A DNA stretch of 64,000 nt from an uncultured Clostridia bacterium (lineage in GTDB: Bacteria; Bacillota; Clostridia; Christensenellales; CAG-138), in the NCBI GenBank assembly GCA_934633985.1, contig CAKTYU010000001.1, positions 93,500 to 157,499 of the forward strand, read 5' to 3'. The position numbers and the translations under genes are program-made. Below, piece by piece: positions 1-64,000 of this stretch (its first letter is position 1; every line of letters begins with the position of its first letter). The notes under the pieces are model-generated. The model ran no database searches. It was not told the origin of the DNA and saw only the letters and a program-made list of their open reading frames with translations.

Positions 1-133
1 TGTGAATGACGCCGCCGTAATCCTCCCCCCTGCGGCTGAACTCGTATACGGTATAGCCGTTTTCGCAGAGCATTAGGGCGGTTGCCCTGCCTATGCCGCT
101 GCTCCCGCCTGTTACGATAGCTGTCTTTTTCAT
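1..133 (-). CDS. Short-chain dehydrogenase/reductase (SDR), N-terminal fragment running off the window
   Basis: Absent from the ORF track because its stop lies outside the window. Minus-strand translation from ATG (133..131) gives MKKTAIVTGGSSGIGRATALMLCENGYTVYEFSRRGEDYGGVIH, with a TGxxxGIG Rossmann motif. The start overlaps the stop of the upstream gene (ATGA), suggesting translational coupling. Confidence 0.8.
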   Translation of the reverse strand, partial: MKKTAIVTGGSSGIGRATALMLCENGYTVYEFSRRGEDYGGVIH

Positions 134-1305
134 CTGTTATCCTCCAGTACGCTGCCGAGTATGTCCATGGCCTCGTCGAGTATCTCATCGGTATGGGTAG
201 CCATATAGCTGGTGCGGAGCAGGCACTCTGTCATGGGTGTGGCCGGGGGCAGCACGGGGTTGACGTACACGCCGCCGTCGTATGCGCGCTTTGCCATAAT
301 CAGGGTGTTTTCCGGGTCGTGGGTGTATATGGGGATTATGGGTACGCCGGTGAGCTTGTGGGGTATGCCGCGCTCGGTAAGGCCCTTCTGCACGTGATCG
401 GATATATCCTTTAGCCTCTGCACCCGCCAAGGCTCCTTTTTAAGCACCCTTAGCGACGCCAGGGCGCAGGCGCAGCTTGCGGGCGGTATGCTGGCGGCGA
501 ATATAAAGGGGCGGGAGTTATGGCGGACGTGCTCCGCTATGAATTTTGACGACGCCATATATCCGCCCAGGCTTGCGAGTGACTTGCTGAAGGTGCCCAT
601 GTATACGTCTATCTCGTCCTCGAGGCCGTAATAGCTGGGGGTGCCTCTGCCCCCCTCGCCTAACACGCCCAAGCCGTGGGCGTCGTCTACCATTATACGC
701 GCCCCGTATTGCCTGGCAAGGCGGACTATCTCCGGCAGGTTCGCGATGTCCCCGCCCATGCTGAACACGCCGTCCGTCACTATCAGGCAGCCCGCGGAGT
801 CCGGCACCTCCTTAAGCCTTTTTTCAAGATCGGCCATATCGCCGTGGCGGTAGCGCAGCATGGTGGCTTGGGACAGGCGGCAGCCGTCGTATATGCTCGC
901 GTGGTTCTCGCGGTCGCACAGTATATAGTCGTGGCGGCCTGCGAGGGCGCTTATAATGCCAAGGTTGGACTGGAAGCCGGATGGGAAGGTAACCACAGCC
1001 TCCTTATGCAGAAAGTCCGCAAGCTCCTCCTCCAGCTCGAGGTGCATTTTTAAGGTGCCGTTGAGGAAGCGGGAGCCGGAGCAGCCGGAGCCGTACTGAT
1101 CGAGGGCTCTCTTGCCGGCCTCTATGACCTCCGGGTTGTTGGTAAGGCCGAGATAGTTGTTGGAGCCGAGCATTATGCGCCGCTTGCCCTCCATTATTAC
1201 CTGGATATCCTGCCGCGTTTCCAGCGCGTGAAAATAGGGGTATATGCCCTTTGCCTTTGCCTCGGCGGCCAGTTCGCAGGGCCTGAGCTTTTCGAATAAG
1301 TCCAT
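130..1305 (-). CDS. PLP-dependent alpha-oxoamine synthase, serine palmitoyltransferase-like
   Basis: 391-aa ORF. Motifs LGSNNYLGL, GSGCSGSRFLNGT, DDAHGLG and GTFSKSLASLGG (PLP lysine) are present. The C-terminal YVNPVLPPATP...LLRTSYMATHT resembles SPT more than Kbl or BioF, judged from remembered sequences. Confidence 0.8.
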   Translation of the reverse strand: MDLFEKLRPCELAAEAKAKGIYPYFHALETRQDIQVIMEGKRRIMLGSNNYLGLTNNPEVIEAGKRALDQYGSGCSGSRFLNGTLKMHLELEEELADFLHKEAVVTFPSGFQSNLGIISALAGRHDYILCDRENHASIYDGCRLSQATMLRYRHGDMADLEKRLKEVPDSAGCLIVTDGVFSMGGDIANLPEIVRLARQYGARIMVDDAHGLGVLGEGGRGTPSYYGLEDEIDVYMGTFSKSLASLGGYMASSKFIAEHVRHNSRPFIFAASIPPASCACALASLRVLKKEPWRVQRLKDISDHVQKGLTERGIPHKLTGVPIIPIYTHDPENTLIMAKRAYDGGVYVNPVLPPATPMTECLLRTSYMATHTDEILDEAMDILGSVLEDNR

Positions 1306-1358
1306 CGTGCCTCCTTATCGAGCGTATAAAATGGTTAAAATAATTGAACCAATGAATT

Positions 1359-1374
1359 ATTAAAATATTTTAAT
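1359..1374. repeat. Perfect 16-bp palindrome ATTAAAATATTTTAAT in a divergent promoter region
   Basis: Read directly from the sequence. It lies in the AT-rich intergenic region between the SPT-like operon and the DUF212 gene and may be an operator. Confidence 0.5.
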
Positions 1375-1519
1375 CAAATGGAAGCGATTAGTCAAGGCAC
1401 TATGTATATATATTGATAAGGCTAAGAAAAAATTAACATTGCCTGGACATGATAACGGTTCATATAGAATGCTTGCATGATGCGATCAATTTTGCTATGC
1501 TTATCGTCAGAAAGGGGAA

Positions 1520-1987
1520 ATGAATATGACTTTTGGAGAGTTTTTTAAGGGGCTTGCAGAAAATCGCCCCCTCGTGAGCGCGGTGACGGCGTGGGCCGTG
1601 GCGCAGGTTTTAAAAACGATAATAAACTATCTCATAAATAAAGAATGGAAGGCGGAGCGGCTTTGGGGAAGCGGCGGAATGCCAAGCTCCCACTCTGCGA
1701 CGGTGTGCGCCTTTCTGGTGGCCACGGCCTTTAACTATGGCCCGGGCTCGTTTAATTTTGCCATGGCGGTGCTGTTCGCGATAGTCGTGATACACGACGC
1801 CCGTGGTGTGCGGCTGGAGACAGGGCGCCAGGCGGAGATACTTAATTCCATAACCCGCTTTCTGCGCTCCCGGGACAGCAGGATAGAGCTGCCGGAGGAG
1901 GACCTTAAGGAGCTGGTGGGCCACACCCCCTTCCAGGTGGCGGTGGGCTCTGCCATAGGCATAATAGTCGGGCTTTTGATACATTAA
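1520..1987 (+). CDS. Divergent PAP2 / DUF212 family membrane protein
   Basis: 155-aa ORF with the GGMPSSHSA and GHTPFQV motifs typical of the DUF212 (acid phosphatase/vanadium haloperoxidase-related) family. Hydrophobic segments are present. Confidence 0.75.
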   Translation: MNMTFGEFFKGLAENRPLVSAVTAWAVAQVLKTIINYLINKEWKAERLWGSGGMPSSHSATVCAFLVATAFNYGPGSFNFAMAVLFAIVVIHDARGVRLETGRQAEILNSITRFLRSRDSRIELPEEDLKELVGHTPFQVAVGSAIGIIVGLLIH

Positions 1988-2126
1988 AGCGGCGCGGAAC
2001 GTGCGGCATGTATGCAAGGGATACCCAAAGAGGTATTCCCTTTTTGATTGGCGGTTGCGGCGGGAGGGGCGCGGTGTTAGGCTATGCCTATAACGAGCGT
2101 TCGAGAAAATAAGACGGGAGGAAAGC

Positions 2127-2519
2127 ATGATACACAGGCAATTCGCGCAGAGGCGCAGGCTCATGGCGGAGGAGGCGGTGAAGAGGGTCACGCTGACGCT
2201 CACGGGGAGCTTCGACCATTCCGGCATATTCGGCGAAAGGTATGTGGCCATCGGCGGGGAGATGATCACCTAGCTGGGCGCATACCACGTGGAGCGGGGC
2301 AGCACCGTAATACTCCATACGAAGATAAGCCCCGTAATGGGCGGAAACGACAGCTACGGCATATTCGTGAACGGAAGCTGCGTCAGGGACGCTTTAAAGT
2401 GCATAAATCAGGGCCCGGACTACGAGTATACCGTCACGCAAAGCTGCACGGTAAACGGTCAGGGCAATGTACACGCAAGGGGCGGCTACGCAAGGATAGA
2501 CGTGACCACAGAAGGATAA
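2127..2519 (+). pseudogene. Hypothetical 130-codon ORF interrupted by one in-frame TAG (2271..2273)
   Basis: GGGAGG sits 6 nt upstream of ATG 2127. The frame is open for 48 codons, then TAG, then 82 more codons in the same frame; the track reports only 2289..2519. Host-like codon usage is seen on both sides of the TAG. Confidence 0.5.
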
Positions 2520-2557
2520 GCGCATATTAAGAAAATGTAAACAGCGGGCGGCAGGCG

Positions 2558-2605
2558 TTGACATATATAGAATGTCGATATAAGATATGTATAGAATACC
2601 GATAT
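2558..2605 (+). promoter_or_regulatory. Putative sigma-A promoter overlapped by two 16-nt direct repeats (candidate PadR operator)
   Basis: TTGACA (2558..2563), 17-nt spacer, TAAGAT (2581..2586). The repeats are TATAGAATGTCGATAT (2566..2581) and TATAGAATACCGATAT (2590..2605), matching at 14 of 16 positions. Confidence 0.5.
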
Positions 2606-2618
2606 GTGGAGGACATGT

Positions 2619-2954
2619 ATGGACAGGACGCTTGTGACCCGCAGCACGGGTATGCTGCTGCTGAAGCTGATTGAAAGCGAGGATATGTACGGCTATCAGA
2701 TGATAGAGGAGCTGGCGAGGCGGTCTGACGATACCTTTACGCTAAAGGCCGGGACGCTTTATCCCATGCTCCACGACCTTGAAAAGGCGGGGCTGATAAC
2801 AGCATACGAAAAAACGGCGGATACCGGCAGGGTAAGGAAATATTACAGCATAACAAAGGCTGGCAGGGCGGAGCTTTCCGCCAAAACCAGGGAGTGGCGG
2901 GAGTTTTCCCGCGCCCTTGACAAGGTGCTTGGAGGTGTGAGCTATGCCTTCTGA
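2619..2954 (+). CDS. PadR family transcriptional regulator
   Basis: Contains LLLKLIESEDMYGYQMIEEL...GTLYPMLHDLEKAGLI...RKYYSITKAG, a PadR winged-helix pattern. The start is moved to ATG 2619, which lies 7 nt after GGAGG. Confidence 0.85.
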   Translation: MDRTLVTRSTGMLLLKLIESEDMYGYQMIEELARRSDDTFTLKAGTLYPMLHDLEKAGLITAYEKTADTGRVRKYYSITKAGRAELSAKTREWREFSRALDKVLGGVSYAF

Positions 2955-4284
2955 CAGGGTAAACGAATACCTAAAAAGCGTATGCGCCGAGGTACGCTGG
3001 AGGCAGGCGCACGACGCGGTGCGGGAGGAGCTTGCCGCCCACATAGAGGATCAGACCGAAGCGTATATGCGCTCGGGCATGGAGAGGGAAGCGGCGGAGC
3101 GGAAGGCAGTAGAAAGCATGGGGAGCCCGGCGGAGACAGGACTTCGCCTCGACGCGAGCTACCGGCCCAAGCCCCAGCGGGGGCCGGTGATCATGCTGAC
3201 AGCACTGCTTATGATAAGCGCCGCCTGCAGATTTATGGAATATGGAAACGGCGGCAGCTCATTAGGCAAATTTATTATTGCCGCCTGTATAGGCTGCGGG
3301 CTGTTTGTCTGGCTGTATAATGCAAACCTTTACCGGCTGGCGGGGTTGTCATGGCAGGCTTATATTGCGGTGATAGCACTATGCCTTGCTGCACTTCCGC
3401 TGTGCTATTCCCGCGGACCCAGCGAGATGATAGTGCTTCAGACGGCTGCCATAACCATACCGGCGCTGTTTGCCGGCTGGCTGTATGTATGCAGGGGCTT
3501 TGGGGGGCTGCTCACAGGCGGGGCGATGCTGGTGATACCGATAGCGGGAATGCTTATGGCTCCATATACGGGAGCAGCCGTTAACGTCGCCGTTGCGTGC
3601 CTTGCGGTAATAGCGTTTGCCTCGGTATGGGGGCTTTGCGGAAAGAACAGGTGGCTGCCCATAGCGTTAAGCTGGGGCGGCGTGCTGTGCGGCGGCTATG
3701 GGCTGCTCAGGTCAAATGCGCGCTGGTGGCAGCGCGTTGCGGCGATGCTGCGCCCGGAGGCGTTTCCCGAGGAGTACAGTTACCAGATAAGGGTGATAAG
3801 GGATATGCTGCGCGCCTCGAGGCCCATAGGCCGCGGACAGGATACTGAAATGACGCGGTATTCCATGTTCTTTAAAAGGGACGGGGGCATAGGCCGCGAT
3901 GCGTATGTGGATTTCATGCTCACCACAATAGCCCACCGGTACGGCTGGGTGATCGCCCTGATAATAGCCGCGGTGCTGATAGGGCTCATAGCGATGCTGT
4001 TCTTTAAGGCGCTGAGGCTTACGAGCCTGTTCGGCAAAATCATGGGCTGCGGTATCTGCGCGTCGCTTTTGATGCAGGCGGTGCAGTACATGCTCGGCAA
4101 CTGCGGTATTGTGATAATGGGCTGGCTGCCGCTGCCATTTCTTTCCTACGGCAATACGTCGCTGGTGATGAATATGGCTATGGTGGGGCTGCTCTGCTCC
4201 CTGATGCGCTCCGACGGGCTCTATGCGGACAAGGAGGCAAAGCCCTTAGGCAGGCTCAGGCTGCGGCTGGAGTGGCAGGAATAA
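2944..4284 (+). CDS. Membrane protein: N-terminal PadR-associated helical (permease-prefix/HAAS-like) domain fused to a divergent FtsW/RodA/SpoVE (SEDS)-like polytopic domain
   Basis: 446 aa. The start overlaps the padR stop. The N-terminus VNEYLKSVCAEVRWRQAHDAVREELAAHIEDQ is typical of PadR-partner proteins. The C-terminus YVDFMLTTIAHRYGW...LPLPFLSYGNTSLVMNMAMVGLL resembles the SEDS C-terminal motifs. Confidence 0.6.
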   Translation: MPSDRVNEYLKSVCAEVRWRQAHDAVREELAAHIEDQTEAYMRSGMEREAAERKAVESMGSPAETGLRLDASYRPKPQRGPVIMLTALLMISAACRFMEYGNGGSSLGKFIIAACIGCGLFVWLYNANLYRLAGLSWQAYIAVIALCLAALPLCYSRGPSEMIVLQTAAITIPALFAGWLYVCRGFGGLLTGGAMLVIPIAGMLMAPYTGAAVNVAVACLAVIAFASVWGLCGKNRWLPIALSWGGVLCGGYGLLRSNARWWQRVAAMLRPEAFPEEYSYQIRVIRDMLRASRPIGRGQDTEMTRYSMFFKRDGGIGRDAYVDFMLTTIAHRYGWVIALIIAAVLIGLIAMLFFKALRLTSLFGKIMGCGICASLLMQAVQYMLGNCGIVIMGWLPLPFLSYGNTSLVMNMAMVGLLCSLMRSDGLYADKEAKPLGRLRLRLEWQE

Positions 4285-4286
4285 AT

Positions 4287-4320
4287 AAAATGGGCTGCAA
4301 AAGCAGCCCATTTTATTTGT
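4287..4320. terminator. Bidirectional intrinsic terminator between convergent genes
   Basis: AAAATGGGCTGC-aaaa-GCAGCCCATTTT forms a perfect 12-bp stem, flanked by an A-run and a T-run. Confidence 0.85.
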
Positions 4321-4324
4321 ATAT

Positions 4325-5530
4325 TTATTCAGCAAAGCTCGCCACGAGATCCACCAGCACGTCTGTTATCTTATCAAGGCTGGCCGCGGGTATCCATTCC
4401 CGCACGCCGTGGTAATTGTAGCCGCCGGTGGGCAGGTTGGGGCAGGGGAGCCCCGCCCATGAGAGCTGCGCACCGTCCGTTCCGCCCCGTATGGGCACGG
4501 TGCGGGTGGGTATGCTGTTCTTTTCAAAGGCGGCTATGGCCTTGTGGATGAGCTGAATATGGGGCTCTATCTTTTCCTTCATGTTGTAGTAGCTGTCCTT
4601 GACAGCGGCCACCGCGGTGCCCTCGCCGTAGCGGCGGTTTATCTCGGCGGCAAGGGCGGTAAACAGCGCCTTGCGGGCCTCGAAGCCCTTGGCGTCGTGG
4701 TCGCGGATGATGTAGCGGAGGGTGGCCTCGGTCACGCTGCCCTGCATATCGTGCAGATGGAAGAAGCCCTGATAGCCGCAGGTGTTCTCCGGCACCTCGG
4801 TCTTGGGCAGCATATCGTGAAACTCAATGGCGACGGCAGAGGCGTTTACCATTACGTCCTTTGCCTCGCCGGGATGTACGCCCACGCCGTGAACAGTGAG
4901 AACGGCGGAAGCGGCGTTGAAGTTCTCGTATTCTATCTCGCCTATGGGGCCGCCGTCAACGGTGTAGCCGAAGTCGCAGCCCAGGGTCTTTACGTCTATG
5001 CCCTCTGCGCCGCGCCCTACCTCCTCGTCGGTGGTGAATATGACATTTACTTTTCCGTGGGGCCTGCCGCTCTCCATGAGCCTTTCGACGGCTGACATTA
5101 TCTCCGCGACGCCCGCCTTGTCGTCGGCGCCGAGCAGCGTCGTGCCGTCGGTGACTATAAGCTCCTCGCCCACATGCTTTGAGAGGCCGGGGCAGAGGGC
5201 CTCGTTCATTACCACGCCGGATTCCAAGGTAAACTCGCCCTCCGGGCAGGTGATGACGGCGGGGCGGACGTTTTCGCCGGGGGCGTCCGGGGCGGTGTCC
5301 ACGTGGGCTATGAGCGCAATGGAGGGCGCTCCCTCAACGTTGGCGGGCAGCGTGCCGTATACGTTGCTGTTGGAATCAAAGGATATTTCCTTTAGGCCAA
5401 GCTCCTCCATCTCGCGGGCAAGCTCGCGGATAAGCTCCTTCTGACGCTCGGTAGAGGGGGAGGTCTCGGAAAAATCATCGGACGTGGTGTAGTATGTTAC
5501 ATAATGAAGAAAACGTTCCCTTGGGGTCAT
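4325..5530 (-). CDS. pepT: Peptidase T (tripeptide aminopeptidase, M20B)
   Basis: 401 aa. Contains the AHVDTAPD, GADDKAG and TTDEEVG motifs, and the N-terminal FLHYVTYYTTSD is typical of PepT. Confidence 0.9.
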   Translation of the reverse strand: MTPRERFLHYVTYYTTSDDFSETSPSTERQKELIRELAREMEELGLKEISFDSNSNVYGTLPANVEGAPSIALIAHVDTAPDAPGENVRPAVITCPEGEFTLESGVVMNEALCPGLSKHVGEELIVTDGTTLLGADDKAGVAEIMSAVERLMESGRPHGKVNVIFTTDEEVGRGAEGIDVKTLGCDFGYTVDGGPIGEIEYENFNAASAVLTVHGVGVHPGEAKDVMVNASAVAIEFHDMLPKTEVPENTCGYQGFFHLHDMQGSVTEATLRYIIRDHDAKGFEARKALFTALAAEINRRYGEGTAVAAVKDSYYNMKEKIEPHIQLIHKAIAAFEKNSIPTRTVPIRGGTDGAQLSWAGLPCPNLPTGGYNYHGVREWIPAASLDKITDVLVDLVASFAE

Positions 5531-5706
5531 AATATCCTCCCGAAAACAGTTTATTTTGTTCGCCTCAAAGGTTAGCGCATTTGCGGGGCAAAGTCAACCT
5601 TTTACAGCCCCGCCGCGGCATTACGCGGCCGCGGGGCGCCTCCTGACGGTATAAATATAAACGAGTATTGCATAAACACGGGGATATATTATTTTTTTAA
5701 AGGGTA

Positions 5707-5735
5707 TTGACAGTTCCGGAAACCCGGAGTAGAAT
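5707..5735 (+). promoter_or_regulatory. Putative sigma-A promoter of the ABC-transporter leader
   Basis: TTGACA (5707..5712), 17-nt spacer, TAGAAT (5730..5735). Confidence 0.6.
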
Positions 5736-5768
5736 GTAGCCAACATTTGAGAAAGGACGCGTAAGGGA

Positions 5769-5870
5769 ATGAATATGTTCGCTGCAATAAAGAACGCCGG
5801 CATCTATTACTATTACTTTTATGCCACAAGTAATGGTTGTTTGTGCTGCGCGTCGAAGGCGAACAGATAG
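5769..5870 (+). CDS. Candidate leader peptide with a Tyr/Phe run (MNMFAAIKNAGIYYYYFYATSNGCLCCASKANR)
   Basis: 33-codon ORF, too short for the track. AAGGGA lies just upstream, with ATGs at 5769 and 5775. Six consecutive aromatic codons (TAT TAC TAT TAC TTT TAT) occupy 5805..5822. The stop at 5868 is 19 nt before a terminator hairpin. Confidence 0.45.
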   Translation: MNMFAAIKNAGIYYYYFYATSNGCLCCASKANR

Positions 5871-5888
5871 AGCTTACGATGATAAAAA

Positions 5889-5927
5889 GGCCGCATGAGC
5901 AACCGCTCGTGCGGCTTTTTATATTTT
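5889..5927 (+). terminator. Intrinsic terminator inside the 5' leader of the ABC operon (attenuator)
   Basis: GGCCGCATGAGC-aacc-GCTCGTGCGGC followed by TTTTTATATTTT. It lies about 30 nt upstream of the SD (AGGAGG) of the 5959 gene. Confidence 0.7.
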
Positions 5928-5958
5928 AGACAATTATATTTTCAGGAGGAAAAGAAAA

Positions 5959-6978
5959 ATGAAAAAGACACTCGCTATACTGATGGCGGCGCTGATGCTG
6001 ACAGGCCTCACCGCCTGCAGCTCCGCACCCGAAGCTACCGCCGAGCCTGCCGCTACCGCAGAGCAGACCGAGCAGACCGCAGCCCCTGCGGAGGAGAAGC
6101 AGAGCTATACCGTGGGCATTTGCCAGCTTGTCCAGCATCCCGCGCTGGACGCCGCCACCCAGGGCTTTAAGGACGTGCTCACCGAGCAGCTCGGCGACAG
6201 CGTGACCATCGAGGAGGGCAACGCCTCTAACGATATCCCCACCTGCGCCACCATAGTGAACGGCTTCGTTTCGTCCGGGGTGGATCTTATAATGGCGAAC
6301 GCCACCCCTGCCCTTCAGGCGGCTGTGGCGGCTACCAATACCATACCCATACTGGGAACCTCCGTTACGGAGTACGGAGTCGCACTGAATATTTCCGACT
6401 TTTCCGGCACCGTGGGCGGCAATGTATCCGGCACCTCCGACTTAGCCCCTTTGGATCAGCAGGCGGCGATGGTAAAGGAGCTGTTCCCCGATGCAAAGAC
6501 GGTGGGCATACTCTACTGCTCCGGCGAGGCTAACTCCGTATACCAGGCAAACGTTGTGAAGGAATGCCTCGAGGCCGACGGCCTGACCGTAAACGTATTC
6601 ACCTTTGCGGATTCCAACGACGTATCCACCGTTGCAGCCAGCGCCGCCGCCGAGAGCGACGTGCTGTACATACCCACAGATAACACCGCCGCCTCCTGCG
6701 CCGAGGCCATAGCGGCCGTTACCGTTCCCGCCGGCGTACCAGTGGTAACGGGCGAGGAGGGTATATGCAAGGGCTGCGGCGTGGCCGCCCTGTCCATCAA
6801 CTACTACGACCTCGGCCGTACCACCGGCGAAATGGCGGTAAAGATACTCAAGGGCGAGGCCGATATATCCGAGATGCCCATAGAATACTTCCAGGGCCCC
6901 GTTAAGAAATTCAATAAGGACATGGCTGAAAAGCTCAACGTGACTATCCCAGAGGGATACGTTGCCATAGAGGATTAA
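5959..6978 (+). CDS. ABC transporter substrate-binding lipoprotein (ABC_sub_bind / COG2984-type family)
   Basis: 339 aa. Signal peptide with lipobox LTGLTAC. The IGICQLVQHPALD motif is typical of this uncharacterised SBP family. Confidence 0.8.
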   Translation: MKKTLAILMAALMLTGLTACSSAPEATAEPAATAEQTEQTAAPAEEKQSYTVGICQLVQHPALDAATQGFKDVLTEQLGDSVTIEEGNASNDIPTCATIVNGFVSSGVDLIMANATPALQAAVAATNTIPILGTSVTEYGVALNISDFSGTVGGNVSGTSDLAPLDQQAAMVKELFPDAKTVGILYCSGEANSVYQANVVKECLEADGLTVNVFTFADSNDVSTVAASAAAESDVLYIPTDNTAASCAEAIAAVTVPAGVPVVTGEEGICKGCGVAALSINYYDLGRTTGEMAVKILKGEADISEMPIEYFQGPVKKFNKDMAEKLNVTIPEGYVAIED

Positions 6979-7025
6979 CGGGAACATTTTAAAAAGAAAC
7001 AAGACAGTGCAAAAGGAGAAATGAG

Positions 7026-7982
7026 ATGAACGCAGCGGTTTGTTTGGGGCTTCCCGGCATAGCCAACCTGATATCCAGAATGCCGGGCGGTATTGCCCAG
7101 GGAATAATTTGGGGCATAATGGCGCTTGGCCTGTACATCACCTTCCGGCTGCTGGATATTGCAGACCTGACGGTGGACGGCTCCTTCGCCACCGGCGGCG
7201 CAGTAGCCATAATGCTCATAACCTCCGGCTGCCCTGCATGGGCCGCGCTCATAGCGGCCCTTCTTGCGGGGACCGCCGCGGGGCTGTGTACCGGGGTGCT
7301 TCACACCCGGCTGGGCATTCCCGCCATACTTTCCGGCATACTCACCCAGTTTGCGCTGTATTCCATCAACCTCCGCATAATGGGCATGTCCGCAAACCGC
7401 TCCGCCAATCCCGATACCTTCAAGCTGCTCATCACCATGCGAAGCGTGCCTGAGGCCATACTTACGGGCGCTGTGATGGCTGTCGCCATAGTTGCGGCGA
7501 TGTACTGGTACTTCGGAACGGAGCAGGGTTCCGCGATCCGCGCCACAGGCTCCAACCCCAACATGAGCAGGGCCCAGGGCATAAACACCGACAACATGAA
7601 GCTCATCGGCCTTGCCCTCTCCAACGGCATGGTGGCCTTTGCCGGAGGGCTTATGGCCCAGTATCAGGGCTTTGCCGATGTAAACATGGGCAGGGGCTCC
7701 ATCGTTATAGGCATTGCCGCCATAATAATCGGAGAGGTTCTGTGCGATGCCGCCTTCCGCAAGGGCTGTGAGTTTTACATGAGGCTGCTGTTTGTGATAG
7801 TCGGAGGCATAGTGTACTACATCGTAATGGTGATAATACTGTGGCTCAAGCTTGATCCAAACGACCTGAAGCTTTTTACCGCCATAATAGTAGCCGTATT
7901 CCTTGCGGTGCCCCATATACAGGCGGAGCGAAAGAGCTCCTTCAAGATGGCGGGTAAGCGCAGCCTCAATGGAAAGGCCTGA
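7026..7982 (+). CDS. ABC transporter permease (branched-chain/sugar-type BPD_transp_2-like)
   Basis: 318 aa and polytopic. It sits between the cognate SBP and ATPase genes. Confidence 0.8.
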   Translation: MNAAVCLGLPGIANLISRMPGGIAQGIIWGIMALGLYITFRLLDIADLTVDGSFATGGAVAIMLITSGCPAWAALIAALLAGTAAGLCTGVLHTRLGIPAILSGILTQFALYSINLRIMGMSANRSANPDTFKLLITMRSVPEAILTGAVMAVAIVAAMYWYFGTEQGSAIRATGSNPNMSRAQGINTDNMKLIGLALSNGMVAFAGGLMAQYQGFADVNMGRGSIVIGIAAIIIGEVLCDAAFRKGCEFYMRLLFVIVGGIVYYIVMVIILWLKLDPNDLKLFTAIIVAVFLAVPHIQAERKSSFKMAGKRSLNGKA

Positions 7983-8000
7983 TGAAAGGGGAGAGTAGAT

Positions 8001-8795
8001 ATGCTGAAGCTGGACAATATATGTAAGACCTTCAATCCGGGTACAATAAACGAAAAAAAAGCGCTGCAGAACCTATCGCTGACCCTTAAGCCGGGCGACT
8101 TTGTAACGGTGATAGGCGGCAACGGCGCGGGCAAGTCCACCATGCTCAACGCCATAGCCGGCGTATGGCCTGTGGACAGCGGCTCCATAACCATCGACGG
8201 CATAAACGTCACGGGCGAATGCGAGTACAAGCGCGCCGCCTACATAGGCCGCGTGTTCCAGGATCCTATGCTGGGCACCGCGCCGAATATGCAGATAGAG
8301 GAAAACCTTGCGCTGGCAATGCGCCGCGGCAAGCGCCGCGGGCTGCGCTGGGGCGTCACAAAGGCTGAGCGGGAGCAGTACCGGGAAAGGCTGAAGGGCC
8401 TGGGCCTCGGCCTTGAGGACAGGATGACGGCAAAGGTGGGGCTGCTCTCCGGCGGCCAGCGGCAGGCGCTGACATTGCTAATGGCGTCGCTGCAAAGGCC
8501 GAAGCTGCTGCTGCTGGATGAGCATACCGCCGCGCTGGATCCCGCCACCGCCAAGAAGGTGCTGGACATATCCGACAGCATCATCAGGGAAAACGGTCTT
8601 ACCGCAATGATGATAACTCATAACATGAAGGACGCCATAAACCACGGCACAAGGCTCATTATGATGAACGAGGGGCATATAATACTCGACGTGGAGGGCG
8701 AAGAAAAGAAAAAGCTAACCAAGCAGCAGCTGATGGAAAAGTTCGCCGAGATAGCGGGCAAGCAGGTGGAATCCGATAGGATACTGCTGTCGTAA
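8001..8795 (+). CDS. ABC transporter ATP-binding protein
   Basis: Walker A GGNGAGKST, signature LSGGQRQ, Walker B LLLLDEHTAALD. Confidence 0.9.
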   Translation: MLKLDNICKTFNPGTINEKKALQNLSLTLKPGDFVTVIGGNGAGKSTMLNAIAGVWPVDSGSITIDGINVTGECEYKRAAYIGRVFQDPMLGTAPNMQIEENLALAMRRGKRRGLRWGVTKAEREQYRERLKGLGLGLEDRMTAKVGLLSGGQRQALTLLMASLQRPKLLLLDEHTAALDPATAKKVLDISDSIIRENGLTAMMITHNMKDAINHGTRLIMMNEGHIILDVEGEEKKKLTKQQLMEKFAEIAGKQVESDRILLS

Positions 8796-8796
8796 G

Positions 8797-9130
8797 CTTC
8801 TGCTCAGACAGAATAGGGGGCGCCGCCTAAAAAGCGGAGCCCCTTCAGTCTGTCGAAAAACCGTGGGGTTGTTAAGGGGCCGCAGCCCCTTAAGTTAATT
8901 CCGGCTTTGACGACATGTGCGTCAAAACGGATGAAAACCGGAGGTTTTCGCACTTTACGGGTTTTGCCGCCCGGGAACGAATGTGAGAGGCAAAACCCGC
9001 AAAAACTCGAAAAAGTGGTCTTTAGCCACTTTTTCGACACTCTGTAGGGCCCCGCCCGATAAAAGCGGGACCCCTTTAATATCGACATTTTTGCAGGGCA
9101 GCGTCACGCGCTGCCGAGCTTAAGGCGAAT
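8797..9130. repeat. Cluster of at least five consecutive imperfect hairpins (REP/MITE-like intergenic repeat array)
   Basis: Hairpins lie at about 8808..8862, 8870..8893, 8906..8928, 8960..9000, 9008..9036 (CGAAAAAGTGG/CCACTTTTTCG) and 9045..9075. A 37-nt block at 9001..9037 is identical to 14076..14112. The track ORF 8804..9088(-) is probably spurious. Confidence 0.7.
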
Positions 9131-9131
9131 A

Positions 9132-9335
9132 TTACATATCCGCGCAGGGATTATTGGCCGGGCCCATGTTCAGGGTAAGGCCGGCGGTTATGCTGCTTTG
9201 CAGAATGTTCAGGCATTCTCCGAAGCGCTGGAAGTGAACTATCTCGCGCTCCCTGAGGAAGCGCAGGGGATTGATTATGGCAGGGTCGTCCGTCAGCACC
9301 ATCAGGTGCTCGTAAGTTGCTCTCGCCTTCTGCTC
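9132..9335 (-). CDS. cotJC: cotJC 3' segment (codons 136-202 plus stop of a split manganese-catalase-family spore coat gene)
   Basis: This minus-strand frame lacks a start codon and is not in the track. It translates as EQKARATYEHLMVLTDDPAIINPLRFLREREIVHFQRFGECLNILQSSITAGLTLNMGPANNPCADM*. This is collinear with the remembered B. subtilis CotJC C-terminus (AAEEKARATYQWL...LRFLREREIVHSQRF). Confidence 0.85.
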   Translation of the reverse strand, partial: EQKARATYEHLMVLTDDPAIINPLRFLREREIVHFQRFGECLNILQSSITAGLTLNMGPANNPCADM

Positions 9336-9363
9336 TGCCGCTGTATCGAAAGGGCAACATTTT
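9336..9363. repeat. Element-terminal inverted repeat, left arm (attP half-site within attL)
   Basis: Minus-strand sequence AAAATGTTGCCCTTTCGATACAGCGGCA. It matches 24 of 28 positions with the inverted arm at 21834..21861. Confidence 0.85.
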
Positions 9364-9369
9364 TCCGCG

Positions 9370-10935
9370 CTAAAAGCTCCAGTGTATTTCCAAAGGCACC
9401 TCCCAGCTTCCGGGCGGGCGCTTTCCTATATATATGCGCTCTATCAGGGCTTCTACTGCGGCGCGGTCCAGCGATTCCAGCAGCAGCGGCAGCTTTTCCG
9501 GCTCCGGCGGGCGATACGCCCGCGCAAGCTCCGCCGCGCCGCTTGCAGCGGCTTGCGTTAGCCGCTGCTTTTCGGCGGAGATGCGCTTTAGGGCGTCTGA
9601 AAAGTCGGCCTCGCTCACGCGGCCCTCCGCCCTGTCCAAATAAAGACGCGCCAAGGCCGCGGAGCATGCCTCCACGCGCCCCTGAAGCCTTGATACGCGC
9701 TGGGATAAGTCCCGCGCCAGCTGCGGGCTGCCGCGCCGGAGATATAGCTCCTTCAGCATATTTTCATCGAGGCTTTCTGCGGCGATGCGGTTCGCCTCGC
9801 ACAGCACGGCCCTCTCCAGCCGCTTTACGGATATGAAGCCGCCGGGGCAGGCGTCCTTTGAAATATAGCGGCGGCTGCACCGAAGGTAGCCCTCGCCATG
9901 GCTCTTTGCGGAGCGCATGGGGCCCTTGCAGCAGGCGCAGTATACCCTGCCGGAAAAAGCGCCCGCCCTGTTGCCGGAAAAGGGGCGGGCCCTTTCGGAT
10001 ATGAGCTGCTGCACGCTCTGCCACAGCCTTTCATCTATTATCGCCTCGTGGGTGTTTTCCACCCTGAACCACAGCTCCGGCGGCCTTGGCACGCTGCGCT
10101 TGGTCTTGTAGGATGCGCTGCCGTACCTGCCCTGAACCATATTGCCGATGTAGACCTCATTTTTGAGCATACGGGATACCGTGCCGTACTGCCACAGCCC
10201 GCCGCCGGGGGAAGGTATGCCGCGGGCATTGAGCTCCCGGGCTATGGAGGTCTTTCCCCGGCCGAGCGCGAACAGCGAGAATATCTCCCGCACTGCGGCG
10301 GCCTTTTCATCATCTACTATGAGGCGTCCCTTACGGTGTGGGTCCTTGGCGTAGCCGTATGGCGCGGAGGAGCCTATGTGCAGCCCCAGCCTCCTGCGGC
10401 TGTCGAGCACGCTCTTTATGCTCTCAGACATATCCTCGAGGTACCACTCGTTCACGAGGCCGTTTATCTGGCGCGCCTTTTTGTTGCCGGGGTCGTCGGT
10501 GTCGCAGTTGTCCGCCACGCTCACGAAGCGTATGCCCCAAAGCGGGAAAAGGCCGTGTATGTACTTTTCCACCAGCTCTAACTCACGGGTAAAGCGGGAT
10601 TGGGTCTTACACAGTACTACGTCGAAGTTTTTTGCTTCCGCGTCCCGCAAGAGCCTGTTGAATTCCGGCCTGTTCCTGTCCGCACCGGCATAGTCGTCGT
10701 CGCTGTATATATCGTATATCTCCCAGCCCTGCGCGGCGGCGTACTGGGCGAGCAGCAGCTTCTGGTTCTGTATGCTTCCGCTGTCCGCGCCCTCCGCCCT
10801 GCCCTTGTCCTCCTCGGAGAGCCGGCAGTATATGGCGGCCCTCATGCGCCCCGCCTTTTGCACAGCATTTGCAGCCACCTTTCCGCCAGCAGCCTTTTGT
10901 CGGGAAGCCCGCCGCTTTTGAATACGCTTTTGCAT
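9370..10935 (-). CDS. Large serine recombinase (resolvase/invertase N-domain, recombinase domain and zinc-ribbon)
   Basis: Contains AAIYCRLSEEDK...SIQNQK...YSDDDYAGADRNRPEFNRLL...VVLCKTQSRFTRE (catalytic Ser region), then the recombinase domain, Cys pairs CACC...C and a C-terminal coiled coil. The stop is 6 nt from the terminal inverted repeat. The start is uncertain: the track's GTG at 10962 abuts the SD, so ATG 10935 or ATG 10845 is more likely. Confidence 0.9.
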   Translation of the reverse strand: MQKRIQKRRASRQKAAGGKVAANAVQKAGRMRAAIYCRLSEEDKGRAEGADSGSIQNQKLLLAQYAAAQGWEIYDIYSDDDYAGADRNRPEFNRLLRDAEAKNFDVVLCKTQSRFTRELELVEKYIHGLFPLWGIRFVSVADNCDTDDPGNKKARQINGLVNEWYLEDMSESIKSVLDSRRRLGLHIGSSAPYGYAKDPHRKGRLIVDDEKAAAVREIFSLFALGRGKTSIARELNARGIPSPGGGLWQYGTVSRMLKNEVYIGNMVQGRYGSASYKTKRSVPRPPELWFRVENTHEAIIDERLWQSVQQLISERARPFSGNRAGAFSGRVYCACCKGPMRSAKSHGEGYLRCSRRYISKDACPGGFISVKRLERAVLCEANRIAAESLDENMLKELYLRRGSPQLARDLSQRVSRLQGRVEACSAALARLYLDRAEGRVSEADFSDALKRISAEKQRLTQAAASGAAELARAYRPPEPEKLPLLLESLDRAAVEALIERIYIGKRPPGSWEVPLEIHWSF

Positions 10936-11014
10936 ATAGGTACTTTTTCCAAAAAACAACACCTCCCGTATATAGATATTACGGCGCGGCGGCGGTTATA
11001 ATACAGCCTGTGAT

Positions 11015-11029
11015 ATCTATATAATAGAT
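11015..11029. promoter_or_regulatory. LTTR-type dyad ATC-N9-GAT (T-N11-A box) in the recombinase/lysR divergent region
   Basis: ATCTATATAATAGAT is read directly from the sequence, about 100 nt upstream of the lysR start. A second 9-bp inverted repeat is TATAGATAT (10971..10979) / ATATCTATA (11014..11022). Confidence 0.35.
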
Positions 11030-11129
11030 AACGAATATTGCATTATATAAAATTTGAATAGATGAGCGATGGGCAAAGAATTTGCGTTGTTGTATACTAT
11101 ATGAGATTAAGGATTAAGGTGGGTTTGAT

Positions 11130-12092
11130 ATGGATATCAGCCTTAGGCAGCTTGAGGCATTTATAAAGGTAGCGGAGCACAGGAGCTTCTCCAAGGCGGG
11201 AGACGAGCTGTTTTTGAGCCAGTCTACCATAAGCAGCCATGTGGCGCAGCTTGAGCAGTCCCTTCAGGTGACGCTGATAAAGCGCCGTGAAAAGAAAAAC
11301 ATAGAGCTTACGGGGGAGGGGCAGAGGGCGTATCGCGCAGCGCAGGTGATAATCAACCAGGCGGAAATGCTGCAAAATATGTTCCGCAAGGAGGAGGCCG
11401 ACCAGCCCCTCATATCCATCGCCGCCTCCACGGTGCCATCGAGCTACATACTGCCGGGCATAATGACGGGTTTTTCCGACATCAGGCCGGAATGCAGGTT
11501 TTCCGTGCTGGATGGGGACAGCTCCTTCGCCCTTGAGCGGCTGCAAAACGGCGAGGCCGTGTTCGCGTTTGTGGGCACCAGCAGCCGCAAGACCGTATTC
11601 AGCTACCATACCGTCTGCCGGGACAGGATGGTGCTCATCACCCAGAACAACAAGGAGTTTGCCGAAAAAAAGGAAATGGGCGTGCTGGGCAAGGAGCTGT
11701 TGGAGTGGCCTATGATAATGCGGGAGAGCGGCAGCGGTACCCGCCGGGAGACGGACAACTACCTAAAGAGCATAGGAATGTCCTCGGCGGAGCTCAACGT
11801 GGCGGGCTATATGAACAACATCGAGGGGATAAAGAGCATGGTCGCCGCCGGAAAGGGCACCACCATACTTTCGGAGCGGGCGGCGGCAGACGCCATACGC
11901 GACGGGCGGGTGCTTTGCTTCGACCTCGAGGAGGACGGGCCGTATAGGGATATATACATCGCCTACCTCAAGAACCGCAGCTTCACACAGACGGAGCAGG
12001 CGTTTTTGAATTATGTTAGGAACCGCGGCGGCGAAAAGCCTAAGCAGAGCAAGAATAACAAAAACAACAAGAAAGCACTTAAGGAGGCATGA
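11130..12092 (+). CDS. LysR family transcriptional regulator
   Basis: N-terminal HTH LRQLEAFIKVAEHRSFSKAGDELFLSQSTISSHVAQLE, followed by a LysR substrate-binding domain and a K/N-rich tail. Confidence 0.9.
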   Translation: MDISLRQLEAFIKVAEHRSFSKAGDELFLSQSTISSHVAQLEQSLQVTLIKRREKKNIELTGEGQRAYRAAQVIINQAEMLQNMFRKEEADQPLISIAASTVPSSYILPGIMTGFSDIRPECRFSVLDGDSSFALERLQNGEAVFAFVGTSSRKTVFSYHTVCRDRMVLITQNNKEFAEKKEMGVLGKELLEWPMIMRESGSGTRRETDNYLKSIGMSSAELNVAGYMNNIEGIKSMVAAGKGTTILSERAAADAIRDGRVLCFDLEEDGPYRDIYIAYLKNRSFTQTEQAFLNYVRNRGGEKPKQSKNNKNNKKALKEA

Positions 12093-12098
12093 CGAAAA

Positions 12099-12707
12099 AT
12101 GGCAGACGTAAAGGTAAACGCGGTAGGCGAGCAGTGCCCTATACCGGTAGTAAAGGCTACCAAGGCGCTGGGCGAGTTTAAGGAAGCGGGCACCCTCGAG
12201 GTGCGGGTGGACAATGAAATAGCCATACAGAACCTTACCCGCCTTGCGGACAGCAAGGGACTGAAGAGCAGGAGCGAAAAGCTGGGGGATAATCTTTTCG
12301 CTATCACCATGGAGGTGAGCGGCCCGCTGACCATGGGCGGCGAGGATCTATCCTGCCATACTGACAGCAGGGGCGACTTTGTGGTGGCGATAGACGCGGA
12401 TACCATGGGCCGCGGCTCCGATGATTTGGGCCGCACGCTGATGAAGGGCTTTATCTTTGCCGTGTCCCAGCTCGAGGCCCTGCCCAAGACCATACTGTTC
12501 TACAACGGCGGCGCCAAGCTCACCGTCGAGGGCTCCGTATCGCTGGAGGATCTTAAGAGCATGGAGGCTCAGGGCGTGAACATACTAACCTGCGGCACCT
12601 GCCTTAACTTCTACGGCCTTACCGATAAGCTGGCGGTAGGCAGCGTCACCAACATGTATGTAATAGTAGAAACGCTGGCCAAGGCCGGAAAGGTCATCAA
12701 GCCGTGA
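12099..12707 (+). CDS. yedF: YedF-type sulfurtransferase-like selenium metabolism protein (TusA/SirA-like domain plus DsrE-like domain)
   Basis: The N-terminal VNAVGEQCPIPVVKATKAL carries the TusA CPxP motif. The C-terminal LFYNGGAKL...ILTCGTCLNFYG is DsrE/YedF-like. Confidence 0.75.
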   Translation: MADVKVNAVGEQCPIPVVKATKALGEFKEAGTLEVRVDNEIAIQNLTRLADSKGLKSRSEKLGDNLFAITMEVSGPLTMGGEDLSCHTDSRGDFVVAIDADTMGRGSDDLGRTLMKGFIFAVSQLEALPKTILFYNGGAKLTVEGSVSLEDLKSMEAQGVNILTCGTCLNFYGLTDKLAVGSVTNMYVIVETLAKAGKVIKP

Positions 12708-13837
12708 TCTACCTCGACAACGCCGCAACTACACTGCACAAGCCTCAGCAGGTGATAGACGCGGTGGTCCATGCCATGCAGTCCATGGGCAACTGCGCCC
12801 GGGGCACCCACGAGGAGGCCCTTGACGCGGCCCGCACCGTATACGACGCCCGCGTAAGGCTGGCGTCGCTTTTCGGCTGCCCCAGGGCGGATCACGTGGC
12901 CTTCACTGCGAACTCTACCGAGGCGCTGAACATCGCCATAAACGGGCTTATAGGCCCCGGCGACCATGTGATATCGACGGATCTCGAGCATAATTCCGTG
13001 CTGCGCCCGCTCTACCGTCTCCAGACGGAGCAGGGGACAGAGCTCAGCTTTGTGCCGGCGGATAAGCTCGGCAGCGTGGATTATGAGGACTTTGAGAGGC
13101 TCATAAGGCCGAACACGAGGGCAATAGTATGCACCCACGCCTCAAATCTCACGGGAACCGTGCTGGATATAGAGAAAATTGCAAAAACAGCCCGCAGCCA
13201 CGGCGCGCTTATGATAGTTGACGCCTCCCAGACGGCGGGCTGCTGGCCCATCGACATGAAAAAAATGGGCATAGACGTGCTGTGCTTTACCGGGCACAAA
13301 GGGCTTATGGGCCCGCAGGGCACCGGCGGCCTGTGCGTCAGGGAGGGCATAGAGATACGCCCCTTTAAGGTGGGCGGCTCCGGCGTGCAGTCATACAGCA
13401 GGACCCAGCCGGCGGAGTACCCTACCAGGCTGGAGGCGGGCACGCTGAACGGTCACGGCATAGCGGGGCTATGCGCTGCGGCGAGTTTTATATCCGAGAC
13501 CGGCGTGGAGGCCATACACGCAAAGGAGCGTTCGCTCATGCTGCGCTTTTATGAGGGCGTGAGGGCCGTCGAGGGCGTAACGGTATACGGCGACTTTACA
13601 AGGGACAAGACCGCCATAGTCGCGCTCAACATTCGGGATTACGAATCCGGCGAGGTGTCGTATGAGCTTTCGGAGAGCTACGGCATAGCTACCCGCCCTG
13701 GGGCCCACTGCGCCCCCCGTATGCACAAGGCCCTCGGCACGGATGAAACAGGCGCGGTGCGCTTCAGCTTTTCCTTCTACAATACGGAGGAGGAGACAGA
13801 CGAGGCGATAAGGGCTGTGGCGGAGCTTGCGCGATGA
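12704..13837 (+). CDS. Class V aminotransferase-fold cysteine desulfurase / selenocysteine lyase-like protein
   Basis: IYLDNAATT at the N-terminus, FTGHKGLMGPQGTGGL (PLP Lys) and RPGAHCAP (active-site Cys loop). A GTG start overlaps the yedF stop. Confidence 0.8.
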   Translation: MIYLDNAATTLHKPQQVIDAVVHAMQSMGNCARGTHEEALDAARTVYDARVRLASLFGCPRADHVAFTANSTEALNIAINGLIGPGDHVISTDLEHNSVLRPLYRLQTEQGTELSFVPADKLGSVDYEDFERLIRPNTRAIVCTHASNLTGTVLDIEKIAKTARSHGALMIVDASQTAGCWPIDMKKMGIDVLCFTGHKGLMGPQGTGGLCVREGIEIRPFKVGGSGVQSYSRTQPAEYPTRLEAGTLNGHGIAGLCAAASFISETGVEAIHAKERSLMLRFYEGVRAVEGVTVYGDFTRDKTAIVALNIRDYESGEVSYELSESYGIATRPGAHCAPRMHKALGTDETGAVRFSFSFYNTEEETDEAIRAVAELAR

Positions 13838-14070
13838 GAGAAAAAAAGCTTTGGCTTATAATAACCTTCCGTACAACTACGGCCGCCATGGCCATGGAGA
13901 GCCTCTGCGCCGGAAAGGGGCTGCCGGGGCGGCTAATACCCGTGCCGAGGGAGATAACCGCCGGCTGCGGAATGAGCTGGCGGGCTCCGGTGGAGAGCAA
14001 GGCTGAGCTCATCGAGGCAGCGGAGCAGGCCGGCATAGCCACGGACGGCGTATATGAAATAGTTATCTGA
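13834..14070 (+). CDS. DUF3343 (putative Se/S carrier-like) small protein
   Basis: 78 aa. The pattern LIITFRTTTAAMAMESLC...GRLIPVPREITAGCGMSW matches the DUF3343 pattern. The start overlaps the upstream stop. Confidence 0.7.
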   Translation: MREKKLWLIITFRTTTAAMAMESLCAGKGLPGRLIPVPREITAGCGMSWRAPVESKAELIEAAEQAGIATDGVYEIVI

Positions 14071-14075
14071 CCCGA

Positions 14076-14138
14076 AAAAACTCGAAAAAGTGGTCTTTAG
14101 CCACTTTTTCGAAACTATAAGGCCCCCGTAAGGGGGCC
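14076..14138. repeat. Second copy of the double-hairpin repeat seen at 9001..9075; probable bidirectional terminator
   Basis: AAAAACTCGAAAAAGTGGTCTTTAGCCACTTTTTCGA is identical to 9001..9037. It is followed by the hairpin AGGCCCCC-gtaa-GGGGGCCT. Confidence 0.75.
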
Positions 14139-14317
14139 TGTTTTACAGCGCGGAGACCAACCTGCCAGGTCGATGTTATGTGTATAATCAATAACGGGAA
14201 GCTCTTATCTGAAACGTGATTTGCAAAACAAAGGTTGCTTTGATAACATCTCTGTAGTTCCTATAAGGATGAGGCTTACTCATCCAGCTTTTATAATATC
14301 ATCAGGAGGTACTAACA

Positions 14318-14803
14318 ATGCACATCAAGAAGGAAATCAGTCCCAAGAAGGTACAAAAGGCAGCGGAAGATAATTTCCGCAACGGTTTTTTCTGCTGTGA
14401 GGCGCTGGTGCAGGCCATACGCGATAACTTTGAGCTGGATGTACCCAAGGAGGTAATAGCAATGTCCTCCGGCATGGCGGTAGGCGTGGGCGGATCGGGC
14501 TGTATCTGCGGCGCGCTCAACGGCGGCGTAATGGCGCTCGGTATGTTTTTCGGGCGCACTGAGCCCAATGGCCCGAAGGATCCCGTCGTAGTAAAGTGCA
14601 AGGAGCTGACCCATGAGCTGCACGACTGGTTCAAGGCCAACAACGGCAAGAACGCTATATGCTGCCGCGTGCTTACCAAGGAATTTGACATGGGCAAGGG
14701 CGAGCACAAGGAGCAGTGCATACGCTTTACCGGATTGGTAGCCTGGAAAGTGGCGGATATAATCGTGCGCGAGCTGGGCCTCGTAAATCTGGATGAGCAA
14801 TAA
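14318..14803 (+). CDS. C_GCAxxG_C_C family (putative redox-active) protein
   Basis: 161 aa. Contains FFCCEALVQA and GSGCICGALNGGVMALG, plus further Cys residues (CCRV, QCIRF). Confidence 0.8.
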   Translation: MHIKKEISPKKVQKAAEDNFRNGFFCCEALVQAIRDNFELDVPKEVIAMSSGMAVGVGGSGCICGALNGGVMALGMFFGRTEPNGPKDPVVVKCKELTHELHDWFKANNGKNAICCRVLTKEFDMGKGEHKEQCIRFTGLVAWKVADIIVRELGLVNLDEQ

Positions 14804-14829
14804 AGCCCGCTGAAAAAGAGGAAAAATAC

Positions 14830-15768
14830 ATGAAGAACGCGATCAAGAAAGTACCTATACCGATTTGCGGTGTTATGCTGGGCATGGCGGCGCTCGGCAA
14901 CCTTTTGCAGAGCTATTCCGAGGGGATAAGGTCTGCCTGCGGCATAGTTGCGGCGATACTTATGGTGCTGTTCCTGCTGAAGGTCATTATGTTCCCCCAA
15001 ATGATAAGGGAGGACATGAATAATCCCATAATGGCCAGCGTATCCGGCACCTTCTCCATGGCGCTGATGCTTCTGGCGGGTTATGCAAAGCCCTTCATGG
15101 GAGCCGCCGCCATGTATATCTGGTTCATAGCTATTGCGCTGCATGCGGCGCTGATAGTCTACTTTACCGTTAAATTCATATTCAAGCTGGATATGAAAAA
15201 GGTATTCGCAAGCTATTATATAGTTTACGTCGGTATAGCCGTAGCCGCCGTTTCCGCGCCTGCATTTGATCAGCAGGACATAGGCGCGGCTACCTTCTGG
15301 TTCGGCTTTGTTACATTATTGGCGCTGCTCGTGCTCGTTACCGTAAGGTATGCAAAGTACAAGGAGATACCCAACCCCGCAAAGCCCCTGTTCTGCATTT
15401 ACGCAGCCCCCGCAAGCCTCTGCGTTGCGGGCTATGTGCAGTCTGTGACCCCCAAGTCCTACGGCTTCCTTATGGCGATGTACGCTCTGGCGGCAGCGCT
15501 GTATGTAATCGCGCTGGTCAAGGCCATAGGCTTCCTGAAGCTGCCGTTCTTCCCCAGCTATGCGTCCTTTACATTCCCCTTTGTAATAAGTGCAATAGCC
15601 TCCAAGCAGACCATGGCCTGCGCCGCAAAGATGGAGATGCCGCTGCCCTTCCTCAAGTACGTGGTGCTCATTGAAACGATAATAGCCACAGTGCTGGTCC
15701 TGTATACGCTGGTGCACTTCATGGCGTTCATATTTACCAAGCCAAAGGAAGCGGCAGCCGCTAAGTAA
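14830..15768 (+). CDS. TDT family (tellurite-resistance/dicarboxylate, TehA/SLAC1-like) transporter
   Basis: 312 aa with about 10 TM segments. The N-terminal VPIPICGVMLGMAALGNLL is typical of TehA-like proteins. Confidence 0.7.
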   Translation: MKNAIKKVPIPICGVMLGMAALGNLLQSYSEGIRSACGIVAAILMVLFLLKVIMFPQMIREDMNNPIMASVSGTFSMALMLLAGYAKPFMGAAAMYIWFIAIALHAALIVYFTVKFIFKLDMKKVFASYYIVYVGIAVAAVSAPAFDQQDIGAATFWFGFVTLLALLVLVTVRYAKYKEIPNPAKPLFCIYAAPASLCVAGYVQSVTPKSYGFLMAMYALAAALYVIALVKAIGFLKLPFFPSYASFTFPFVISAIASKQTMACAAKMEMPLPFLKYVVLIETIIATVLVLYTLVHFMAFIFTKPKEAAAAK

Positions 15769-15792
15769 AAACCAAATAATGACCTGAAAACC

Positions 15793-15828
15793 GGGCGTTA
15801 TCGGCATGGGCCATAACGCCCCTTTTGT
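15793..15828 (+). terminator. Intrinsic terminator / palindromic repeat unit
   Basis: GGGCGTTAT...ATAACGCCC followed by CTTTTGTT. It shares GGCGTTATCGGC and ATAACGCC with the hairpin at 17508..17538. Confidence 0.65.
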
Positions 15829-15959
15829 TATCGCTTGTTTGAATTTTATCAGCATCGGGCGTAATGGTATAATAATATTATCAGGAAGTACGCGCCGACA
15901 GTCGGACGCGCCATTTAGAAGATCAAAAGCAAAAAACAAATCATACGGAGGTACTCTAA

Positions 15960-17237
15960 ATGTCAGATTATGTACAGATGTGGAAAGACCTGGGCATGGA
16001 TTTGGAAAACCATGATATGCTGTGCCAGGTGCTGCCTACCGCGGTGGGAGACGTGTTCCTCACCCAGCAGAACAGGCCGAAGGCCATGGATTTCTGGGAT
16101 CTGGTAATATCCGAGGTACACGGCATCCGCCCCGCCGAGCTCATAGCCGCGCAAAAGGAAGGCCGCAAGGTATTCGGCACCTTCTGCGTGTACGTACCGG
16201 ACGAGGTGGTCATAGCCGCAAACGGCATAGTCACAGGCCTCTGCGGCGGAAGCCAGTTCTGGGTGCCCGGCGGCGAGACCGTGCTGCCCAAGAGCACCTG
16301 CCCTCTCGTAAAGGCCTCGGTGGGCGCACGCCTCGGGCGCACCTGCCCCTTCTTCCGCATAGCGGATATGTACGTAGGAGAGACCACCTGCGACGCCAAG
16401 AAGAAGGCGTATGAGATACTGGGCGAGGACGTTCCCATGTATGTAATGGACGTTCCCCAGATGAAGCGCGAGAAGGATATTATAAAATGGAAGGACGAGA
16501 TAGCGGAGTTTGCGAAGAAGGTGGAGGAGTTCACCGGAAACAGCATAACCCCCGAAAAGCTGGGCGAAGCGATCAAGATAATAAACAACAGGCGCAGGGC
16601 TATGGCGAGGGTATACGATGCGCGCAAGTCCGAGTGCCTGCCCATATCCGGGCGGGACGTGCTGCTCATGACGCAGATATCCTTCTTTGACGATCCGGTA
16701 CGCTGCGCGGAGATGTGCAACAGGCTGGCGGACGAGCTGGAGCAGCGCATAAAGGACGGCGTATCCGTGGTTCCTGCGGGCACCAAGCGCATACTCGTCA
16801 CCGGCACGCCCATGGCGGTACCCAACTGGAAGCTGCATAATATAATAGAGACCAGCGGCGCGGCAGTAGTATGCGAGGAGATGTGTACGGGCACACGTTA
16901 TTTCGAGAACCTTGTGGACGAGACCAAGACTACGCTGGACGATCAGTTCATGGCGCTGTCCGAGCGGTACATGAAGACCAACTGCGCCTGCTTTACCCCA
17001 AACCATGGCCGCATAGATGATCTGCTCAGGATGGTGAAGGAATACAAGGTGGACGGCGTTATTGATTGCAGCCTGAAGTTCTGCTGCCTGTATGATACCG
17101 AGAAGTACAGCGTGGCCCGCGCCCTCAAGGAAGCCGGAGTACCGGTGCTCGGCCTTGAAACGGACTATGCCGACACCGACGCCGAGCAGCTCCGCACCCG
17201 CATAGGCGCGTTCATAGAGATGCTCAACAACAGATAA
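15960..17237 (+). CDS. 2-hydroxyacyl-CoA dehydratase / benzoyl-CoA reductase BcrC-BadD-HgdB family protein (double-cubane-cluster-protein type)
   Basis: 425 aa. Conserved Cys-rich motifs include CVYVPDE, TGLCGG, TCPL, GETTCDAKKK, CEEMCTG, CACF and SLKFCC. Family assignment is by remembered pattern. Confidence 0.7.
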   Translation: MSDYVQMWKDLGMDLENHDMLCQVLPTAVGDVFLTQQNRPKAMDFWDLVISEVHGIRPAELIAAQKEGRKVFGTFCVYVPDEVVIAANGIVTGLCGGSQFWVPGGETVLPKSTCPLVKASVGARLGRTCPFFRIADMYVGETTCDAKKKAYEILGEDVPMYVMDVPQMKREKDIIKWKDEIAEFAKKVEEFTGNSITPEKLGEAIKIINNRRRAMARVYDARKSECLPISGRDVLLMTQISFFDDPVRCAEMCNRLADELEQRIKDGVSVVPAGTKRILVTGTPMAVPNWKLHNIIETSGAAVVCEEMCTGTRYFENLVDETKTTLDDQFMALSERYMKTNCACFTPNHGRIDDLLRMVKEYKVDGVIDCSLKFCCLYDTEKYSVARALKEAGVPVLGLETDYADTDAEQLRTRIGAFIEMLNNR

Positions 17238-17503
17238 TGTCCGACGTAAGGTACTATGTGCTCTTTGCAAACTATGAGCAGGGGCTTAAGCTGCACGGCA
17301 TATTGGACGGCGCCGGGGTGGAGAACAGGATAGCGCCGGCTCCCCGCTGCATACAGGGTGAGCTTTCCTGCGGTATGTCGCTGCTCATCGAAAAGGAGCA
17401 TATCGGAGAAGCAAGGTCGGTCATAGCGGCCTCCGGGGCGGAGTATCACGATATCGTCCCGCTGGAGGGGCAGATGAAGGCGCATAGGGATAAGTATTGT
17501 TAG
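17237..17503 (+). CDS. DUF3343 (putative Se/S carrier-like) small protein, second copy
   Basis: 88 aa, with YYVLFANYEQGLKLHGIL...RIAPAPRCIQGELSCGMSL. The start overlaps the upstream stop (ATAATG). Confidence 0.65.
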   Translation: MSDVRYYVLFANYEQGLKLHGILDGAGVENRIAPAPRCIQGELSCGMSLLIEKEHIGEARSVIAASGAEYHDIVPLEGQMKAHRDKYC

Positions 17504-17507
17504 GGAT

Positions 17508-17543
17508 ACGGCGTTATCGGCTTTGCCGATAACGCCGTATTTA
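17508..17543 (+). terminator. Palindromic hairpin (weak terminator) related to 15793..15821
   Basis: ACGGCGTTATCGGC-tttg-CCGATAACGCCGT forms a 13-14-bp stem. The downstream U-tract (ATTT) is weak. Confidence 0.5.
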
Positions 17544-17641
17544 AGATCGCTTCTGTGAATTTGGAATAATGGCGTATAAATGCTATCATGTGTTGGCCGG
17601 GCTTATCCCCGGCAGAGAATAACGAGAAACGGAGAAAAACA

Positions 17642-18620
17642 ATGAAAAAGCTGATTGCTGTTATCATGGTGCTTGCCATGGCGATGAGCCTTGCAGCCTG
17701 CGCCGCCCCCGCAGCCCAAGAGACGACTGCCCCCGCGGAAGAAACCGCCGCCCCCGCCGAGGAGGCTGCCGCCCCCGCAGAGGAGGCCCCCGCGTTCCAG
17801 TCCTCCATACTGTTTTGCGGCTCCACCTCCCTTTATCCCATAATTTCCTCGCTGGCTTCCTCCTTTACCGAGGGCTTTGTGACCTGGGATAAGGTGGACG
17901 CTTCCTTCCCCGACAGCAATATTTCCATTTATGTAGCGCCCGGCGGCTCCGGCGTTGGCGTGAGCGCCGCTGTTGACGGCACTGCTGACTTCGGCATGCT
18001 GGCCCGCGATATAAAGGATTCCGAGATAGAGGCCCTTGGCGCGGACTATCAGGATTACGTAGTGGCGAAGGATGCGCTGACCGTGTCCGTAAACGCCGAG
18101 AACCCCATCTGCAAGGTCATTGACGACATGGATACCGATACCATCCGCAAGATCTTCGCCGGCGAGATAACCACATGGGATCAGGTTGACGCCACCCTGC
18201 CCGCAGAGGCCATCAACGTATACATCCGCGACCTTTCCGGCGGCGCATACGAGGTATTCCAGAAGTCCGTAATGGGCGACAGCGAGGTCACTCCCGCCGC
18301 CACCCAGTCCGCCTCCATGACCGAGCTGGCCACCAATATCGCCGGGCGATCCCTGGGGCATAGGCTATGCAGGCTTTGGCGCCTACAACAAGGCTAACGC
18401 CGAGAAGCAGGTGCTCTTTGCCATGAAGGTAGACGGCGTTGAGGCAAACGAGGAGAACATCATCAGCGGCGAGTACAAGATACAGCGTCCCGTAATGTTC
18501 GTTACCGGCAAGCCCGTATCCCCCGCGGCCCAGGCCTTCATAGACTACATCTTCTCCCAGACCGGTTACGATGTAGTAGTGAAGAACGGCTATATCCCCG
18601 CCTTTACCCCTGCCGCGTAA
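17642..18620 (+). pseudogene. pstS: Phosphate ABC transporter substrate-binding lipoprotein PstS, disrupted by a +1 frameshift near 18344..18346
   Basis: Lipoprotein signal MKKLIAVIMVLAMAMSLAAC. The track splits it into 17588..18397 and 18411..18620. Removing one G from GCCGGGCGAT restores ...TNIAGDPWGIGYAGFGAYNKA... Confidence 0.75.
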
Positions 18621-18705
18621 TACTTCTTACATCGGTATAATACGTGCTGTCGGCGCAAAAATACGCCGGCAGCATTTGTGCGTTATAAACAGGAGCATAT
18701 TTCTC

Positions 18706-19578
18706 ATGCAAAAGAGACTTGAAAGGCTGTTCAGGCTGTTCATAGGGCTGCTGGCGCTGCTTGCCGTCGCATCCCTCGCATTCGTGATATTTTTTATAGT
18801 AAAGGAAGCCCTGCCGCTCTTTGGCGAAGTCAGCATAGGTGAGCTTTTGTTAGGAAAGAGATGGATGCCCATTGCCTATGTGGGGGAGCCCTCCTTCGGG
18901 ATATTCAACTTTATAATGGCTACGCTATACGTATCGCTGCTGGCTATGATAATAGCCTCGGCGGTGGGCATAGGCGCGGCGCTGTTCTTGTCCTGCGTCG
19001 CGCCATTGAAGGTGCGTGAGCTAATGTATCCGTTCATAGACCTGCTGGCGGGCATACCCTCCGTGATATACGGCTTTATAGGGCTCGTGGTGCTGGTAAG
19101 GCTCTTTATGAAGCTGGGAGTACATACCGGCTCCTGCGTGCTGGCGGCGGCCATACTGCTTAGCGTCATGCTGCTGCCGTACATCATCTCATCGTGCAGC
19201 GAGACCATACTCAAGGCCAAGGAAAGGTACCTGCCCGCGTCAAACGCCATGGGGATAGACAAATGGCACGCCATAGCCTCCGTCATACTTCCCGCGTCGT
19301 GGGGCAACATACTGCTTTCCATGATACTGGCGATAGGCCGGGCCATGGGCGAGACAATGGCGGTCATGATGGTCATAGGCAATGCGAACCTTTTCCCCAC
19401 TCTGCTGGGAAAGAGCGAGACCATCGCCGCGGTGATAGCGCTGGAGATGGGCACGGCGGAGGCGGGCAGCCTGCATTACCACGGCCTGTACGCCGCGGGC
19501 CTCGTGCTGATGGTGCTGCTTTTCATAATAAACGCAGTTATCGCCGCGCTTAGGTCAAGGCTCATAAGGGAGGCATAG
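18706..19578 (+). CDS. pstC: Phosphate ABC transporter permease PstC
   Basis: Polytopic, with the EAA-like loop IGRAMGETMAVMMV. The start is moved to ATG 18706, downstream of AGGAG. Confidence 0.85.
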   Translation: MQKRLERLFRLFIGLLALLAVASLAFVIFFIVKEALPLFGEVSIGELLLGKRWMPIAYVGEPSFGIFNFIMATLYVSLLAMIIASAVGIGAALFLSCVAPLKVRELMYPFIDLLAGIPSVIYGFIGLVVLVRLFMKLGVHTGSCVLAAAILLSVMLLPYIISSCSETILKAKERYLPASNAMGIDKWHAIASVILPASWGNILLSMILAIGRAMGETMAVMMVIGNANLFPTLLGKSETIAAVIALEMGTAEAGSLHYHGLYAAGLVLMVLLFIINAVIAALRSRLIREA

Positions 19579-19579
19579 C

Positions 19580-20413
19580 ATGAAGGGAAGGATAACAAAG
19601 CTCTGGGCATACATAAGCATAGCGCTGGTGGCGGCCTCCATACTCTTCCTGTTCGCATACGTCTTTATACGGGGCGCGGGAACCATAACATGGGAGTTCC
19701 TTTCCCAGCCGCCCAAGGGCGCCATACTGGGCATGGAGGGCGGCGTATGGCCGGCCATAGCGGGCAGCCTGTGCTTTACGGCCGTGGCCATAGTGCTGGG
19801 CGGCATACCAGCCATAGCCGCCGCGCTTTATATAGTATTCTATTGTGAGAACAGGCGAATCGAGAAGGCGTTCCACACTGTAATACGCTGCATATCCGGC
19901 ATACCCTCCATAGTACTGGGCCTGTTTGCATACAGCTTCCTTGTGAGGGAGCTTCAGTGGGGCAGATGCATACTCTCCTCCGGCGTGGCGCTCGGCATAA
20001 TGATACTGCCATTTGTGGAGGTGAGGGCGGAGAAGGCGTTTCAGGAGCTTCCCAAGGCGGTAGTGCTTTCCTCGTATGCGCTGGGCTGTTCAAAAAGGTA
20101 TACGATAATGAAGATAGTGCTTCCCGCCTGCAAGGGCGAGCTCATATCCGGCCTTATACTGGGCGGGTGCTACGCCATGGGCGCAACGCCGCCGCTGATA
20201 TTTACGGGGGGCGTAGCATACGCGAGCGCGCCCACCAGCCTTATGAAGCCCGCCATGGCGCTGCCGCTGCACCTGTACCTGCTGCTGGCCCAAGGCGCTA
20301 CCTCCTTTGACATGGCATACGGCACGGCATTCGTGATGATGACGATAATACTCATAAGCAACCTACTGGCAACTATATACGCAGCAAGGAGTCACGCAAG
20401 ATGGAAAGCATAA
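19580..20413 (+). CDS. pstA: Phosphate ABC transporter permease PstA
   Basis: 277 aa and polytopic. LGCSKRYTIMKIVLPA is typical of PstA. Confidence 0.85.
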   Translation: MKGRITKLWAYISIALVAASILFLFAYVFIRGAGTITWEFLSQPPKGAILGMEGGVWPAIAGSLCFTAVAIVLGGIPAIAAALYIVFYCENRRIEKAFHTVIRCISGIPSIVLGLFAYSFLVRELQWGRCILSSGVALGIMILPFVEVRAEKAFQELPKAVVLSSYALGCSKRYTIMKIVLPACKGELISGLILGGCYAMGATPPLIFTGGVAYASAPTSLMKPAMALPLHLYLLLAQGATSFDMAYGTAFVMMTIILISNLLATIYAARSHARWKA

Positions 20414-21150
20414 TGCGAATTGAAGATCTGACGGCGGCATACGGCAAAAAGACGGTGCTGCACGACATAAGCCTCGACATACCGAAGCGGGGCATAACCG
20501 CCATAATAGGCCCTTCGGGCTGCGGCAAGACCACGCTTCTGCACTGTATGAACGGTATGCTTGGGGAAAACAGCGAGGCCGCGGTATCCGGCCATATCTA
20601 CCTTGGGGACAGGGATACGGCTAACATCCCCCCCGATGAGCTGCGCCGCAGGGTGGGGCTGGTGTTCCAGACCCCGTCGCCCTTCCCGTTTTCCGTTTAC
20701 AAGAACATGACCTATGGGTTAAAATACTACGGTAAGACCGGTAAGAAGGAGCTGGAGAGCGCGGTAATAGAAAAGCTCCGTACAGTCGGCCTGTACGACG
20801 AGGTAAAGGACGACCTGAACAAGAGCGCAATGAAGCTCTCCGGCGGGCAGCAGCAGAGGCTCTGCATCGCCCGCGCGCTCACGGTGGAGCCGGAGGTGCT
20901 TATGATGGACGAGCCCTGCTCGGCGCTCGACGTGAAGGCCACGGCGGTGATAGAGGATATGCTGTCGGCTATGAAGAAGGATTACTCCATAGTGATAGTC
21001 ACCCACAACATCGCCCAGGCAAAGCGCATAGCGGACGAGGTAGCGGTGATATTCGACGGCCGGCTGATAGAAAAAGGGCCGGCGGCGGAGGTGTTCGAGC
21101 TGCCGAAGCAGCAGCTCACCCGCGAGTTCCTTGCGGGGATATACGGATAG
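20413..21150 (+). CDS. pstB: Phosphate ABC transporter ATP-binding protein PstB
   Basis: GPSGCGKTT, VFQTPSPFPFSVYKN, LSGGQQQRLCIARAL and VTHNIAQAKRIAD are present. Start is at ATG 20413 or 20401. Confidence 0.9.
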   Translation: MRIEDLTAAYGKKTVLHDISLDIPKRGITAIIGPSGCGKTTLLHCMNGMLGENSEAAVSGHIYLGDRDTANIPPDELRRRVGLVFQTPSPFPFSVYKNMTYGLKYYGKTGKKELESAVIEKLRTVGLYDEVKDDLNKSAMKLSGGQQQRLCIARALTVEPEVLMMDEPCSALDVKATAVIEDMLSAMKKDYSIVIVTHNIAQAKRIADEVAVIFDGRLIEKGPAAEVFELPKQQLTREFLAGIYG

Positions 21151-21159
21151 GGGGAAGGC

Positions 21160-21627
21160 ATGATAAGGATAGACATACCCGGGCGGGATATGATCGAGAT
21201 AGAGCATGTGGTGCTGGATTATAACGGCACGATAGCCCTGGATGGAAAGCTCATAGAGGGCGCGGCGCGGCGCATAAGGGAGCTTTGCGGCAGCGCCCGC
21301 GTCTACATACTTACGGCGGACACCTACGGCACGGTTATGGCCCAATGCGGCGGCCTGGGCGCGGAGGTAAAGACCTTTCCGCGGGCCAACGCCTCGGAGT
21401 GCAAGGAGGAGATAGTGCGCGCCCTCGGCGGAAAGGCTGCCTGTATTGGCAACGGCTTCAACGACATAAGGATGTTCGACGCGGCGGAGCTTTCCATCGC
21501 CGTAATGGACGGCGAGGGAGTGTGCGCCGCACTCATAGCGCACAGCGACGTATTGGCGCGCAGCGCGGAGGAGGCCCTCGACCTGCTGCTTAAGGGGGAC
21601 AGGCTCCGCGCCACCCTCAGGACATGA
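21160..21627 (+). CDS. HAD-superfamily protein (soluble P-type-ATPase-like domain)
   Basis: 155 aa. Contains VLDYNGT (a DxxGT-like motif), ILTADTYG and IGNGFNDIRMF (the HAD GDGxND equivalent). Confidence 0.65.
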   Translation: MIRIDIPGRDMIEIEHVVLDYNGTIALDGKLIEGAARRIRELCGSARVYILTADTYGTVMAQCGGLGAEVKTFPRANASECKEEIVRALGGKAACIGNGFNDIRMFDAAELSIAVMDGEGVCAALIAHSDVLARSAEEALDLLLKGDRLRATLRT

Positions 21628-21799
21628 CGCGGCATACAAGTAAACTGATTGATAAAATAGATAACAGCCGACATGATATCTTAGCTTTGTATTTGTAATA
21701 AGCCCGAATAGGTGCTATTATAAATACAGATAAAGAACCGGCTGAAATAAAAACCTCTTATTCTTATTTCTTACTTGACCAATACAGCGGAGAAAGAAA

Positions 21800-21830
21800 C
21801 ACTGCCATGAAGGGCAGTGCTTCTTTTTTT
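21800..21830 (+). terminator. Intrinsic terminator closing the plus-strand pst/HAD operon just inside the element end
   Basis: CACTGCC-atgaag-GGCAGTG forms a 7-bp stem, followed by CTTCTTTTTTT. Confidence 0.6.
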
Positions 21831-21833
21831 CGT

Positions 21834-21861
21834 AAAATGTTGCCCTTTCAGCGCAGCGGCA
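21834..21861. repeat. Element-terminal inverted repeat, right arm (attP half-site within attR)
   Basis: Plus-strand sequence AAAATGTTGCCCTTTCAGCGCAGCGGCA. It is the inverted partner of 9336..9363, with 24 of 28 positions matching. Confidence 0.85.
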
Positions 21862-21863
21862 TC

Positions 21864-22268
21864 TGCTGCCATGTCCTCGGTAATATCGGTTATCGGGTCG
21901 CCCGTACACTGGAGAGAGGCGGCGGTGAAGGGTACGCCGTTGGGGTCGGCGGGGTATACGCCCTTGGAGTGCATGGTATAGTAGCCCATAAGCCCCGCGG
22001 CCTCGATCTCCTCCAGCGTCGCATCGCGCAGGCATTGGTGTATCATGGTGCCTATCATCTCCCAGTGGGCGAGCTCCTCGGTGCCTATGTCGTTGCAGGT
22101 GGCCTTTACCCGGTTATCCGGCATGGAGAAGCGCTGGGTAAGGTAGCGGCAGCCTGCGGCAAGCTCGCTGTCAGGCCCGCCGTATTGGGCCATGAGCGCC
22201 TTTGCCATGCGGGGGTTGGGCGTTGTTATGTTTACGGGGTATTCCAGCTTTTTCTGATAGATCCACAT
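21864..22268 (-). CDS. cotJC: cotJC 5' segment (codons 1-135 of the split manganese-catalase-family spore coat gene)
   Basis: Translates as MWIYQKKLEYPVNITTPNPRMAKALMAQYGGPDSELAAGCRYLTQRF...IGTEELAHWEMIGTM...GVPFTAASLQCTGDPITDITEDMAA, collinear with remembered B. subtilis CotJC. In the un-rearranged DNA the ORF reads on through 30 element-encoded codons to a stop at 21771. Confidence 0.9.
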
Positions 22269-22283
22269 TTAGTCTTTTCCTCC

Positions 22284-22532
22284 TTAATCCCAGGGCCATT
22301 CGCTGCAAACGTAGCAGCCCGCGGCGGTGGCGGAGTGGCCGAAGTTCATAAGCGGGCCGTACTGCTCCTCGTACGCCGCGATAAGCTCCTTGAGCCGGGC
22401 GGAGTAGTACAGGTAATCGCTGCGGGCGGCGTTGTCGCCGGGGTGGGTGTCGAGATACAGGTTAAGCTCTACTGAAACGAACTGATATTCGCTTATGGTT
22501 TTAAGCAGGTCACACTTGGTCATGTCGTTCAT
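22284..22532 (-). CDS. cotJB: Spore coat protein CotJB
   Basis: 82 aa. EYQFVSVELNLYLDTHPGDNAA...YEEQYGPL is the CotJB family pattern. Confidence 0.85.
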   Translation of the reverse strand: MNDMTKCDLLKTISEYQFVSVELNLYLDTHPGDNAARSDYLYYSARLKELIAAYEEQYGPLMNFGHSATAAGCYVCSEWPWD

Positions 22533-22542
22533 GGCAGCCTCC

Positions 22543-22788
22543 TTACATTACGAGCTCCGGAAAGAGCGTGCCGCTGATCAGGGCCTCGCAGGGGCAGTAG
22601 CCCTGAAGGTAGTCCTGATCCGGAAAGTATGCGGCAGCCAGGGGGACGCTGTTCGCGGCCGATTCGGGGTAGCCGCCGCTGTCCCAGCCGGAGCAGGGCC
22701 GGGTGCTTGCGGCGCCGGCGCCCACAAGTATTCCGCTGTCTGAGCAGACAGGCTCTGCACAGCGGCAGGTATTGTTTTTCAGATTCAC
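22543..22788 (-). CDS. cotJA: Spore coat-associated protein CotJA
   Basis: 81 aa with a GTG start after GGAGG. The C-terminal LAAAYFPDQDY...EALISGTLFPEL is the CotJA family pattern. Confidence 0.75.
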   Translation of the reverse strand: MNLKNNTCRCAEPVCSDSGILVGAGAASTRPCSGWDSGGYPESAANSVPLAAAYFPDQDYLQGYCPCEALISGTLFPELVM

Positions 22789-22874
22789 GGTTTTGCCTCC
22801 TTAGCGCCCCGCGATATGGTATTGCAGGGCATTTATATATGGCATAATATGCAGGGTATGTACGGTAAGGTTAC

Positions 22875-22901
22875 AAAAAAGGAGCCGGCATTGCCGGCTC
22901 C
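22875..22901 (-). terminator. Intrinsic terminator of the 22921..24660 gene
   Basis: On the minus strand, GGAGCCGGC-aat-GCCGGCTCC is followed by TTTTTT. Confidence 0.85.
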
Positions 22902-22920
22902 TTGGCTGCGGTTTTTTGCG

Positions 22921-24660
22921 TTATGCGGCGGCCTGATCCGTTGTGGCCGCGCCGTCCTGCTCTGCGGGGGTCTCCGCCGTAGCGGCCTCAGTGGCCGGGG
23001 TCACGGCGGGCGCAGCGTATGCGACGGAGGGGATAAAGGAGAGCGCCATATACTCTTCGCCTGCGGCGGAGTCAAGGTCGATGTGGGCTATGGTGAACTG
23101 CACGTCGGTCTTGGAGCCTTCCTTCAAAGCGGCCTCATGGTAGAACAGGCGGAAGCTGCCGTCCTTAAGGCGCACCAGCAGGCCGATGGGCTTCTCGGGG
23201 GAAGCTACCATCTCGGGGGCCGCGGCTTCCTCCTCGGCCTTCTTTTTATCCTTGCTGTCCTTCTTGGAGGTATCCGCCTCCTTGGCCTTCTCTATCTGCA
23301 CGGATGCGTTGGGGAAGCTGTTGAGGTACACCACGCGGAAGTCGCTCTCGGCAATCCACTCCGAATAGCTGGCCCAGTTGTTGCCGGACATGGATTCCAT
23401 CGTCAGGGCGGGGCTGCCCTCGGTGTAGCTGACGAAGGAGCCGGCAGGCGTGGCGGCAGTCTCGGCGGCGGCAGCTTCGGCTTTCTTTTTATCCTTGCTG
23501 TCCTTGCCGTCCTTGGAGGTATCCTCGGCGGGCTTGGGCTCGCCTATGGTGCCCTTTATATAGGCGGTGTTGATGTTTGTGGCGAGGGTCTCCAAAAGCT
23601 GCTCGCGGTTGGCAGAAAGGCTGTACAGCTCGGAGTTCAGCCCGTTAACGCCCTCGAGGGTGAGGCTGGGCAGGAAGCGCTGTATGTAGGGCGCATAATC
23701 CTGATTGGACATATAGGCGGAGGCCGCGTCCGCAGTGCCGAGCGCAAGGGCGCTGGTGCGGAAGTCCGAATATGCGTTTACATCGGCAAAGGAATCAAGA
23801 GCCGCCCGGAAGACGGTATCGCCTGCGCCGGAGGCCGCCTCGTTGACGGTGGCTATGGCGGGGCTTTCAATGCCGAACTTGGAAAGCGCCTTTACCTGAT
23901 CTGCATTTGCGAGGGCCTCTGCAAACAGCTTGTCGGTGGCGTTCATGGTTATGACGATGGAGCCGTTTGCAACGGTGAGCTGGGTCAGGTCGTTCAGGAA
24001 GGGATGTATGCTGCGGCTTATCTTTACGTTGAGCGCGGAGGGCTCGACGTCAAAGCGGCCGCAGACGAAGCCCATGGGCAGACCCCAGCCGTTGCCCAGC
24101 CTTATGCTGTTCACGGAAATAGTGATGTCGGTATCGTCCACGGACACGCCGCAGTTGGCGGACAGGGGTATGCGGACGCTGCCGAAGCAGGTAAGCTCAA
24201 TATTTGCGGTGAGGGCGTTGTTGTCGGTGGATATACCCATGCCGGAGAGCCGGATGTTCTTGCTCGCCAATGCGGAGTCCATCTTTTCCAGCCTTTCAAA
24301 GGCGCCCGTCTGGTAGAGCAGCCACCACAGGTCGTTCTTATCCAGCTTTACGGACATGGTCTTATCCGCGGAGGAGAAGGTATAACGCTGGGTGAAATCC
24401 ATGGGCTGGCTCTGCACACATTCGGTGATGTTGTCGTACTCTGCGCCGCACTTCTGGAGATAAAGCAGGAAGCCGGCGAAGGCAGCCACAAGCACCAGTA
24501 TCACGGCGAGCACTATCAGCAGAGCCGTCTTTATGCGCTTTTTCCTTTGCTTTTTCTTCCGGCGGGCTTCGCGGGCGGCTTCCTTGCGCGCCGCGCGCTC
24601 CGCAGCCTCTTCGTCTGTAAGTATTCTTTCAGTTTCCCTTACGGGGGTATCGGTTTCCAT
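22921..24660 (-). CDS. Hypothetical membrane-anchored protein (charged N-terminus, one TM, large extracytoplasmic region, Lys/Asp/Ser-rich internal repeats)
   Basis: 579 aa with SD AAAGGA. The TM segment is TALLIVLAVILVLVAAFAGFLLYL. Repeated segments are DTSKDGKDSKDKKKAEAAAAE and DTSKKDSKDKKKAEEEAAAPE. No family was recognised. Confidence 0.6.
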   Translation of the reverse strand: METDTPVRETERILTDEEAAERAARKEAAREARRKKKQRKKRIKTALLIVLAVILVLVAAFAGFLLYLQKCGAEYDNITECVQSQPMDFTQRYTFSSADKTMSVKLDKNDLWWLLYQTGAFERLEKMDSALASKNIRLSGMGISTDNNALTANIELTCFGSVRIPLSANCGVSVDDTDITISVNSIRLGNGWGLPMGFVCGRFDVEPSALNVKISRSIHPFLNDLTQLTVANGSIVITMNATDKLFAEALANADQVKALSKFGIESPAIATVNEAASGAGDTVFRAALDSFADVNAYSDFRTSALALGTADAASAYMSNQDYAPYIQRFLPSLTLEGVNGLNSELYSLSANREQLLETLATNINTAYIKGTIGEPKPAEDTSKDGKDSKDKKKAEAAAAETAATPAGSFVSYTEGSPALTMESMSGNNWASYSEWIAESDFRVVYLNSFPNASVQIEKAKEADTSKKDSKDKKKAEEEAAAPEMVASPEKPIGLLVRLKDGSFRLFYHEAALKEGSKTDVQFTIAHIDLDSAAGEEYMALSFIPSVAYAAPAVTPATEAATAETPAEQDGAATTDQAAA

Positions 24661-24897
24661 ATTTCAACTATCCTTTCATTGTTCCGGCACAGCGTAAAGC
24701 GAGGGTCGGCCGGTGCAAATAATGGTAACGACATATATAACTGCATATATGTACATTGTGCATTTTATCACGCGGAGCCGAATCTAACAAGAGTATAGTG
24801 AAAAATGACATATTTTGCCCGATATAAAAGGGCAAAAAGCGGGCATAAGGGCGCCGCGGGGCGCAAAAAATAATTCCCAGCGGACAGGTGGAAATTA

Positions 24898-24926
24898 TTG
24901 ACACGCCGAAACCGCGATGGTATACT
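24898..24926 (+). promoter_or_regulatory. Putative sigma-A promoter of the Rrf2-nifS-nifU operon
   Basis: TTGACA (24898..24903), 17-nt spacer, TATACT (24921..24926). Confidence 0.6.
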
Positions 24927-24975
24927 TAGCCGTAGAAAATCACAGTATACAGGTGGGAATTGAGGTGATGGGTCT

Positions 24976-25428
24976 ATGAGGCTGTCCACAAAGGGCAGAT
25001 ACGGCCTGAAGGCCATGGTGGACCTTACCGTGGCATACGGCGGCGGATATGTGAGCATATCTACCCTGGCGCAGCAGCAGGGCATAAGCGAATCCTACCT
25101 TGAGCAGCTTATCGCCTCCCTTAAAAGGGCGGGGCTCGTCGAATCCGTAAGGGGCGCCCAGGGCGGATACGCGCTGTCCCGAAGGCCGGAGGATATAGAC
25201 GTGGGCGAGGTGCTGCGCGCGCTTGAGGGCAGTACCTCTATAATGGACTGCGTGGATGTGAACGGCGCAGGCTGCGGCAATGCGTGCAGTTGCAGCGCGA
25301 GGCCGCTTTGGCTAAGGCTGCAAAACAGGATAGACGAGGTGCTGGATACGACTACACTCGCCGATATGGCGGCGGATTATAAAACACAGTTGAGACGCTT
25401 TGATGGCGCTCAGGAGAGGAAAAACTGA
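24976..25428 (+). CDS. Rrf2 family transcriptional regulator (IscR/CymR-like)
   Basis: Starts MRLSTKGRYGLKAMVDL. Contains a Cys cluster CVDVNGAGCGNACSC. It lies upstream of nifS/nifU. Confidence 0.9.
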   Translation: MRLSTKGRYGLKAMVDLTVAYGGGYVSISTLAQQQGISESYLEQLIASLKRAGLVESVRGAQGGYALSRRPEDIDVGEVLRALEGSTSIMDCVDVNGAGCGNACSCSARPLWLRLQNRIDEVLDTTTLADMAADYKTQLRRFDGAQERKN

Positions 25429-25429
25429 C

Positions 25430-26590
25430 ATGAGAAGAGTATATATGGACAACGCGGCCACGACGGCCCTCGCGCCGGAGGTCCTGGAGCAGATGATGCC
25501 GTACCTTACCGAAAAATACGGCAACCCCTCCAGCGTACATTCCTTCGGGCGGGAGGCAAAGGAGGGGCTGGACAAGGCCCGTGGGCAGCTTGCAAGGGCC
25601 ATCAACGCGGAGCTTGACGAGCTGATCTTCACCGGCTGCGGCACGGAGAGCGACAATACCGTGCTGCTGGGCGTTGCCGAGCGCTACAAGAGCAAGGGCA
25701 ACCACATAATAACCACGAATGTGGAGCATCACGCCATACTGCACACCTGCGAATACCTCGAAAAGCACGGCTGCGAGGTGACCTACCTTCCCGTGGACGA
25801 AAACGGCATGGTTACGGCGGAGCAGGTAAAAAATGCCATAAGGGACAATACCGTGCTGGTGTCCGTAATGTTTGCCAACAACGAGGTGGGTACTATAATG
25901 CCCATCGCCGAGATAGGCAGGGTATGCAAGGAAAAAGGAGTGCTTTTCCACACGGACGCGGTGCAGGCGGTGGGCCATGTGCCCATAGACGTAAAGGCCA
26001 TGAATATAGACATGCTCTCCCTCTCCGCCCATAAGTTCCACGGGCCCAAGGGCGTGGGCGCGCTGTATGTGCGAAGGGGCATACGCCTTCCTTCATATAT
26101 AATGGGCGGCGCGCAGGAGCGGGGCCGCAGGGCGGGAACCGAAAACACCGCGGGCATAATCGGCCTCGGCGCGGCGATAGAGCTTGCGTGCAATAATATG
26201 GAAGAAAATGCCAGGCGCATGACAGCGCTGAGGGACAGGCTCATGGAGGGCATAGAGCGCGAAATACCCTATGTAAAGCTAAACGGCCACCGTACACAGC
26301 GCCTTCCCAACAACGTGAATTACAGCATAAAGTTCATAGAGGGAGAATCCATACTGCTTATGCTGGATATGAACGGCATAGCGGCCTCGTCGGGCTCCGC
26401 CTGCACCTCCGGCTCACTGGACCCCTCCCACGTGCTGCTCGCGTTGGGGCTGCCCCACGAGATAGCCCACGGCTCCGTGAGGCTCACCCTTGGCGACGAC
26501 ACCACCGAGGAGGATGTGGATTACGTAATAGAGGTGCTGAAAAAGACCACGGAACGGCTTCGCGCCATGTCACCGCTGTACAAGGGATAA
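25430..26590 (+). CDS. nifS: Cysteine desulfurase NifS/IscS-type
   Basis: YMDNAATT, SAHKFHGPKGVGALY and SSGSACTSG (catalytic Cys loop) are present. The start is moved to ATG 25430, after GAGAGGA. Confidence 0.9.
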   Translation: MRRVYMDNAATTALAPEVLEQMMPYLTEKYGNPSSVHSFGREAKEGLDKARGQLARAINAELDELIFTGCGTESDNTVLLGVAERYKSKGNHIITTNVEHHAILHTCEYLEKHGCEVTYLPVDENGMVTAEQVKNAIRDNTVLVSVMFANNEVGTIMPIAEIGRVCKEKGVLFHTDAVQAVGHVPIDVKAMNIDMLSLSAHKFHGPKGVGALYVRRGIRLPSYIMGGAQERGRRAGTENTAGIIGLGAAIELACNNMEENARRMTALRDRLMEGIEREIPYVKLNGHRTQRLPNNVNYSIKFIEGESILLMLDMNGIAASSGSACTSGSLDPSHVLLALGLPHEIAHGSVRLTLGDDTTEEDVDYVIEVLKKTTERLRAMSPLYKG

Positions 26591-26617
26591 ATCAACAAGA
26601 AAAAGGAGAAAAGCTAT

Positions 26618-27049
26618 ATGTATACCGAAAAAGTACTCGATCATTTCAGCAATCCCCGCAACATGGGCGAGCTTAAGGACGCAAACGGAGTGGGCATGGT
26701 AGGCAACGCCAAGTGCGGCGACATCATGCAGATGTTCCTTAAAATAAACGACGACGGCATAATCGAGGACGTGGGCTTTAAGACCTTTGGCTGCGGCGCT
26801 GCCATAGCCACCAGCTCCATGGCCACGGACATGATAAAGGGCAAGAGCGTAGACGACGCGCTGAAGCTCTCAAACGCCGCTGTGGTGGAGGCGCTGGAGG
26901 GGCTGCCCCCGCAGAAGATACACTGCTCCGTGCTGGCCGAGGAAGCGGTAAAGGCCGCCCTCGAGGATTACTATAAGCGCAAGGGCATGGAGATGCCCGA
27001 GGAGCTCAAGAAAAAGGCGGAGCATAAGGACGTACACGAGGTCCAGTAA
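26618..27049 (+). CDS. nifU: Fe-S cluster assembly scaffold NifU/IscU
   Basis: Contains HFSNPRNMGEL, GNAKCGD, KTFGCGAAIASS and HCS. Confidence 0.9.
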   Translation: MYTEKVLDHFSNPRNMGELKDANGVGMVGNAKCGDIMQMFLKINDDGIIEDVGFKTFGCGAAIATSSMATDMIKGKSVDDALKLSNAAVVEALEGLPPQKIHCSVLAEEAVKAALEDYYKRKGMEMPEELKKKAEHKDVHEVQ

Positions 27050-27135
27050 TAAAGTCTGGAATTGAATACATAACTTGACATAGTTGCCTCGCTGCTTTAT
27101 GGGAAGAATAAGCCCGAAAGGAGTGAGGCTTTTTT

Positions 27136-27294
27136 ATGAAAACCGTATCGTTTATGGCGGGAATGGCAGCCGGTATGGTAATGGCGGGCGCGGCGCTGTC
27201 CGCGGCGTACCCGGACGTGCCCAAGAGAATGGGAAGGGACGCCAGGAAGGCGGCCCGCTGCGGCAGGCGCATCGTGAACAGCGTGCTCAAATAA
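27136..27294 (+). CDS. Small hypothetical membrane protein (52 aa), not in ORF track
   Basis: AAAGGAGTGAGG SD precedes ATG 27136. The peptide is MKTVSFMAGMAAGMVMAGAALSAAYPDVPKRMGRDARKAARCGRRIVNSVLK. A strong terminator follows. Confidence 0.5.
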   Translation: MKTVSFMAGMAAGMVMAGAALSAAYPDVPKRMGRDARKAARCGRRIVNSVLK

Positions 27295-27314
27295 GGCCGC
27301 AGGCCGGCGAAAAG

Positions 27315-27347
27315 ATGACCCATTTGCGAACAATGGGTCATTTTTTG
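27315..27347 (+). terminator. Intrinsic terminator
   Basis: ATGACCCATT-tgcgaac-AATGGGTCAT followed by TTTTTT. Confidence 0.85.
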
Positions 27348-27421
27348 TGTAATAGCGCTTTGCCGGTTTACAAAAATATGGTAAAAAGGGTATAATTTAG
27401 GTGAATGGAGGGCTTGACACT

Positions 27422-27694
27422 ATGGGCGACCAGACAAACGAAACCGTACACTTCAAGATACAAAAGGAACGCACCAAGGCCGGAGATGTGCTCATGCGGG
27501 TATACGAGGCCATGTCTGAGAGGGGCTACGACCCCGTAAACCAGATAGTCGGCTATCTTATCTCCGGCGACCCCACGTATATCACCAGCTATAACAACGC
27601 CAGATACCTTATACGCATGCTGGAGCGGGACGAGCTTCTCGAGGAACTGGTAAAGTACTATGTGGAGTCCCACGGCCCCACGGAGGGCGAATAA
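27422..27694 (+). CDS. IreB family regulatory phosphoprotein (UPF0297)
   Basis: RGYDPVNQIVGYLISGDPTYITSYNNARYLIRMLERDELLEELVKYY is a highly characteristic sequence for this family. Confidence 0.85.
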   Translation: MGDQTNETVHFKIQKERTKAGDVLMRVYEAMSERGYDPVNQIVGYLISGDPTYITSYNNARYLIRMLERDELLEELVKYYVESHGPTEGE

Positions 27695-27758
27695 AGCAAA
27701 AATGCGCCGCGCATTTTTCGCGGGCTTTTTAAATAATGTAAGGAATAAAGCTGATACC

Positions 27759-28181
27759 ATGATGAGAGTGCTTGCCCTTGACATAGGGGATAAACGCATT
27801 GGGGTGGCGGTGAGCGACCCGCTGGGCATTACAGCCCAGGGCCTCGAGACCTACACCCGGACGGGCGACCTTGATAAGGACACCGATTACCTTATAGACC
27901 TTGCCAACAAATACAAGCCGGTGCGGCTGCTTTTCGGTATGCCCCGCAATATGGACGGCAGCTACGGCTTCGCCAGCGAAAAGGTAAAGGAATTTGCCGC
28001 CGCCATGTGTGAAAAGTGGGACGGGGAGCATACCTTCTACGATGAGCGGCTAACCACCGTGCAGGCGGAAAGGGTGCTTTACGAGGCCGAGCTGGACTGG
28101 CGCAAGCGGCGCAAGGTGATAGACAAGCTGGCGGCGGTGGTGACCCTGGAGGGCTACCTTGCCACCAACCCAAAGCTTTGA
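27759..28181 (+). CDS. ruvX: Holliday junction resolvase-like protein RuvX (YqgF)
   Basis: Starts MMRVLALDIGDKRIGVAVSD. The start is moved to 27759. Confidence 0.85.
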   Translation: MMRVLALDIGDKRIGVAVSDPLGITAQGLETYTRTGDLDKDTDYLIDLANKYKPVRLLFGMPRNMDGSYGFASEKVKEFAAAMCEKWDGEHTFYDERLTTVQAERVLYEAELDWRKRRKVIDKLAAVVTLEGYLATNPKL

Positions 28182-28196
28182 CAGGGAGATGAAAAG

Positions 28197-28514
28197 ATGA
28201 AAGACAGGAATATAATAGATCAGATAGGCGAAGACGTGGTGCTGCTGGATGAGGACGGAAAGGAGAACACCTTCGAACACATACTTACCTTTATGTATGA
28301 GGGTAAGAAATATGTAGCGCTTTCTCCCATTGCGGATGAGGAAAGCGCTATGGACGACGATGAGGCGGAGGTGGTGCTGTTCCAGATAACCAGCGAAAAC
28401 GGAGAGGATACCTACGTCAGCATAGACAACGAGGTGCTGCTGGACGAAGTATTCGCCGAGTTTCTCGACCTCATGGACGAAATAAACGAGGAAGAGGAAG
28501 GGGAAAAGGAATAG
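28197..28514 (+). CDS. DUF1292 family protein
   Basis: 105 aa and acidic. It occupies the conserved position after ruvX. Confidence 0.7.
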   Translation: MKDRNIIDQIGEDVVLLDEDGKENTFEHILTFMYEGKKYVALSPIADEESAMDDDEAEVVLFQITSENGEDTYVSIDNEVLLDEVFAEFLDLMDEINEEEEGEKE

Positions 28515-28563
28515 CCGGATCTATAAAAAGGCCGTAAAGCTGCGGCTTTTTTTATTTTTCCTG

Positions 28564-28593
28564 TTGCATACGGGGCGGACTTCGTGGTATACT
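28564..28593 (+). promoter_or_regulatory. Putative promoter of rpsB-tsf
   Basis: TTGCAT (28564..28569), 18-nt spacer, TATACT (28588..28593). It leaves a 5' UTR of about 130 nt. Confidence 0.5.
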
Positions 28594-28725
28594 CATACTC
28601 GTATGGGTATGCGAATGGAACGCATATATCACACACTCGGATGGACCGGCGGTTCGTGCCTGTGACATGGGCTGCCCGCACGGGAGGAAGTCCGGGGAGG
28701 AATAAAAAACGAGGAGGATCATAAA

Positions 28726-29460
28726 ATGTCAGTTATTTCCATGAAACAGCTTCTTGAAGCAGGCGTACACTTCGGCCATCAGACCCGCCGCTGGAACCCC
28801 AAGATGAAGGAATACATCTTCACCGAGCGCAACGGCATCTACATCATCGACCTTCAGAAGACCGTCAAGAAGGCTGAGGAGGCCTACAACTTCGTCCGCA
28901 GCGTTTCCGAGGCTGGCGACAGCGTGCTTTTCGTAGGCACCAAGAAGCAGGCTCAGGAATCCATCGAGCAGGAAGCAAAGCGCTGCGAGATGTTCTATGT
29001 AAACCAGCGCTGGCTGGGCGGCATGCTCACCAACTTCAAGACCATCCAGACCCGTATAGCGAAGCTCCGCAAGATCGAGAAGATGGAAGCGGACGGCGAC
29101 TTCGCATATCTCCCCAAGAAGGAAGTCATCAAGCTCAAGGCCGAGCAGGAGAAGTTAGAAAAGAACCTTTCCGGCATTAAGGATATGAAGAAGCTCCCCG
29201 GCGCAATGTTCGTCGTGGATCCCCGCAAGGAGCACATCGCCGTAATGGAAGCCCGCGCTCTGGGCATCCCCGTGGTAGCTATTGTCGATACCAACTGTGA
29301 CCCCGACGAGGTGGATTATGCTATCCCCGGCAACGACGACGCTATCCGCGCAGTCAAGCTCATCGCCTCCAAGATGGCTGACGCCGTGCTGGAGGGCCGT
29401 CAGGGCGAGCAGATGATGGACGCAGCAGCCGAAGAAGAAGCCGCTGGCGACGATTTTTAA
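28726..29460 (+). CDS. rpsB: 30S ribosomal protein S2
   Basis: [19 protein letters not shown] is characteristic of S2. Confidence 0.97.
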
Positions 29461-29496
29461 TTTTAAAATATACTTTTAACAGGAGGTCAGGCATAT

Positions 29497-30387
29497 ATGT
29501 TTACCGCTAAAGACGTAATGGCCCTGCGCGAAATGAGCGGCGCCGGCATGATGGACTGCAAGAAGGCGCTCACCGCCTGCGAGGGCGACATGGACAAGGC
29601 AATGGATTATCTTCGCGAGAAGAGCCTTGCCGCTTCCGCAAAGAAGGCTGCCCGTATAGCCGCCGAGGGTATTGTAAGCGGCTATGTTACCGACGACCAC
29701 AAGGTCGGCGCTATCGTAGAGGTTAACTGCGAGACCGATTTTGTCGCCAAGACCGATGACTTTAAGGCTCTGGTGAATGACGTTGCCAAGCTGGTAGTTG
29801 AAAAGAATCCCGCCGATGTAGACGCGCTCATGGCTCTGGACTGCGGCGACGGCACTGTTGCCGAGATGATCAACCGTGCAGTTGCCAAGATCGGCGAGAA
29901 GATAACCATCCGCCGCTTTGCCCGCATGGAGGGCCAGCTAATAGATACCTATATCCATCTGGGCGGCAAGATCGGCGTTATAGTAGCCGCCAAGACGGAG
30001 GACGCAGACAAGGCAAAGGCCGCCGTACACGACGTTGCCATGCACATCGCCGCCGCGAAGCCCAGCGTGCTCCATCGCGATGAGGTGGATCCCACCGAGC
30101 TGGACAAGGAGCGCGAGATACTGCGCGCCCAGGCTCTGAACGAGCCCAAGCCCAAGCCCGCAAACATCATCGAGAAGATGGTAGAGGGCCGCATCTCCAA
30201 GTACTACAAGGAGGTCTGCCTGCTTGAGCAGCCCTTCGTTAAGAACCCCGACCAGAGCGTTGACCAGATGCTCAAGGAGCACGGCGGCGTAGAGTTGGTA
30301 GCCTTTGTCCGCTTTGAGATGGGCGAGGGCCTCCAGAAGCGTCAGGATAACTTCGCCGAGGAAGTTATGGGCCAGATGAACAAGTAA
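29497..30387 (+). CDS. tsf: Translation elongation factor Ts
   Basis: VMALREMSGAGMMDCKKAL is characteristic of EF-Ts. Confidence 0.97.
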   Translation: MFTAKDVMALREMSGAGMMDCKKALTACEGDMDKAMDYLREKSLAASAKKAARIAAEGIVSGYVTDDHKVGAIVEVNCETDFVAKTDDFKALVNDVAKLVVEKNPADVDALMALDCGDGTVAEMINRAVAKIGEKITIRRFARMEGQLIDTYIHLGGKIGVIVAAKTEDADKAKAAVHDVAMHIAAAKPSVLHRDEVDPTELDKEREILRAQALNEPKPKPANIIEKMVEGRISKYYKEVCLLEQPFVKNPDQSVDQMLKEHGGVELVAFVRFEMGEGLQKRQDNFAEEVMGQMNK

Positions 30388-30402
30388 AACCCACTTTTAA
30401 AA

Positions 30403-30431
30403 GGAACACCCTTTCCGGTGTTCCTTTTTTG
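30403..30431 (+). terminator. Intrinsic terminator after tsf
   Basis: GGAACACC-ctttcc-GGTGTTCC followed by TTTTTTG. Confidence 0.85.
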
Positions 30432-30494
30432 TTATATAATGTATTTGGTGAAAATCGGTCAAGACCGTAATAATAGCTTTAAGGAGCGGAAAAA

Positions 30495-31199
30495 ATGCTG
30501 AAATACAAGAGAATATCACTTAAGCTCTCCGGCGAGGCCATGGGCGGCGCACAGGCCGTGGATTTTGACAAGGCGGAGGCTATTGCAAAGCAGGTGGCGC
30601 GGCTGCATGAGCTTGGGGCGGAGATAGGCATAACCATAGGCGGCGGCAATATATGGCGCGGACGCAGCTCCGGCGATATGGACCGCAACAGGGCGGATCA
30701 GATGGGTATGCTGGCCACGGTTATAAACTCGCTTGCCGTGCAGGACTGCCTGCTTAAGCTCGGGGTGCCCACAGTTGTAATGTCCTCCATAGATATGCCG
30801 AGGATAGCGGACGGCTATTCCTCCCGCGCCGCCCACGCCGCACTCGACGCGGGCAAGGTGGTCATATTCGCGGGAGGCAGCGGGCTGCCATTCTTTTCCA
30901 CCGATACCGCAGCGGCGCTTAAGGCCGCCGAGATAGGCGCGGATGCGATGCTGCTTGCAAAGAACGTGGACGCGGTATATTCCGACGACCCGCGGAAAAA
31001 CCCGAACGCGATAAGGTATTCGCACCTCACCTATGACGAGGTCATAGAGCGCGAGCTCAAGGCTACCGACCTAACCGCTATAACGCTTTGCAAGGAGCAG
31101 CGCATACCCATACTCGCCTTCGCCATGGCGGATCCGGACAACGTGGTAAGGGCCGTCCGGGGCGAGAGCGTGGGCACGCTGATAGATGACGTAAAGTAG
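30495..31199 (+). CDS. pyrH: UMP kinase
   Basis: Contains KRISLKLSGEAMGG and GGGNIWRG. Confidence 0.95.
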   Translation: MLKYKRISLKLSGEAMGGAQAVDFDKAEAIAKQVARLHELGAEIGITIGGGNIWRGRSSGDMDRNRADQMGMLATVINSLAVQDCLLKLGVPTVVMSSIDMPRIADGYSSRAAHAALDAGKVVIFAGGSGLPFFSTDTAAALKAAEIGADAMLLAKNVDAVYSDDPRKNPNAIRYSHLTYDEVIERELKATDLTAITLCKEQRIPILAFAMADPDNVVRAVRGESVGTLIDDVK

Positions 31200-31312
31200 G
31201 GTATAAAGCGGGCGATACTGTGAACAATCTCTAATTGGGGATTGTGCGAAGCAGGCATTTCCTGTAAAATATAGCTGGGATTTCATAAGATAAACTTTCA
31301 GGAGGTTCAAAT

Positions 31313-31864
31313 ATGGACGCTGTCGCAACCGCAAAAGAAAAAATGACCAAAACCGTAGCCGCATTGGAGCGCGACCTCGGAACGCTCAAGGCCGGGCGTG
31401 CGAACCCCCAGGCGCTTGACCGCATAATGGTTGACTATTACGGCTCCCAGGTGCCGATAAACCAGCTTGGCAATATTTCCTCCCCCGAGGCAAGGCTGCT
31501 GGTGATCTCCCCTTATGACGCCACGATGATAAAGGAAATAGAAAAGGCCATACAGAAGTCCGACCTGGGCATCAATCCCAGCAACGACGGCCGCCTCATA
31601 CGCCTTGTGTTCCCGGAGCTCACCGAGGAGCGCCGCAAGGAGCTGGTAAAGCTCGTCCGCAAGAAGGGCGAGGAGTCCAAGGTGGCCATACGCTCCATCC
31701 GCCGCGACGCCATAGATAACATCAAGAAGGCCAAGAAGGACGGGGAGCTGACAGAGGACGACCAGAAGCGCCAGGAGGAGCAGGCGCAAAAGGCCACCGA
31801 CGAGTTCATAAAGAACATCGACAAGGTCATTGCCGACAAGGAAAAGGAGATAATGACGGTTTGA
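31313..31864 (+). CDS. frr: Ribosome recycling factor
   Basis: Contains LKAGRANPQALDRIMVDYYG and ITEERRKELVK-like motifs. Confidence 0.95.
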   Translation: MDAVATAKEKMTKTVAALERDLGTLKAGRANPQALDRIMVDYYGSQVPINQLGNISSPEARLLVISPYDATMIKEIEKAIQKSDLGINPSNDGRLIRLVFPELTEERRKELVKLVRKKGEESKVAIRSIRRDAIDNIKKAKKDGELTEDDQKRQEEQAQKATDEFIKNIDKVIADKEKEIMTV

Positions 31865-32061
31865 TATCCGTACTTGGATACGAGCTTGCAAGGGCGAAGG
31901 AGCTGCTGGAGGCCGAAGGATACAGCGTGAAATGCATAGAGACCCGCAGCCGCAAGGGACTTAACGGCAACGAAAAACGGGTGATAAGGCAGCGCGCCGA
32001 CGGCGATTCGGCAGAGCTTGTATGGGCCCTGTTCAAAACAGACTGCGAATATGGGGGATAG
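31861..32061 (+). CDS. Small hypothetical protein (66 aa), PASTA-like fold suspected
   Basis: A TTG start overlaps the frr stop. VLGYELARAKELLEAEGYSVKCIE...RVIRQR loosely resembles a PASTA/POTRA-like beta-alpha-beta unit. Support is weak. Confidence 0.3.
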   Translation: MISVLGYELARAKELLEAEGYSVKCIETRSRKGLNGNEKRVIRQRADGDSAELVWALFKTDCEYGG

Positions 32062-32107
32062 CGGTTAGTTCCGCGTCCCCCTTTGCATCGGAGGATAGTT
32101 TTACACA

Positions 32108-32827
32108 ATGGCAAGGATACAGCCTCAAAGCGCGGGCCTTGCGCCGGAGCTTCCGCGGCATGTAGGCATAATAATGGACGGAAACGGCCGTTACGCCACG
32201 CGGCGTGGACTGCCCAGAAAGCTGGGCCACCGGGCGGGCATGGAGCGGCTGCGGGGACTTATACGCTTTTCGTCGGATATCGGCATAGAGGCGCTGTCGC
32301 TGTACGCCTTTTCCACCGAGAACTGGAAGCGGCCCAGAGAAGAGATAGGTGCGCTGTTCGACCTTTTTCTGGAGTACTTTATAAGCGAGCTGGACGAACT
32401 GGACAAGAACAACGTCTGCATACGCATAATGGGCGATATGTCCGCATTTCCGGAAAAGATGGGGCAGGAGACCGACGAGGCCATGCACAAGACCAGAAAC
32501 AACACCGGCCTCAAGCTGAACATAGCCCTGAACTACGGCAGCAGGGCAGAGGTGGTGCGCGCCTGCAACGCCCTCATCGAGCGCGGCAAGCCCGCAGACG
32601 AGGCCGACCTTATGAATGCCCTGTATACCGCAGGGCTGCCGGATCTTGACCTGATAATCCGTACGGCGGGAGAGCAGCGGTTATCCAACTTCATGCTGCT
32701 CCAGGCGGCATACGCCGAGCTTGTGTTCACGGACGTGACATTTCCCGAGCTTACGGATGAAAAATACGCGGAATGCATAAGGGAATACCAGCGGCGCACC
32801 AGAAGGTTCGGCGCGGTGACAGAATAA
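32108..32827 (+). CDS. uppS: Undecaprenyl-diphosphate synthase (isoprenyl transferase)
   Basis: Contains HVGIIMDGNGRYA, FSTENWKRP and RTAGEQRLSNFMLLQ. Confidence 0.95.
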   Translation: MARIQPQSAGLAPELPRHVGIIMDGNGRYATRRGLPRKLGHRAGMERLRGLIRFSSDIGIEALSLYAFSTENWKRPREEIGALFDLFLEYFISELDELDKNNVCIRIMGDMSAFPEKMGQETDEAMHKTRNNTGLKLNIALNYGSRAEVVRACNALIERGKPADEADLMNALYTAGLPDLDLIIRTAGEQRLSNFMLLQAAYAELVFTDVTFPELTDEKYAECIREYQRRTRRFGAVTE

Positions 32828-32852
32828 ATCATAAAAAAGGAGAAGCGGCGTA

Positions 32853-33686
32853 ATGGATAGCGGCAGGAAAACCAGAGTGATAGTAGGCGTGCTGCTGGGG
32901 TTGCTCTTCGTGGGCATAGTGGCGTTCGGCAGCGTGTTCCGCACCGTGGTATTTACCGTGGCGGCGGTGATAGCGGTATATGAGATGTCAAACATGATCT
33001 ATAAAAAGACGGAGAAGAATATATTCGCGGCGCCCGCATACGTCTTTGCGGCGCTGTGCTTTCCGATAGCTGCGGCGACGAAGGAAAACGCCGCTACCGC
33101 AGTGATGCTCCTCGGCGCGCTGTGCCTGATACTGGTTGCGGCGGAGAGGATATTCAACAAGCTGCGCACCACGGAGGAGAGCATATACTCCGCGTTCATG
33201 CTCATATACCCCATGTCGCTGTTTGGGATGCTGGCGCTGATAATGCCCGCCGACGGGCTCGTATCGCCCAAAAACGTGGGTCTGCTGCTGGTATTCATAT
33301 GCCCGCTCATGGGCGACATGCTGGCCTATTACATAGGCTCCTCCATGGGCAAGCGAAAGCTTTGCCCCGAGATAAGCCCTCATAAGACGGTTGAGGGAAG
33401 CTATGGAAGCTTTCTTGGCGGACTGCTGGGCGGCTTCGCGTGCTTCCTGCTGCAATTCATATGGGGGCTGCGCCTGCCCATACTTCCCATGCTGCTTGTG
33501 GGTATTATCTGCGGAGGAGTAGGGCAGATAGGCGACCTGTTTGCGTCCGTCATAAAACGCTGGGCAGGGGCAAAGGATTACGGCAACATATTTCCCGGCC
33601 ATGGCGGGGTGATAGACAGGTTGGACAGCGTGCTCATGTGCGCACCGGTGGTGCTGTGTTACGTATGGCTCAGTATGCTGGGCTAA
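32853..33686 (+). CDS. cdsA: Phosphatidate cytidylyltransferase
   Basis: Polytopic, with the C-terminal SVIKRWAGAKDYGNIFPGHGGVIDRLDS signature. Confidence 0.9.
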   Translation: MDSGRKTRVIVGVLLGLLFVGIVAFGSVFRTVVFTVAAVIAVYEMSNMIYKKTEKNIFAAPAYVFAALCFPIAAATKENAATAVMLLGALCLILVAAERIFNKLRTTEESIYSAFMLIYPMSLFGMLALIMPADGLVSPKNVGLLLVFICPLMGDMLAYYIGSSMGKRKLCPEISPHKTVEGSYGSFLGGLLGGFACFLLQFIWGLRLPILPMLLVGIICGGVGQIGDLFASVIKRWAGAKDYGNIFPGHGGVIDRLDSVLMCAPVVLCYVWLSMLG

Positions 33687-33698
33687 AGGAATGTAATA

Positions 33699-34841
33699 AT
33701 GAAGAATATAGCTGTTTTGGGCTGCACCGGCTCCATAGGCAGGCAGACCCTTGACGTTATCAGGGCCAATCCGGATAGGTTCCGGGCGGCTGTTCTTTGC
33801 GCGGGCGGAGACGCCGGGGCCATGCTCAAGGCGGCGGAGGAATTTCGCCCGGATTATATCGCCATGGCGGACGAGGCCGCGGCGGAGAGGCTAAGGCAAA
33901 GCGGGATAAGGGCAAGGATAGCGGGCGGCGAGCAGGCGGTGCTGGAGGCGGCGGCCTGTGAGGACGCCGACATAATAGTAAACGGCATAAGCGGCTTTTT
34001 TGGCATGAAGCCGCTGCTTGCGGCGCTGGAGGCGGGCAAGACCGTCGCCCTTGCCAACAAGGAAAGCATAGTCTGCGCCCACGATCTGGTAAATGCCGCG
34101 CTGAAAAAGGGCGGGGCCATAATACCGGTGGACAGCGAGCAGAGCGCCATATTTCAATGCATGGCGGCGGGAAGCCGCGGCGAGATACAGAGGCTCATAC
34201 TTACGGCCTCCGGCGGCCCCTTCAGGGAATATACAAGGGAGCAGCTAAGGGCCGTCACGCCGGAGCAGGCGGGGAATCACCCCACATGGAGGATGGGGCA
34301 AAAGATTACCATAGACTCCGCTACACTTTTCAACAAGGGCCTTGAAATAATGGAGGCCAGCTATCTTTTCGACGTGCCGGGGGAAAGGATAAGCGTGCTG
34401 GTGCATCCCGAGTCAATAGTGCATTCCATGGTTGAATATACGGACGGGTGCAATATGGCCCAGCTATCCAGGCCGGATATGCGGCTTGCGATACAGTACG
34501 CGCTCACATATCCCGACAGGATCCCCGGCGAGTTCGGAAGGCTCCGTCTGGAGGAGGTCGGCAAAATAACCTTTTACGCGCCGGATACCGATAAATTTCC
34601 GGCGATACCCATGGCGTATGAGGCGCTGCGCGAGGGCGGGGCGCTGCCCATAGTTTATAACGGCGCGAACGAGGCGGCGGTGGATATGTTCATACGGGGC
34701 AAAATACGCTTTGACGAGATAGCCGGCGTGGTCGGATACGCCCTGAACAGGGCGGACAGGGGGAATATACTCTCCCTTGAGGACATAATAAAGACAGACA
34801 GGCAGGCGAGAAGGCTTGCATTTGAGAAAGGAAACGCATAA
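33699..34841 (+). CDS. dxr: 1-deoxy-D-xylulose 5-phosphate reductoisomerase
   Basis: Contains LGCTGSIG, LANKESIV, VDSEQSAIFQC and HPTWRMG. Confidence 0.95.
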   Translation: MKNIAVLGCTGSIGRQTLDVIRANPDRFRAAVLCAGGDAGAMLKAAEEFRPDYIAMADEAAAERLRQSGIRARIAGGEQAVLEAAACEDADIIVNGISGFFGMKPLLAALEAGKTVALANKESIVCAHDLVNAALKKGGAIIPVDSEQSAIFQCMAAGSRGEIQRLILTASGGPFREYTREQLRAVTPEQAGNHPTWRMGQKITIDSATLFNKGLEIMEASYLFDVPGERISVLVHPESIVHSMVEYTDGCNMAQLSRPDMRLAIQYALTYPDRIPGEFGRLRLEEVGKITFYAPDTDKFPAIPMAYEALREGGALPIVYNGANEAAVDMFIRGKIRFDEIAGVVGYALNRADRGNILSLEDIIKTDRQARRLAFEKGNA

Positions 34842-35861
34842 ATGACGCTTTTGTCGATAGTCGGTGCGCTGCTGGTGCTTACGGTGCTGGTATTCGTGCA
34901 TGAGCTTGGACATTTTTACGCCGGCAAAAAGCTTGGCTTCCGCATAGACGAGTTCGCCATAGGCATGGGCCCTGTGGTTTGCAGCAAGGAGAAAAACGGT
35001 ACGCGCTTCGCCATACGTGCGCTGCCCATAGGCGGCCTGTGCGCCTTCCACGGCGAGGACGAGGGGGGATCCGATCCGGAGTGCTTCAACGCCCAGCCGG
35101 TATGGAAGCGCATGATAGTGGTGCTGGCCGGCCCGTTTATGAATATACTTCTGGCGGTGGTGCTGGCGATCATAATACTTATGACATACGGCGAGTATAT
35201 GCCAAAGATAACCGGCTTTACCGGGGAGAACACCCCGGCGGAGGCCGCGGGCATACAGGAGGGCGACATAATAACCGCCATAGACGGCAAGAGCATAACC
35301 TACTATGCGGAATGCACGGATTACATAAGGCAGGCGGATCACGCCGGCATAGAGGTAACGGTAAGGCGCGGCGGCAGCGACGTGACACTCACCGCCCGCG
35401 ACATATACGACCCTGAAAGCGGCAGCAACAGGCTGGGCATATACATCTCCCCCGAAAGGCTGCACTACGGCCTGCTTGAGGCTGCGACAAATTCGGTACG
35501 TTACACCTGCTATATTGTAAAAGAGATGTTCAAGGTGCTGGGCGGCCTGTTTACGGGAAGCGTAACCTCCGACGACGTTGCCGGGCCGGTGGGAACCATA
35601 AGCATAATAGGCCAGGCGGTGAGGGCAGGCTTTGAGGTAGTGCTGCGCCTCGGAGTGCTTATAAGCATCAACCTCGGCATAATGAACATACTGCCCATTC
35701 CGGCGCTGGACGGCGGAAGGTTCCTGTTCATGGTGATTGAGGCGATACGCGGCAAGCCCATACCTCCGGAGAAGGAGGGCATGATACACATGGCGGGGCT
35801 GATGCTGCTCTTCGGCCTTATGATAATGCTCACCGTGATGGACGTAAGCAAGCTGTTTTAG
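34842..35861 (+). CDS. rseP: RIP metalloprotease RseP/RasP (site-2 protease, M50)
   Basis: Contains HELGH, a PDZ segment and NILPIPALDGG. Confidence 0.9.
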   Translation: MTLLSIVGALLVLTVLVFVHELGHFYAGKKLGFRIDEFAIGMGPVVCSKEKNGTRFAIRALPIGGLCAFHGEDEGGSDPECFNAQPVWKRMIVVLAGPFMNILLAVVLAIIILMTYGEYMPKITGFTGENTPAEAAGIQEGDIITAIDGKSITYYAECTDYIRQADHAGIEVTVRRGGSDVTLTARDIYDPESGSNRLGIYISPERLHYGLLEAATNSVRYTCYIVKEMFKVLGGLFTGSVTSDDVAGPVGTISIIGQAVRAGFEVVLRLGVLISINLGIMNILPIPALDGGRFLFMVIEAIRGKPIPPEKEGMIHMAGLMLLFGLMIMLTVMDVSKLF

Positions 35862-35897
35862 CTGCGATATTGCAGGGAGATCTTTTTGGGGGGAAGG

Positions 35898-36956
35898 ATG
35901 AAAAATACAAGAAAAGTTATGGCAGGGGCGGTGCAGATAGGCGGCGGCGCCCCCGTCACCATACAGTCTATGACCAATACAGACACGGCGGACGCAATAG
36001 CTACCGCCGATCAGATATTGGCCCTTGAGGACGCGGGCTGCGAGATAGTCCGCTCTTCCGTGTACAATGAAGCATGTGCAAAGGCAATACCCGAGATAAA
36101 GAGCAGGATACACATACCCCTCGTCGCGGATATACATTTCGACTGGCGGCTCGCCATAGCCGCCATGGAAAACGGCGCGGACAAGCTGCGCTTCAACCCC
36201 GGCAACATAGGCGGGGAGGAAAATGTAAAAAGGCTGGCGGACTGCGCCAAGGCCCACCGCGTCCCCATGCGTATAGGCGTAAACGGCGGCTCTGCGGAAA
36301 AGGAGCTTATACGAAGGTACGGCGGCCCGAGGCCGGAGGCGCTGGTGGAGAGCGCCCTCAAGCACATAGGCCTGCTGGAAAGGCAGGGCTATTACGATAT
36401 GGTCGTATCCATCAAATCCTCCAGCGTGCCGGATACAGTCGAGGCTTACAGGCTGATGAGCAAAAAGTGCGATTATCCGCTGCATATAGGCGTTACGGAG
36501 GCGGGCGGCGGCGAAATGGCGCTCGTAAAGGCCGCCGCCGCCATGGGCGCGCTGCTGGTGGACGGCATAGGGGATACCATGCGCGTATCCATGACCGGAG
36601 ATCCGGTGCAGGAGGTTTACGCCGCTGAGAAGATACTAAAGGCCGTTGGGCTGAGAAAAGAGGGCGTGGAAATAGTGAGCTGCCCCACCTGCGGCAGGAC
36701 CTGCACAGACCTTCTCAGCGCCGCAAACCGGGTGGAGCGGGAGCTTTCCGAAATCATACCCAAGGGAAGGTACCTTAAGGTAGCCGTGATGGGCTGCGTC
36801 GTAAACGGCCCCGGCGAAGCGGCGGAGGCGGATATAGGCGTGGCCTTCGGCAAGGGCGGCTGCGCCCTGTTCAAGGGCGGCAAGCTCTTCAAAACTGTCC
36901 CTCTGGAAGCCGCCGTGGACGAGCTGATAGCCGAGGCGAGGACGATGATAGAATAA
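35898..36956 (+). CDS. ispG: 4-hydroxy-3-methylbut-2-en-1-yl diphosphate synthase
   Basis: Contains IGGGAPVTIQSMTNT, VSCPTCGR and GCVVNGPGEA. Confidence 0.95.
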   Translation: MKNTRKVMAGAVQIGGGAPVTIQSMTNTDTADAIATADQILALEDAGCEIVRSSVYNEACAKAIPEIKSRIHIPLVADIHFDWRLAIAAMENGADKLRFNPGNIGGEENVKRLADCAKAHRVPMRIGVNGGSAEKELIRRYGGPRPEALVESALKHIGLLERQGYYDMVVSIKSSSVPDTVEAYRLMSKKCDYPLHIGVTEAGGGEMALVKAAAAMGALLVDGIGDTMRVSMTGDPVQEVYAAEKILKAVGLRKEGVEIVSCPTCGRTCTDLLSAANRVERELSEIIPKGRYLKVAVMGCVVNGPGEAAEADIGVAFGKGGCALFKGGKLFKTVPLEAAVDELIAEARTMIE

Positions 36957-36960
36957 GCCT

Positions 36961-39900
36961 ATGGAACATAAGCTCTTGACAATATTCGAAAAATACGGCC
37001 TCGGGGACGGCGAGATAATCGACGCCGGATTGAACAGGCGCGAAAACTTGCTGACCGTTACCGTGCAGTGCGGTCATATAGCCAGCGCGGAGGACATAGC
37101 CCGCCTTGAGGGGGAGCTTTGCGCCCTCATGCCGGGCTGCCGCACAAAGGTCATAATCAGGTGCGGCGGGCTTTCGGCGCTGCTTTCCGACCGCGACCAG
37201 GCTACGCTTGGCGTGCTCAAAAAAACGTGGTGCGACATACTTCCGGTGTGCCGCCCCGCAATACACAGCTCAAGCTGGGACTATGAAGGCGGCACGCTCA
37301 GGGTAAGGATACCCGGGCGGGTATTCGAGCTGGCCTCCGATCCCAGGCACAGGGAGGCTGTAAGGGCTTATTACCTCGACAGGTACGGCATGGAGGCGGA
37401 CATAGAGCTCATCGCGGACGACGCCATGGAGCTTATGCTGCCCAAGGAGGAAAAGCCCGCCATGCAGCCTAAAAAGGCCGCGGATGCCAGGAAAAAGACG
37501 CCCCCCGACAGGGCGGATGTCATATATGGCAAGCCCATAAAAAAGACCGCCATAATCCAGCAGCGCGACGTGGACGAGACTATGGGCTACGTCACGGTAA
37601 AGGGCGAGATACTCTCCCTCGAAACTACAAAGCAGAAAAACGGCAGGACTATACTGACATTTGCCATAAGCGACCATACCAATACGCTGCCCTGCAAGAT
37701 GTTTCTCGAGGAGGGCGAGACGGGCATCGCCGATACCATAGCCGGCATACAGAAAAAAAAGGACATACTTATCGTCGCCGGAAAGTATATGATGGATCAG
37801 TGGCTCAGGCGAATGTGCGTATTCACGCGGGACGTGGGCTGGGAGCCAAGAGCGGTGCGCACGGACAAGTCCGAGGAGAAGCGCGTAGAGCTGCATCTTC
37901 ATACCAAGATGTCCAGCATGGACGGCCTGACAGACGTTAAGGACGCCATAAAGACCGCAGCCCGCTGGGGCCATAAGGCCATAGCAATAACGGATCACGG
38001 CGTGGTACACGCCTTCCCGGATGCGGTGGCACAGGCAGACAAGCTGAAAAAGGACGGCAAGGACATAAAAATACTGCTGGGCGTGGAGGGATACCTCATG
38101 CCGGACAGCGAGCTTATAAAGCGGCCGGAGCAATACGTGGCGATAGGAGTGGTAGCATATCCCGGCGTAAAGGAGGACGACGTATTCGAGATAGCCGCGC
38201 TCCGCTTTGACGGCGGCGGCGAAGGGGAAGGCATATCCATAACAGTCAACAGCGGCGCGGCGCTGACAGGCGCCATGGCTGAGGAAACGGGGCTCACGCA
38301 GGAGATGATAAACAACGGCGTGAGCCTGAAGGACGCTCTGAAGCAGCTGTATGACTTTATAGGCGATGGAGTGAAGGTGATACACGACCCGCTGGAGCTG
38401 AACAACCTGAGGCAGCACGGCCTGCGCTTTGATATGGAGCTGGACGCGCACTGTATAAGCACCTCCATGCTGTTCCATTACCTGCACAGGGAAAGCAAGC
38501 AGACGGATATGCCTGCCGCTGCGGAGGCGCTGGGGGTAGAGTACAGCGGCGGCAGGGCCATGGACAGGGCAAGGGCTTCCGCGAGGATAATGAAAGCCAT
38601 ACTGTCCGAGATGACCGCAAGGGGCATAGAAAAGCTGCCGGTCATAGACGCGGTCCCCAAGGAAAAGGGGAAGGGCCGCAGGCTCGCCTACCATATAATC
38701 ATAATGGCAAGGAACCACGAGGGGCTCATGAACCTTTACCGCCTCGTGTCATACGCGCACCTCGAGCATCTTCGCAAGGTGCCCCGGATACCCAGAAGCC
38801 TCCTCAATATGCACCGGGAGGGCCTGATAGTGGGCTCCGCCTGCGAGGCGGGCGAGCTTTTCCGGGCGGTGCTAAGGGGCGACAGCGAGGAAAAGCTCAT
38901 GTCCATAGCGGATATGTACGACTATCTTGAGATACAGCCCATAGGCAACAACGCCTTCCTCATGCGAAACGGCACGGTGGAGACAGAGGAGGGGCTGCGC
39001 GACCTCAACCGCAGGATAGTAGCCCTGGGCGACAAGATGGGCAAGCCCGTGGTAGCCACGGGGGACGTACACTTTCTGGAGCCGGACGATGCGCTTTTCC
39101 GCAGCATAATAATGCACGCAAGAGGCTTTGACGACGCGGAGCAGCAGGCCCCCCTATACTTCAAGACCACGGACGAGATGCTGGAGGAATTTTCCTATCT
39201 GGGCGAGGAAAAGGCGAGGGAGGTAGTTGTAACCAACCCCAACATGATAGCCGATAGCTGCGAGAGGATGAAGGCGTTCCTGTCTGAAAAGGGCACATAC
39301 GCCCCGACCTTTCCCGGCGCAAACGACGAGCTGAGGGATATGGCGCTGAAAAAGGCCCATGAGATATACGGCGACGAGCTGCCGGAGATCGTTCAGAAGC
39401 GCCTCGATAAGGAGCTGAATTCCATCATAGGCAACGGCTATTCCTCGCTGTACCTGATGGCCCAGCGCCTCGTGCATAAGTCGAACAGCGACGGATACCT
39501 CGTCGGTTCCCGAGGCTCCGTAGGCTCTTCCTTCGTGGCGAATATGGCGGGAATAACCGAGGTAAACGCCTTGCAGCCCCACTATGTCTGCCCCAACTGC
39601 CGGCATAGCGACTTCGACATAGACCGCACAAAATATGCCTGCGGCGTGGATATGCCGGATAAGGAATGCCCCGTGTGCGGAACGAAATACAAAAAGCTCG
39701 GCTATGAGATACCCTTCGAGGTGTTCCTGGGCTTCAAGGGGGATAAGACGCCGGATATAGACCTTAACTTCTCCGGCGATTATCAGCCTGTTGCGCATAA
39801 GTACGTCGAGGTGATGTTCGGCGAGGGCCATGCCTTCCGGGCCGGAACCATATCCGGCGTAAAGGACAAGATAGCCTACGGCTACGTCCGCTCCTACTGC

Positions 39901-41172
39901 GAGGCCAACGGCATAAACGCCGGAAAGGACGAGATGGACCGCATGGTGCAGGGCTGCACGGGGGTGAAAAAGACCACCGGCCAGCACCCGGGCGGCATAG
40001 TCATAGTGCCTAAGGAAAACGATATAATGGAGTTTACGCCGGTGCAGTACCCGGCGGACCGCAGCGAGGGCGATACCATAACCACCCACTTCGACTTCCA
40101 CGCCATGGACGACAGGCTGGTGAAACTGGATATACTGGGCCACGACGATCCGACGGTGCTTAGGATGCTTAAGGACATTACCGGCTTGGACCCCCAGACA
40201 ATACCCCTTGACGACCCCGAAACCATGAATATATTCCGCACCAGCGCGCCCCTCGGCGTTACGCTGGACGAGCTGGACTGCGACGTGGGCAGCATAGCCA
40301 TACCCGAGTTCGGCACCACCTTTGTGCGGCAGATGCTCAAGGACACGCGCCCCACCACAATGGAGGAGCTGGTAAGGATATCCGGCCTTTCCCACGGCAC
40401 GGACGTTTGGCTGGGCAACGCCCAGGATCTGGTGCTGAGCGGCACGGCGACGCTGTCGCAGGTGATATGCACCCGAGATGACATTATGAACTACCTTATA
40501 CTGAGGGGCGGCGACCCATCCATGTCCTTTAAGACCATGGAGAGCGTCCGCAAGGGCAGGGGGCTCACCCCGGAGATGGAGGAGCACATGCGCTCCATAG
40601 ATACGCCCCAGTGGTTCATAGACTCCTGCAAAAAGATAAAGTACATGTTCCCCCGCGCCCACGCAGCGGCCTACGTCATGATGGCCTTCCGAGTGGCCTA
40701 CTACAAGGTGCATATGCCCCTCGCCTTCTATTCCGTTTACTATACCGTCCGGGCGGACGCCTTTGACATAGCGCAGGCGGCGGGCGGCGCAAAGAAGGTG
40801 CTTGCCAACATAAACGCCATAAAGAAAAAGGGCAGCGACGCGGACAAGAAGGAGGAGGATCTGCTGACCGTGCTGGAGGTGGTCTTTGAAATGAACAAGC
40901 GCGGCATAGAGCTTTTGCCGGTAGACCTGTATAAATCAAAGGCCAGCCAGTTCATAATAGAGGACGGCAAGATACGCCCGCCCTTTTCATCGGTGGCGGG
41001 CGTGGGAGCCAACGCTGCCGTGGGCATTGCGGAGGGCGCAAAGGGCGGCCCGTATACCTCCATAGAGAATTTCCAGGCCCGCACCGGCGCCAACTCCGCC
41101 GTGATAAAGGCGCTTGCGGAGATAGGCTGCCTGAACGGGCTGCCGGAGACGGATCAGCTATGCCTGTTTTAG
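36961..41172 (+). CDS. polC: DNA polymerase III PolC-type (alpha subunit with intrinsic exonuclease)
   Basis: 1403 aa. Contains the PHP motif VELHLHTKMSSMDG, an exonuclease domain and the GSVGSSFVA polymerase core. Confidence 0.95.
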   Translation: MEHKLLTIFEKYGLGDGEIIDAGLNRRENLLTVTVQCGHIASAEDIARLEGELCALMPGCRTKVIIRCGGLSALLSDRDQATLGVLKKTWCDILPVCRPAIHSSSWDYEGGTLRVRIPGRVFELASDPRHREAVRAYYLDRYGMEADIELIADDAMELMLPKEEKPAMQPKKAADARKKTPPDRADVIYGKPIKKTAIIQQRDVDETMGYVTVKGEILSLETTKQKNGRTILTFAISDHTNTLPCKMFLEEGETGIADTIAGIQKKKDILIVAGKYMMDQWLRRMCVFTRDVGWEPRAVRTDKSEEKRVELHLHTKMSSMDGLTDVKDAIKTAARWGHKAIAITDHGVVHAFPDAVAQADKLKKDGKDIKILLGVEGYLMPDSELIKRPEQYVAIGVVAYPGVKEDDVFEIAALRFDGGGEGEGISITVNSGAALTGAMAEETGLTQEMINNGVSLKDALKQLYDFIGDGVKVIHDPLELNNLRQHGLRFDMELDAHCISTSMLFHYLHRESKQTDMPAAAEALGVEYSGGRAMDRARASARIMKAILSEMTARGIEKLPVIDAVPKEKGKGRRLAYHIIIMARNHEGLMNLYRLVSYAHLEHLRKVPRIPRSLLNMHREGLIVGSACEAGELFRAVLRGDSEEKLMSIADMYDYLEIQPIGNNAFLMRNGTVETEEGLRDLNRRIVALGDKMGKPVVATGDVHFLEPDDALFRSIIMHARGFDDAEQQAPLYFKTTDEMLEEFSYLGEEKAREVVVTNPNMIADSCERMKAFLSEKGTYAPTFPGANDELRDMALKKAHEIYGDELPEIVQKRLDKELNSIIGNGYSSLYLMAQRLVHKSNSDGYLVGSRGSVGSSFVANMAGITEVNALQPHYVCPNCRHSDFDIDRTKYACGVDMPDKECPVCGTKYKKLGYEIPFEVFLGFKGDKTPDIDLNFSGDYQPVAHKYVEVMFGEGHAFRAGTISGVKDKIAYGYVRSYCEANGINAGKDEMDRMVQGCTGVKKTTGQHPGGIVIVPKENDIMEFTPVQYPADRSEGDTITTHFDFHAMDDRLVKLDILGHDDPTVLRMLKDITGLDPQTIPLDDPETMNIFRTSAPLGVTLDELDCDVGSIAIPEFGTTFVRQMLKDTRPTTMEELVRISGLSHGTDVWLGNAQDLVLSGTATLSQVICTRDDIMNYLILRGGDPSMSFKTMESVRKGRGLTPEMEEHMRSIDTPQWFIDSCKKIKYMFPRAHAAAYVMMAFRVAYYKVHMPLAFYSVYYTVRADAFDIAQAAGGAKKVLANINAIKKKGSDADKKEEDLLTVLEVVFEMNKRGIELLPVDLYKSKASQFIIEDGKIRPPFSSVAGVGANAAVGIAEGAKGGPYTSIENFQARTGANSAVIKALAEIGCLNGLPETDQLCLF

Positions 41173-41210
41173 GTAGGGCCGGCGCGGCGCTTTGATGTGA
41201 AATAATATGC

Positions 41211-41239
41211 TTGCATTAAGGCGCCGCCTATGGTACAAT
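41211..41239 (+). promoter_or_regulatory. Putative promoter of the rimP-nusA-infB operon
   Basis: TTGCAT (41211..41216), 17-nt spacer, TACAAT (41234..41239). Confidence 0.55.
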
Positions 41240-41286
41240 TTTGCTGTTGGTATATGGCAGGTTTGCTGTATTTTAGTTTTCAAGTA

Positions 41287-41315
41287 AGAGTGGGCGCGTC
41301 CTGCTCTTTTGTTTT
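41287..41315 (+). terminator. Terminator-like hairpin in the rimP-nusA leader (candidate NusA-responsive attenuator)
   Basis: AGAGTGGG...CCTGCTCT forms an 8-bp stem with 2 G-U pairs, followed by TTTTGTTTT. It lies about 20 nt before the rimP SD. Confidence 0.4.
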
Positions 41316-41333
41316 GAATAGCGGAGGAATATA

Positions 41334-41861
41334 ATGAAAACCACCCAAACAGTGGAAGCTCTTCTCCGGCCGGTAGTTACAGGCATGGGCTACGAGCTGG
41401 ATGAGGTAGAGTTTCAGAAGGAGCAGGGTAATTGGGTGCTGACCCTGTACATAGAGCATCAGGACGGAAGAAGCGCCACCATAGACGACTGCGAGGCGGT
41501 GAGCCGGGCCGTAGACCCCATATTGGACGAAGTAGACCCAATAGAGCAGGCATACTACCTCAGTGTGTCCTCAATAGGCATCGACAGGCCGCTTAAAAAG
41601 GATAGGGACTATCAGCGCAGCATCGGCAGCCCCATTACGGTAAAGCTCTACGCCCCGCTCAAGGGCAAAAAGGAGTATACGGGCGAGCTTTTGTCATATA
41701 CGCCCGATTCCTTCACCATAAGCGTAAAGGGCGAGGAGATGACCTTCCAGAAAAAGGACGCTTCAAAGGTGCAGCCCTATATAGACTTCAAGGCTCTGGA
41801 AAAGGACCTTGACGAATTAGAAGCAGATTTTGAAAATATAGAGACAGAAGAGGAGAATTGA
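41334..41861 (+). CDS. rimP: Ribosome maturation factor RimP
   Basis: 175 aa in the conserved position before nusA. Contains LEVSSPGIDRPL-like SVSSIGIDRPL. Confidence 0.9.
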   Translation: MKTTQTVEALLRPVVTGMGYELDEVEFQKEQGNWVLTLYIEHQDGRSATIDDCEAVSRAVDPILDEVDPIEQAYYLSVSSIGIDRPLKKDRDYQRSIGSPITVKLYAPLKGKKEYTGELLSYTPDSFTISVKGEEMTFQKKDASKVQPYIDFKALEKDLDELEADFENIETEEEN

Positions 41862-41863
41862 CA

Positions 41864-42952
41864 ATGAACGCCGAATTCATAGAGGCACTGAATGCCATAG
41901 AGAAAGAGCGCGGGATAAGCAAGGATATACTGATAGACGCATTTGAATCCGCATTGATAGCGGCATACAAGCGCAACTACGGCGCAGTGGGAAACGTCCG
42001 CGCCACAGTGGATAGGGATACGGGAGAGGTGCAGATATTCGCCTCCAAGACCGTCACCGAGACGGTGGAAAACCCCTATGCGGAGATATCTCTTGCCGAG
42101 GCGAAGAAGATCAATTCCCTCTATGAAGTGGGCGACGTTCTGGAGGAGGAGGTAGACCCCCGCAAATTCGGCCGCATAGCGGCCCAGACCGCCAAGCAGG
42201 TGGTGGTTCAGCGCATTAGAGAGGCCGAGCGCGGCGTCATATTCGATGAATTCGTAGAGAAGGAAAACGAGGTGCTTACCGCCATAGTCCAGCGGGTAGA
42301 GAAGAACGGCATCTATGTAGAGCTGGGCAAGACAGACGGCTTCCTTGCCGCCTCCGAGACCATAGCGGGGGAGACTTATAATACCAGCGACAGGCTGAAG
42401 GTTTACGTCCTTGAGGTGCGTAAGACCAACAAGGGCCCGCAGGTAATAGTTTCCCGTACCCACCCCGGCCTTGTTAAGAGGCTTTTCGAGCTGGAGGTTC
42501 CCGAGATACAGACCGGCATAGTCCAGATAAAGTCCATAGCGCGGGAGGCGGGCTTCCGCACCAAGGTGGCCGTTTATTCTTCCGACCCTCAGGTGGACGC
42601 CGTGGGCGCCTGCGTGGGCCAGAAGGGGATAAGGGTAGAGCGCATAGTAAACGAGCTGCATAACGAAAAGATAGATATAATAGAGTGGGATCCCGATCCG
42701 GCAGTATATATTGCCAAGTCCCTTAGTCCTGCCCGTGTTATGATGGTATACATCAACGAGGCGGAAAAGGCCGCAAAGGTGATAGTGCCAGACAATCAGC
42801 TTTCCCTTGCTATCGGCAAGGAAGGCCAGAACGTCCGCCTTGCCGCCAAGCTCACAGGCTGGAAGATAGATATAAAGAGCCAGAGCCAGGCCGAGGAGGA
42901 CATGGATATAGCGGACGCCGACAGCGAGGCGGACGGCGGCTTCGAGGAATAG
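41864..42952 (+). CDS. nusA: Transcription termination/antitermination factor NusA
   Basis: Contains EFIEALNAIEKERGISKD, an S1 domain and two KH domains (GACVGQKGIRV, LAIGKEGQNVRLA). Confidence 0.95.
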   Translation: MNAEFIEALNAIEKERGISKDILIDAFESALIAAYKRNYGAVGNVRATVDRDTGEVQIFASKTVTETVENPYAEISLAEAKKINSLYEVGDVLEEEVDPRKFGRIAAQTAKQVVVQRIREAERGVIFDEFVEKENEVLTAIVQRVEKNGIYVELGKTDGFLAASETIAGETYNTSDRLKVYVLEVRKTNKGPQVIVSRTHPGLVKRLFELEVPEIQTGIVQIKSIAREAGFRTKVAVYSSDPQVDAVGACVGQKGIRVERIVNELHNEKIDIIEWDPDPAVYIAKSLSPARVMMVYINEAEKAAKVIVPDNQLSLAIGKEGQNVRLAAKLTGWKIDIKSQSQAEEDMDIADADSEADGGFEE

Positions 42953-42968
42953 TTTTGGAGGATCAGCA

Positions 42969-43241
42969 ATGCCTGCTAAGAAGGTGCCTATGAGAATGTG
43001 CGTGGGCTGCCGCGAGATGAAGCCAAAGAAAGAGCTGCTGCGCATAGTTCGCTCTCCCGAGGGCGAAATAAGCGTGGACCGCACCGGCAAGGTCTCCGGC
43101 CGCGGAGCGTACATATGCGCCAACGCGGAGTGCCTGAACAGGGCCCGCAAAATAAAAGCGCTGGAAAGGGCGCTGGAGCACGGAATAGAGGACGAGGTTT
43201 TTTCAAGGCTCGCTTCGGAGATAACCGGCGATGCAGAATGA
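42969..43241 (+). CDS. ylxR: YlxR/RnpM family RNA-binding protein (DUF448)
   Basis: Contains RMCVGCREMKPKKELLRIV...GRGAYIC. Confidence 0.9.
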   Translation: MPAKKVPMRMCVGCREMKPKKELLRIVRSPEGEISVDRTGKVSGRGAYICANAECLNRARKIKALERALEHGIEDEVFSRLASEITGDAE

Positions 43242-43539
43242 CCGTCTGCGTACAGCTCTGGGCTTTGCGGCCAAGGCCGGGAAGTGCATATCAGGCGACT
43301 TTGGCGCGGAAAGGGCCGTGAAGGACAAAAAAGCCCTCATAATAGCCCTTGACAGCGGCGTGTCCGCCGCAACGCGGGAGCGCTACGAGGGAATGTGCCA
43401 AAGAGCCGGCATACCCTGCGTGTATCTCGAAGACCTTGGCAGGGCGATAGGAAAGGATAACCGCATGATAGCCGCGGTGACAGAGGCGGGCTTTGCCCGT
43501 ATGATAGAAGAGACGTATAAGACTTCACAGCAAAAGTAA
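43231..43539 (+). CDS. L7Ae/L30e-family ribosomal-protein-like protein (YlxQ)
   Basis: 102 aa. Contains [13 protein letters not shown] and lies between ylxR and infB. Confidence 0.8.
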
Positions 43540-43559
43540 CATACCGGGGGGTAATATCT

Positions 43560-46160
43560 ATGGCAAACAAGACAATGGATTCCGCACGGGAATTTGAAAC
43601 CCAGGCAAAGGAGCTTCTGGAGCGAGTAAAGCGAATGCAGAACGATCTGGGAGCGGCCCTTCAGTCCGTAAAGCGGGCGGAAAGCGAGCTTATAGATAAA
43701 GAAAAGCGCGCCGAAAAGGAACGCATGGAGAAAGAAAGGGCAGAGAGACTCCGAGAGGTCCTCACCAGCGAGGGCGACCTTGCCTTCCACGTAGGCGACG
43801 ACAGGGCGGAGGAGCAGCCAGCCCCGGCAGAGAGCAAGAGCGAAGTAAATGAGAAGCCGAAGCCGGAGCCGGTGAAGGAGCAGAAGGCGGAGGAAAGCGT
43901 ACAGGCCAAGGCGGAGGAAAGCGTACAGGCAAAGGCGGAGGAACCTGCAATGGCGGATAGGAAGCCTGAAGAAAAGCCAGAGACAAAGGCGAAACCCGCA
44001 CCGGCAAATAAGCCTGTACAGCAGCAGCGCCCGGCCTATGAGCGCAGGGAACCTCAGCGCAGAGAGGACGGCAGGCAGCAGAAGCCGCGCACTGACAGGC
44101 CGCAGCGGCCCGCAGACCGCCCGGAGCGCACAGACAGACCTCAGCAGCGCCCCGTACAGGGAGGCTACCAGCCTAAGCCGGCGGCCCGCACCATGGAATC
44201 CGCTGCGCCTTCCGTAAGGGATCAGGGCAAGAACCGAAGCCAGAAACCCCAGACAAGAGATGAGGAGCGCAAGGCGCCAAAGAATAAGAAAACCATTATG
44301 AAGGAAAACACCAGAGCAGCAGGCAGCTGGGACGACGACGCCCCAATGAGCCGCAAGCAGAAGCGCAAGCAGCAGGCGTTACATAAGCCGGAGCCGGTAA
44401 AGATCGACAAGGCCGTGCTGACTACCGAGACCATAACCGTAAAGGATCTTTCCGAAAAAATAGGCAAGCCTGTGGCCGAGATCATCAAAAAGCTGTTTAT
44501 ACTCGGCATAATGGCTACCATCAATCAGGAGATAGACTACGACACCTGCTCGCTCATCGCCGCCGATTACGGCATAGAGCTGGAGCTCAACATAGCCAAG
44601 ACCGCCGAGGACGTGCTCAACGAGAGCGTTGAAGAGGCGGATTCCGAGGAGAACCTCGTACCACGCCCGCCGGTAGTTACCATAATGGGCCACGTGGATC
44701 ACGGCAAGACCTCGCTGCTTGACGCCTTCCGTGAAAGCAGCATAACCGCAGGCGAGGCAGGCGGCATAACGCAGCATATAGGCGCGTATACCGTATCCTG
44801 CAAGGGGCGCACCATAACCTTCATAGATACCCCGGGCCATGAGGCGTTCACCTCCATGCGCGCCCGCGGAGCCCAGGTTACGGATATAGTAATACTGGTT
44901 GTGGCGGCGGACGACGGCATCATGCCGCAGACCATCGAGGCCATAAACCACGCCAAGGCGGCGAACGTTCCGATAATTGTCGCTATCAACAAGATAGATA
45001 AGGACACCGCCAACCCGGACCGGGTAATACAGCAGCTCACCGAGTACGGCCTCGTAGCCGAAGAATGGGGCGGCGATACCATATGCGTGCCGGTCTCCGC
45101 GAAGAAGCGCATCAATTTGGACACGCTGCTCGAGATGGTACTGCTTCAGGCGGACGTTCTGGAGCTTAAGGCAAATCCCGACAGGGCGGCCCGGGGCACC
45201 ATAATAGAGGCAGAACTGGACAAGGGCCGCGGCCCTGTGGCTACCGTACTGGTACAGAACGGTACCCTCAAGATAGGCGATCCCATAGTTGCAGGCACAG
45301 CCTTCGGCCGCGTACGCGCAATGATGGACGACAAGGGCCGCAGAGTGACCTCAGCCGGGCCGAGCCAGCCGGTAGAGGTGCTGGGCTTTGGCGAGGTGCC
45401 GGCCGCCGGCGACGTGATGAACGTTGCGGAGGTGGATAAGCTCTCCCGCCAGGTGGCGGAGGAACGCCGCGATAAGCTCAAGGCGGAGCAGATACGCAAT
45501 ATGTCAAAGGTATCCCTGGACGATCTCTTCAGCCAGATAGAGGCGGGCAACGTCAAGGACCTCAACATCATAGTAAAGGCGGACGTACAGGGCACGGTAG
45601 AGGCCATAAAGCAGGCGCTGGAAAAGCTCTCCAACGACGAGGTGAGGGTGCGCTGCATACACGGCGGCGTGGGCGCGATAACCGGCTCGGATATAGTATT
45701 CGCCTCCGCCTCCAACGCGCTGGTGATAGGCTTCAACGTGCGCCCGGACGCCACGGCTCGCGAGGCCGCCGAGCGCGAAAAGGTGGATGTACGCACATAC
45801 AGCGTAATATACAACGTCATCGAGGACGTGGAAAACGCCATGAAGGGCATGTTCGCACCGGTATACAAGGAGGTCGCCCTCGGCACGGCGGAGGTCCGCA
45901 ACACCTTCAAGGTGTCCGGCGTAGGCACTATTGCGGGCGCATACGTCAAGGACGGCAAGATCACCCGCTCCGCTCAGGTGCGCGTGGTCCGCGGCGGCAT
46001 AGTGCTCCACGACGGCAAGATAGCCTCCCTCAAGCGCTTCAAGGACGACGTAAAGGAAGTTGCGTCGGGCTATGAATGTGGCATCGGAATAGAAAACTAC
46101 AACGATATCCGCGAGGGCGACATGATAGAGGCCTATACCATGGAGCAGATAGAAAGGTAA
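43560..46160 (+). CDS. infB: Translation initiation factor IF-2
   Basis: 866 aa. Low-complexity N-terminus. The GTPase motifs are [14 protein letters not shown] and NKID. Confidence 0.97.
43887..43943 (+). repeat. 24-nt tandem repeat (about 2.4 copies) inside infB encoding AEESVQAK units
   Basis: GCGGAGGAAAGCGTACAGGC(C/A)AAG occurs twice, followed by a partial third copy. Confidence 0.8.
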
Positions 46161-46178
46161 TCAGGAGAGGCAGAAAAG

Positions 46179-46529
46179 ATGTCCATTCGTTATGAAAGAA
46201 TGAACGAGGAGATAAAGAAGACCATCAGCGAGATAATAAAGGACATGAAGGATCCCCGAGTCTCCGATATGACCACCATAATGTCGGTGGACGTGACCAA
46301 CGACCTTAAGCAGGCCAAGGTGCTGGTAAGCGTTTACGACAAGGACGACGATGTGCGCAAGGGCACTGTGGAGGCGCTCAACCACGGCAGCGGCTTCATA
46401 ACCCGCGAGCTGGGCAAGCGTATGCAGCTTCGCGCCCTGCCTAAGCTCAGCTTCAAGCTGGACAGCTCCATAGAGTACAGCGTACATATTTCAGAGATTA
46501 TCGACAGCCTGCACAAAAACGAAAAGTAA
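46179..46529 (+). CDS. rbfA: Ribosome-binding factor A
   Basis: 116 aa with RMNEEIKKTISEII...DPRV in the conserved position. Confidence 0.93.
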   Translation: MSIRYERMNEEIKKTISEIIKDMKDPRVSDMTTIMSVDVTNDLKQAKVLVSVYDKDDDVRKGTVEALNHGSGFITRELGKRMQLRALPKLSFKLDSSIEYSVHISEIIDSLHKNEK

Positions 46530-46537
46530 CTTATTCC

Positions 46538-46572
46538 GGGCGGTGATGTGAAGCGTCATCGCCTGATTTTTT
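46538..46572 (+). terminator. Intrinsic terminator after rbfA
   Basis: GGGCGGTGATG...CGTCATCGCC forms a stem (2 G-U pairs), followed by TGATTTTTT. Confidence 0.6.
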
Positions 46573-46585
46573 GGAGGGAAGCAAC

Positions 46586-47557
46586 ATGAAGGGCAGCATG
46601 GAGGAAATACTCCGCGCTGTGGAGCAAAACAGCGCTTTCAGCATAATATCCCACGTAGCGCCGGATGGGGATACCATCGGTTCGGGAACGGCACTGTCAA
46701 GGATACTGCGCAGGCTGGGCAAGCGTACGGAAAACGTATGCTGCGACCAAATACCCGATGCGTATAAGTTCATACCGGGCGCGGAGGAGATACTGCTGCC
46801 GGAGGAGGCGCAGGGCTTTGACGCGGTAATAGCGGTGGACTGCGCGGACAAGGGCAGGCTGGGCGGCGCCGCGGCCATATTCGACAGGGCGGGCGTGACG
46901 GTAAACATCGACCACCACGGCACCAATACCATGTATGCCGGTAATAACATGGTGGAGGAGACTGCCGCCTGTGCAGAGTTTATATACAGGATAGGCAGGG
47001 CGCTGGGGGCGGAGATAGACGCGGAGACCGCTAACTGTCTCCTTGCCGCCATCGTAACCGACACCGGATCCTTTGCCTATTCAAACGTAACCAGGGAGAC
47101 CATGGCCATAGCCGGCGAGCTCATCGCCCTGGGCGCGGACAACGCCCTCATAAACAGGCTGGTATATCACAACGAGCCGGCAGGCAAGGTGAAGATGCAC
47201 GCATACGCGCTGGAGAGGCTGCGCCTGTATTCCGAAGGGCGCATAGCCACAGCAATGCTTACGGAAAGTGAGATGGATCCCTTTGGCCCCGAGGCCTACA
47301 CCGAGGGAATAGTCGAAAAGCTGCGGGATATAGATACGGTAGAGATAGCGGCGTTTTTGAGGCAGAAGGGAAAGGACGTAAAGGTAAGCCTTAGAGCTAA
47401 GAAATACGCCGACGTCGCCCGCGTAGCAGCTTCAAGAAAAGGGGGCGGCCATCCCAGGGCAGCCGGGTACACCGAATATGACATCACTGTGGCTGAGGCC
47501 GAAAAGATAGCGGTGCGGCTTGCCGAAAAGGAGCTTGAAGCATGCTGGAAGGAGTAG
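46586..47557 (+). CDS. nrnA: DHH-family phosphoesterase (NrnA-like oligoribonuclease/pAp phosphatase)
   Basis: Contains SHVAPDGDTIGS, AVDCAD, NIDHHGTN and GGGHPRAAG. The start is moved to ATG 46586 because the track's TTG lies inside the SD. Confidence 0.85.
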   Translation: MKGSMEEILRAVEQNSAFSIISHVAPDGDTIGSGTALSRILRRLGKRTENVCCDQIPDAYKFIPGAEEILLPEEAQGFDAVIAVDCADKGRLGGAAAIFDRAGVTVNIDHHGTNTMYAGNNMVEETAACAEFIYRIGRALGAEIDAETANCLLAAIVTDTGSFAYSNVTRETMAIAGELIALGADNALINRLVYHNEPAGKVKMHAYALERLRLYSEGRIATAMLTESEMDPFGPEAYTEGIVEKLRDIDTVEIAAFLRQKGKDVKVSLRAKKYADVARVAASRKGGGHPRAAGYTEYDITVAEAEKIAVRLAEKELEACWKE

Positions 47558-48441
47558 TAAACGTATTAAAGCCGCCGGGAATGAGCTCCAGCGACGTGGT
47601 GACGGACATCCGGCATATATTCAACATGAAGCGGGTAGGCCATACGGGCACGCTGGATCCCGGTGCAGCCGGAGTGCTGCCCATATGCATAGGCCGGGCT
47701 ACCAGACTCTTCGATTATCTCGTGGACAAGGAAAAGGAGTACATAGGCGAGATAACCTTCGGTATAGCTACGGATACCCAGGATTCCTACGGCGCGCCGG
47801 AAGGACGCTCCGATGCTGTAGTTACCGGGGAGATGCTCATGGAGGCGCTGCCTAAGTTCACAGGCCCTCAAAAGCAGACCGCGCCTCTGTATTCGGCCCT
47901 TTCGGTGGACGGAAAGAAGATGTACAAGCTTGCCCGGCAGGGCGTTGAGGTGGAGCGCAAGGTTAGGGATATAAACGTGCCGGAGCTTTCGTTCATATCA
48001 CAGACCGGCTGCAACAGATATCTCGTAAAGATCGTCTGCTCCAAGGGTACATATGTGCGCACGCTCTGCCACGACATAGGCGGGAGCATGGGGGTTCCTG
48101 CCCACATGTCCTTCCTGCTGCGCACACGCTCCGGGGCGTTTGAGCTGGACGGCAGCTTTACAATAGACGAGCTGAAGGAGCTTAAAGAAAAGGGCGAGCT
48201 TTATAAGGCGGTCATACCCATGGAGCAGGCGCTTATGCATATAGGCGAAGCCCGAATGACCCTGAACAAAAAAGGCGAACGGTTCCTGACTCATGGCGCG
48301 GAGGTGGTCTGTCCCGGCATAGAAGAACTGCCAAAGGATACCCCTCTCAGGGCATACTGCAACGGCAAATTTTTAGGAATAGCCAAATCAAACGGCGAGG
48401 CGGTGCATATATGCACCTTCCTCGGTCAGGAAGAAGAATGA
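47542..48441 (+). CDS. truB: tRNA pseudouridine(55) synthase
   Basis: Contains GVVNVLKPPGMSS and GHTGTLDPGAAGVLPI. Confidence 0.95.
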   Translation: MLEGVVNVLKPPGMSSSDVVTDIRHIFNMKRVGHTGTLDPGAAGVLPICIGRATRLFDYLVDKEKEYIGEITFGIATDTQDSYGAPEGRSDAVVTGEMLMEALPKFTGPQKQTAPLYSALSVDGKKMYKLARQGVEVERKVRDINVPELSFISQTGCNRYLVKIVCSKGTYVRTLCHDIGGSMGVPAHMSFLLRTRSGAFELDGSFTIDELKELKEKGELYKAVIPMEQALMHIGEARMTLNKKGERFLTHGAEVVCPGIEELPKDTPLRAYCNGKFLGIAKSNGEAVHICTFLGQEEE

Positions 48442-49151
48442 ATAAAACAGCCATAGCTTTCGGCACCTTTGACGGGGTACACAGGGGGCATCAGGAGATA
48501 ATAAACGCCATGCTCACGGCGGCGGAAGGGAGAGGGCTGGATCCGCTTATATACACCTTTTCCAACCATCCGGCGGGGCTGTTCGGCAAGTCCTTTTCCA
48601 TGATAATGACGGACGGGGAGCGCATAGCCGCCCTGAAAGGCTTCGCCCCTGTTGCGGCGGAAAGGCTGGACAGGCAGTTCGCGGCGACGGAGCCGGAGGA
48701 CTTCGTTCGGCACATGGCGGAAAAATACCGCATGGGCGCAGCCGTCGCGGGCTTCAACTATACCTTCGGCAGCAGGGGGGCGGGGAACATGGATACGCTC
48801 CGCCGCCTTGGGGGGAAATACGGCTTTGAGGTATACGAGATACCCGCGCTGATGTACGGCGGGGAGCCGGTATCCAGCACCCGGATACGGGCCTGCATAG
48901 AGCGCGGCGACATAGCCGGCGCAAACGCCATGCTGGGCCATGAGCTTGAGCTTAGCTGCAAGGAAACGTCGCAAAACGGACACGCCGTGCTTAAAGTGGC
49001 TGATGGGCTCGTGCTGCCAGCCCCCGGGAGGTACATTACGGAGGCGGAGGGAAGGCGGCTCATATGCGGCGTTTTGCCCGGTGGCAGCATCGAGCCGGAG
49101 GAACCCTTTGGGGAGCCTAAAAAGCTGCGGTTTATAGGCAGGATAGGCTGA
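48438..49151 (+). CDS. ribF: FAD synthetase (FMN adenylyltransferase) with truncated/degenerate riboflavin-kinase domain
   Basis: Starts AIAFGTFDGVHRGHQ and contains SSTRIR. It is only 237 aa against roughly 300+ for a typical bifunctional RibF. The ATG overlaps the truB stop. Confidence 0.75.
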   Translation: MNKTAIAFGTFDGVHRGHQEIINAMLTAAEGRGLDPLIYTFSNHPAGLFGKSFSMIMTDGERIAALKGFAPVAAERLDRQFAATEPEDFVRHMAEKYRMGAAVAGFNYTFGSRGAGNMDTLRRLGGKYGFEVYEIPALMYGGEPVSSTRIRACIERGDIAGANAMLGHELELSCKETSQNGHAVLKVADGLVLPAPGRYITEAEGRRLICGVLPGGSIEPEEPFGEPKKLRFIGRIG

Positions 49152-49280
49152 AAAAGCTATTTACAACGCATTGACGCTGTGGTAAAATAAAAAGACCTTG
49201 AACCGGGGGCTGTGTTTTCCGCATCTCCAAGCGCAATACTCGGTTTCCGGCGATTTATAAAAAATATGGAGGAAATTAAA

Positions 49281-49535
49281 ATGAACAAAGCTGAAATCAT
49301 CGCCAAGTACGCGATCCACGAGGGCGACACCGGTTCCCCAGAGGTGCAGATCGCTCTGCTGACTGAGCGCATCAACCACCTGAACGAGCACCTCAAGGAA
49401 AACAAGAACGACCACCATTCCCGCCGTGGCCTGCTCAAGATGGTCGGCCGCCGCCGCGGCCTTCAGAACTATCTTAAAAAGACCGACATCGAGCGCTACC
49501 GCAAGATATGCGCCGAGCTTGGCCTGCGCAAGTAA
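49281..49535 (+). CDS. rpsO: 30S ribosomal protein S15
   Basis: Contains [45 protein letters not shown]. The start is moved to ATG 49281, after GGAGG. Confidence 0.95.
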
Positions 49536-49549
49536 TTGAGTGAGCATAA

Positions 49550-49577
49550 GAGCAGCCTTTAAGGTTGCTCTTTTCTT
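49550..49577 (+). terminator. Intrinsic terminator after rpsO
   Basis: GAGCAGCC-tttaa-GGTTGCTC followed by TTTTCTT. Confidence 0.65.
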
Positions 49578-49735
49578 ATGCGGCACAACATCTTGCGCCG
49601 CATTGCGGGGAACGGCACGATTCGCCGAATTATTTATATTTTATTCACAGATTAGCTTTGGTATATTCATACGCAAAGGGGTATAATATCCTTAGAAAAG
49701 AAGCTGGCAAAGCAAAAAGCGAGGGAGGCCTTTTT

Positions 49736-50752
49736 ATGAAGAAAAGAATATTTGCCATTATGTTGGCTCTGGCCATGCTGCTGGCCGCAGTGCCTGCGCT
49801 GGCGGAGGAAGGAGACGGTAGGGAAGCGCCTGAGAGCACAAAGAAAATATGTCTTAATTGCAAGGCCAAAGTAGATAAGGTGAACGAAGAAGGTCTTTGC
49901 GAAAAGTGCGTTTCGAACTTAAAGCAGGACAATACGCAGCAGAAAATGATAACCAGTTTTAAAACGCTGAACGAGGACAATACTGAAGGCGGTGCGAATG
50001 GCGGCGGCACCGAAGGCAAAAACGGCGATAATACCGGCGGCAACCCTGGCAATAATGCCGGAAACACCGACAACAACGGCGGCAATACTAGCGATAATAC
50101 TGGAGAAAGCAACAAGCCCGACAGCACCGACAGTAGCGGTAGCACCGGCGGCGATACCGGCACCGGCGGCGCAACCGGTGGCAGCACCGGCGGCGCAACT
50201 GAGGGTGGTACTACTGGTGGTGGTGAAACCGGCGGCGAAACTGATGGCGGCAGCACCGGCACTGGTGACAGTGGAACCACACCTACTACCTGTATTCATA
50301 CTTGGGGCGCTCCCGTTTGGGCATGGAGCAGTAATTACAGCGTTGCAACGGCAACATTCGAATGCACGCAATGCGGCGAAAGACAAGCTATTCCGGCTAC
50401 TGTAAATACCAGCAACGAATACAGTAATTGCTATGTTTACACGAAATATACGGCAAAGGTGACAGGTCCTGACGGGAAGGATCATTCCGACAGCAAGACC
50501 ACAAACTGCCGCCGTCCCGACTGGTACTATGACCCCTGCTACTACAACAACCCCTGCGGTCACTGGGGCTGCGGCAACGTATGCACGCGTTACAGCGATT
50601 GCGTACCCTGCCGGGATTACAGGACTACCTTCCGCGTAGGCGGGTACAATTGCCTTGCGACCCCTAAGACCGGCGGCTCCTCCGCCATAGCCCCCGCCAT
50701 ACTCGCCCTCATAGGCGCGGCGGGCGCGGCGCTGGGTAAAAAGCGCAGATAG
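49736..50752 (+). CDS. Secreted, probably sortase-anchored Cys-rich protein with G/T/N low-complexity linker
   Basis: Signal peptide MKKRIFAIMLALAMLLAAVPALA. CxxC...CxxC pair (CLNCKAKV...CEKC). About 100 aa of GGN/GGT repeats. Cys/Trp/Tyr-rich domain. The C-terminal TPKTG is followed by a hydrophobic stretch and KKRR (PxTG-type sorting signal). SD GAGGGAGG. Confidence 0.6.
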   Translation: MKKRIFAIMLALAMLLAAVPALAEEGDGREAPESTKKICLNCKAKVDKVNEEGLCEKCVSNLKQDNTQQKMITSFKTLNEDNTEGGANGGGTEGKNGDNTGGNPGNNAGNTDNNGGNTSDNTGESNKPDSTDSSGSTGGDTGTGGATGGSTGGATEGGTTGGGETGGETDGGSTGTGDSGTTPTTCIHTWGAPVWAWSSNYSVATATFECTQCGERQAIPATVNTSNEYSNCYVYTKYTAKVTGPDGKDHSDSKTTNCRRPDWYYDPCYYNNPCGHWGCGNVCTRYSDCVPCRDYRTTFRVGGYNCLATPKTGGSSAIAPAILALIGAAGAALGKKRR

Positions 50753-50770
50753 ACCCTAATCGGCTTTAAA

Positions 50771-50800
50771 AGGCTCTTCCCCAAAGGAAGGGCCTTTTTA
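50771..50800 (+). terminator. Intrinsic terminator
   Basis: AGGCTCTTCC-ccaaa-GGAAGGGCCT followed by TTTTT. Confidence 0.7.
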
Positions 50801-50873
50801 CTGTTGCTATATGCCGCAAGATAATGTATAATAAATTGGTTTATAATAAGAGAGTATGAAAAGGAGCATGAAC

Positions 50874-52970
50874 ATGCAAGGCAAGACATTCACAATGGAG
50901 CTCGCCGGAAAGACCCTTACCATCGAAACCGGCAAGTACTGCGAGCAGGCAGGCGGCAGCGCGCTCGTCCGCATGGGCGACGCCGTGGTAATGGTAAACG
51001 CGACGGTGGCAAAGCAGCCCCGCGACGGCGTGGACTTCCTTCCCCTGTCCATCGAATTCGAAGAAAAGATGTACTCCGTGGGCAAGATACCCGGCGGTTA
51101 CATAAAGCGCGAGGGCCGTCCCTCTGAAAAGGCCATACTGTGCAGCCGCCTTATCGACCGTCCCCTCCGTCCCCTGTTTCCCAAGGGCTTTTACAACGAC
51201 ATTCAGGTAATAGCTACCGTACTGTCAATGGATCCCGACGTCCAGCCCGAGATACTGGGCATGATAGGCTCTTCCGCGGCTCTGGCCATGAGCGAAGCCC
51301 CCTTTGCAGGCCCTACCGGCGCTGTGGCGGTCGGCATGGTAGACGGCAGGTATATCATCAATCCCACCCTGGAGGAGAGGCATAAGAGCAAGCTGAACCT
51401 TACCGTCGCCGGCACAAAGGACGCCGTGATGATGGTAGAGGCCGGCGCAAACGAGCTTTCCGAGAAGGAAATGCTGGACGCCATACTCATGGCCCACGAG
51501 GAAGTAAAGAAGATAGTAGCCTTTATCGAGGGCATAGCGGCGGAGTGCGGCAAGCCCAAGATGGAAGTCAATATATATCATCCCGACGAGGCCTTCACGG
51601 AGCTGGTGCGCGATTACGCAAGGGACAAGGTGGAGTGGCAGCTCGATACCTTCGAGCGCAAGGTGCGCGAGGAGCGCAGCGAGCAGGTAAAGCAGGAGGT
51701 CATTGAGCACTTTGCGGAGGAATACCCCGATTCCGCAAGCGATATAGACATGATACTCTACAACCTTACCAAGGAGATCGTAAGGGATAAGATAATCAAC
51801 CGCAGGATCCGCCCCGACGGACGCGCACAGGACGAGATACGCCCCATCTGGAGCGAGGTGGGCATACTGCCCCGCGTACACGGCAGCGGCGTATTCACCC
51901 GCGGCCAGACTCAGGTAATGACCATAGCCACCCTTGCGCCCCTTTCCGAGGGACAGGAGCTGGACGGCATTGACGAGATGACCTACAAGCGTTATATGCA
52001 CCAGTACAACATGCCCCCGTACAGCGTGGGCGAGGTGCGCCGCGTCGGCAGCCCCGGCAGGCGTGAGATAGGCCACGGCGCGCTGGCGGAGAGGGCCCTG
52101 CTGCCCATGCTCCCCACCGAGGAGGAGTTCCCCTATGCCATGCGTCTGGTCTCCGAGGTCATAAGCTCCAACGGCTCCACCTCGCAGGCCTCTATATGCG
52201 CCAGCACCCTTGCGCTTATGGACGCGGGCGTTCCCATAAAGAAGCCCGTGGCGGGCGTTGCGATGGGCCTTATAAAGGACGATTCCACCGGCAACATCGC
52301 CGTATTGACCGACATACAGGGTCTTGAGGACTTCCTTGGCGATATGGACTTTAAGGTAGCCGGTACCCGCGAGGGCATAACCGCCATACAGATGGATATA
52401 AAGATCAAGGGTATCGACGAGCAGATACTCACCCGCGCACTGGAGCAGGCGCGCAGGGGCCGCCTGTTCATACTGGACAAGATGGCGGAGACCATAAAGG
52501 AGCCCCGTGCGGAGCTGTCCCCCTACGCTCCTCGCATCATGCAGTTCAGCATACATCCCGACAAGATACGCGAGGTCATAGGCTCCGGCGGCAAGACCAT
52601 AAACGGCATAATCGCAGCGACCGGCGTAAAGATCGACCTCGAGGACGACGGGCGGGTATTCATAGCCTCCCCCGACGCCGAGGCAGCAGCCGCCGCAAAG
52701 CGCATGATAGACGAGATTTGCCGCGATATAGAGGTCGGCGGCGTGTTCCTTGGCAAGGTAGTGAACATACTGCCCATAGGCGCGCAGGTGGAGCTCAAGC
52801 CCGGCAAGAAGGGACTCGTGCATATAAGCCGCCTTGCGAACCACAGGGTAGAGAAGGTAGAGGACGAGGTCCAGATAGGAGACGAGATACTGGTCCGCGT
52901 AATAGCGATCAAGCCCGACGGCAAGATCGACCTTACCCGCAAGGAGCTCCTGCCCGACGCGAAGAAATAA
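50874..52970 (+). CDS. pnp: Polyribonucleotide nucleotidyltransferase (PNPase)
   Basis: Two RNase PH domains plus KH and S1 domains, with [12 protein letters not shown]-like and [10 protein letters not shown] motifs. The start is moved to ATG 50874. Confidence 0.97.
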
Positions 52971-52988
52971 TTAAAACAGCTTGTGTGT

Positions 52989-53020
52989 GCGGGCGGATAT
53001 CATTCCGCCCGCATTGATTT
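52989..53020 (+). terminator. Hairpin after pnp (weak U-tract)
   Basis: GCGGGCGGA-tatcat-TCCGCCCGC followed by ATTGATTT. Confidence 0.5.
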
Positions 53021-53056
53021 AGCATATAACCGCCCGCAGCCTCATAGATTGTCTAC

Positions 53057-53761
53057 ATGGGGGGTGCGGGGCGTATGCGCAGAGGGCTCGGCTTTTTAAG
53101 CGGATTGTTGACAAATATTTTCCTTGCGGCGCTGATAATAGCGATGTATCATGCTACACAGCCGGGCGGCGCGCTGCCTGCCTTTGCGCCGCAGTACCGG
53201 GGCAGCGGCGAAAGGGCCGCGCTGCAGTTCGCAGTTAGCTGGAACGCCGCGGCAATACCGGACATATTGGATATACTAAGGGACGAGGGCGTCGGGGCCA
53301 CCTTTGCCGTGAGCGGCGAATGGGCGGAAAGCAACCCCGCGCTGCTTGCGCGCATGGCCTCGGAGGGCCATGAAATAGCCTCCATGGGGTATTATCCCGA
53401 CATGGACGGGGGCATAGGCTGGACGGTAAAGGACGTGCGGCGGGCAAACGAGGCGATAAAGGGAATATGCGGCGCAGAGCCCGAGATATACTATGAGGGC
53501 TCGCGCAATGCCGCGACCTCCTCCTTGGCGGCGAAAAAGCTCAAGCTTACGGCGGTATCCTCCACGATAGACCTGCTTACCGCCAAGGGCGGCGCAGAGG
53601 ACATACTTTCCCGCCTGCCGGAAAAGCCTATTGAGGGAAGCATAATACTGCTTCGGCCCACGGCAGCCTGCAGGGAGGCGCTGGGCGGCATAATAAATGC
53701 GATAAAAGAGAAAGGGATCGGGCTTAGCTGCACAGGCGATGTGCTGGGCCTATCGGAATAG
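53057..53761 (+). CDS. Polysaccharide deacetylase family sporulation protein (YlxY-like)
   Basis: N-terminal TM. FAVSWNAAAIPDILDILRDEGVGATFAVSGEWAESNPALLARMASEGHEIASMG matches the YlxY-type pattern. It lies downstream of pnp, the same synteny as in Bacillus. Confidence 0.75.
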   Translation: MGGAGRMRRGLGFLSGLLTNIFLAALIIAMYHATQPGGALPAFAPQYRGSGERAALQFAVSWNAAAIPDILDILRDEGVGATFAVSGEWAESNPALLARMASEGHEIASMGYYPDMDGGIGWTVKDVRRANEAIKGICGAEPEIYYEGSRNAATSSLAAKKLKLTAVSSTIDLLTAKGGAEDILSRLPEKPIEGSIILLRPTAACREALGGIINAIKEKGIGLSCTGDVLGLSE

Positions 53762-53769
53762 AGCAAAAG

Positions 53770-55032
53770 GTGATAGTAAGAGAAACGCTTCCAAACGGCA
53801 TAAGGCTCATAGCTCAGGAGATGACCGGCTTCCGCTCAGTATCCATGGCGGTATGGATAAAGGCCGGCTCGGTTTACGAGATCGGCGCGGAATCCGGCAT
53901 ATCCCACTTTATAGAGCACATGGTGTTCAAGGGGACGCAGGGTAGAAGCGCCTCCGATATAGCTGCGGAGATGGATGCGGTGGGCGGCAGCATAAACGCC
54001 TATACCGCCAAGGAATGTACCTGCTTTTATGCAAAGGTGCTGGGCGAAAACATAGAACTTGCGGCGGACATGCTCAGCGATATAGCCTGCTGCCCCCGCC
54101 TTGACCCGGCGGATATCGAGAGGGAAAAGGGCGTCGTGTGCGAGGAGATACTCATGCTGGAGGACGACCCGGAGGATCTTGCCCATGAGACGCTAAGCGC
54201 CGTGATATACGGGGACAGCCCTCTTGCAAGGCCGATACTGGGCACACAGGACACCGTGCGGGCTTTTACGCGGGAGGACATACTTTCATATATGGACAAG
54301 CGGTACGTGCCCCAAAACATGGTGGTGTCCTGCGCGGGCAACTTCAAGATGGAGGAGCTCAGGGCTGCGGTGAACAAGCGCTTTGACAGGCGGGGCGCGG
54401 GCGGCAGCTATGTGCCGCCAAAAAACGAGCTTATAAGGGAAAGGCGCTTCAGGGCGGTGGAAAAGGACATAGAGCAGGTGCATATATGCCTTGGCTTCCC
54501 CGGCTTTCCGGGGGATACAGAGGAGCAGTTTGCGCTGCTGGTGCTGAACAACACCCTCGGGGGCAGCATGAGCTCGAGGCTTTTCCAGAAGATACGCGAG
54601 GAGCACGGGATGGCGTATTCCGTGTATTCATACCCCACGAGCTATTCGGATACCGGCTACTTCACCCTCTATGCCGGAACCGGCGAAAAGCAGGCCGCAA
54701 GGGTGGTGGAGCTTATGCTCCGGGAGATAGAGTCCGTCAAGAGAGACGGTATAACCGGGGAAGAATTTGCCCGCAGCAAGCAGCAGCTAAAGGGCAATTA
54801 CCTATTGGGCCTTGAAAGCACCTCCTCTCGCAGCAGCTCCCTGGGGCGCGGCGAGCTGCGTGGCAGGGTATACGCAGACGAGGAGCTTATACGCCGCATA
54901 GAGGGCGTTACCATGGAAAGCGTGGAGGCCGTCATTCCGAAGGTGCTGGATACGGAGAGGATGGCAGGGGCCTTCATTGGCAGGGTGAACAAGAGGGAAA
55001 GCGAAGTAAAGAGGATATTCGAGACGGCATAG
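53770..55032 (+). CDS. M16 family zinc peptidase (MlpA/YmxG-like)
   Basis: HFIEHMVFKGT (HxxEH zinc motif). 420 aa with a GTG start. Confidence 0.85.
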   Translation: MIVRETLPNGIRLIAQEMTGFRSVSMAVWIKAGSVYEIGAESGISHFIEHMVFKGTQGRSASDIAAEMDAVGGSINAYTAKECTCFYAKVLGENIELAADMLSDIACCPRLDPADIEREKGVVCEEILMLEDDPEDLAHETLSAVIYGDSPLARPILGTQDTVRAFTREDILSYMDKRYVPQNMVVSCAGNFKMEELRAAVNKRFDRRGAGGSYVPPKNELIRERRFRAVEKDIEQVHICLGFPGFPGDTEEQFALLVLNNTLGGSMSSRLFQKIREEHGMAYSVYSYPTSYSDTGYFTLYAGTGEKQAARVVELMLREIESVKRDGITGEEFARSKQQLKGNYLLGLESTSSRSSSLGRGELRGRVYADEELIRRIEGVTMESVEAVIPKVLDTERMAGAFIGRVNKRESEVKRIFETA

Positions 55033-55057
55033 GCCGCATATAAAAAAAGGAGCGCAG

Positions 55058-56215
55058 ATGGCGAGGAGAAGAAAAGTAAGGTTCAGCGGAAGGTTTTACC
55101 TTACCATGCTGGTGCTGTTAGGCATAGTTGTGGCACTGGTGCTGATAATACCCAACGGCGGGGGCGGCACGCTGAAAAACGCCGCTATGGAGGCGAGGCT
55201 GACGCCGGAGACCGTAATAATACGCAATGAAAGCACCGTGGCGGTGGACAAGTTCGATATGGTGGATCATCTCGTGGACGAGGGCGCCAGCGTAAACGCG
55301 GAGGTGCCGGTGGCTACGGTGTACAAATGGGGATACAGCAGCGAGCTTGCCCAGTCCTTAGTTACGATACAGCAGAAGATATACGCCAAGCAGCTTTCGA
55401 TATTGGACGGCATAGAATCCACCGAGCTGACCTCGGTGAACGGACAGATAGCGGAGCTTAAGGGAAGGATAGCCGCCAACGTATCAGAGGGCGGCGAGGA
55501 CGATCTGCTTGAGCTTGAGCGCAGCATGAAGGAGCTGCTCAACCAGCGCACGGTATACCTTAAAAATTCCGTGCAGGCAGATGTGGAGCTTAATTCCCTC
55601 TATTCCGAGGAAACGGCGAAGCTGGCCCAGATAGCCGAGTATACCAGCACCGTGAACGCCAAGATGACCGGCTTAGTTAGCTTTTATTTCGACGGCTATG
55701 AGCTGGTGCTCAACGGGGAAAAGCTGGACGTCGTCAGCGCGGACGTAATAAAAAAGATAATCAACGGCGAAAGCGGCGTCAACGCCGCCACCAGCGAGAG
55801 CCTTCTGTTCAGGCTGGTGGACCCGAACAAATGGTATGCCGCCTTCATCACCTCCCCCTCAGAGGGGGCCAGCCTTATGGGAGGGCAGACGTATACCGTG
55901 ACCTTCGAGGGCATGAATGACGTAACATACACGGCTAACGCTATGGAGCCTGTGGTGTGCGACGGCGGCATAGTCAACATGCTGGAGTTTACCGAGAACA
56001 TAGGCGAGCTGCTGAGCATCCGCGTGATAAAGGCGACGGTGACGGCACAGCTTTCCGGCCTTGAGATGAACGCCGCCGCGGTAAAATCCAAAAACGGCAA
56101 TAGCTACATAACCACCAGCACCGGCGACGTCCCGGTGACGGTGATAGCCGTAAACGGCGACAAGGCGCTCATAACGGGCGATGGCCTCGTTGAGGGCATG
56201 AGGTATAAAAAATAA
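55058..56215 (+). CDS. Membrane-anchored HlyD-like (barrel-sandwich/coiled-coil) protein
   Basis: N-terminal TM, a central coiled-coil-like region, and beta-rich ends. Family assignment is tentative. Confidence 0.35.
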   Translation: MARRRKVRFSGRFYLTMLVLLGIVVALVLIIPNGGGGTLKNAAMEARLTPETVIIRNESTVAVDKFDMVDHLVDEGASVNAEVPVATVYKWGYSSELAQSLVTIQQKIYAKQLSILDGIESTELTSVNGQIAELKGRIAANVSEGGEDDLLELERSMKELLNQRTVYLKNSVQADVELNSLYSEETAKLAQIAEYTSTVNAKMTGLVSFYFDGYELVLNGEKLDVVSADVIKKIINGESGVNAATSESLLFRLVDPNKWYAAFITSPSEGASLMGGQTYTVTFEGMNDVTYTANAMEPVVCDGGIVNMLEFTENIGELLSIRVIKATVTAQLSGLEMNAAAVKSKNGNSYITTSTGDVPVTVIAVNGDKALITGDGLVEGMRYKK

Positions 56216-56254
56216 AGGCATAAGCGGCAAAGGCCGAAAGGACGGTGGCTTATT

Positions 56255-56959
56255 TTGAGCATAAGGGATAATTACCTGACGGTTATGGAGAACATAGCCT
56301 CCGCCTGCGCCCGGTGCGGGCGGGGGGAGGATGAGGTGACGCTCATAGCCGTTACCAAGTTCGTGGATACGGGGCGCATAGCCGAGGCGGTGGCCGCGGG
56401 GGCGCGCCATGTGGGCGAAAACAGGGCGCAGGAGTTCAGGGACAAGCTGGATTTTTTCAAAGAAAACGGCCTTGACGCGCATTTGATTGGACAATTACAG
56501 ACCAATAAGGTAAAATATGTAATAGGTAACGCAAGCCTTATACAGTCAGTGGACAGGCTTGAGCTCGCCAAAGAGATAAGCCGCCTTGCGGTAAAGGCGG
56601 GCATTACCCAGAATGTGCTTGCCGAGGTGAACATCGGCGGCGAGGCTCAAAAGGGCGGGATAGCCCCATGCGAGCTTAAGGACTTACTTTCGATAATTTC
56701 CGAGCTGCCCGGCATAAGGGTGAAGGGGCTCATGTGCGTGCCTCCTGCTGTGGGAGAGGAGGAGGCTCAAGTGTACTTCGCCTCTATGAGAAGGCTATTT
56801 GAGGATATCGCGTCGGCGGGCATCCCCGGCGTGGATATGCAGGAGCTTTCGATGGGCATGAGCGGGGATTATAGATCGGCCATAAGGGAAGGCGCTACTA
56901 TGGTACGGGTGGGAACGGCCATATTCGGCGCAAGACCGGCGGCTGCGGCGAGGGCGTAG
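56255..56959 (+). CDS. yggS: YggS/YlmE family PLP-binding (PLP homeostasis) protein
   Basis: Contains LIAVTKF (PLP Lys), HLIGQLQTNKVKY and LSMGMSGDY. Confidence 0.9.
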   Translation: MSIRDNYLTVMENIASACARCGRGEDEVTLIAVTKFVDTGRIAEAVAAGARHVGENRAQEFRDKLDFFKENGLDAHLIGQLQTNKVKYVIGNASLIQSVDRLELAKEISRLAVKAGITQNVLAEVNIGGEAQKGGIAPCELKDLLSIISELPGIRVKGLMCVPPAVGEEEAQVYFASMRRLFEDIASAGIPGVDMQELSMGMSGDYRSAIREGATMVRVGTAIFGARPAAAARA

Positions 56960-57049
56960 AGACAGATAGTCCCGAGCCGGACTGTTACCACAGTGTTTTT
57001 CTCCAAGCGCCAATTAAACATTTTATTTTAATTGAATGGAGGAGACAAC

Positions 57050-57502
57050 ATGGCAGGAATTCTTAACAAGCTGATGGACTTTATCGGCATCGAAGATGTG
57101 GACGATGAAGCGTACAACGAAGATTACTTCAACGACGAGCAGCAATCTATGGCTGAGGACAACGTAGTCAGCCTCGGCAACCGCGGCAGGAGAAAGACCG
57201 CCGCCGGCAATAACGTGGTAAGCCTTCCCACGGCGGCGCCCATGAAGATGGTGGTGTATCATCCCGTAAGCTATGAGGATACCCAGAACATCATCGACAA
57301 CCTTAAGAGCCGCAAACCCGTTATCGTCAATATGGAAGAGCTGGAGATCGACTGCGCACAGCGCATACTGGACTTCATGGCGGGCGCTATCTATGCCCTC
57401 GATGGGACCATATACAAGATTTCCCGCGGTATATTCGTCGTAGCTCCCACCAACTATGACGTTATCGGCAACGATGACCGTACCGACGTTGACGTGATCT
57501 GA
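57050..57502 (+). CDS. sepF: Cell division protein SepF
   Basis: Starts MAGILNKLMDFIG and contains PVSYEDTQNIIDNLKSRKPVIVNM and FVVAP. Confidence 0.9.
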   Translation: MAGILNKLMDFIGIEDVDDEAYNEDYFNDEQQSMAEDNVVSLGNRGRRKTAAGNNVVSLPTAAPMKMVVYHPVSYEDTQNIIDNLKSRKPVIVNMEELEIDCAQRILDFMAGAIYALDGTIYKISRGIFVVAPTNYDVIGNDDRTDVDVI

Positions 57503-57573
57503 TAAAGGCTGCATTTCAGACTGTGCGGGGCTTGCCCCCGCACAGGGCTGCAACTGCGAAACTCAGAGGTAGC

Positions 57574-57780
57574 ATGAACAGGAGCGACATAGTAGAAAAG
57601 CGATTCAACAGGGCCTTTTGGGGCTATGACATAGTCGAGGTGGATCAGTTCCTCGACGAAATGATTAAGGAGCTGGAGCGCATGGAGCAGGAAAGGAAGC
57701 TCCTCGAGCTGCGTAACCAGATGCTTCTCGACCGTATGGCGCGGGACGGGATAGCCCTAAGCGAGGAAGATAAAAAATAA
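57574..57780 (+). CDS. Short DivIVA-domain protein
   Basis: IVEKRFNRAFWGYDIVEVDQFLDEM is a DivIVA N-terminal motif. The start is moved to ATG 57574. Confidence 0.7.
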   Translation: MNRSDIVEKRFNRAFWGYDIVEVDQFLDEMIKELERMEQERKLLELRNQMLLDRMARDGIALSEEDKK

Positions 57781-57807
57781 AGGGAAAAAGCATAATTGAG
57801 AATAAAC

Positions 57808-57832
57808 GGCCGGCGCTGTCCGGCCTTTTTGT
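57808..57832 (+). terminator. Intrinsic terminator
   Basis: GGCCGG-cgctgt-CCGGCC followed by TTTTTGT. Confidence 0.8.
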
Positions 57833-57894
57833 ATGTTAATTTTTAAGCCCCCTGCCAATACTAAAAGGACTATGCAAAACACGGGGAGGCTAAA

Positions 57895-60800
57895 ATGCTG
57901 CCAAACAGGACATATAACGAATTGAACGAGAGCTGCTTTTCGCAGACCGAGCTCAGCGAGGAGGCAAGGCTCCGCGCCGGGCTTTCCGCCAGAAAAAACA
58001 GGCGAAGCTCGCTTCAGCTCACCGCTGACAGGAAGGCACTCATTGCCGCATACAGAAAAACGCAGGAAGGGGAGGAGCAATGGGGCGCTCTCGAAGCGCT
58101 GTTCCGGGATTTTTATATAGTCGAGCGGGTGCTTAACGGCTGCGACGAAAGGCCCAGGCGGCTGCCCGTGCTGCTGCATGGGAGCCATGCGGGGCTACCG
58201 CGGGTATACGATATAGCCGCCTGCATTGCGGGCAGACGGGACGGGCACGTAGACGAGGCCACGGTATACGCCTTCATGGAGGCGTATCAGGGCGTAACGC
58301 CGCTGACGATGGCGGAGGTGGCGGAGCTTCCCAATATGCTCAACGCGGCGCTGATAAAGCTGCTTGCGCTGGAATGCGAAAGGGCGCTGGAGGCGGAGGA
58401 CTCGCTGGAGGCGGCAAGAAACGCGGCTGCCCAGCTTGAGAGGATAGGGGAGCGGGCGCGGCGGGAGGCGGTAATAGACAGGCTGGAGCTTGGGGAAAAC
58501 GCAGTGCTGTGCGAGTGCCTGTACGGAATGATGAGGGAGCGCGACGAAGGCATAGCGGAGCTTATGGCGGCGAAGCTGCGGCTGGAGGATAAGAGCATAG
58601 ACGGGCTTTGCGCAAAGGCCGCGGCCATGCGGCGGCGCAGCGCCCAGCGGGCGGATAACGCCATAAGGAGCCTAAGGTGCATAGGCTGTATGGACTGGGA
58701 CAAGGCCTTTGAGGAGCTCAGCGTCACTGACAGGGAGCTTAGGCGGGACGGGGTATACGGCAGCATGGACGGGCGCAGCAGAAGCTATTACCGCGCCTCC
58801 GTGGAGCGGCTCTCAGCGCGGCTCGGGGCGGCGGAGCAGGTCATCGCCCGTCAGGCGGTGCGCCTCGCCCAGGGCGGCGAGGGCAAGGAGGGGCAGGCGG
58901 GCTGGTATCTTTTCATGGAGGGCCGGGAACGGCTCTACAACGCGCTCAGGCCGGATATGCGCTTTAAAAAGGGCGGCGAGGATAAAAAGCTGTGGAAATT
59001 CGAGATATTCAACATAGCCCTTGCCCTGCTGCTCATACGGCTGGGGGCGGCGGCGGGCATAGCGCCGCTGATACTTGCTATAATCCCCGCGTGGACGGTG
59101 GCCTCCGGCATAAGCGTAAGGCTGTGGCTGCGGTTCAGCCCCCGGCGGGTGATACCGAGGATAGCGGAGGAAAACCTTAACGGAGGCAATAAGACGCTCA
59201 TAGCGGTACCCGCGCTGGTGACAGACGAGGAGTGCCTGCGGGCGGTATTTGAGCGCATGGAGGAGCACTACCTCGCCACGCGGCTGAAGGGCTGCTGCTA
59301 CGCAGTGCTGGGGGATTTTAAGGACAGCCCAAAGGAGCGCGAGCGGGGCGAGGGTGGGCTTTTGAATCTAGAGAGGGAGCTTACGGCGCGGCTGAACAAA
59401 AAGTATCCATCCGGGGAAGAAAAGCCGCTGTTTTACTGCCTGCACAGGCGCCGCAGCCTTGCCGCGGCGGACGGCGTATATATGGGGCGGGAGCGCAAGC
59501 GGGGAGCGATATGCGACCTCGTCCGGCTTATATGCGAGGGGGAAAGGGAGCCCTTCTGCCTTATTACGGGCGAGCTGCCTAAGGGGATAGAATACTGCAT
59601 AACGCTGGACAGCGATACCGTGCTTCCGCCAGGGGCGGCGGCGGAGCTCATAGGCTGCATGGAGCATCCCCTGAACGCGCCGGAGGTATCCGGCGGGACG
59701 GTGCGCCGGGGCTACGGCATGATAGCGCCGCGCATGGCGTCCACGCCCAAGGGGGCGGCAAGGAGCTTTTTTGCGAGGATAATATCCGGCTCCGCCGGTG
59801 TGGACGGCTACTTTCCCACGGCGCCGGAATTTTATCAGGACGTGTTCGGGTGCGGCTCCTTTGGCGGCAAGGGCATATTCCGCATACGCACATTCATGGA
59901 TACCGCAATGCGCTGGATACCCGAAAACACCGTGCTCAGCCACGATATGCTGGAGGGCTGCTTCTGCGGCTGCGGCTATGCGGGGGATATCGCGCTTTAC
60001 GACAGCGAGCCCGACTCCTTCATAGCGTGGTGGAAGCGGCAGCACAGATGGCTAAGGGGGGATTGGCAGCTACTTCCGTTTTTAAGGGACTGGATAAGGG
60101 ACGCGGAGGGGGTGAAGCGGGACAACCCCTTAAGCTGGCTCTCCAAGCGCAAGATACTCGACAACCTAAGGAGGTGCATACTGCCCGGGAGCGTGCTTTA
60201 CGCGGTTCTGCTCATGCCATATACCGGCGGGGGCTGGCACATAGCGCTGGCGCTCTTCGCCCTGTGCGACGGCTTTTTTACCGAGCTTATCACACTGCCT
60301 TTTCGGGCGGCGCTCACCCGCAACGCAGATCCCTTGGGCATGGCGGCGGATATGCTTACGCCCGCCGCGCGGGCGGGGCTGGATATAATGGCGCTGCCAT
60401 ATGCCTCGGCACGCTCCGGCGACGCCCAGCGGCGCACGCTTTACAGGATGTTAGTATCCCGCAGGCACATGCTGGAATGGCAGACGGCGGCGCAGGCCAA
60501 CTCAAGGCCAAGGGGGATAAACGGCTACTATGGCGCGCTGTGCGTATGCCCGCTCATGGGCATAATCATGGCGGCTGGGGCGATACTGGGCAAAACGCCC
60601 GTCATAGCGGCGCTCTTCGCCGCGCTGTGGTGCGCTATGCCGGCGGCGATATGGGCGCTGGACAAAAGGCCGCCCAAGGAGGTGCTGAGGATAGGCGACA
60701 GGGAGCTTCTTGAGGATATAGCGGAGAGTACGTGGGCGTTTTTTGAGGCGTTTGCCGGGGAGGGCAGGGGCTGCCTGCCTCCGGATAACCTCCAGCAGGA

Positions 60801-63800
60801 GCCGGAAAAGCGCCCTGCGGTAAACACGTCTCCCACGAATATAGGCATGGCGATGGCTGCGGCGGTCGCCGCGGCGGAGCTGGGGCTGATCACGGCGGAC
60901 GAGCTGGAAAAGCGGCTCTCCTGCACCATGGATACAGTGGATAAAATGCAGAGGTGGCACGGGCATCTATACAACTGGTACAGGACGGACACGCTGGAGG
61001 TAATGAGCCCAAGGTACGTTTCCACCGTAGACAGCGGCAATTTCTGCGCCTGCCTTATCACGGGCGCAATGGCGCTAAAAAAATACGGCCGCGAGGATAC
61101 GGCGGCGCGCCTTGAGCGGGCGGCGTTGGAAACGGACTTTTCGGCGCTCTACGATGGGGAACGGCGGCTTTTCAGGATAGGGTATGACGGGGACTCCTGC
61201 GAGCTGTCCGATTCGTGGTACGACCTGCTGGCCTCGGAGTCGCGCCTGACGAGCCTTATCGCCGTGGCCCTGGGCGGCGTAAGGCCGGAGCACTGGTTCA
61301 AGCTCGGGCGGCAGATGGCCCCTGTGCTGGGCGGCACTCTGGTATCCTGGAGCGGCACCATGTTCGAGTACCTTATGCCGGTGCTTTTTACCGGCGCGGC
61401 GCCGGATACGCTGCTTTACAATAGCTGCAAAAACGCCGTGAAGGCGCAGAAGCGGCAGCGCTATGGCGGGGTATGGGGCATATCCGAGTCGGGCTACTAT
61501 GCCTTTGACCGCAATATGTACTATCAGTACCGGGCCTTCGGCTTGGGGCGGCTGAGCCTTATGAGCTGCCGGGAGCGCGGCAGGGTGATATCGCCCTATT
61601 CTACCATGCTCGCCTTGGCCTTCGATCCGCGGGGCGCCTGCGAAAACATAAGGCGCCTCGCGGAGGCGGGCGGCTCAGGGCCATACGGCATGTACGAGGC
61701 GCTGGACTATACCGAGGGCCGGAGGGACGCGAGGACGGATCACGCCGTGGTTAAGAGCTTTATGGCGCACCATCAGGGCATGAGCCTGTGCGCCATAGCG
61801 AACGCGCTGTGCGACGGGGCGATAACCAAGCACTTCATGTCATACCCCGCGATGCGCGCCTTTGAAATACTTACGGAGGAGGCCGCCCCAAAGAGGGGGA
61901 TACGCATAAAGCCGCTTCACTCCGCCGAGGGCAAGGTTCAGAAAAACGGCGCGCGGAGGAGGGCGAGGCCGCGCATAATACGCGAAAGGCACGGCATACC
62001 CGAGTGCCAGCTTTTGACCAACGGCAGCTATACGCTGTTTTTGACCGAGGACGGAGATGGCTTTTCGAGGTGCGGCGATATAATGCTCACGCGCTGGCGG
62101 CCCGACAGCATACGCGGCGGGAACGGGGTGCGGATAGTGGTGCGGTGCGGGAACGAGGCATGGGACACCGCAAGGGGCGCGGAGGCCGTTTTTTATCCGC
62201 ACAGGGCGGAATTTAACAGCGCCCGCGGCGGCATATCCTGCCGGATGGAGATATGCGCGGCAGCCGGACAGAACGGCGAGGTGCGGCGCATCACCGTAAA
62301 AAACACCGGCGCGGAGGAAAGGCATATAGAGATAGGGGCGTTTTTTGACGTGTGCATGAGCCGGCAGGCGGCGGATACGGCCCACCCCTCCTTCAACAGG
62401 CTGACGGTGGACGCCCACATGAGAGACGGCGCGCTGCTTTTTGAAAAGCGGGGAAGGGACGCGGGCTGGCTCTGCTGCAGGCTCATATCGAAGGGGCAGG
62501 TGCATTACTGCGCGGACAGGCTCAAGGCGCTGGGGCGGCTCAAAACGCCGGAGCAGGCTATGCTGCAGCCTATGCCCCAGGCGGAAAGCGCCGAATGTCC
62601 GGTGCTTCCGTATTTCGGGGCGCGGAGCGAGGTGGCGGTGGCTCCCGGCGAGGGGCAGGAGCTTTGGCTGATCATGGGCTATGCAGAGAGCGAGGAGCGC
62701 GCGCTGGAGGATTGCCGCGAGCTGCACGGAAGGCTTGGCGATTGCTTTGCCATGAGCGAGGCGCAGACAGACGGCCTGCTTAGGGAGACCGCCACGGAAT
62801 ACGGCAAGGCGGAGCTTTTTGAAAGGATGGCGGCAAGGCTGCTGCTGGAGATACCCGTAAGGCACGGCGCGATAGGGCCGGGAGGAAGGGAGGCGCTCTG
62901 GCGGCACGGCATATCCGGCGATAGGCCCGTGGTGCTGGCGGAGATACGGCGCATAACCGAGCTTAGGCTGCTGCGCTCACTTATGGAGTTTTCAAAATAC
63001 ATGGCGAAAAGGCTTTTGCCCGTGGATGTGATTGCGGTGGGCCGCTACCCCGGCGAATACAGAAACGAGCTGCGGGAGCGCATGGCGGCTATAATGGCTG
63101 AGGAGATAGGCTGCGGCAGGGCGCACCTTATCAACGGCTTTGAGCTTAAGGAGGGGGAGATGGCCGCGCTGCGCTGCGCCGCCATGCTGGAAATAAGGGC
63201 GGATACGAGCCTGAACAGGCAGCTTGCCCCAACCGCCGCAGGGGAGGCGGAGCTGCGAAGCTATAACGGCTATAAGCATGGCTGCATAGACATAATGCGG
63301 CCGGAGCTGAGCTTTGACAACGGCTTGGGCGGCTTTGACAGGAACGGGGAATACGCGATCACCCTTGAGGCGGGGCAAAGCCTGCCTATGCCGTGGTGCA
63401 ACGTCATAGCCAACGATACCTTCGGCTGCATAGTTACGGAGCGGGGCGGCGGGCATACCTGGCGGGGCAACAGCCGGGAGCATAAGCTCACCCCGTGGTA
63501 CGATTCCCCCGCCGAGGATACGCAGGGAGAGCTTCTGCTGATAACCGACACGGCGAGCGGCGAGACGTTTTCGCCCTTTGCAAGCCTTATGCAGGGGCGG
63601 CGCATAATACGGCACGGCTACGGCTATTCGGAGTTCCTGTCAGGGGACTGCGGGCTTAAAACCAGCCTTACCGTGTTCGTGCATGAGCGGCTGAACGCAA
63701 AATACTCGGCGCTGAGCATAGAAAATCCCGGCAGAGAAAGGCGGGAGCTCAGCGTAATGTACGGGGTGGAGTGGGCGCTGGGGCCGGAGCAAAGGAGACA

Positions 63801-64000
63801 GGGCATATACGCATACCAAACGGAATACGGCGTATGTGCAAGGAACCTGCTGGATAAGGAGGGCGGCGACGCGGCGTATATCGCCCTGATAAACGGCGAG
63901 GCCGAAAAATGCTCAGACCGGGAGGCGATATTCCGCCGAGGCTGGGACGCTGAGGAGCTGTTGGACGGCGGCGGGCAGGGCGGGGCCTCGGCCCTGCGCA
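57895..64000 (+). CDS. Giant cyclic beta-1,2-glucan synthase-like protein (GT84-like glycosyltransferase region plus GH94-like phosphorylase region), 5' 2035 codons; continues beyond the window
   Basis: Absent from the ORF track because there is no stop in the window. GGAGG lies 5 nt before ATG 57895. Reading the frame by eye, I found no stop codon through 64000. GKGIFRIRTFMDTAMRWIPENTVLSHDMLEG resembles the ChvB/NdvB GT domain. LPMPWCNVIANDTFGCIVTERGGGHTWRGNSREHKLTPWYDSP resembles the GH94 N-terminal region. Several TM segments lie between them. Confidence 0.85.
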   Translation, partial: MLPNRTYNELNESCFSQTELSEEARLRAGLSARKNRRSSLQLTADRKALIAAYRKTQEGEEQWGALEALFRDFYIVERVLNGCDERPRRLPVLLHGSHAGLPRVYDIAACIAGRRDGHVDEATVYAFMEAYQGVTPLTMAEVAELPNMLNAALIKLLALECERALEAEDSLEAARNAAAQLERIGERARREAVIDRLELGENAVLCECLYGMMRERDEGIAELMAAKLRLEDKSIDGLCAKAAAMRRRSAQRADNAIRSLRCIGCMDWDKAFEELSVTDRELRRDGVYGSMDGRSRSYYRASVERLSARLGAAEQVIARQAVRLAQGGEGKEGQAGWYLFMEGRERLYNALRPDMRFKKGGEDKKLWKFEIFNIALALLLIRLGAAAGIAPLILAIIPAWTVASGISVRLWLRFSPRRVIPRIAEENLNGGNKTLIAVPALVTDEECLRAVFERMEEHYLATRLKGCCYAVLGDFKDSPKERERGEGGLLNLERELTARLNKKYPSGEEKPLFYCLHRRRSLAAADGVYMGRERKRGAICDLVRLICEGEREPFCLITGELPKGIEYCITLDSDTVLPPGAAAELIGCMEHPLNAPEVSGGTVRRGYGMIAPRMASTPKGAARSFFARIISGSAGVDGYFPTAPEFYQDVFGCGSFGGKGIFRIRTFMDTAMRWIPENTVLSHDMLEGCFCGCGYAGDIALYDSEPDSFIAWWKRQHRWLRGDWQLLPFLRDWIRDAEGVKRDNPLSWLSKRKILDNLRRCILPGSVLYAVLLMPYTGGGWHIALALFALCDGFFTELITLPFRAALTRNADPLGMAADMLTPAARAGLDIMALPYASARSGDAQRRTLYRMLVSRRHMLEWQTAAQANSRPRGINGYYGALCVCPLMGIIMAAGAILGKTPVIAALFAALWCAMPAAIWALDKRPPKEVLRIGDRELLEDIAESTWAFFEAFAGEGRGCLPPDNLQQEPEKRPAVNTSPTNIGMAMAAAVAAAELGLITADELEKRLSCTMDTVDKMQRWHGHLYNWYRTDTLEVMSPRYVSTVDSGNFCACLITGAMALKKYGREDTAARLERAALETDFSALYDGERRLFRIGYDGDSCELSDSWYDLLASESRLTSLIAVALGGVRPEHWFKLGRQMAPVLGGTLVSWSGTMFEYLMPVLFTGAAPDTLLYNSCKNAVKAQKRQRYGGVWGISESGYYAFDRNMYYQYRAFGLGRLSLMSCRERGRVISPYSTMLALAFDPRGACENIRRLAEAGGSGPYGMYEALDYTEGRRDARTDHAVVKSFMAHHQGMSLCAIANALCDGAITKHFMSYPAMRAFEILTEEAAPKRGIRIKPLHSAEGKVQKNGARRRARPRIIRERHGIPECQLLTNGSYTLFLTEDGDGFSRCGDIMLTRWRPDSIRGGNGVRIVVRCGNEAWDTARGAEAVFYPHRAEFNSARGGISCRMEICAAAGQNGEVRRITVKNTGAEERHIEIGAFFDVCMSRQAADTAHPSFNRLTVDAHMRDGALLFEKRGRDAGWLCCRLISKGQVHYCADRLKALGRLKTPEQAMLQPMPQAESAECPVLPYFGARSEVAVAPGEGQELWLIMGYAESEERALEDCRELHGRLGDCFAMSEAQTDGLLRETATEYGKAELFERMAARLLLEIPVRHGAIGPGGREALWRHGISGDRPVVLAEIRRITELRLLRSLMEFSKYMAKRLLPVDVIAVGRYPGEYRNELRERMAAIMAEEIGCGRAHLINGFELKEGEMAALRCAAMLEIRADTSLNRQLAPTAAGEAELRSYNGYKHGCIDIMRPELSFDNGLGGFDRNGEYAITLEAGQSLPMPWCNVIANDTFGCIVTERGGGHTWRGNSREHKLTPWYDSPAEDTQGELLLITDTASGETFSPFASLMQGRRIIRHGYGYSEFLSGDCGLKTSLTVFVHERLNAKYSALSIENPGRERRELSVMYGVEWALGPEQRRQGIYAYQTEYGVCARNLLDKEGGDAAYIALINGEAEKCSDREAIFRRGWDAEELLDGGGQGGASALR

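Follow-up and report, generated by a model that had tools for sequence, protein, structure and literature searches.

What are genes of selenium- and sulfur-trafficking families doing inside a spore-coat gene, and do they work there as a single system? The window, by which we mean the whole 64-kb stretch of DNA analysed, contains a 12,528-bp element (about 9334–21866) that interrupts cotJC. The 3' fragment of this gene (9129–9338, − strand; Mn-catalase family, PF05067 on the called fragment) was identified from its translation and from the rejoined reading frame, and runs as far as the left junction, where it ends at the core TCTGC; the 5' fragment (21862–22268, − strand) has cotJB (22284–22532) and cotJA (22543–22788) upstream of it. 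The element ends in 28-nt inverted-repeat arms that are 86% complementary, at 9336–9363 on the attL side and 21834–21861 on the attR side, with the common core TCTGC at 9334–9338 and 21862–21866. Joining the flanks at this core gives an intact CotJC of 202 aa, which is colinear across the junction with the intact CotJC of five contigs. The element encodes a large serine recombinase with Resolvase, Recombinase and Zn_ribbon_recom domains (9370–10962, − strand; phrog_95 integrase, 354 bits), whose start is likely at 10845, giving a protein of 491 aa that begins MRAAIYCRLS. This integrase match is the only one to a PHROG of named function among the ORFs of the element, in agreement with the earlier note's description of non-phage cargo, here interrupting cotJC, and the predicted attP junction had no match in IMG/VR. 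On the model of skin and gin, we infer that excision would be restricted to the terminal mother cell; because it would occur only there, the cargo would be ordinary chromosomal genes in vegetative cells. A housekeeping Rrf2–IscS/NifS-type pair lies just outside the element (24976–26590).

The eight ORFs in question are all on the + strand, and HMM searches upheld each of their family assignments at unchanged coordinates. They are followed by pstS, pstC, pstA, pstB and the gene for a 155-aa small HAD-like protein (17588–21627, + strand), and, as had been reported, the element holds no selD, selenoprotein gene or molybdenum hydroxylase gene. Cargo of this kind might simply be decaying hitch-hiker DNA that is functionless at present: pstS carries a fixed +1 frameshift at about 18345, sister elements have lost cassettes, and selD and an activase gene are missing. 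Nevertheless, the reading frames of all eight genes, of pstCAB and of the HAD-like gene are intact, and every cargo gene is under purifying selection (dN/dS 0.02–0.17 over dS 0.5–1.3), which largely refutes decay and leaves it barely credible. The dS values of the cargo genes resemble those of the flanking core genes.

The first four genes constitute a known selenium-metabolism-associated relay set. They encode LysR_Se, a selenium-metabolism-associated regulator (11130–12092; NF040786 LysR_Sec_metab, 288 bits against a cutoff of 250; dN/dS 0.02–0.09); YedF (12099–12707; TIGR03527, 207 bits against 110), with CPIP in its TusA-like domain, which also gave a TusA Pfam match, and CGTC in its DsrE-like domain; a class-V PLP enzyme of the cysteine desulfurase/selenocysteine lyase (EF2568) family (12704–13837; TIGR01977, 428 bits against 377), with HK at residue 198 and GAHC at residue 333; and a DUF3343/Se_S_carrier protein with an AGCG motif (13834–14070; PF11823, 87 bits). 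Their spacing is tight, a 6-nt gap being followed by two 4-nt overlaps, so that the lyase gene overlaps both of its neighbours. The lyase was also considered as a strict SclA of the Enterococcus faecalis type and rejected as such, because it scored 366 bits against the cutoff of 525 for that model (NF040779). In the recombinase–lysR intergenic region, an ATC-N9-GAT palindrome (11015–11029, + strand) has the form of a LysR-type box and is a candidate operator; boxes of this form are not enriched across the whole window (8 found, 12 expected).

The last two of the eight genes encode a double-cubane [8Fe-9S] cluster protein, DCCP (15960–17237; NF040772, 493 bits against 350), and a second DUF3343/Se_S_carrier protein (17237–17503; PF11823, 48 bits). 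DCCP matches PDB entries 6ENO and 7YYL over its full length (E about 1e-139), its cluster-ligand cysteines are conserved in the alignment to 7YYL_C over residues 4–422, and its dN/dS is 0.035. Its score places it in the class above 400 bits, members of which come nearly always from SelD-positive genomes; strong NF040772 DCCPs were in SelD-positive assemblies in 955 of 970 cases (Haft & Gwadz, doi 10.1101/2022.07.06.499078). The company that this pair keeps was read from 80 loci anchored on orthologous DCCP genes. DUF3343 lies directly downstream of DCCP at 79 of them, and belongs to a DCCP-linked subfamily in which Cys45 and a C-terminal YC are both invariant; full-text literature searches found no mention of this near-universal partner with its C-terminal Cys. 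A desulfurase gene is nearby at 61 loci, an activase gene (TIGR00241) at 57, yedF at 46, selD (TIGR00476) at 31 and a selenium-type lysR at 19. Two orders recur, SelD–YedF–DUF3343–activase–desulfurase–DCCP–DUF3343 and SelD–LysR–activase–YedF–desulfurase–DUF3343–DCCP–DUF3343, and in most relatives the DCCP–DUF3343 cassette directly follows the relay set, along with the DCCP activase and SelD. The commonest arrangement has DCCP adjoining desulfurase, YedF and DUF3343; it is visible in Table 1 of PMC5322559, where the Slackia genes for YedF, the Sec-lyase family, DUF3343, LysR_Se, an activase and an HgdB-like protein are adjacent, and in doi 10.1101/2022.07.06.499078. The presence of a double-cubane protein beside these families, which the earlier note called unexplained, is thus an established association: the link of DCCP to selenium and that of YedF, lyase, DUF3343 and LysR are both already published.

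The association with selenium proposed earlier is borne out by the same survey, in that selD shares the cluster at 31 of 80 orthologous loci and all nine neighbouring LysR proteins sampled pass NF040786; since selD lies within the orthologous cluster in 31 of 80 cases, the cluster is not one found mainly where selD is lacking. It could still be argued that in this host the relay carries sulfur, as persulfide for thiolation or Fe–S chemistry for example, and that the family names mislead. There is no selD in 74 kb of the contig, the lyase falls under the strict SclA cutoff, and DUF3343 proteins may carry either S or Se, having no selenium-specific subfamily (PMC5322559), for which reason sulfur has to be kept in mind. 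On the other hand, the regulator passes a selenium-associated equivalog model, selD sits inside those 31 orthologous clusters, LysR_Se and NF040772 have published correlations with SelD-positive genomes, and the host has the housekeeping Rrf2–IscS/NifS-type pair just outside the element. We therefore regard a dedicated sulfur relay as improbable.

The two genes between these cassettes have a different history. They encode a putative redox protein of the C_GCAxxG_C_C family (14318–14803; PF09719, 97 bits; TIGR01909), which is a Cys form with no in-frame TGA, and a transporter of the TDT/SLAC1 anion-transporter superfamily (14830–15768; PF03595, 75 bits against 27.9). As a candidate TehA equivalog the transporter was rejected, scoring 61 against 342 for TehA and 31.5 against 237 for TIGR00816; it passes the Pfam SLAC1 superfamily model only. 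Its nearest relatives outside the element are 74–77% identical proteins of Lachnospiraceae, and in five of five unrelated Lachnospiraceae-type contexts the same two genes are paired with no selenium genes nearby. Four of these five contexts have a lysR gene in the vicinity, and the two LysR proteins that were scored are CidR-like and not of the selenium type. Neither gene occurs around any of the 80 DCCP-anchored loci, and the eight-gene order was seen in this species only. We conclude that the C_GCAxxG_C_C–TDT pair is a separate two-gene module of Lachnospiraceae type, inserted in this lineage between the relay set and the DCCP cassette.

The boundaries of the cassettes are clean and repeat-flanked. 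Two terminator-like hairpins at 14070–14139 close the first transcription unit and mark the left edge of the C_GCAxxG_C_C–TDT insertion relative to locus L001; the first of these hairpins is a 47-nt repeat with a second copy at 8995–9041. A 53-nt direct repeat, comprising a hairpin and a promoter-like unit, flanks the DCCP–DUF3343 cassette, its left copy at 15794–15846 and its right copy at 17510–17562 (both + strand). The right copy, which lies ahead of pstS, includes a perfect palindrome, TTATC-N9-GATAA. The hairpin and promoter-like unit of the left copy also precede DCCP in L001, and in the window a promoter-like site (15846–15873) stands before DCCP. We predict that the region comprises three transcription units split by terminator hairpins, rather than one operon. 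Three natural genotypes share these boundaries: the core with DCCP and the core with TDT, each in sister elements, and the core with both, in the window. In the second of these, the L084 type, the deletion falls between the two copies of the 53-nt repeat.

These arrangements bear on the idea of a single, self-contained chalcogen module made up of all eight genes, in which selenite, tellurite or a sulfur oxyanion would enter through TDT and be reduced by C_GCAxxG_C_C and DCCP, and YedF, lyase and DUF3343 would deliver the product. The eight genes are adjacent and share one orientation, TehA belongs to the TDT superfamily and TIGR01909 includes selenoprotein members; moreover, the C_GCAxxG_C_C–TDT pair has been retained inside the selenium cluster under purifying selection in two lineages. 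Against this, the order is confined to one species, the pair occurs elsewhere without selenium genes and near CidR-like regulators in the two cases scored, hairpins and separate promoter-like sites delimit it, and the transporter scores below the TehA and TIGR00816 cutoffs; it is at most a speculative candidate for chalcogen uptake, by virtue of its position. Furthermore, neither selD nor a gene for the ATP-dependent DCCP activase (TIGR00241; no tblastn hit in the window) was found in the 64-kb window or in the 10 kb past its left end. Both are usual members of the cluster, so that the module cannot be self-contained, and its function must rely on genes in trans. A single eight-gene module therefore seems very improbable.

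The reading that we favour, and think somewhat more probable than its competitors taken together, is that the three cassettes are long-domesticated cargo of a 12.5-kb phage-free cotJC element with a large serine recombinase, and that the relay set and the DCCP cassette contribute to the release of selenide. Selenocysteine or cysteine would give up its Se (or S) to the active-site Cys of the lyase, from which YedF and the DUF3343 carriers would relay it on cysteines. An activase encoded elsewhere would use ATP to charge DCCP for a low-potential reduction, and reduction by DCCP would free selenide for a SelD also encoded elsewhere, the first transcription unit being under the control of LysR_Se. 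The strongly negative potential of the Se(0)/HSe− couple would suit an ATP-driven low-potential reductase. Within this scheme we suggest, as a tentative and on balance unlikely proposal, that DCCP and its dedicated DUF3343, with the invariant internal and C-terminal Cys, are a carrier–reductase pair that, driven by ATP and at very low potential, would release selenide for SelD from Se(0) or perselenide bound to protein.

Gene order, however, is compatible with either direction of dependency: DCCP may serve selenium supply, or selenium and sulfur supply may serve DCCP. In the latter case lyase, YedF and DUF3343, with SelD where present, would mature the double-cubane cofactor by supplying its bridging sulfide or selenide, and the substrate of DCCP would be unrelated to selenium supply. 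Most loci have a desulfurase-family gene directly upstream of DCCP, and 79 of 80 a DUF3343 directly downstream, which is consistent with this; Haft & Gwadz also raise the formal possibility of an analogous cofactor bridged by Se, which would explain the correlation of DCCP with SelD. Nevertheless, the cofactor of the DCCP structures solved so far is described as 8Fe-9S, and some loci (Pseudoflavonifractor L006, L009 and L014, for example) carry DCCP–DUF3343 with no desulfurase or YedF gene within 10 kb. Conversely, L084-type elements have lost DCCP and kept LysR, YedF, lyase and DUF3343 under purifying selection, which indicates a function of this set that does not involve DCCP. Cofactor maturation thus appears rather unlikely.

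Because the selenium-relay families and their double-cubane link have been described before, what the window contributes is context and not a new system. Purifying selection has here maintained a selenium cluster as the metabolic cargo of a non-phage element interrupting cotJC, and the cassettes behave as modules, giving three natural genotypes with a repeated terminator–promoter unit at the boundaries. The C_GCAxxG_C_C–TDT pair is set apart as an uncharacterised cassette in its own right, widespread in gut Lachnospiraceae. The survey also sharpens a testable lead: at 79 of 80 loci DCCP is followed by a DUF3343 of the subfamily with two invariant cysteines, usually in the company of desulfurase, activase and SelD. 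Were the carrier–reductase proposal true, it would provide a physiological substrate for orphan double-cubane enzymes and fill an unknown step of selenide production in anaerobes, and the cotJC elements with DCCP only, TDT only or both would be a ready-made comparative test.

The four families of the relay set, all above curated cutoffs here, are those of the YedF/Sec-lyase (EF2568/SclA)/DUF3343/LysR_Se neighbourhood of Lin et al. 2015 (PMC5322559); in contrast to that neighbourhood, selD, selA and selB are not adjacent, and the set is carried on a cotJC element together with an unrelated two-gene insert. DCCP matches the protein of Carboxydothermus hydrogenoformans (6ENO, 7YYL), with its cysteines conserved, but the window lacks a gene for the ATP-dependent reductase DCCP-R (the activase) that acts with it there, whereas such a gene adjoins DCCP at 57 of the 80 orthologous loci. 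The C_GCAxxG_C_C–TDT pair has the same order and spacing as in Roseburia hominis, Dorea and Bariatricus, where it usually adjoins a lysR gene; the copy in the window has no lysR of its own and sits inside the selenium cluster. Its TDT protein is distantly related to TehA, SLAC1 and Mae1. As for the element itself, no recombination directionality factor was identified, and its excision is presumed by analogy. Like skin (in sigK), SPbeta (in spsM) and, most notably, the non-prophage gin (in gerE; PMC5595907), it splits a late sporulation gene, and it shares with skin- and gin-type elements a large serine recombinase at one end, inverted-repeat ends, a short common core and the restoration of an ORF on joining; phage structural genes are absent from it, as they are from gin. 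The developmental excision of the XisF type in Anabaena is a more distant analogue. Unlike skin, SPbeta and gin, the present element has cotJC as its target and a metabolic cargo, consisting of a selenium relay, an anion-transporter cassette and pstSCAB.

The earlier note had proposed that eight genes of the element may form one self-contained chalcogen module. All eight open reading frames lie on the plus strand at the coordinates assigned there, and when checked by HMM against curated cutoffs all eight family assignments hold. The LysR regulator (11130-12092) scores 288 against the NF040786 LysR_Sec_metab cutoff of 250, and YedF (12099-12707), which carries CPIP and CGTC motifs, scores 207 against 110 for TIGR03527. 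The class-V lyase (12704-13837) reaches 428 in TIGR01977 (cutoff 377) and 366 in the strict SclA model, under its cutoff of 525. The first DUF3343 protein (13834-14070) scores 87 in PF11823 (cutoff 25) and the C_GCAxxG_C_C protein (14318-14803) 97 in PF09719 (cutoff 27). Membership of the TDT transporter (14830-15768) is confined to the Pfam SLAC1 superfamily (PF03595, 75, cutoff 27.9), as it failed both the TehA model (61, cutoff 342) and TIGR00816 (31.5, cutoff 237); no relative of solved structure was detectable by sequence. The double-cubane cluster protein, DCCP (15960-17237; NF040772, 493, cutoff 350), aligns over its full length with the solved Carboxydothermus DCCP (6ENO, 7YYL; E ~1e-139). 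Its cluster cysteines, assessed by direct alignment with 7YYL in place of the strict seven-cysteine regular expression, are kept, with spacing one or two residues off that of Haft. The second DUF3343 protein (17237-17503) scores 48 in PF11823 (cutoff 25); in the subfamily of DUF3343 linked to DCCP, a cysteine within L-x-CG-x-SL and a C-terminal RD-x-YC are both invariant.

The association of DCCP with selenium genes, which the earlier note had called unexplained, is instead the norm. We surveyed 80 DCCP-anchored loci, each from a different species and carrying an orthologue of 85-95% identity, and scored the window's proteins together with the acyl-CoA dehydratase-type activase (TIGR00241) and SelD (TIGR00476), both NCBIfam-verified. 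A DUF3343 gene lies immediately 3' of DCCP in 79 of the 80 loci; within 10 kb of DCCP there is an EF2568-family lyase in 61, an activase in 57, YedF in 46, SelD in 31 and LysR in 19, NF040786 being passed by all nine LysR proteins sampled. Two orders recur, SelD-YedF-DUF3343-activase-lyase-DCCP-DUF3343 and SelD-LysR-activase-YedF-lyase-DUF3343-DCCP-DUF3343. The eight-gene order does not; neither C_GCAxxG_C_C nor TDT occurs near DCCP at any of the 80 loci, even at E = 10. What sets the window apart is the presence of this pair and the absence of selD and activase. Cluster-derived, NCBIfam-verified queries found neither of the latter in the 64-kb window nor in the 10 kb past its left end, and the window has no tRNA-Sec or Rfam element. 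Of the loci surveyed, 59 have 6 kb or more of sequence upstream, and 13 of these likewise have no adjacent activase, so that its absence here is not exceptional.

The survey also yielded two side observations. The DCCP orthologues retain 85-95% protein identity across Oscillospiraceae, Lachnospiraceae, Phascolarctobacterium, Christensenellales and Desulfocucumaceae, whereas the neighbouring lyase, YedF and DUF3343 proteins are only 45-75% identical, reflecting either extreme constraint on DCCP or its recent horizontal spread. In an unrelated Clostridia MAG (L039:3780-7586), a pstSCAB operon with a HAD-like gene, 49-58% identical to the window's, adjoins the DCCP cluster, and at another locus (L004:2844-3308) the HAD-like gene alone lies upstream of YedF. 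The phosphate-type ABC transporter or the HAD-like protein may therefore be more than a chance neighbour.

The element exists in three natural genotypes, all of which carry the selenium core of lysR, yedF, lyase and first DUF3343 gene. The window has both the C_GCAxxG_C_C-TDT pair and DCCP-DUF3343; the Acutalibacteraceae MAG L001 has DCCP-DUF3343 and lacks the first pair (window 14067-15930); and the elements of L084, L085 and L087 have C_GCAxxG_C_C-TDT and lack DCCP-DUF3343 (window 15827-17556). A 53-nt direct repeat flanks DCCP-DUF3343 (15794-15846 and 17510-17562), each copy consisting of a hairpin (15794-15820 and 17510-17536) followed by a promoter-like stretch, and the same unit lies 5' of DCCP in L001. 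The first DUF3343 gene is followed by two terminator-like hairpins (14081-14139). Within the first four genes spacing is tight, with a 6-nt lysR-yedF gap and 4-nt overlaps at both yedF/lyase and lyase/first DUF3343. From hairpins, promoter-like stretches and this spacing we predict three transcription units: lysR-yedF-lyase-DUF3343, C_GCAxxG_C_C-TDT and DCCP-DUF3343.

Other repeats and sites were noted in these intervals. A 47-nt hairpin-forming repeat, possibly a small mobile unit of terminator type, has just two copies in the window (96% identical). One (8995-9041) lies beyond the element, in the interval separating the ABC operon from the 3' end of cotJC; the other (14070-14116) borders the C_GCAxxG_C_C-TDT insertion on its left. 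Across the window there is no enrichment of ATC-N9-GAT LysR boxes (8 observed, 12 expected). Two of the eight lie in the element, both in promoter regions, and are candidate LysR boxes: 11015-11029, upstream of lysR, and 17514-17532, in the hairpin before pstS. The latter is a TTATC-N9-GATAA palindrome, the sole such site in 64 kb, and the same spacing is found in the L001 hairpin before DCCP.

The C_GCAxxG_C_C-TDT pair is intact in all five unrelated genomic contexts inspected, including those of Roseburia hominis and Dorea, whose flanks are unrelated and without selenium genes. A LysR gene is nearby in four of the five; the two scored are CidR-like and fail NF040786. Identities of TDT homologues are 100% within this species and 94% in a sister, then drop to 74-77% in Lachnospiraceae. 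A conserved operator upstream of C_GCAxxG_C_C was sought and rejected, since the upstream regions of the window and L084 share no common motif with those of Lachnospiraceae. The C_GCAxxG_C_C protein weakly matches split-Soret cytochrome c, in its N-terminal part only, and we found no function for it in the literature.

Every cargo gene gave a dN/dS of 0.02-0.17, against both L001 and L084, which led us to reject a decaying remnant. Cargo dS (0.55-1.26) resembles the values for cotJB and the ABC-transporter genes on the flanks. Together these values indicate that the element is old and vertically inherited and that its cargo is kept by selection. The exception is pstS (17588-18620), with a +1 frameshift at ~18345 caused by an extra G (GCCGGGCGATCC, compared with GCAGG-CGATCC in L084). 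The frameshift sequence is identical in the window's own contig (L081) and in a contig of the same species from a different sample (L082), and pstS looks like a fixed pseudogene; pstC, pstA and pstB are still under purifying selection. The first four genes also remain under selection in L084-type elements, which have lost DCCP, implying that their role is not solely to serve DCCP.

From the homology, gene linkage and selection observed, we infer the following relay and reduction steps. The lyase would transfer selenium (or sulfur) from selenocysteine or cysteine to its active-site cysteine, YedF and DUF3343 would relay the atom on cysteines, and the DCCP-linked DUF3343, with its invariant cysteine and C-terminal RD-x-YC, would present it to DCCP. 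Charged by the ATP-hydrolysing activase, DCCP could then carry out a low-potential reduction yielding selenide for SelD, activase and SelD presumably being supplied in trans in this genome. The use of an ATP-driven reductase would be explained by the very negative potential of the Se(0)/HSe- couple. In the main rival reading the dependency is turned round, the relay serving to mature a DCCP cofactor bridged by sulfide or selenide; such a cofactor was raised as a formal possibility by Haft & Gwadz (doi 10.1101/2022.07.06.499078), and we consider this reading unlikely. The same study found 955 of 970 strong NF040772 matches in SelD-positive assemblies, and a sulfur-only reading of the cluster seems to us more improbable still. 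For the favoured route, delivery of selenium to DCCP for reduction, our literature search found no experimental or physiological DCCP substrate.

The host gene split by the element is cotJC. The C-terminal third of CotJC/Mn-catalase occupies a minus-strand frame immediately left of the recombinase, and the interval 21862-22788 contains the N-terminal two thirds and, after it, cotJB and cotJA. Inverted-repeat arms of 28 nt at both break points (9336-9363 and 21834-21861) are 86% complementary and share a TCTGC core; joining in silico at this core removes 12,528 bp and restores a 202-aa CotJC, colinear over the junction (…TEDMAAEQKAR…) with uninterrupted CotJC of five metagenome contigs. The predicted attB and attP junctions are CGCCTTCTGCTCTGCTGCCATGTCCTC and TTTCAGCGCAGCGGCATCTGCCGCTGTATCGAAA, respectively. 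An attB pattern search in metagenomes matched only intact cotJC of unrelated organisms and no empty site of this species, and the attP junction was not found in IMG/VR. The large serine recombinase, which matches the phrog_95 integrase, is the sole phage-type function in the element, and its closest IMG/VR relatives are just 26-37% identical. The remaining cargo consists of four pst genes (pstS, pstC, pstA and pstB) and a gene for a small HAD-like protein.

Several features around the element deserve record. In L001 (4783-16718) the element is inverted together with both cotJC fragments, cotJB and cotJA (window 9180-22880) relative to shared flanking genes, an ABC transporter on one side and Rrf2/IscS on the other. 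Either the two species differ by a 13.7-kb inversion or the MAG is misassembled. Adjoining cotJA is a 579-aa minus-strand ORF (22921-24660) with Lys/Ala/Glu-rich stretches and no Pfam match; the public contig has a gene call for it, and in L084 different genes take its place. Just outside the element (24976-26590) are an Rrf2-family regulator and a second, IscS/NifS-like class-V cysteine desulfurase, so the host has a housekeeping enzyme distinct from the element's EF2568-family lyase. At the right end of the window (57500-64000, 6.5 kb) GC content rises to ~0.62 and no long ORF is convincing; the five longer ones compared with Pfam (58287-63615) all went unmatched, and neither tandem repeats nor tRNA or Rfam matches were found there.

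The association of YedF, Sec-lyase-family, DUF3343 and LysR_Se genes was already published, as was a Slackia locus with an activase and an HgdB-like gene beside them (PMC5322559), and DCCP and its reductase DCCP-R have been drawn as putative selenium genes (PMC10418091). New here are the position of the cluster on a domesticated, phage-free element that interrupts cotJC, the mosaic of cassettes in that element, the inserted C_GCAxxG_C_C-TDT pair and the sharpened DCCP-DUF3343 pairing. The observation of the earlier note is confirmed and its interpretation supported in part. Expectations are not overturned. For DCCP, an orphan enzyme family, the survey supplies a hypothesis that is concrete and testable, and the element documents a sporulation-gene insert that carries metabolic cargo of an unusual kind. 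Its anatomy matches that of sporulation-gene-intervening elements, from which we infer developmental excision, and the closest comparison is the gin element of gerE, likewise not a prophage (PMC5595907).
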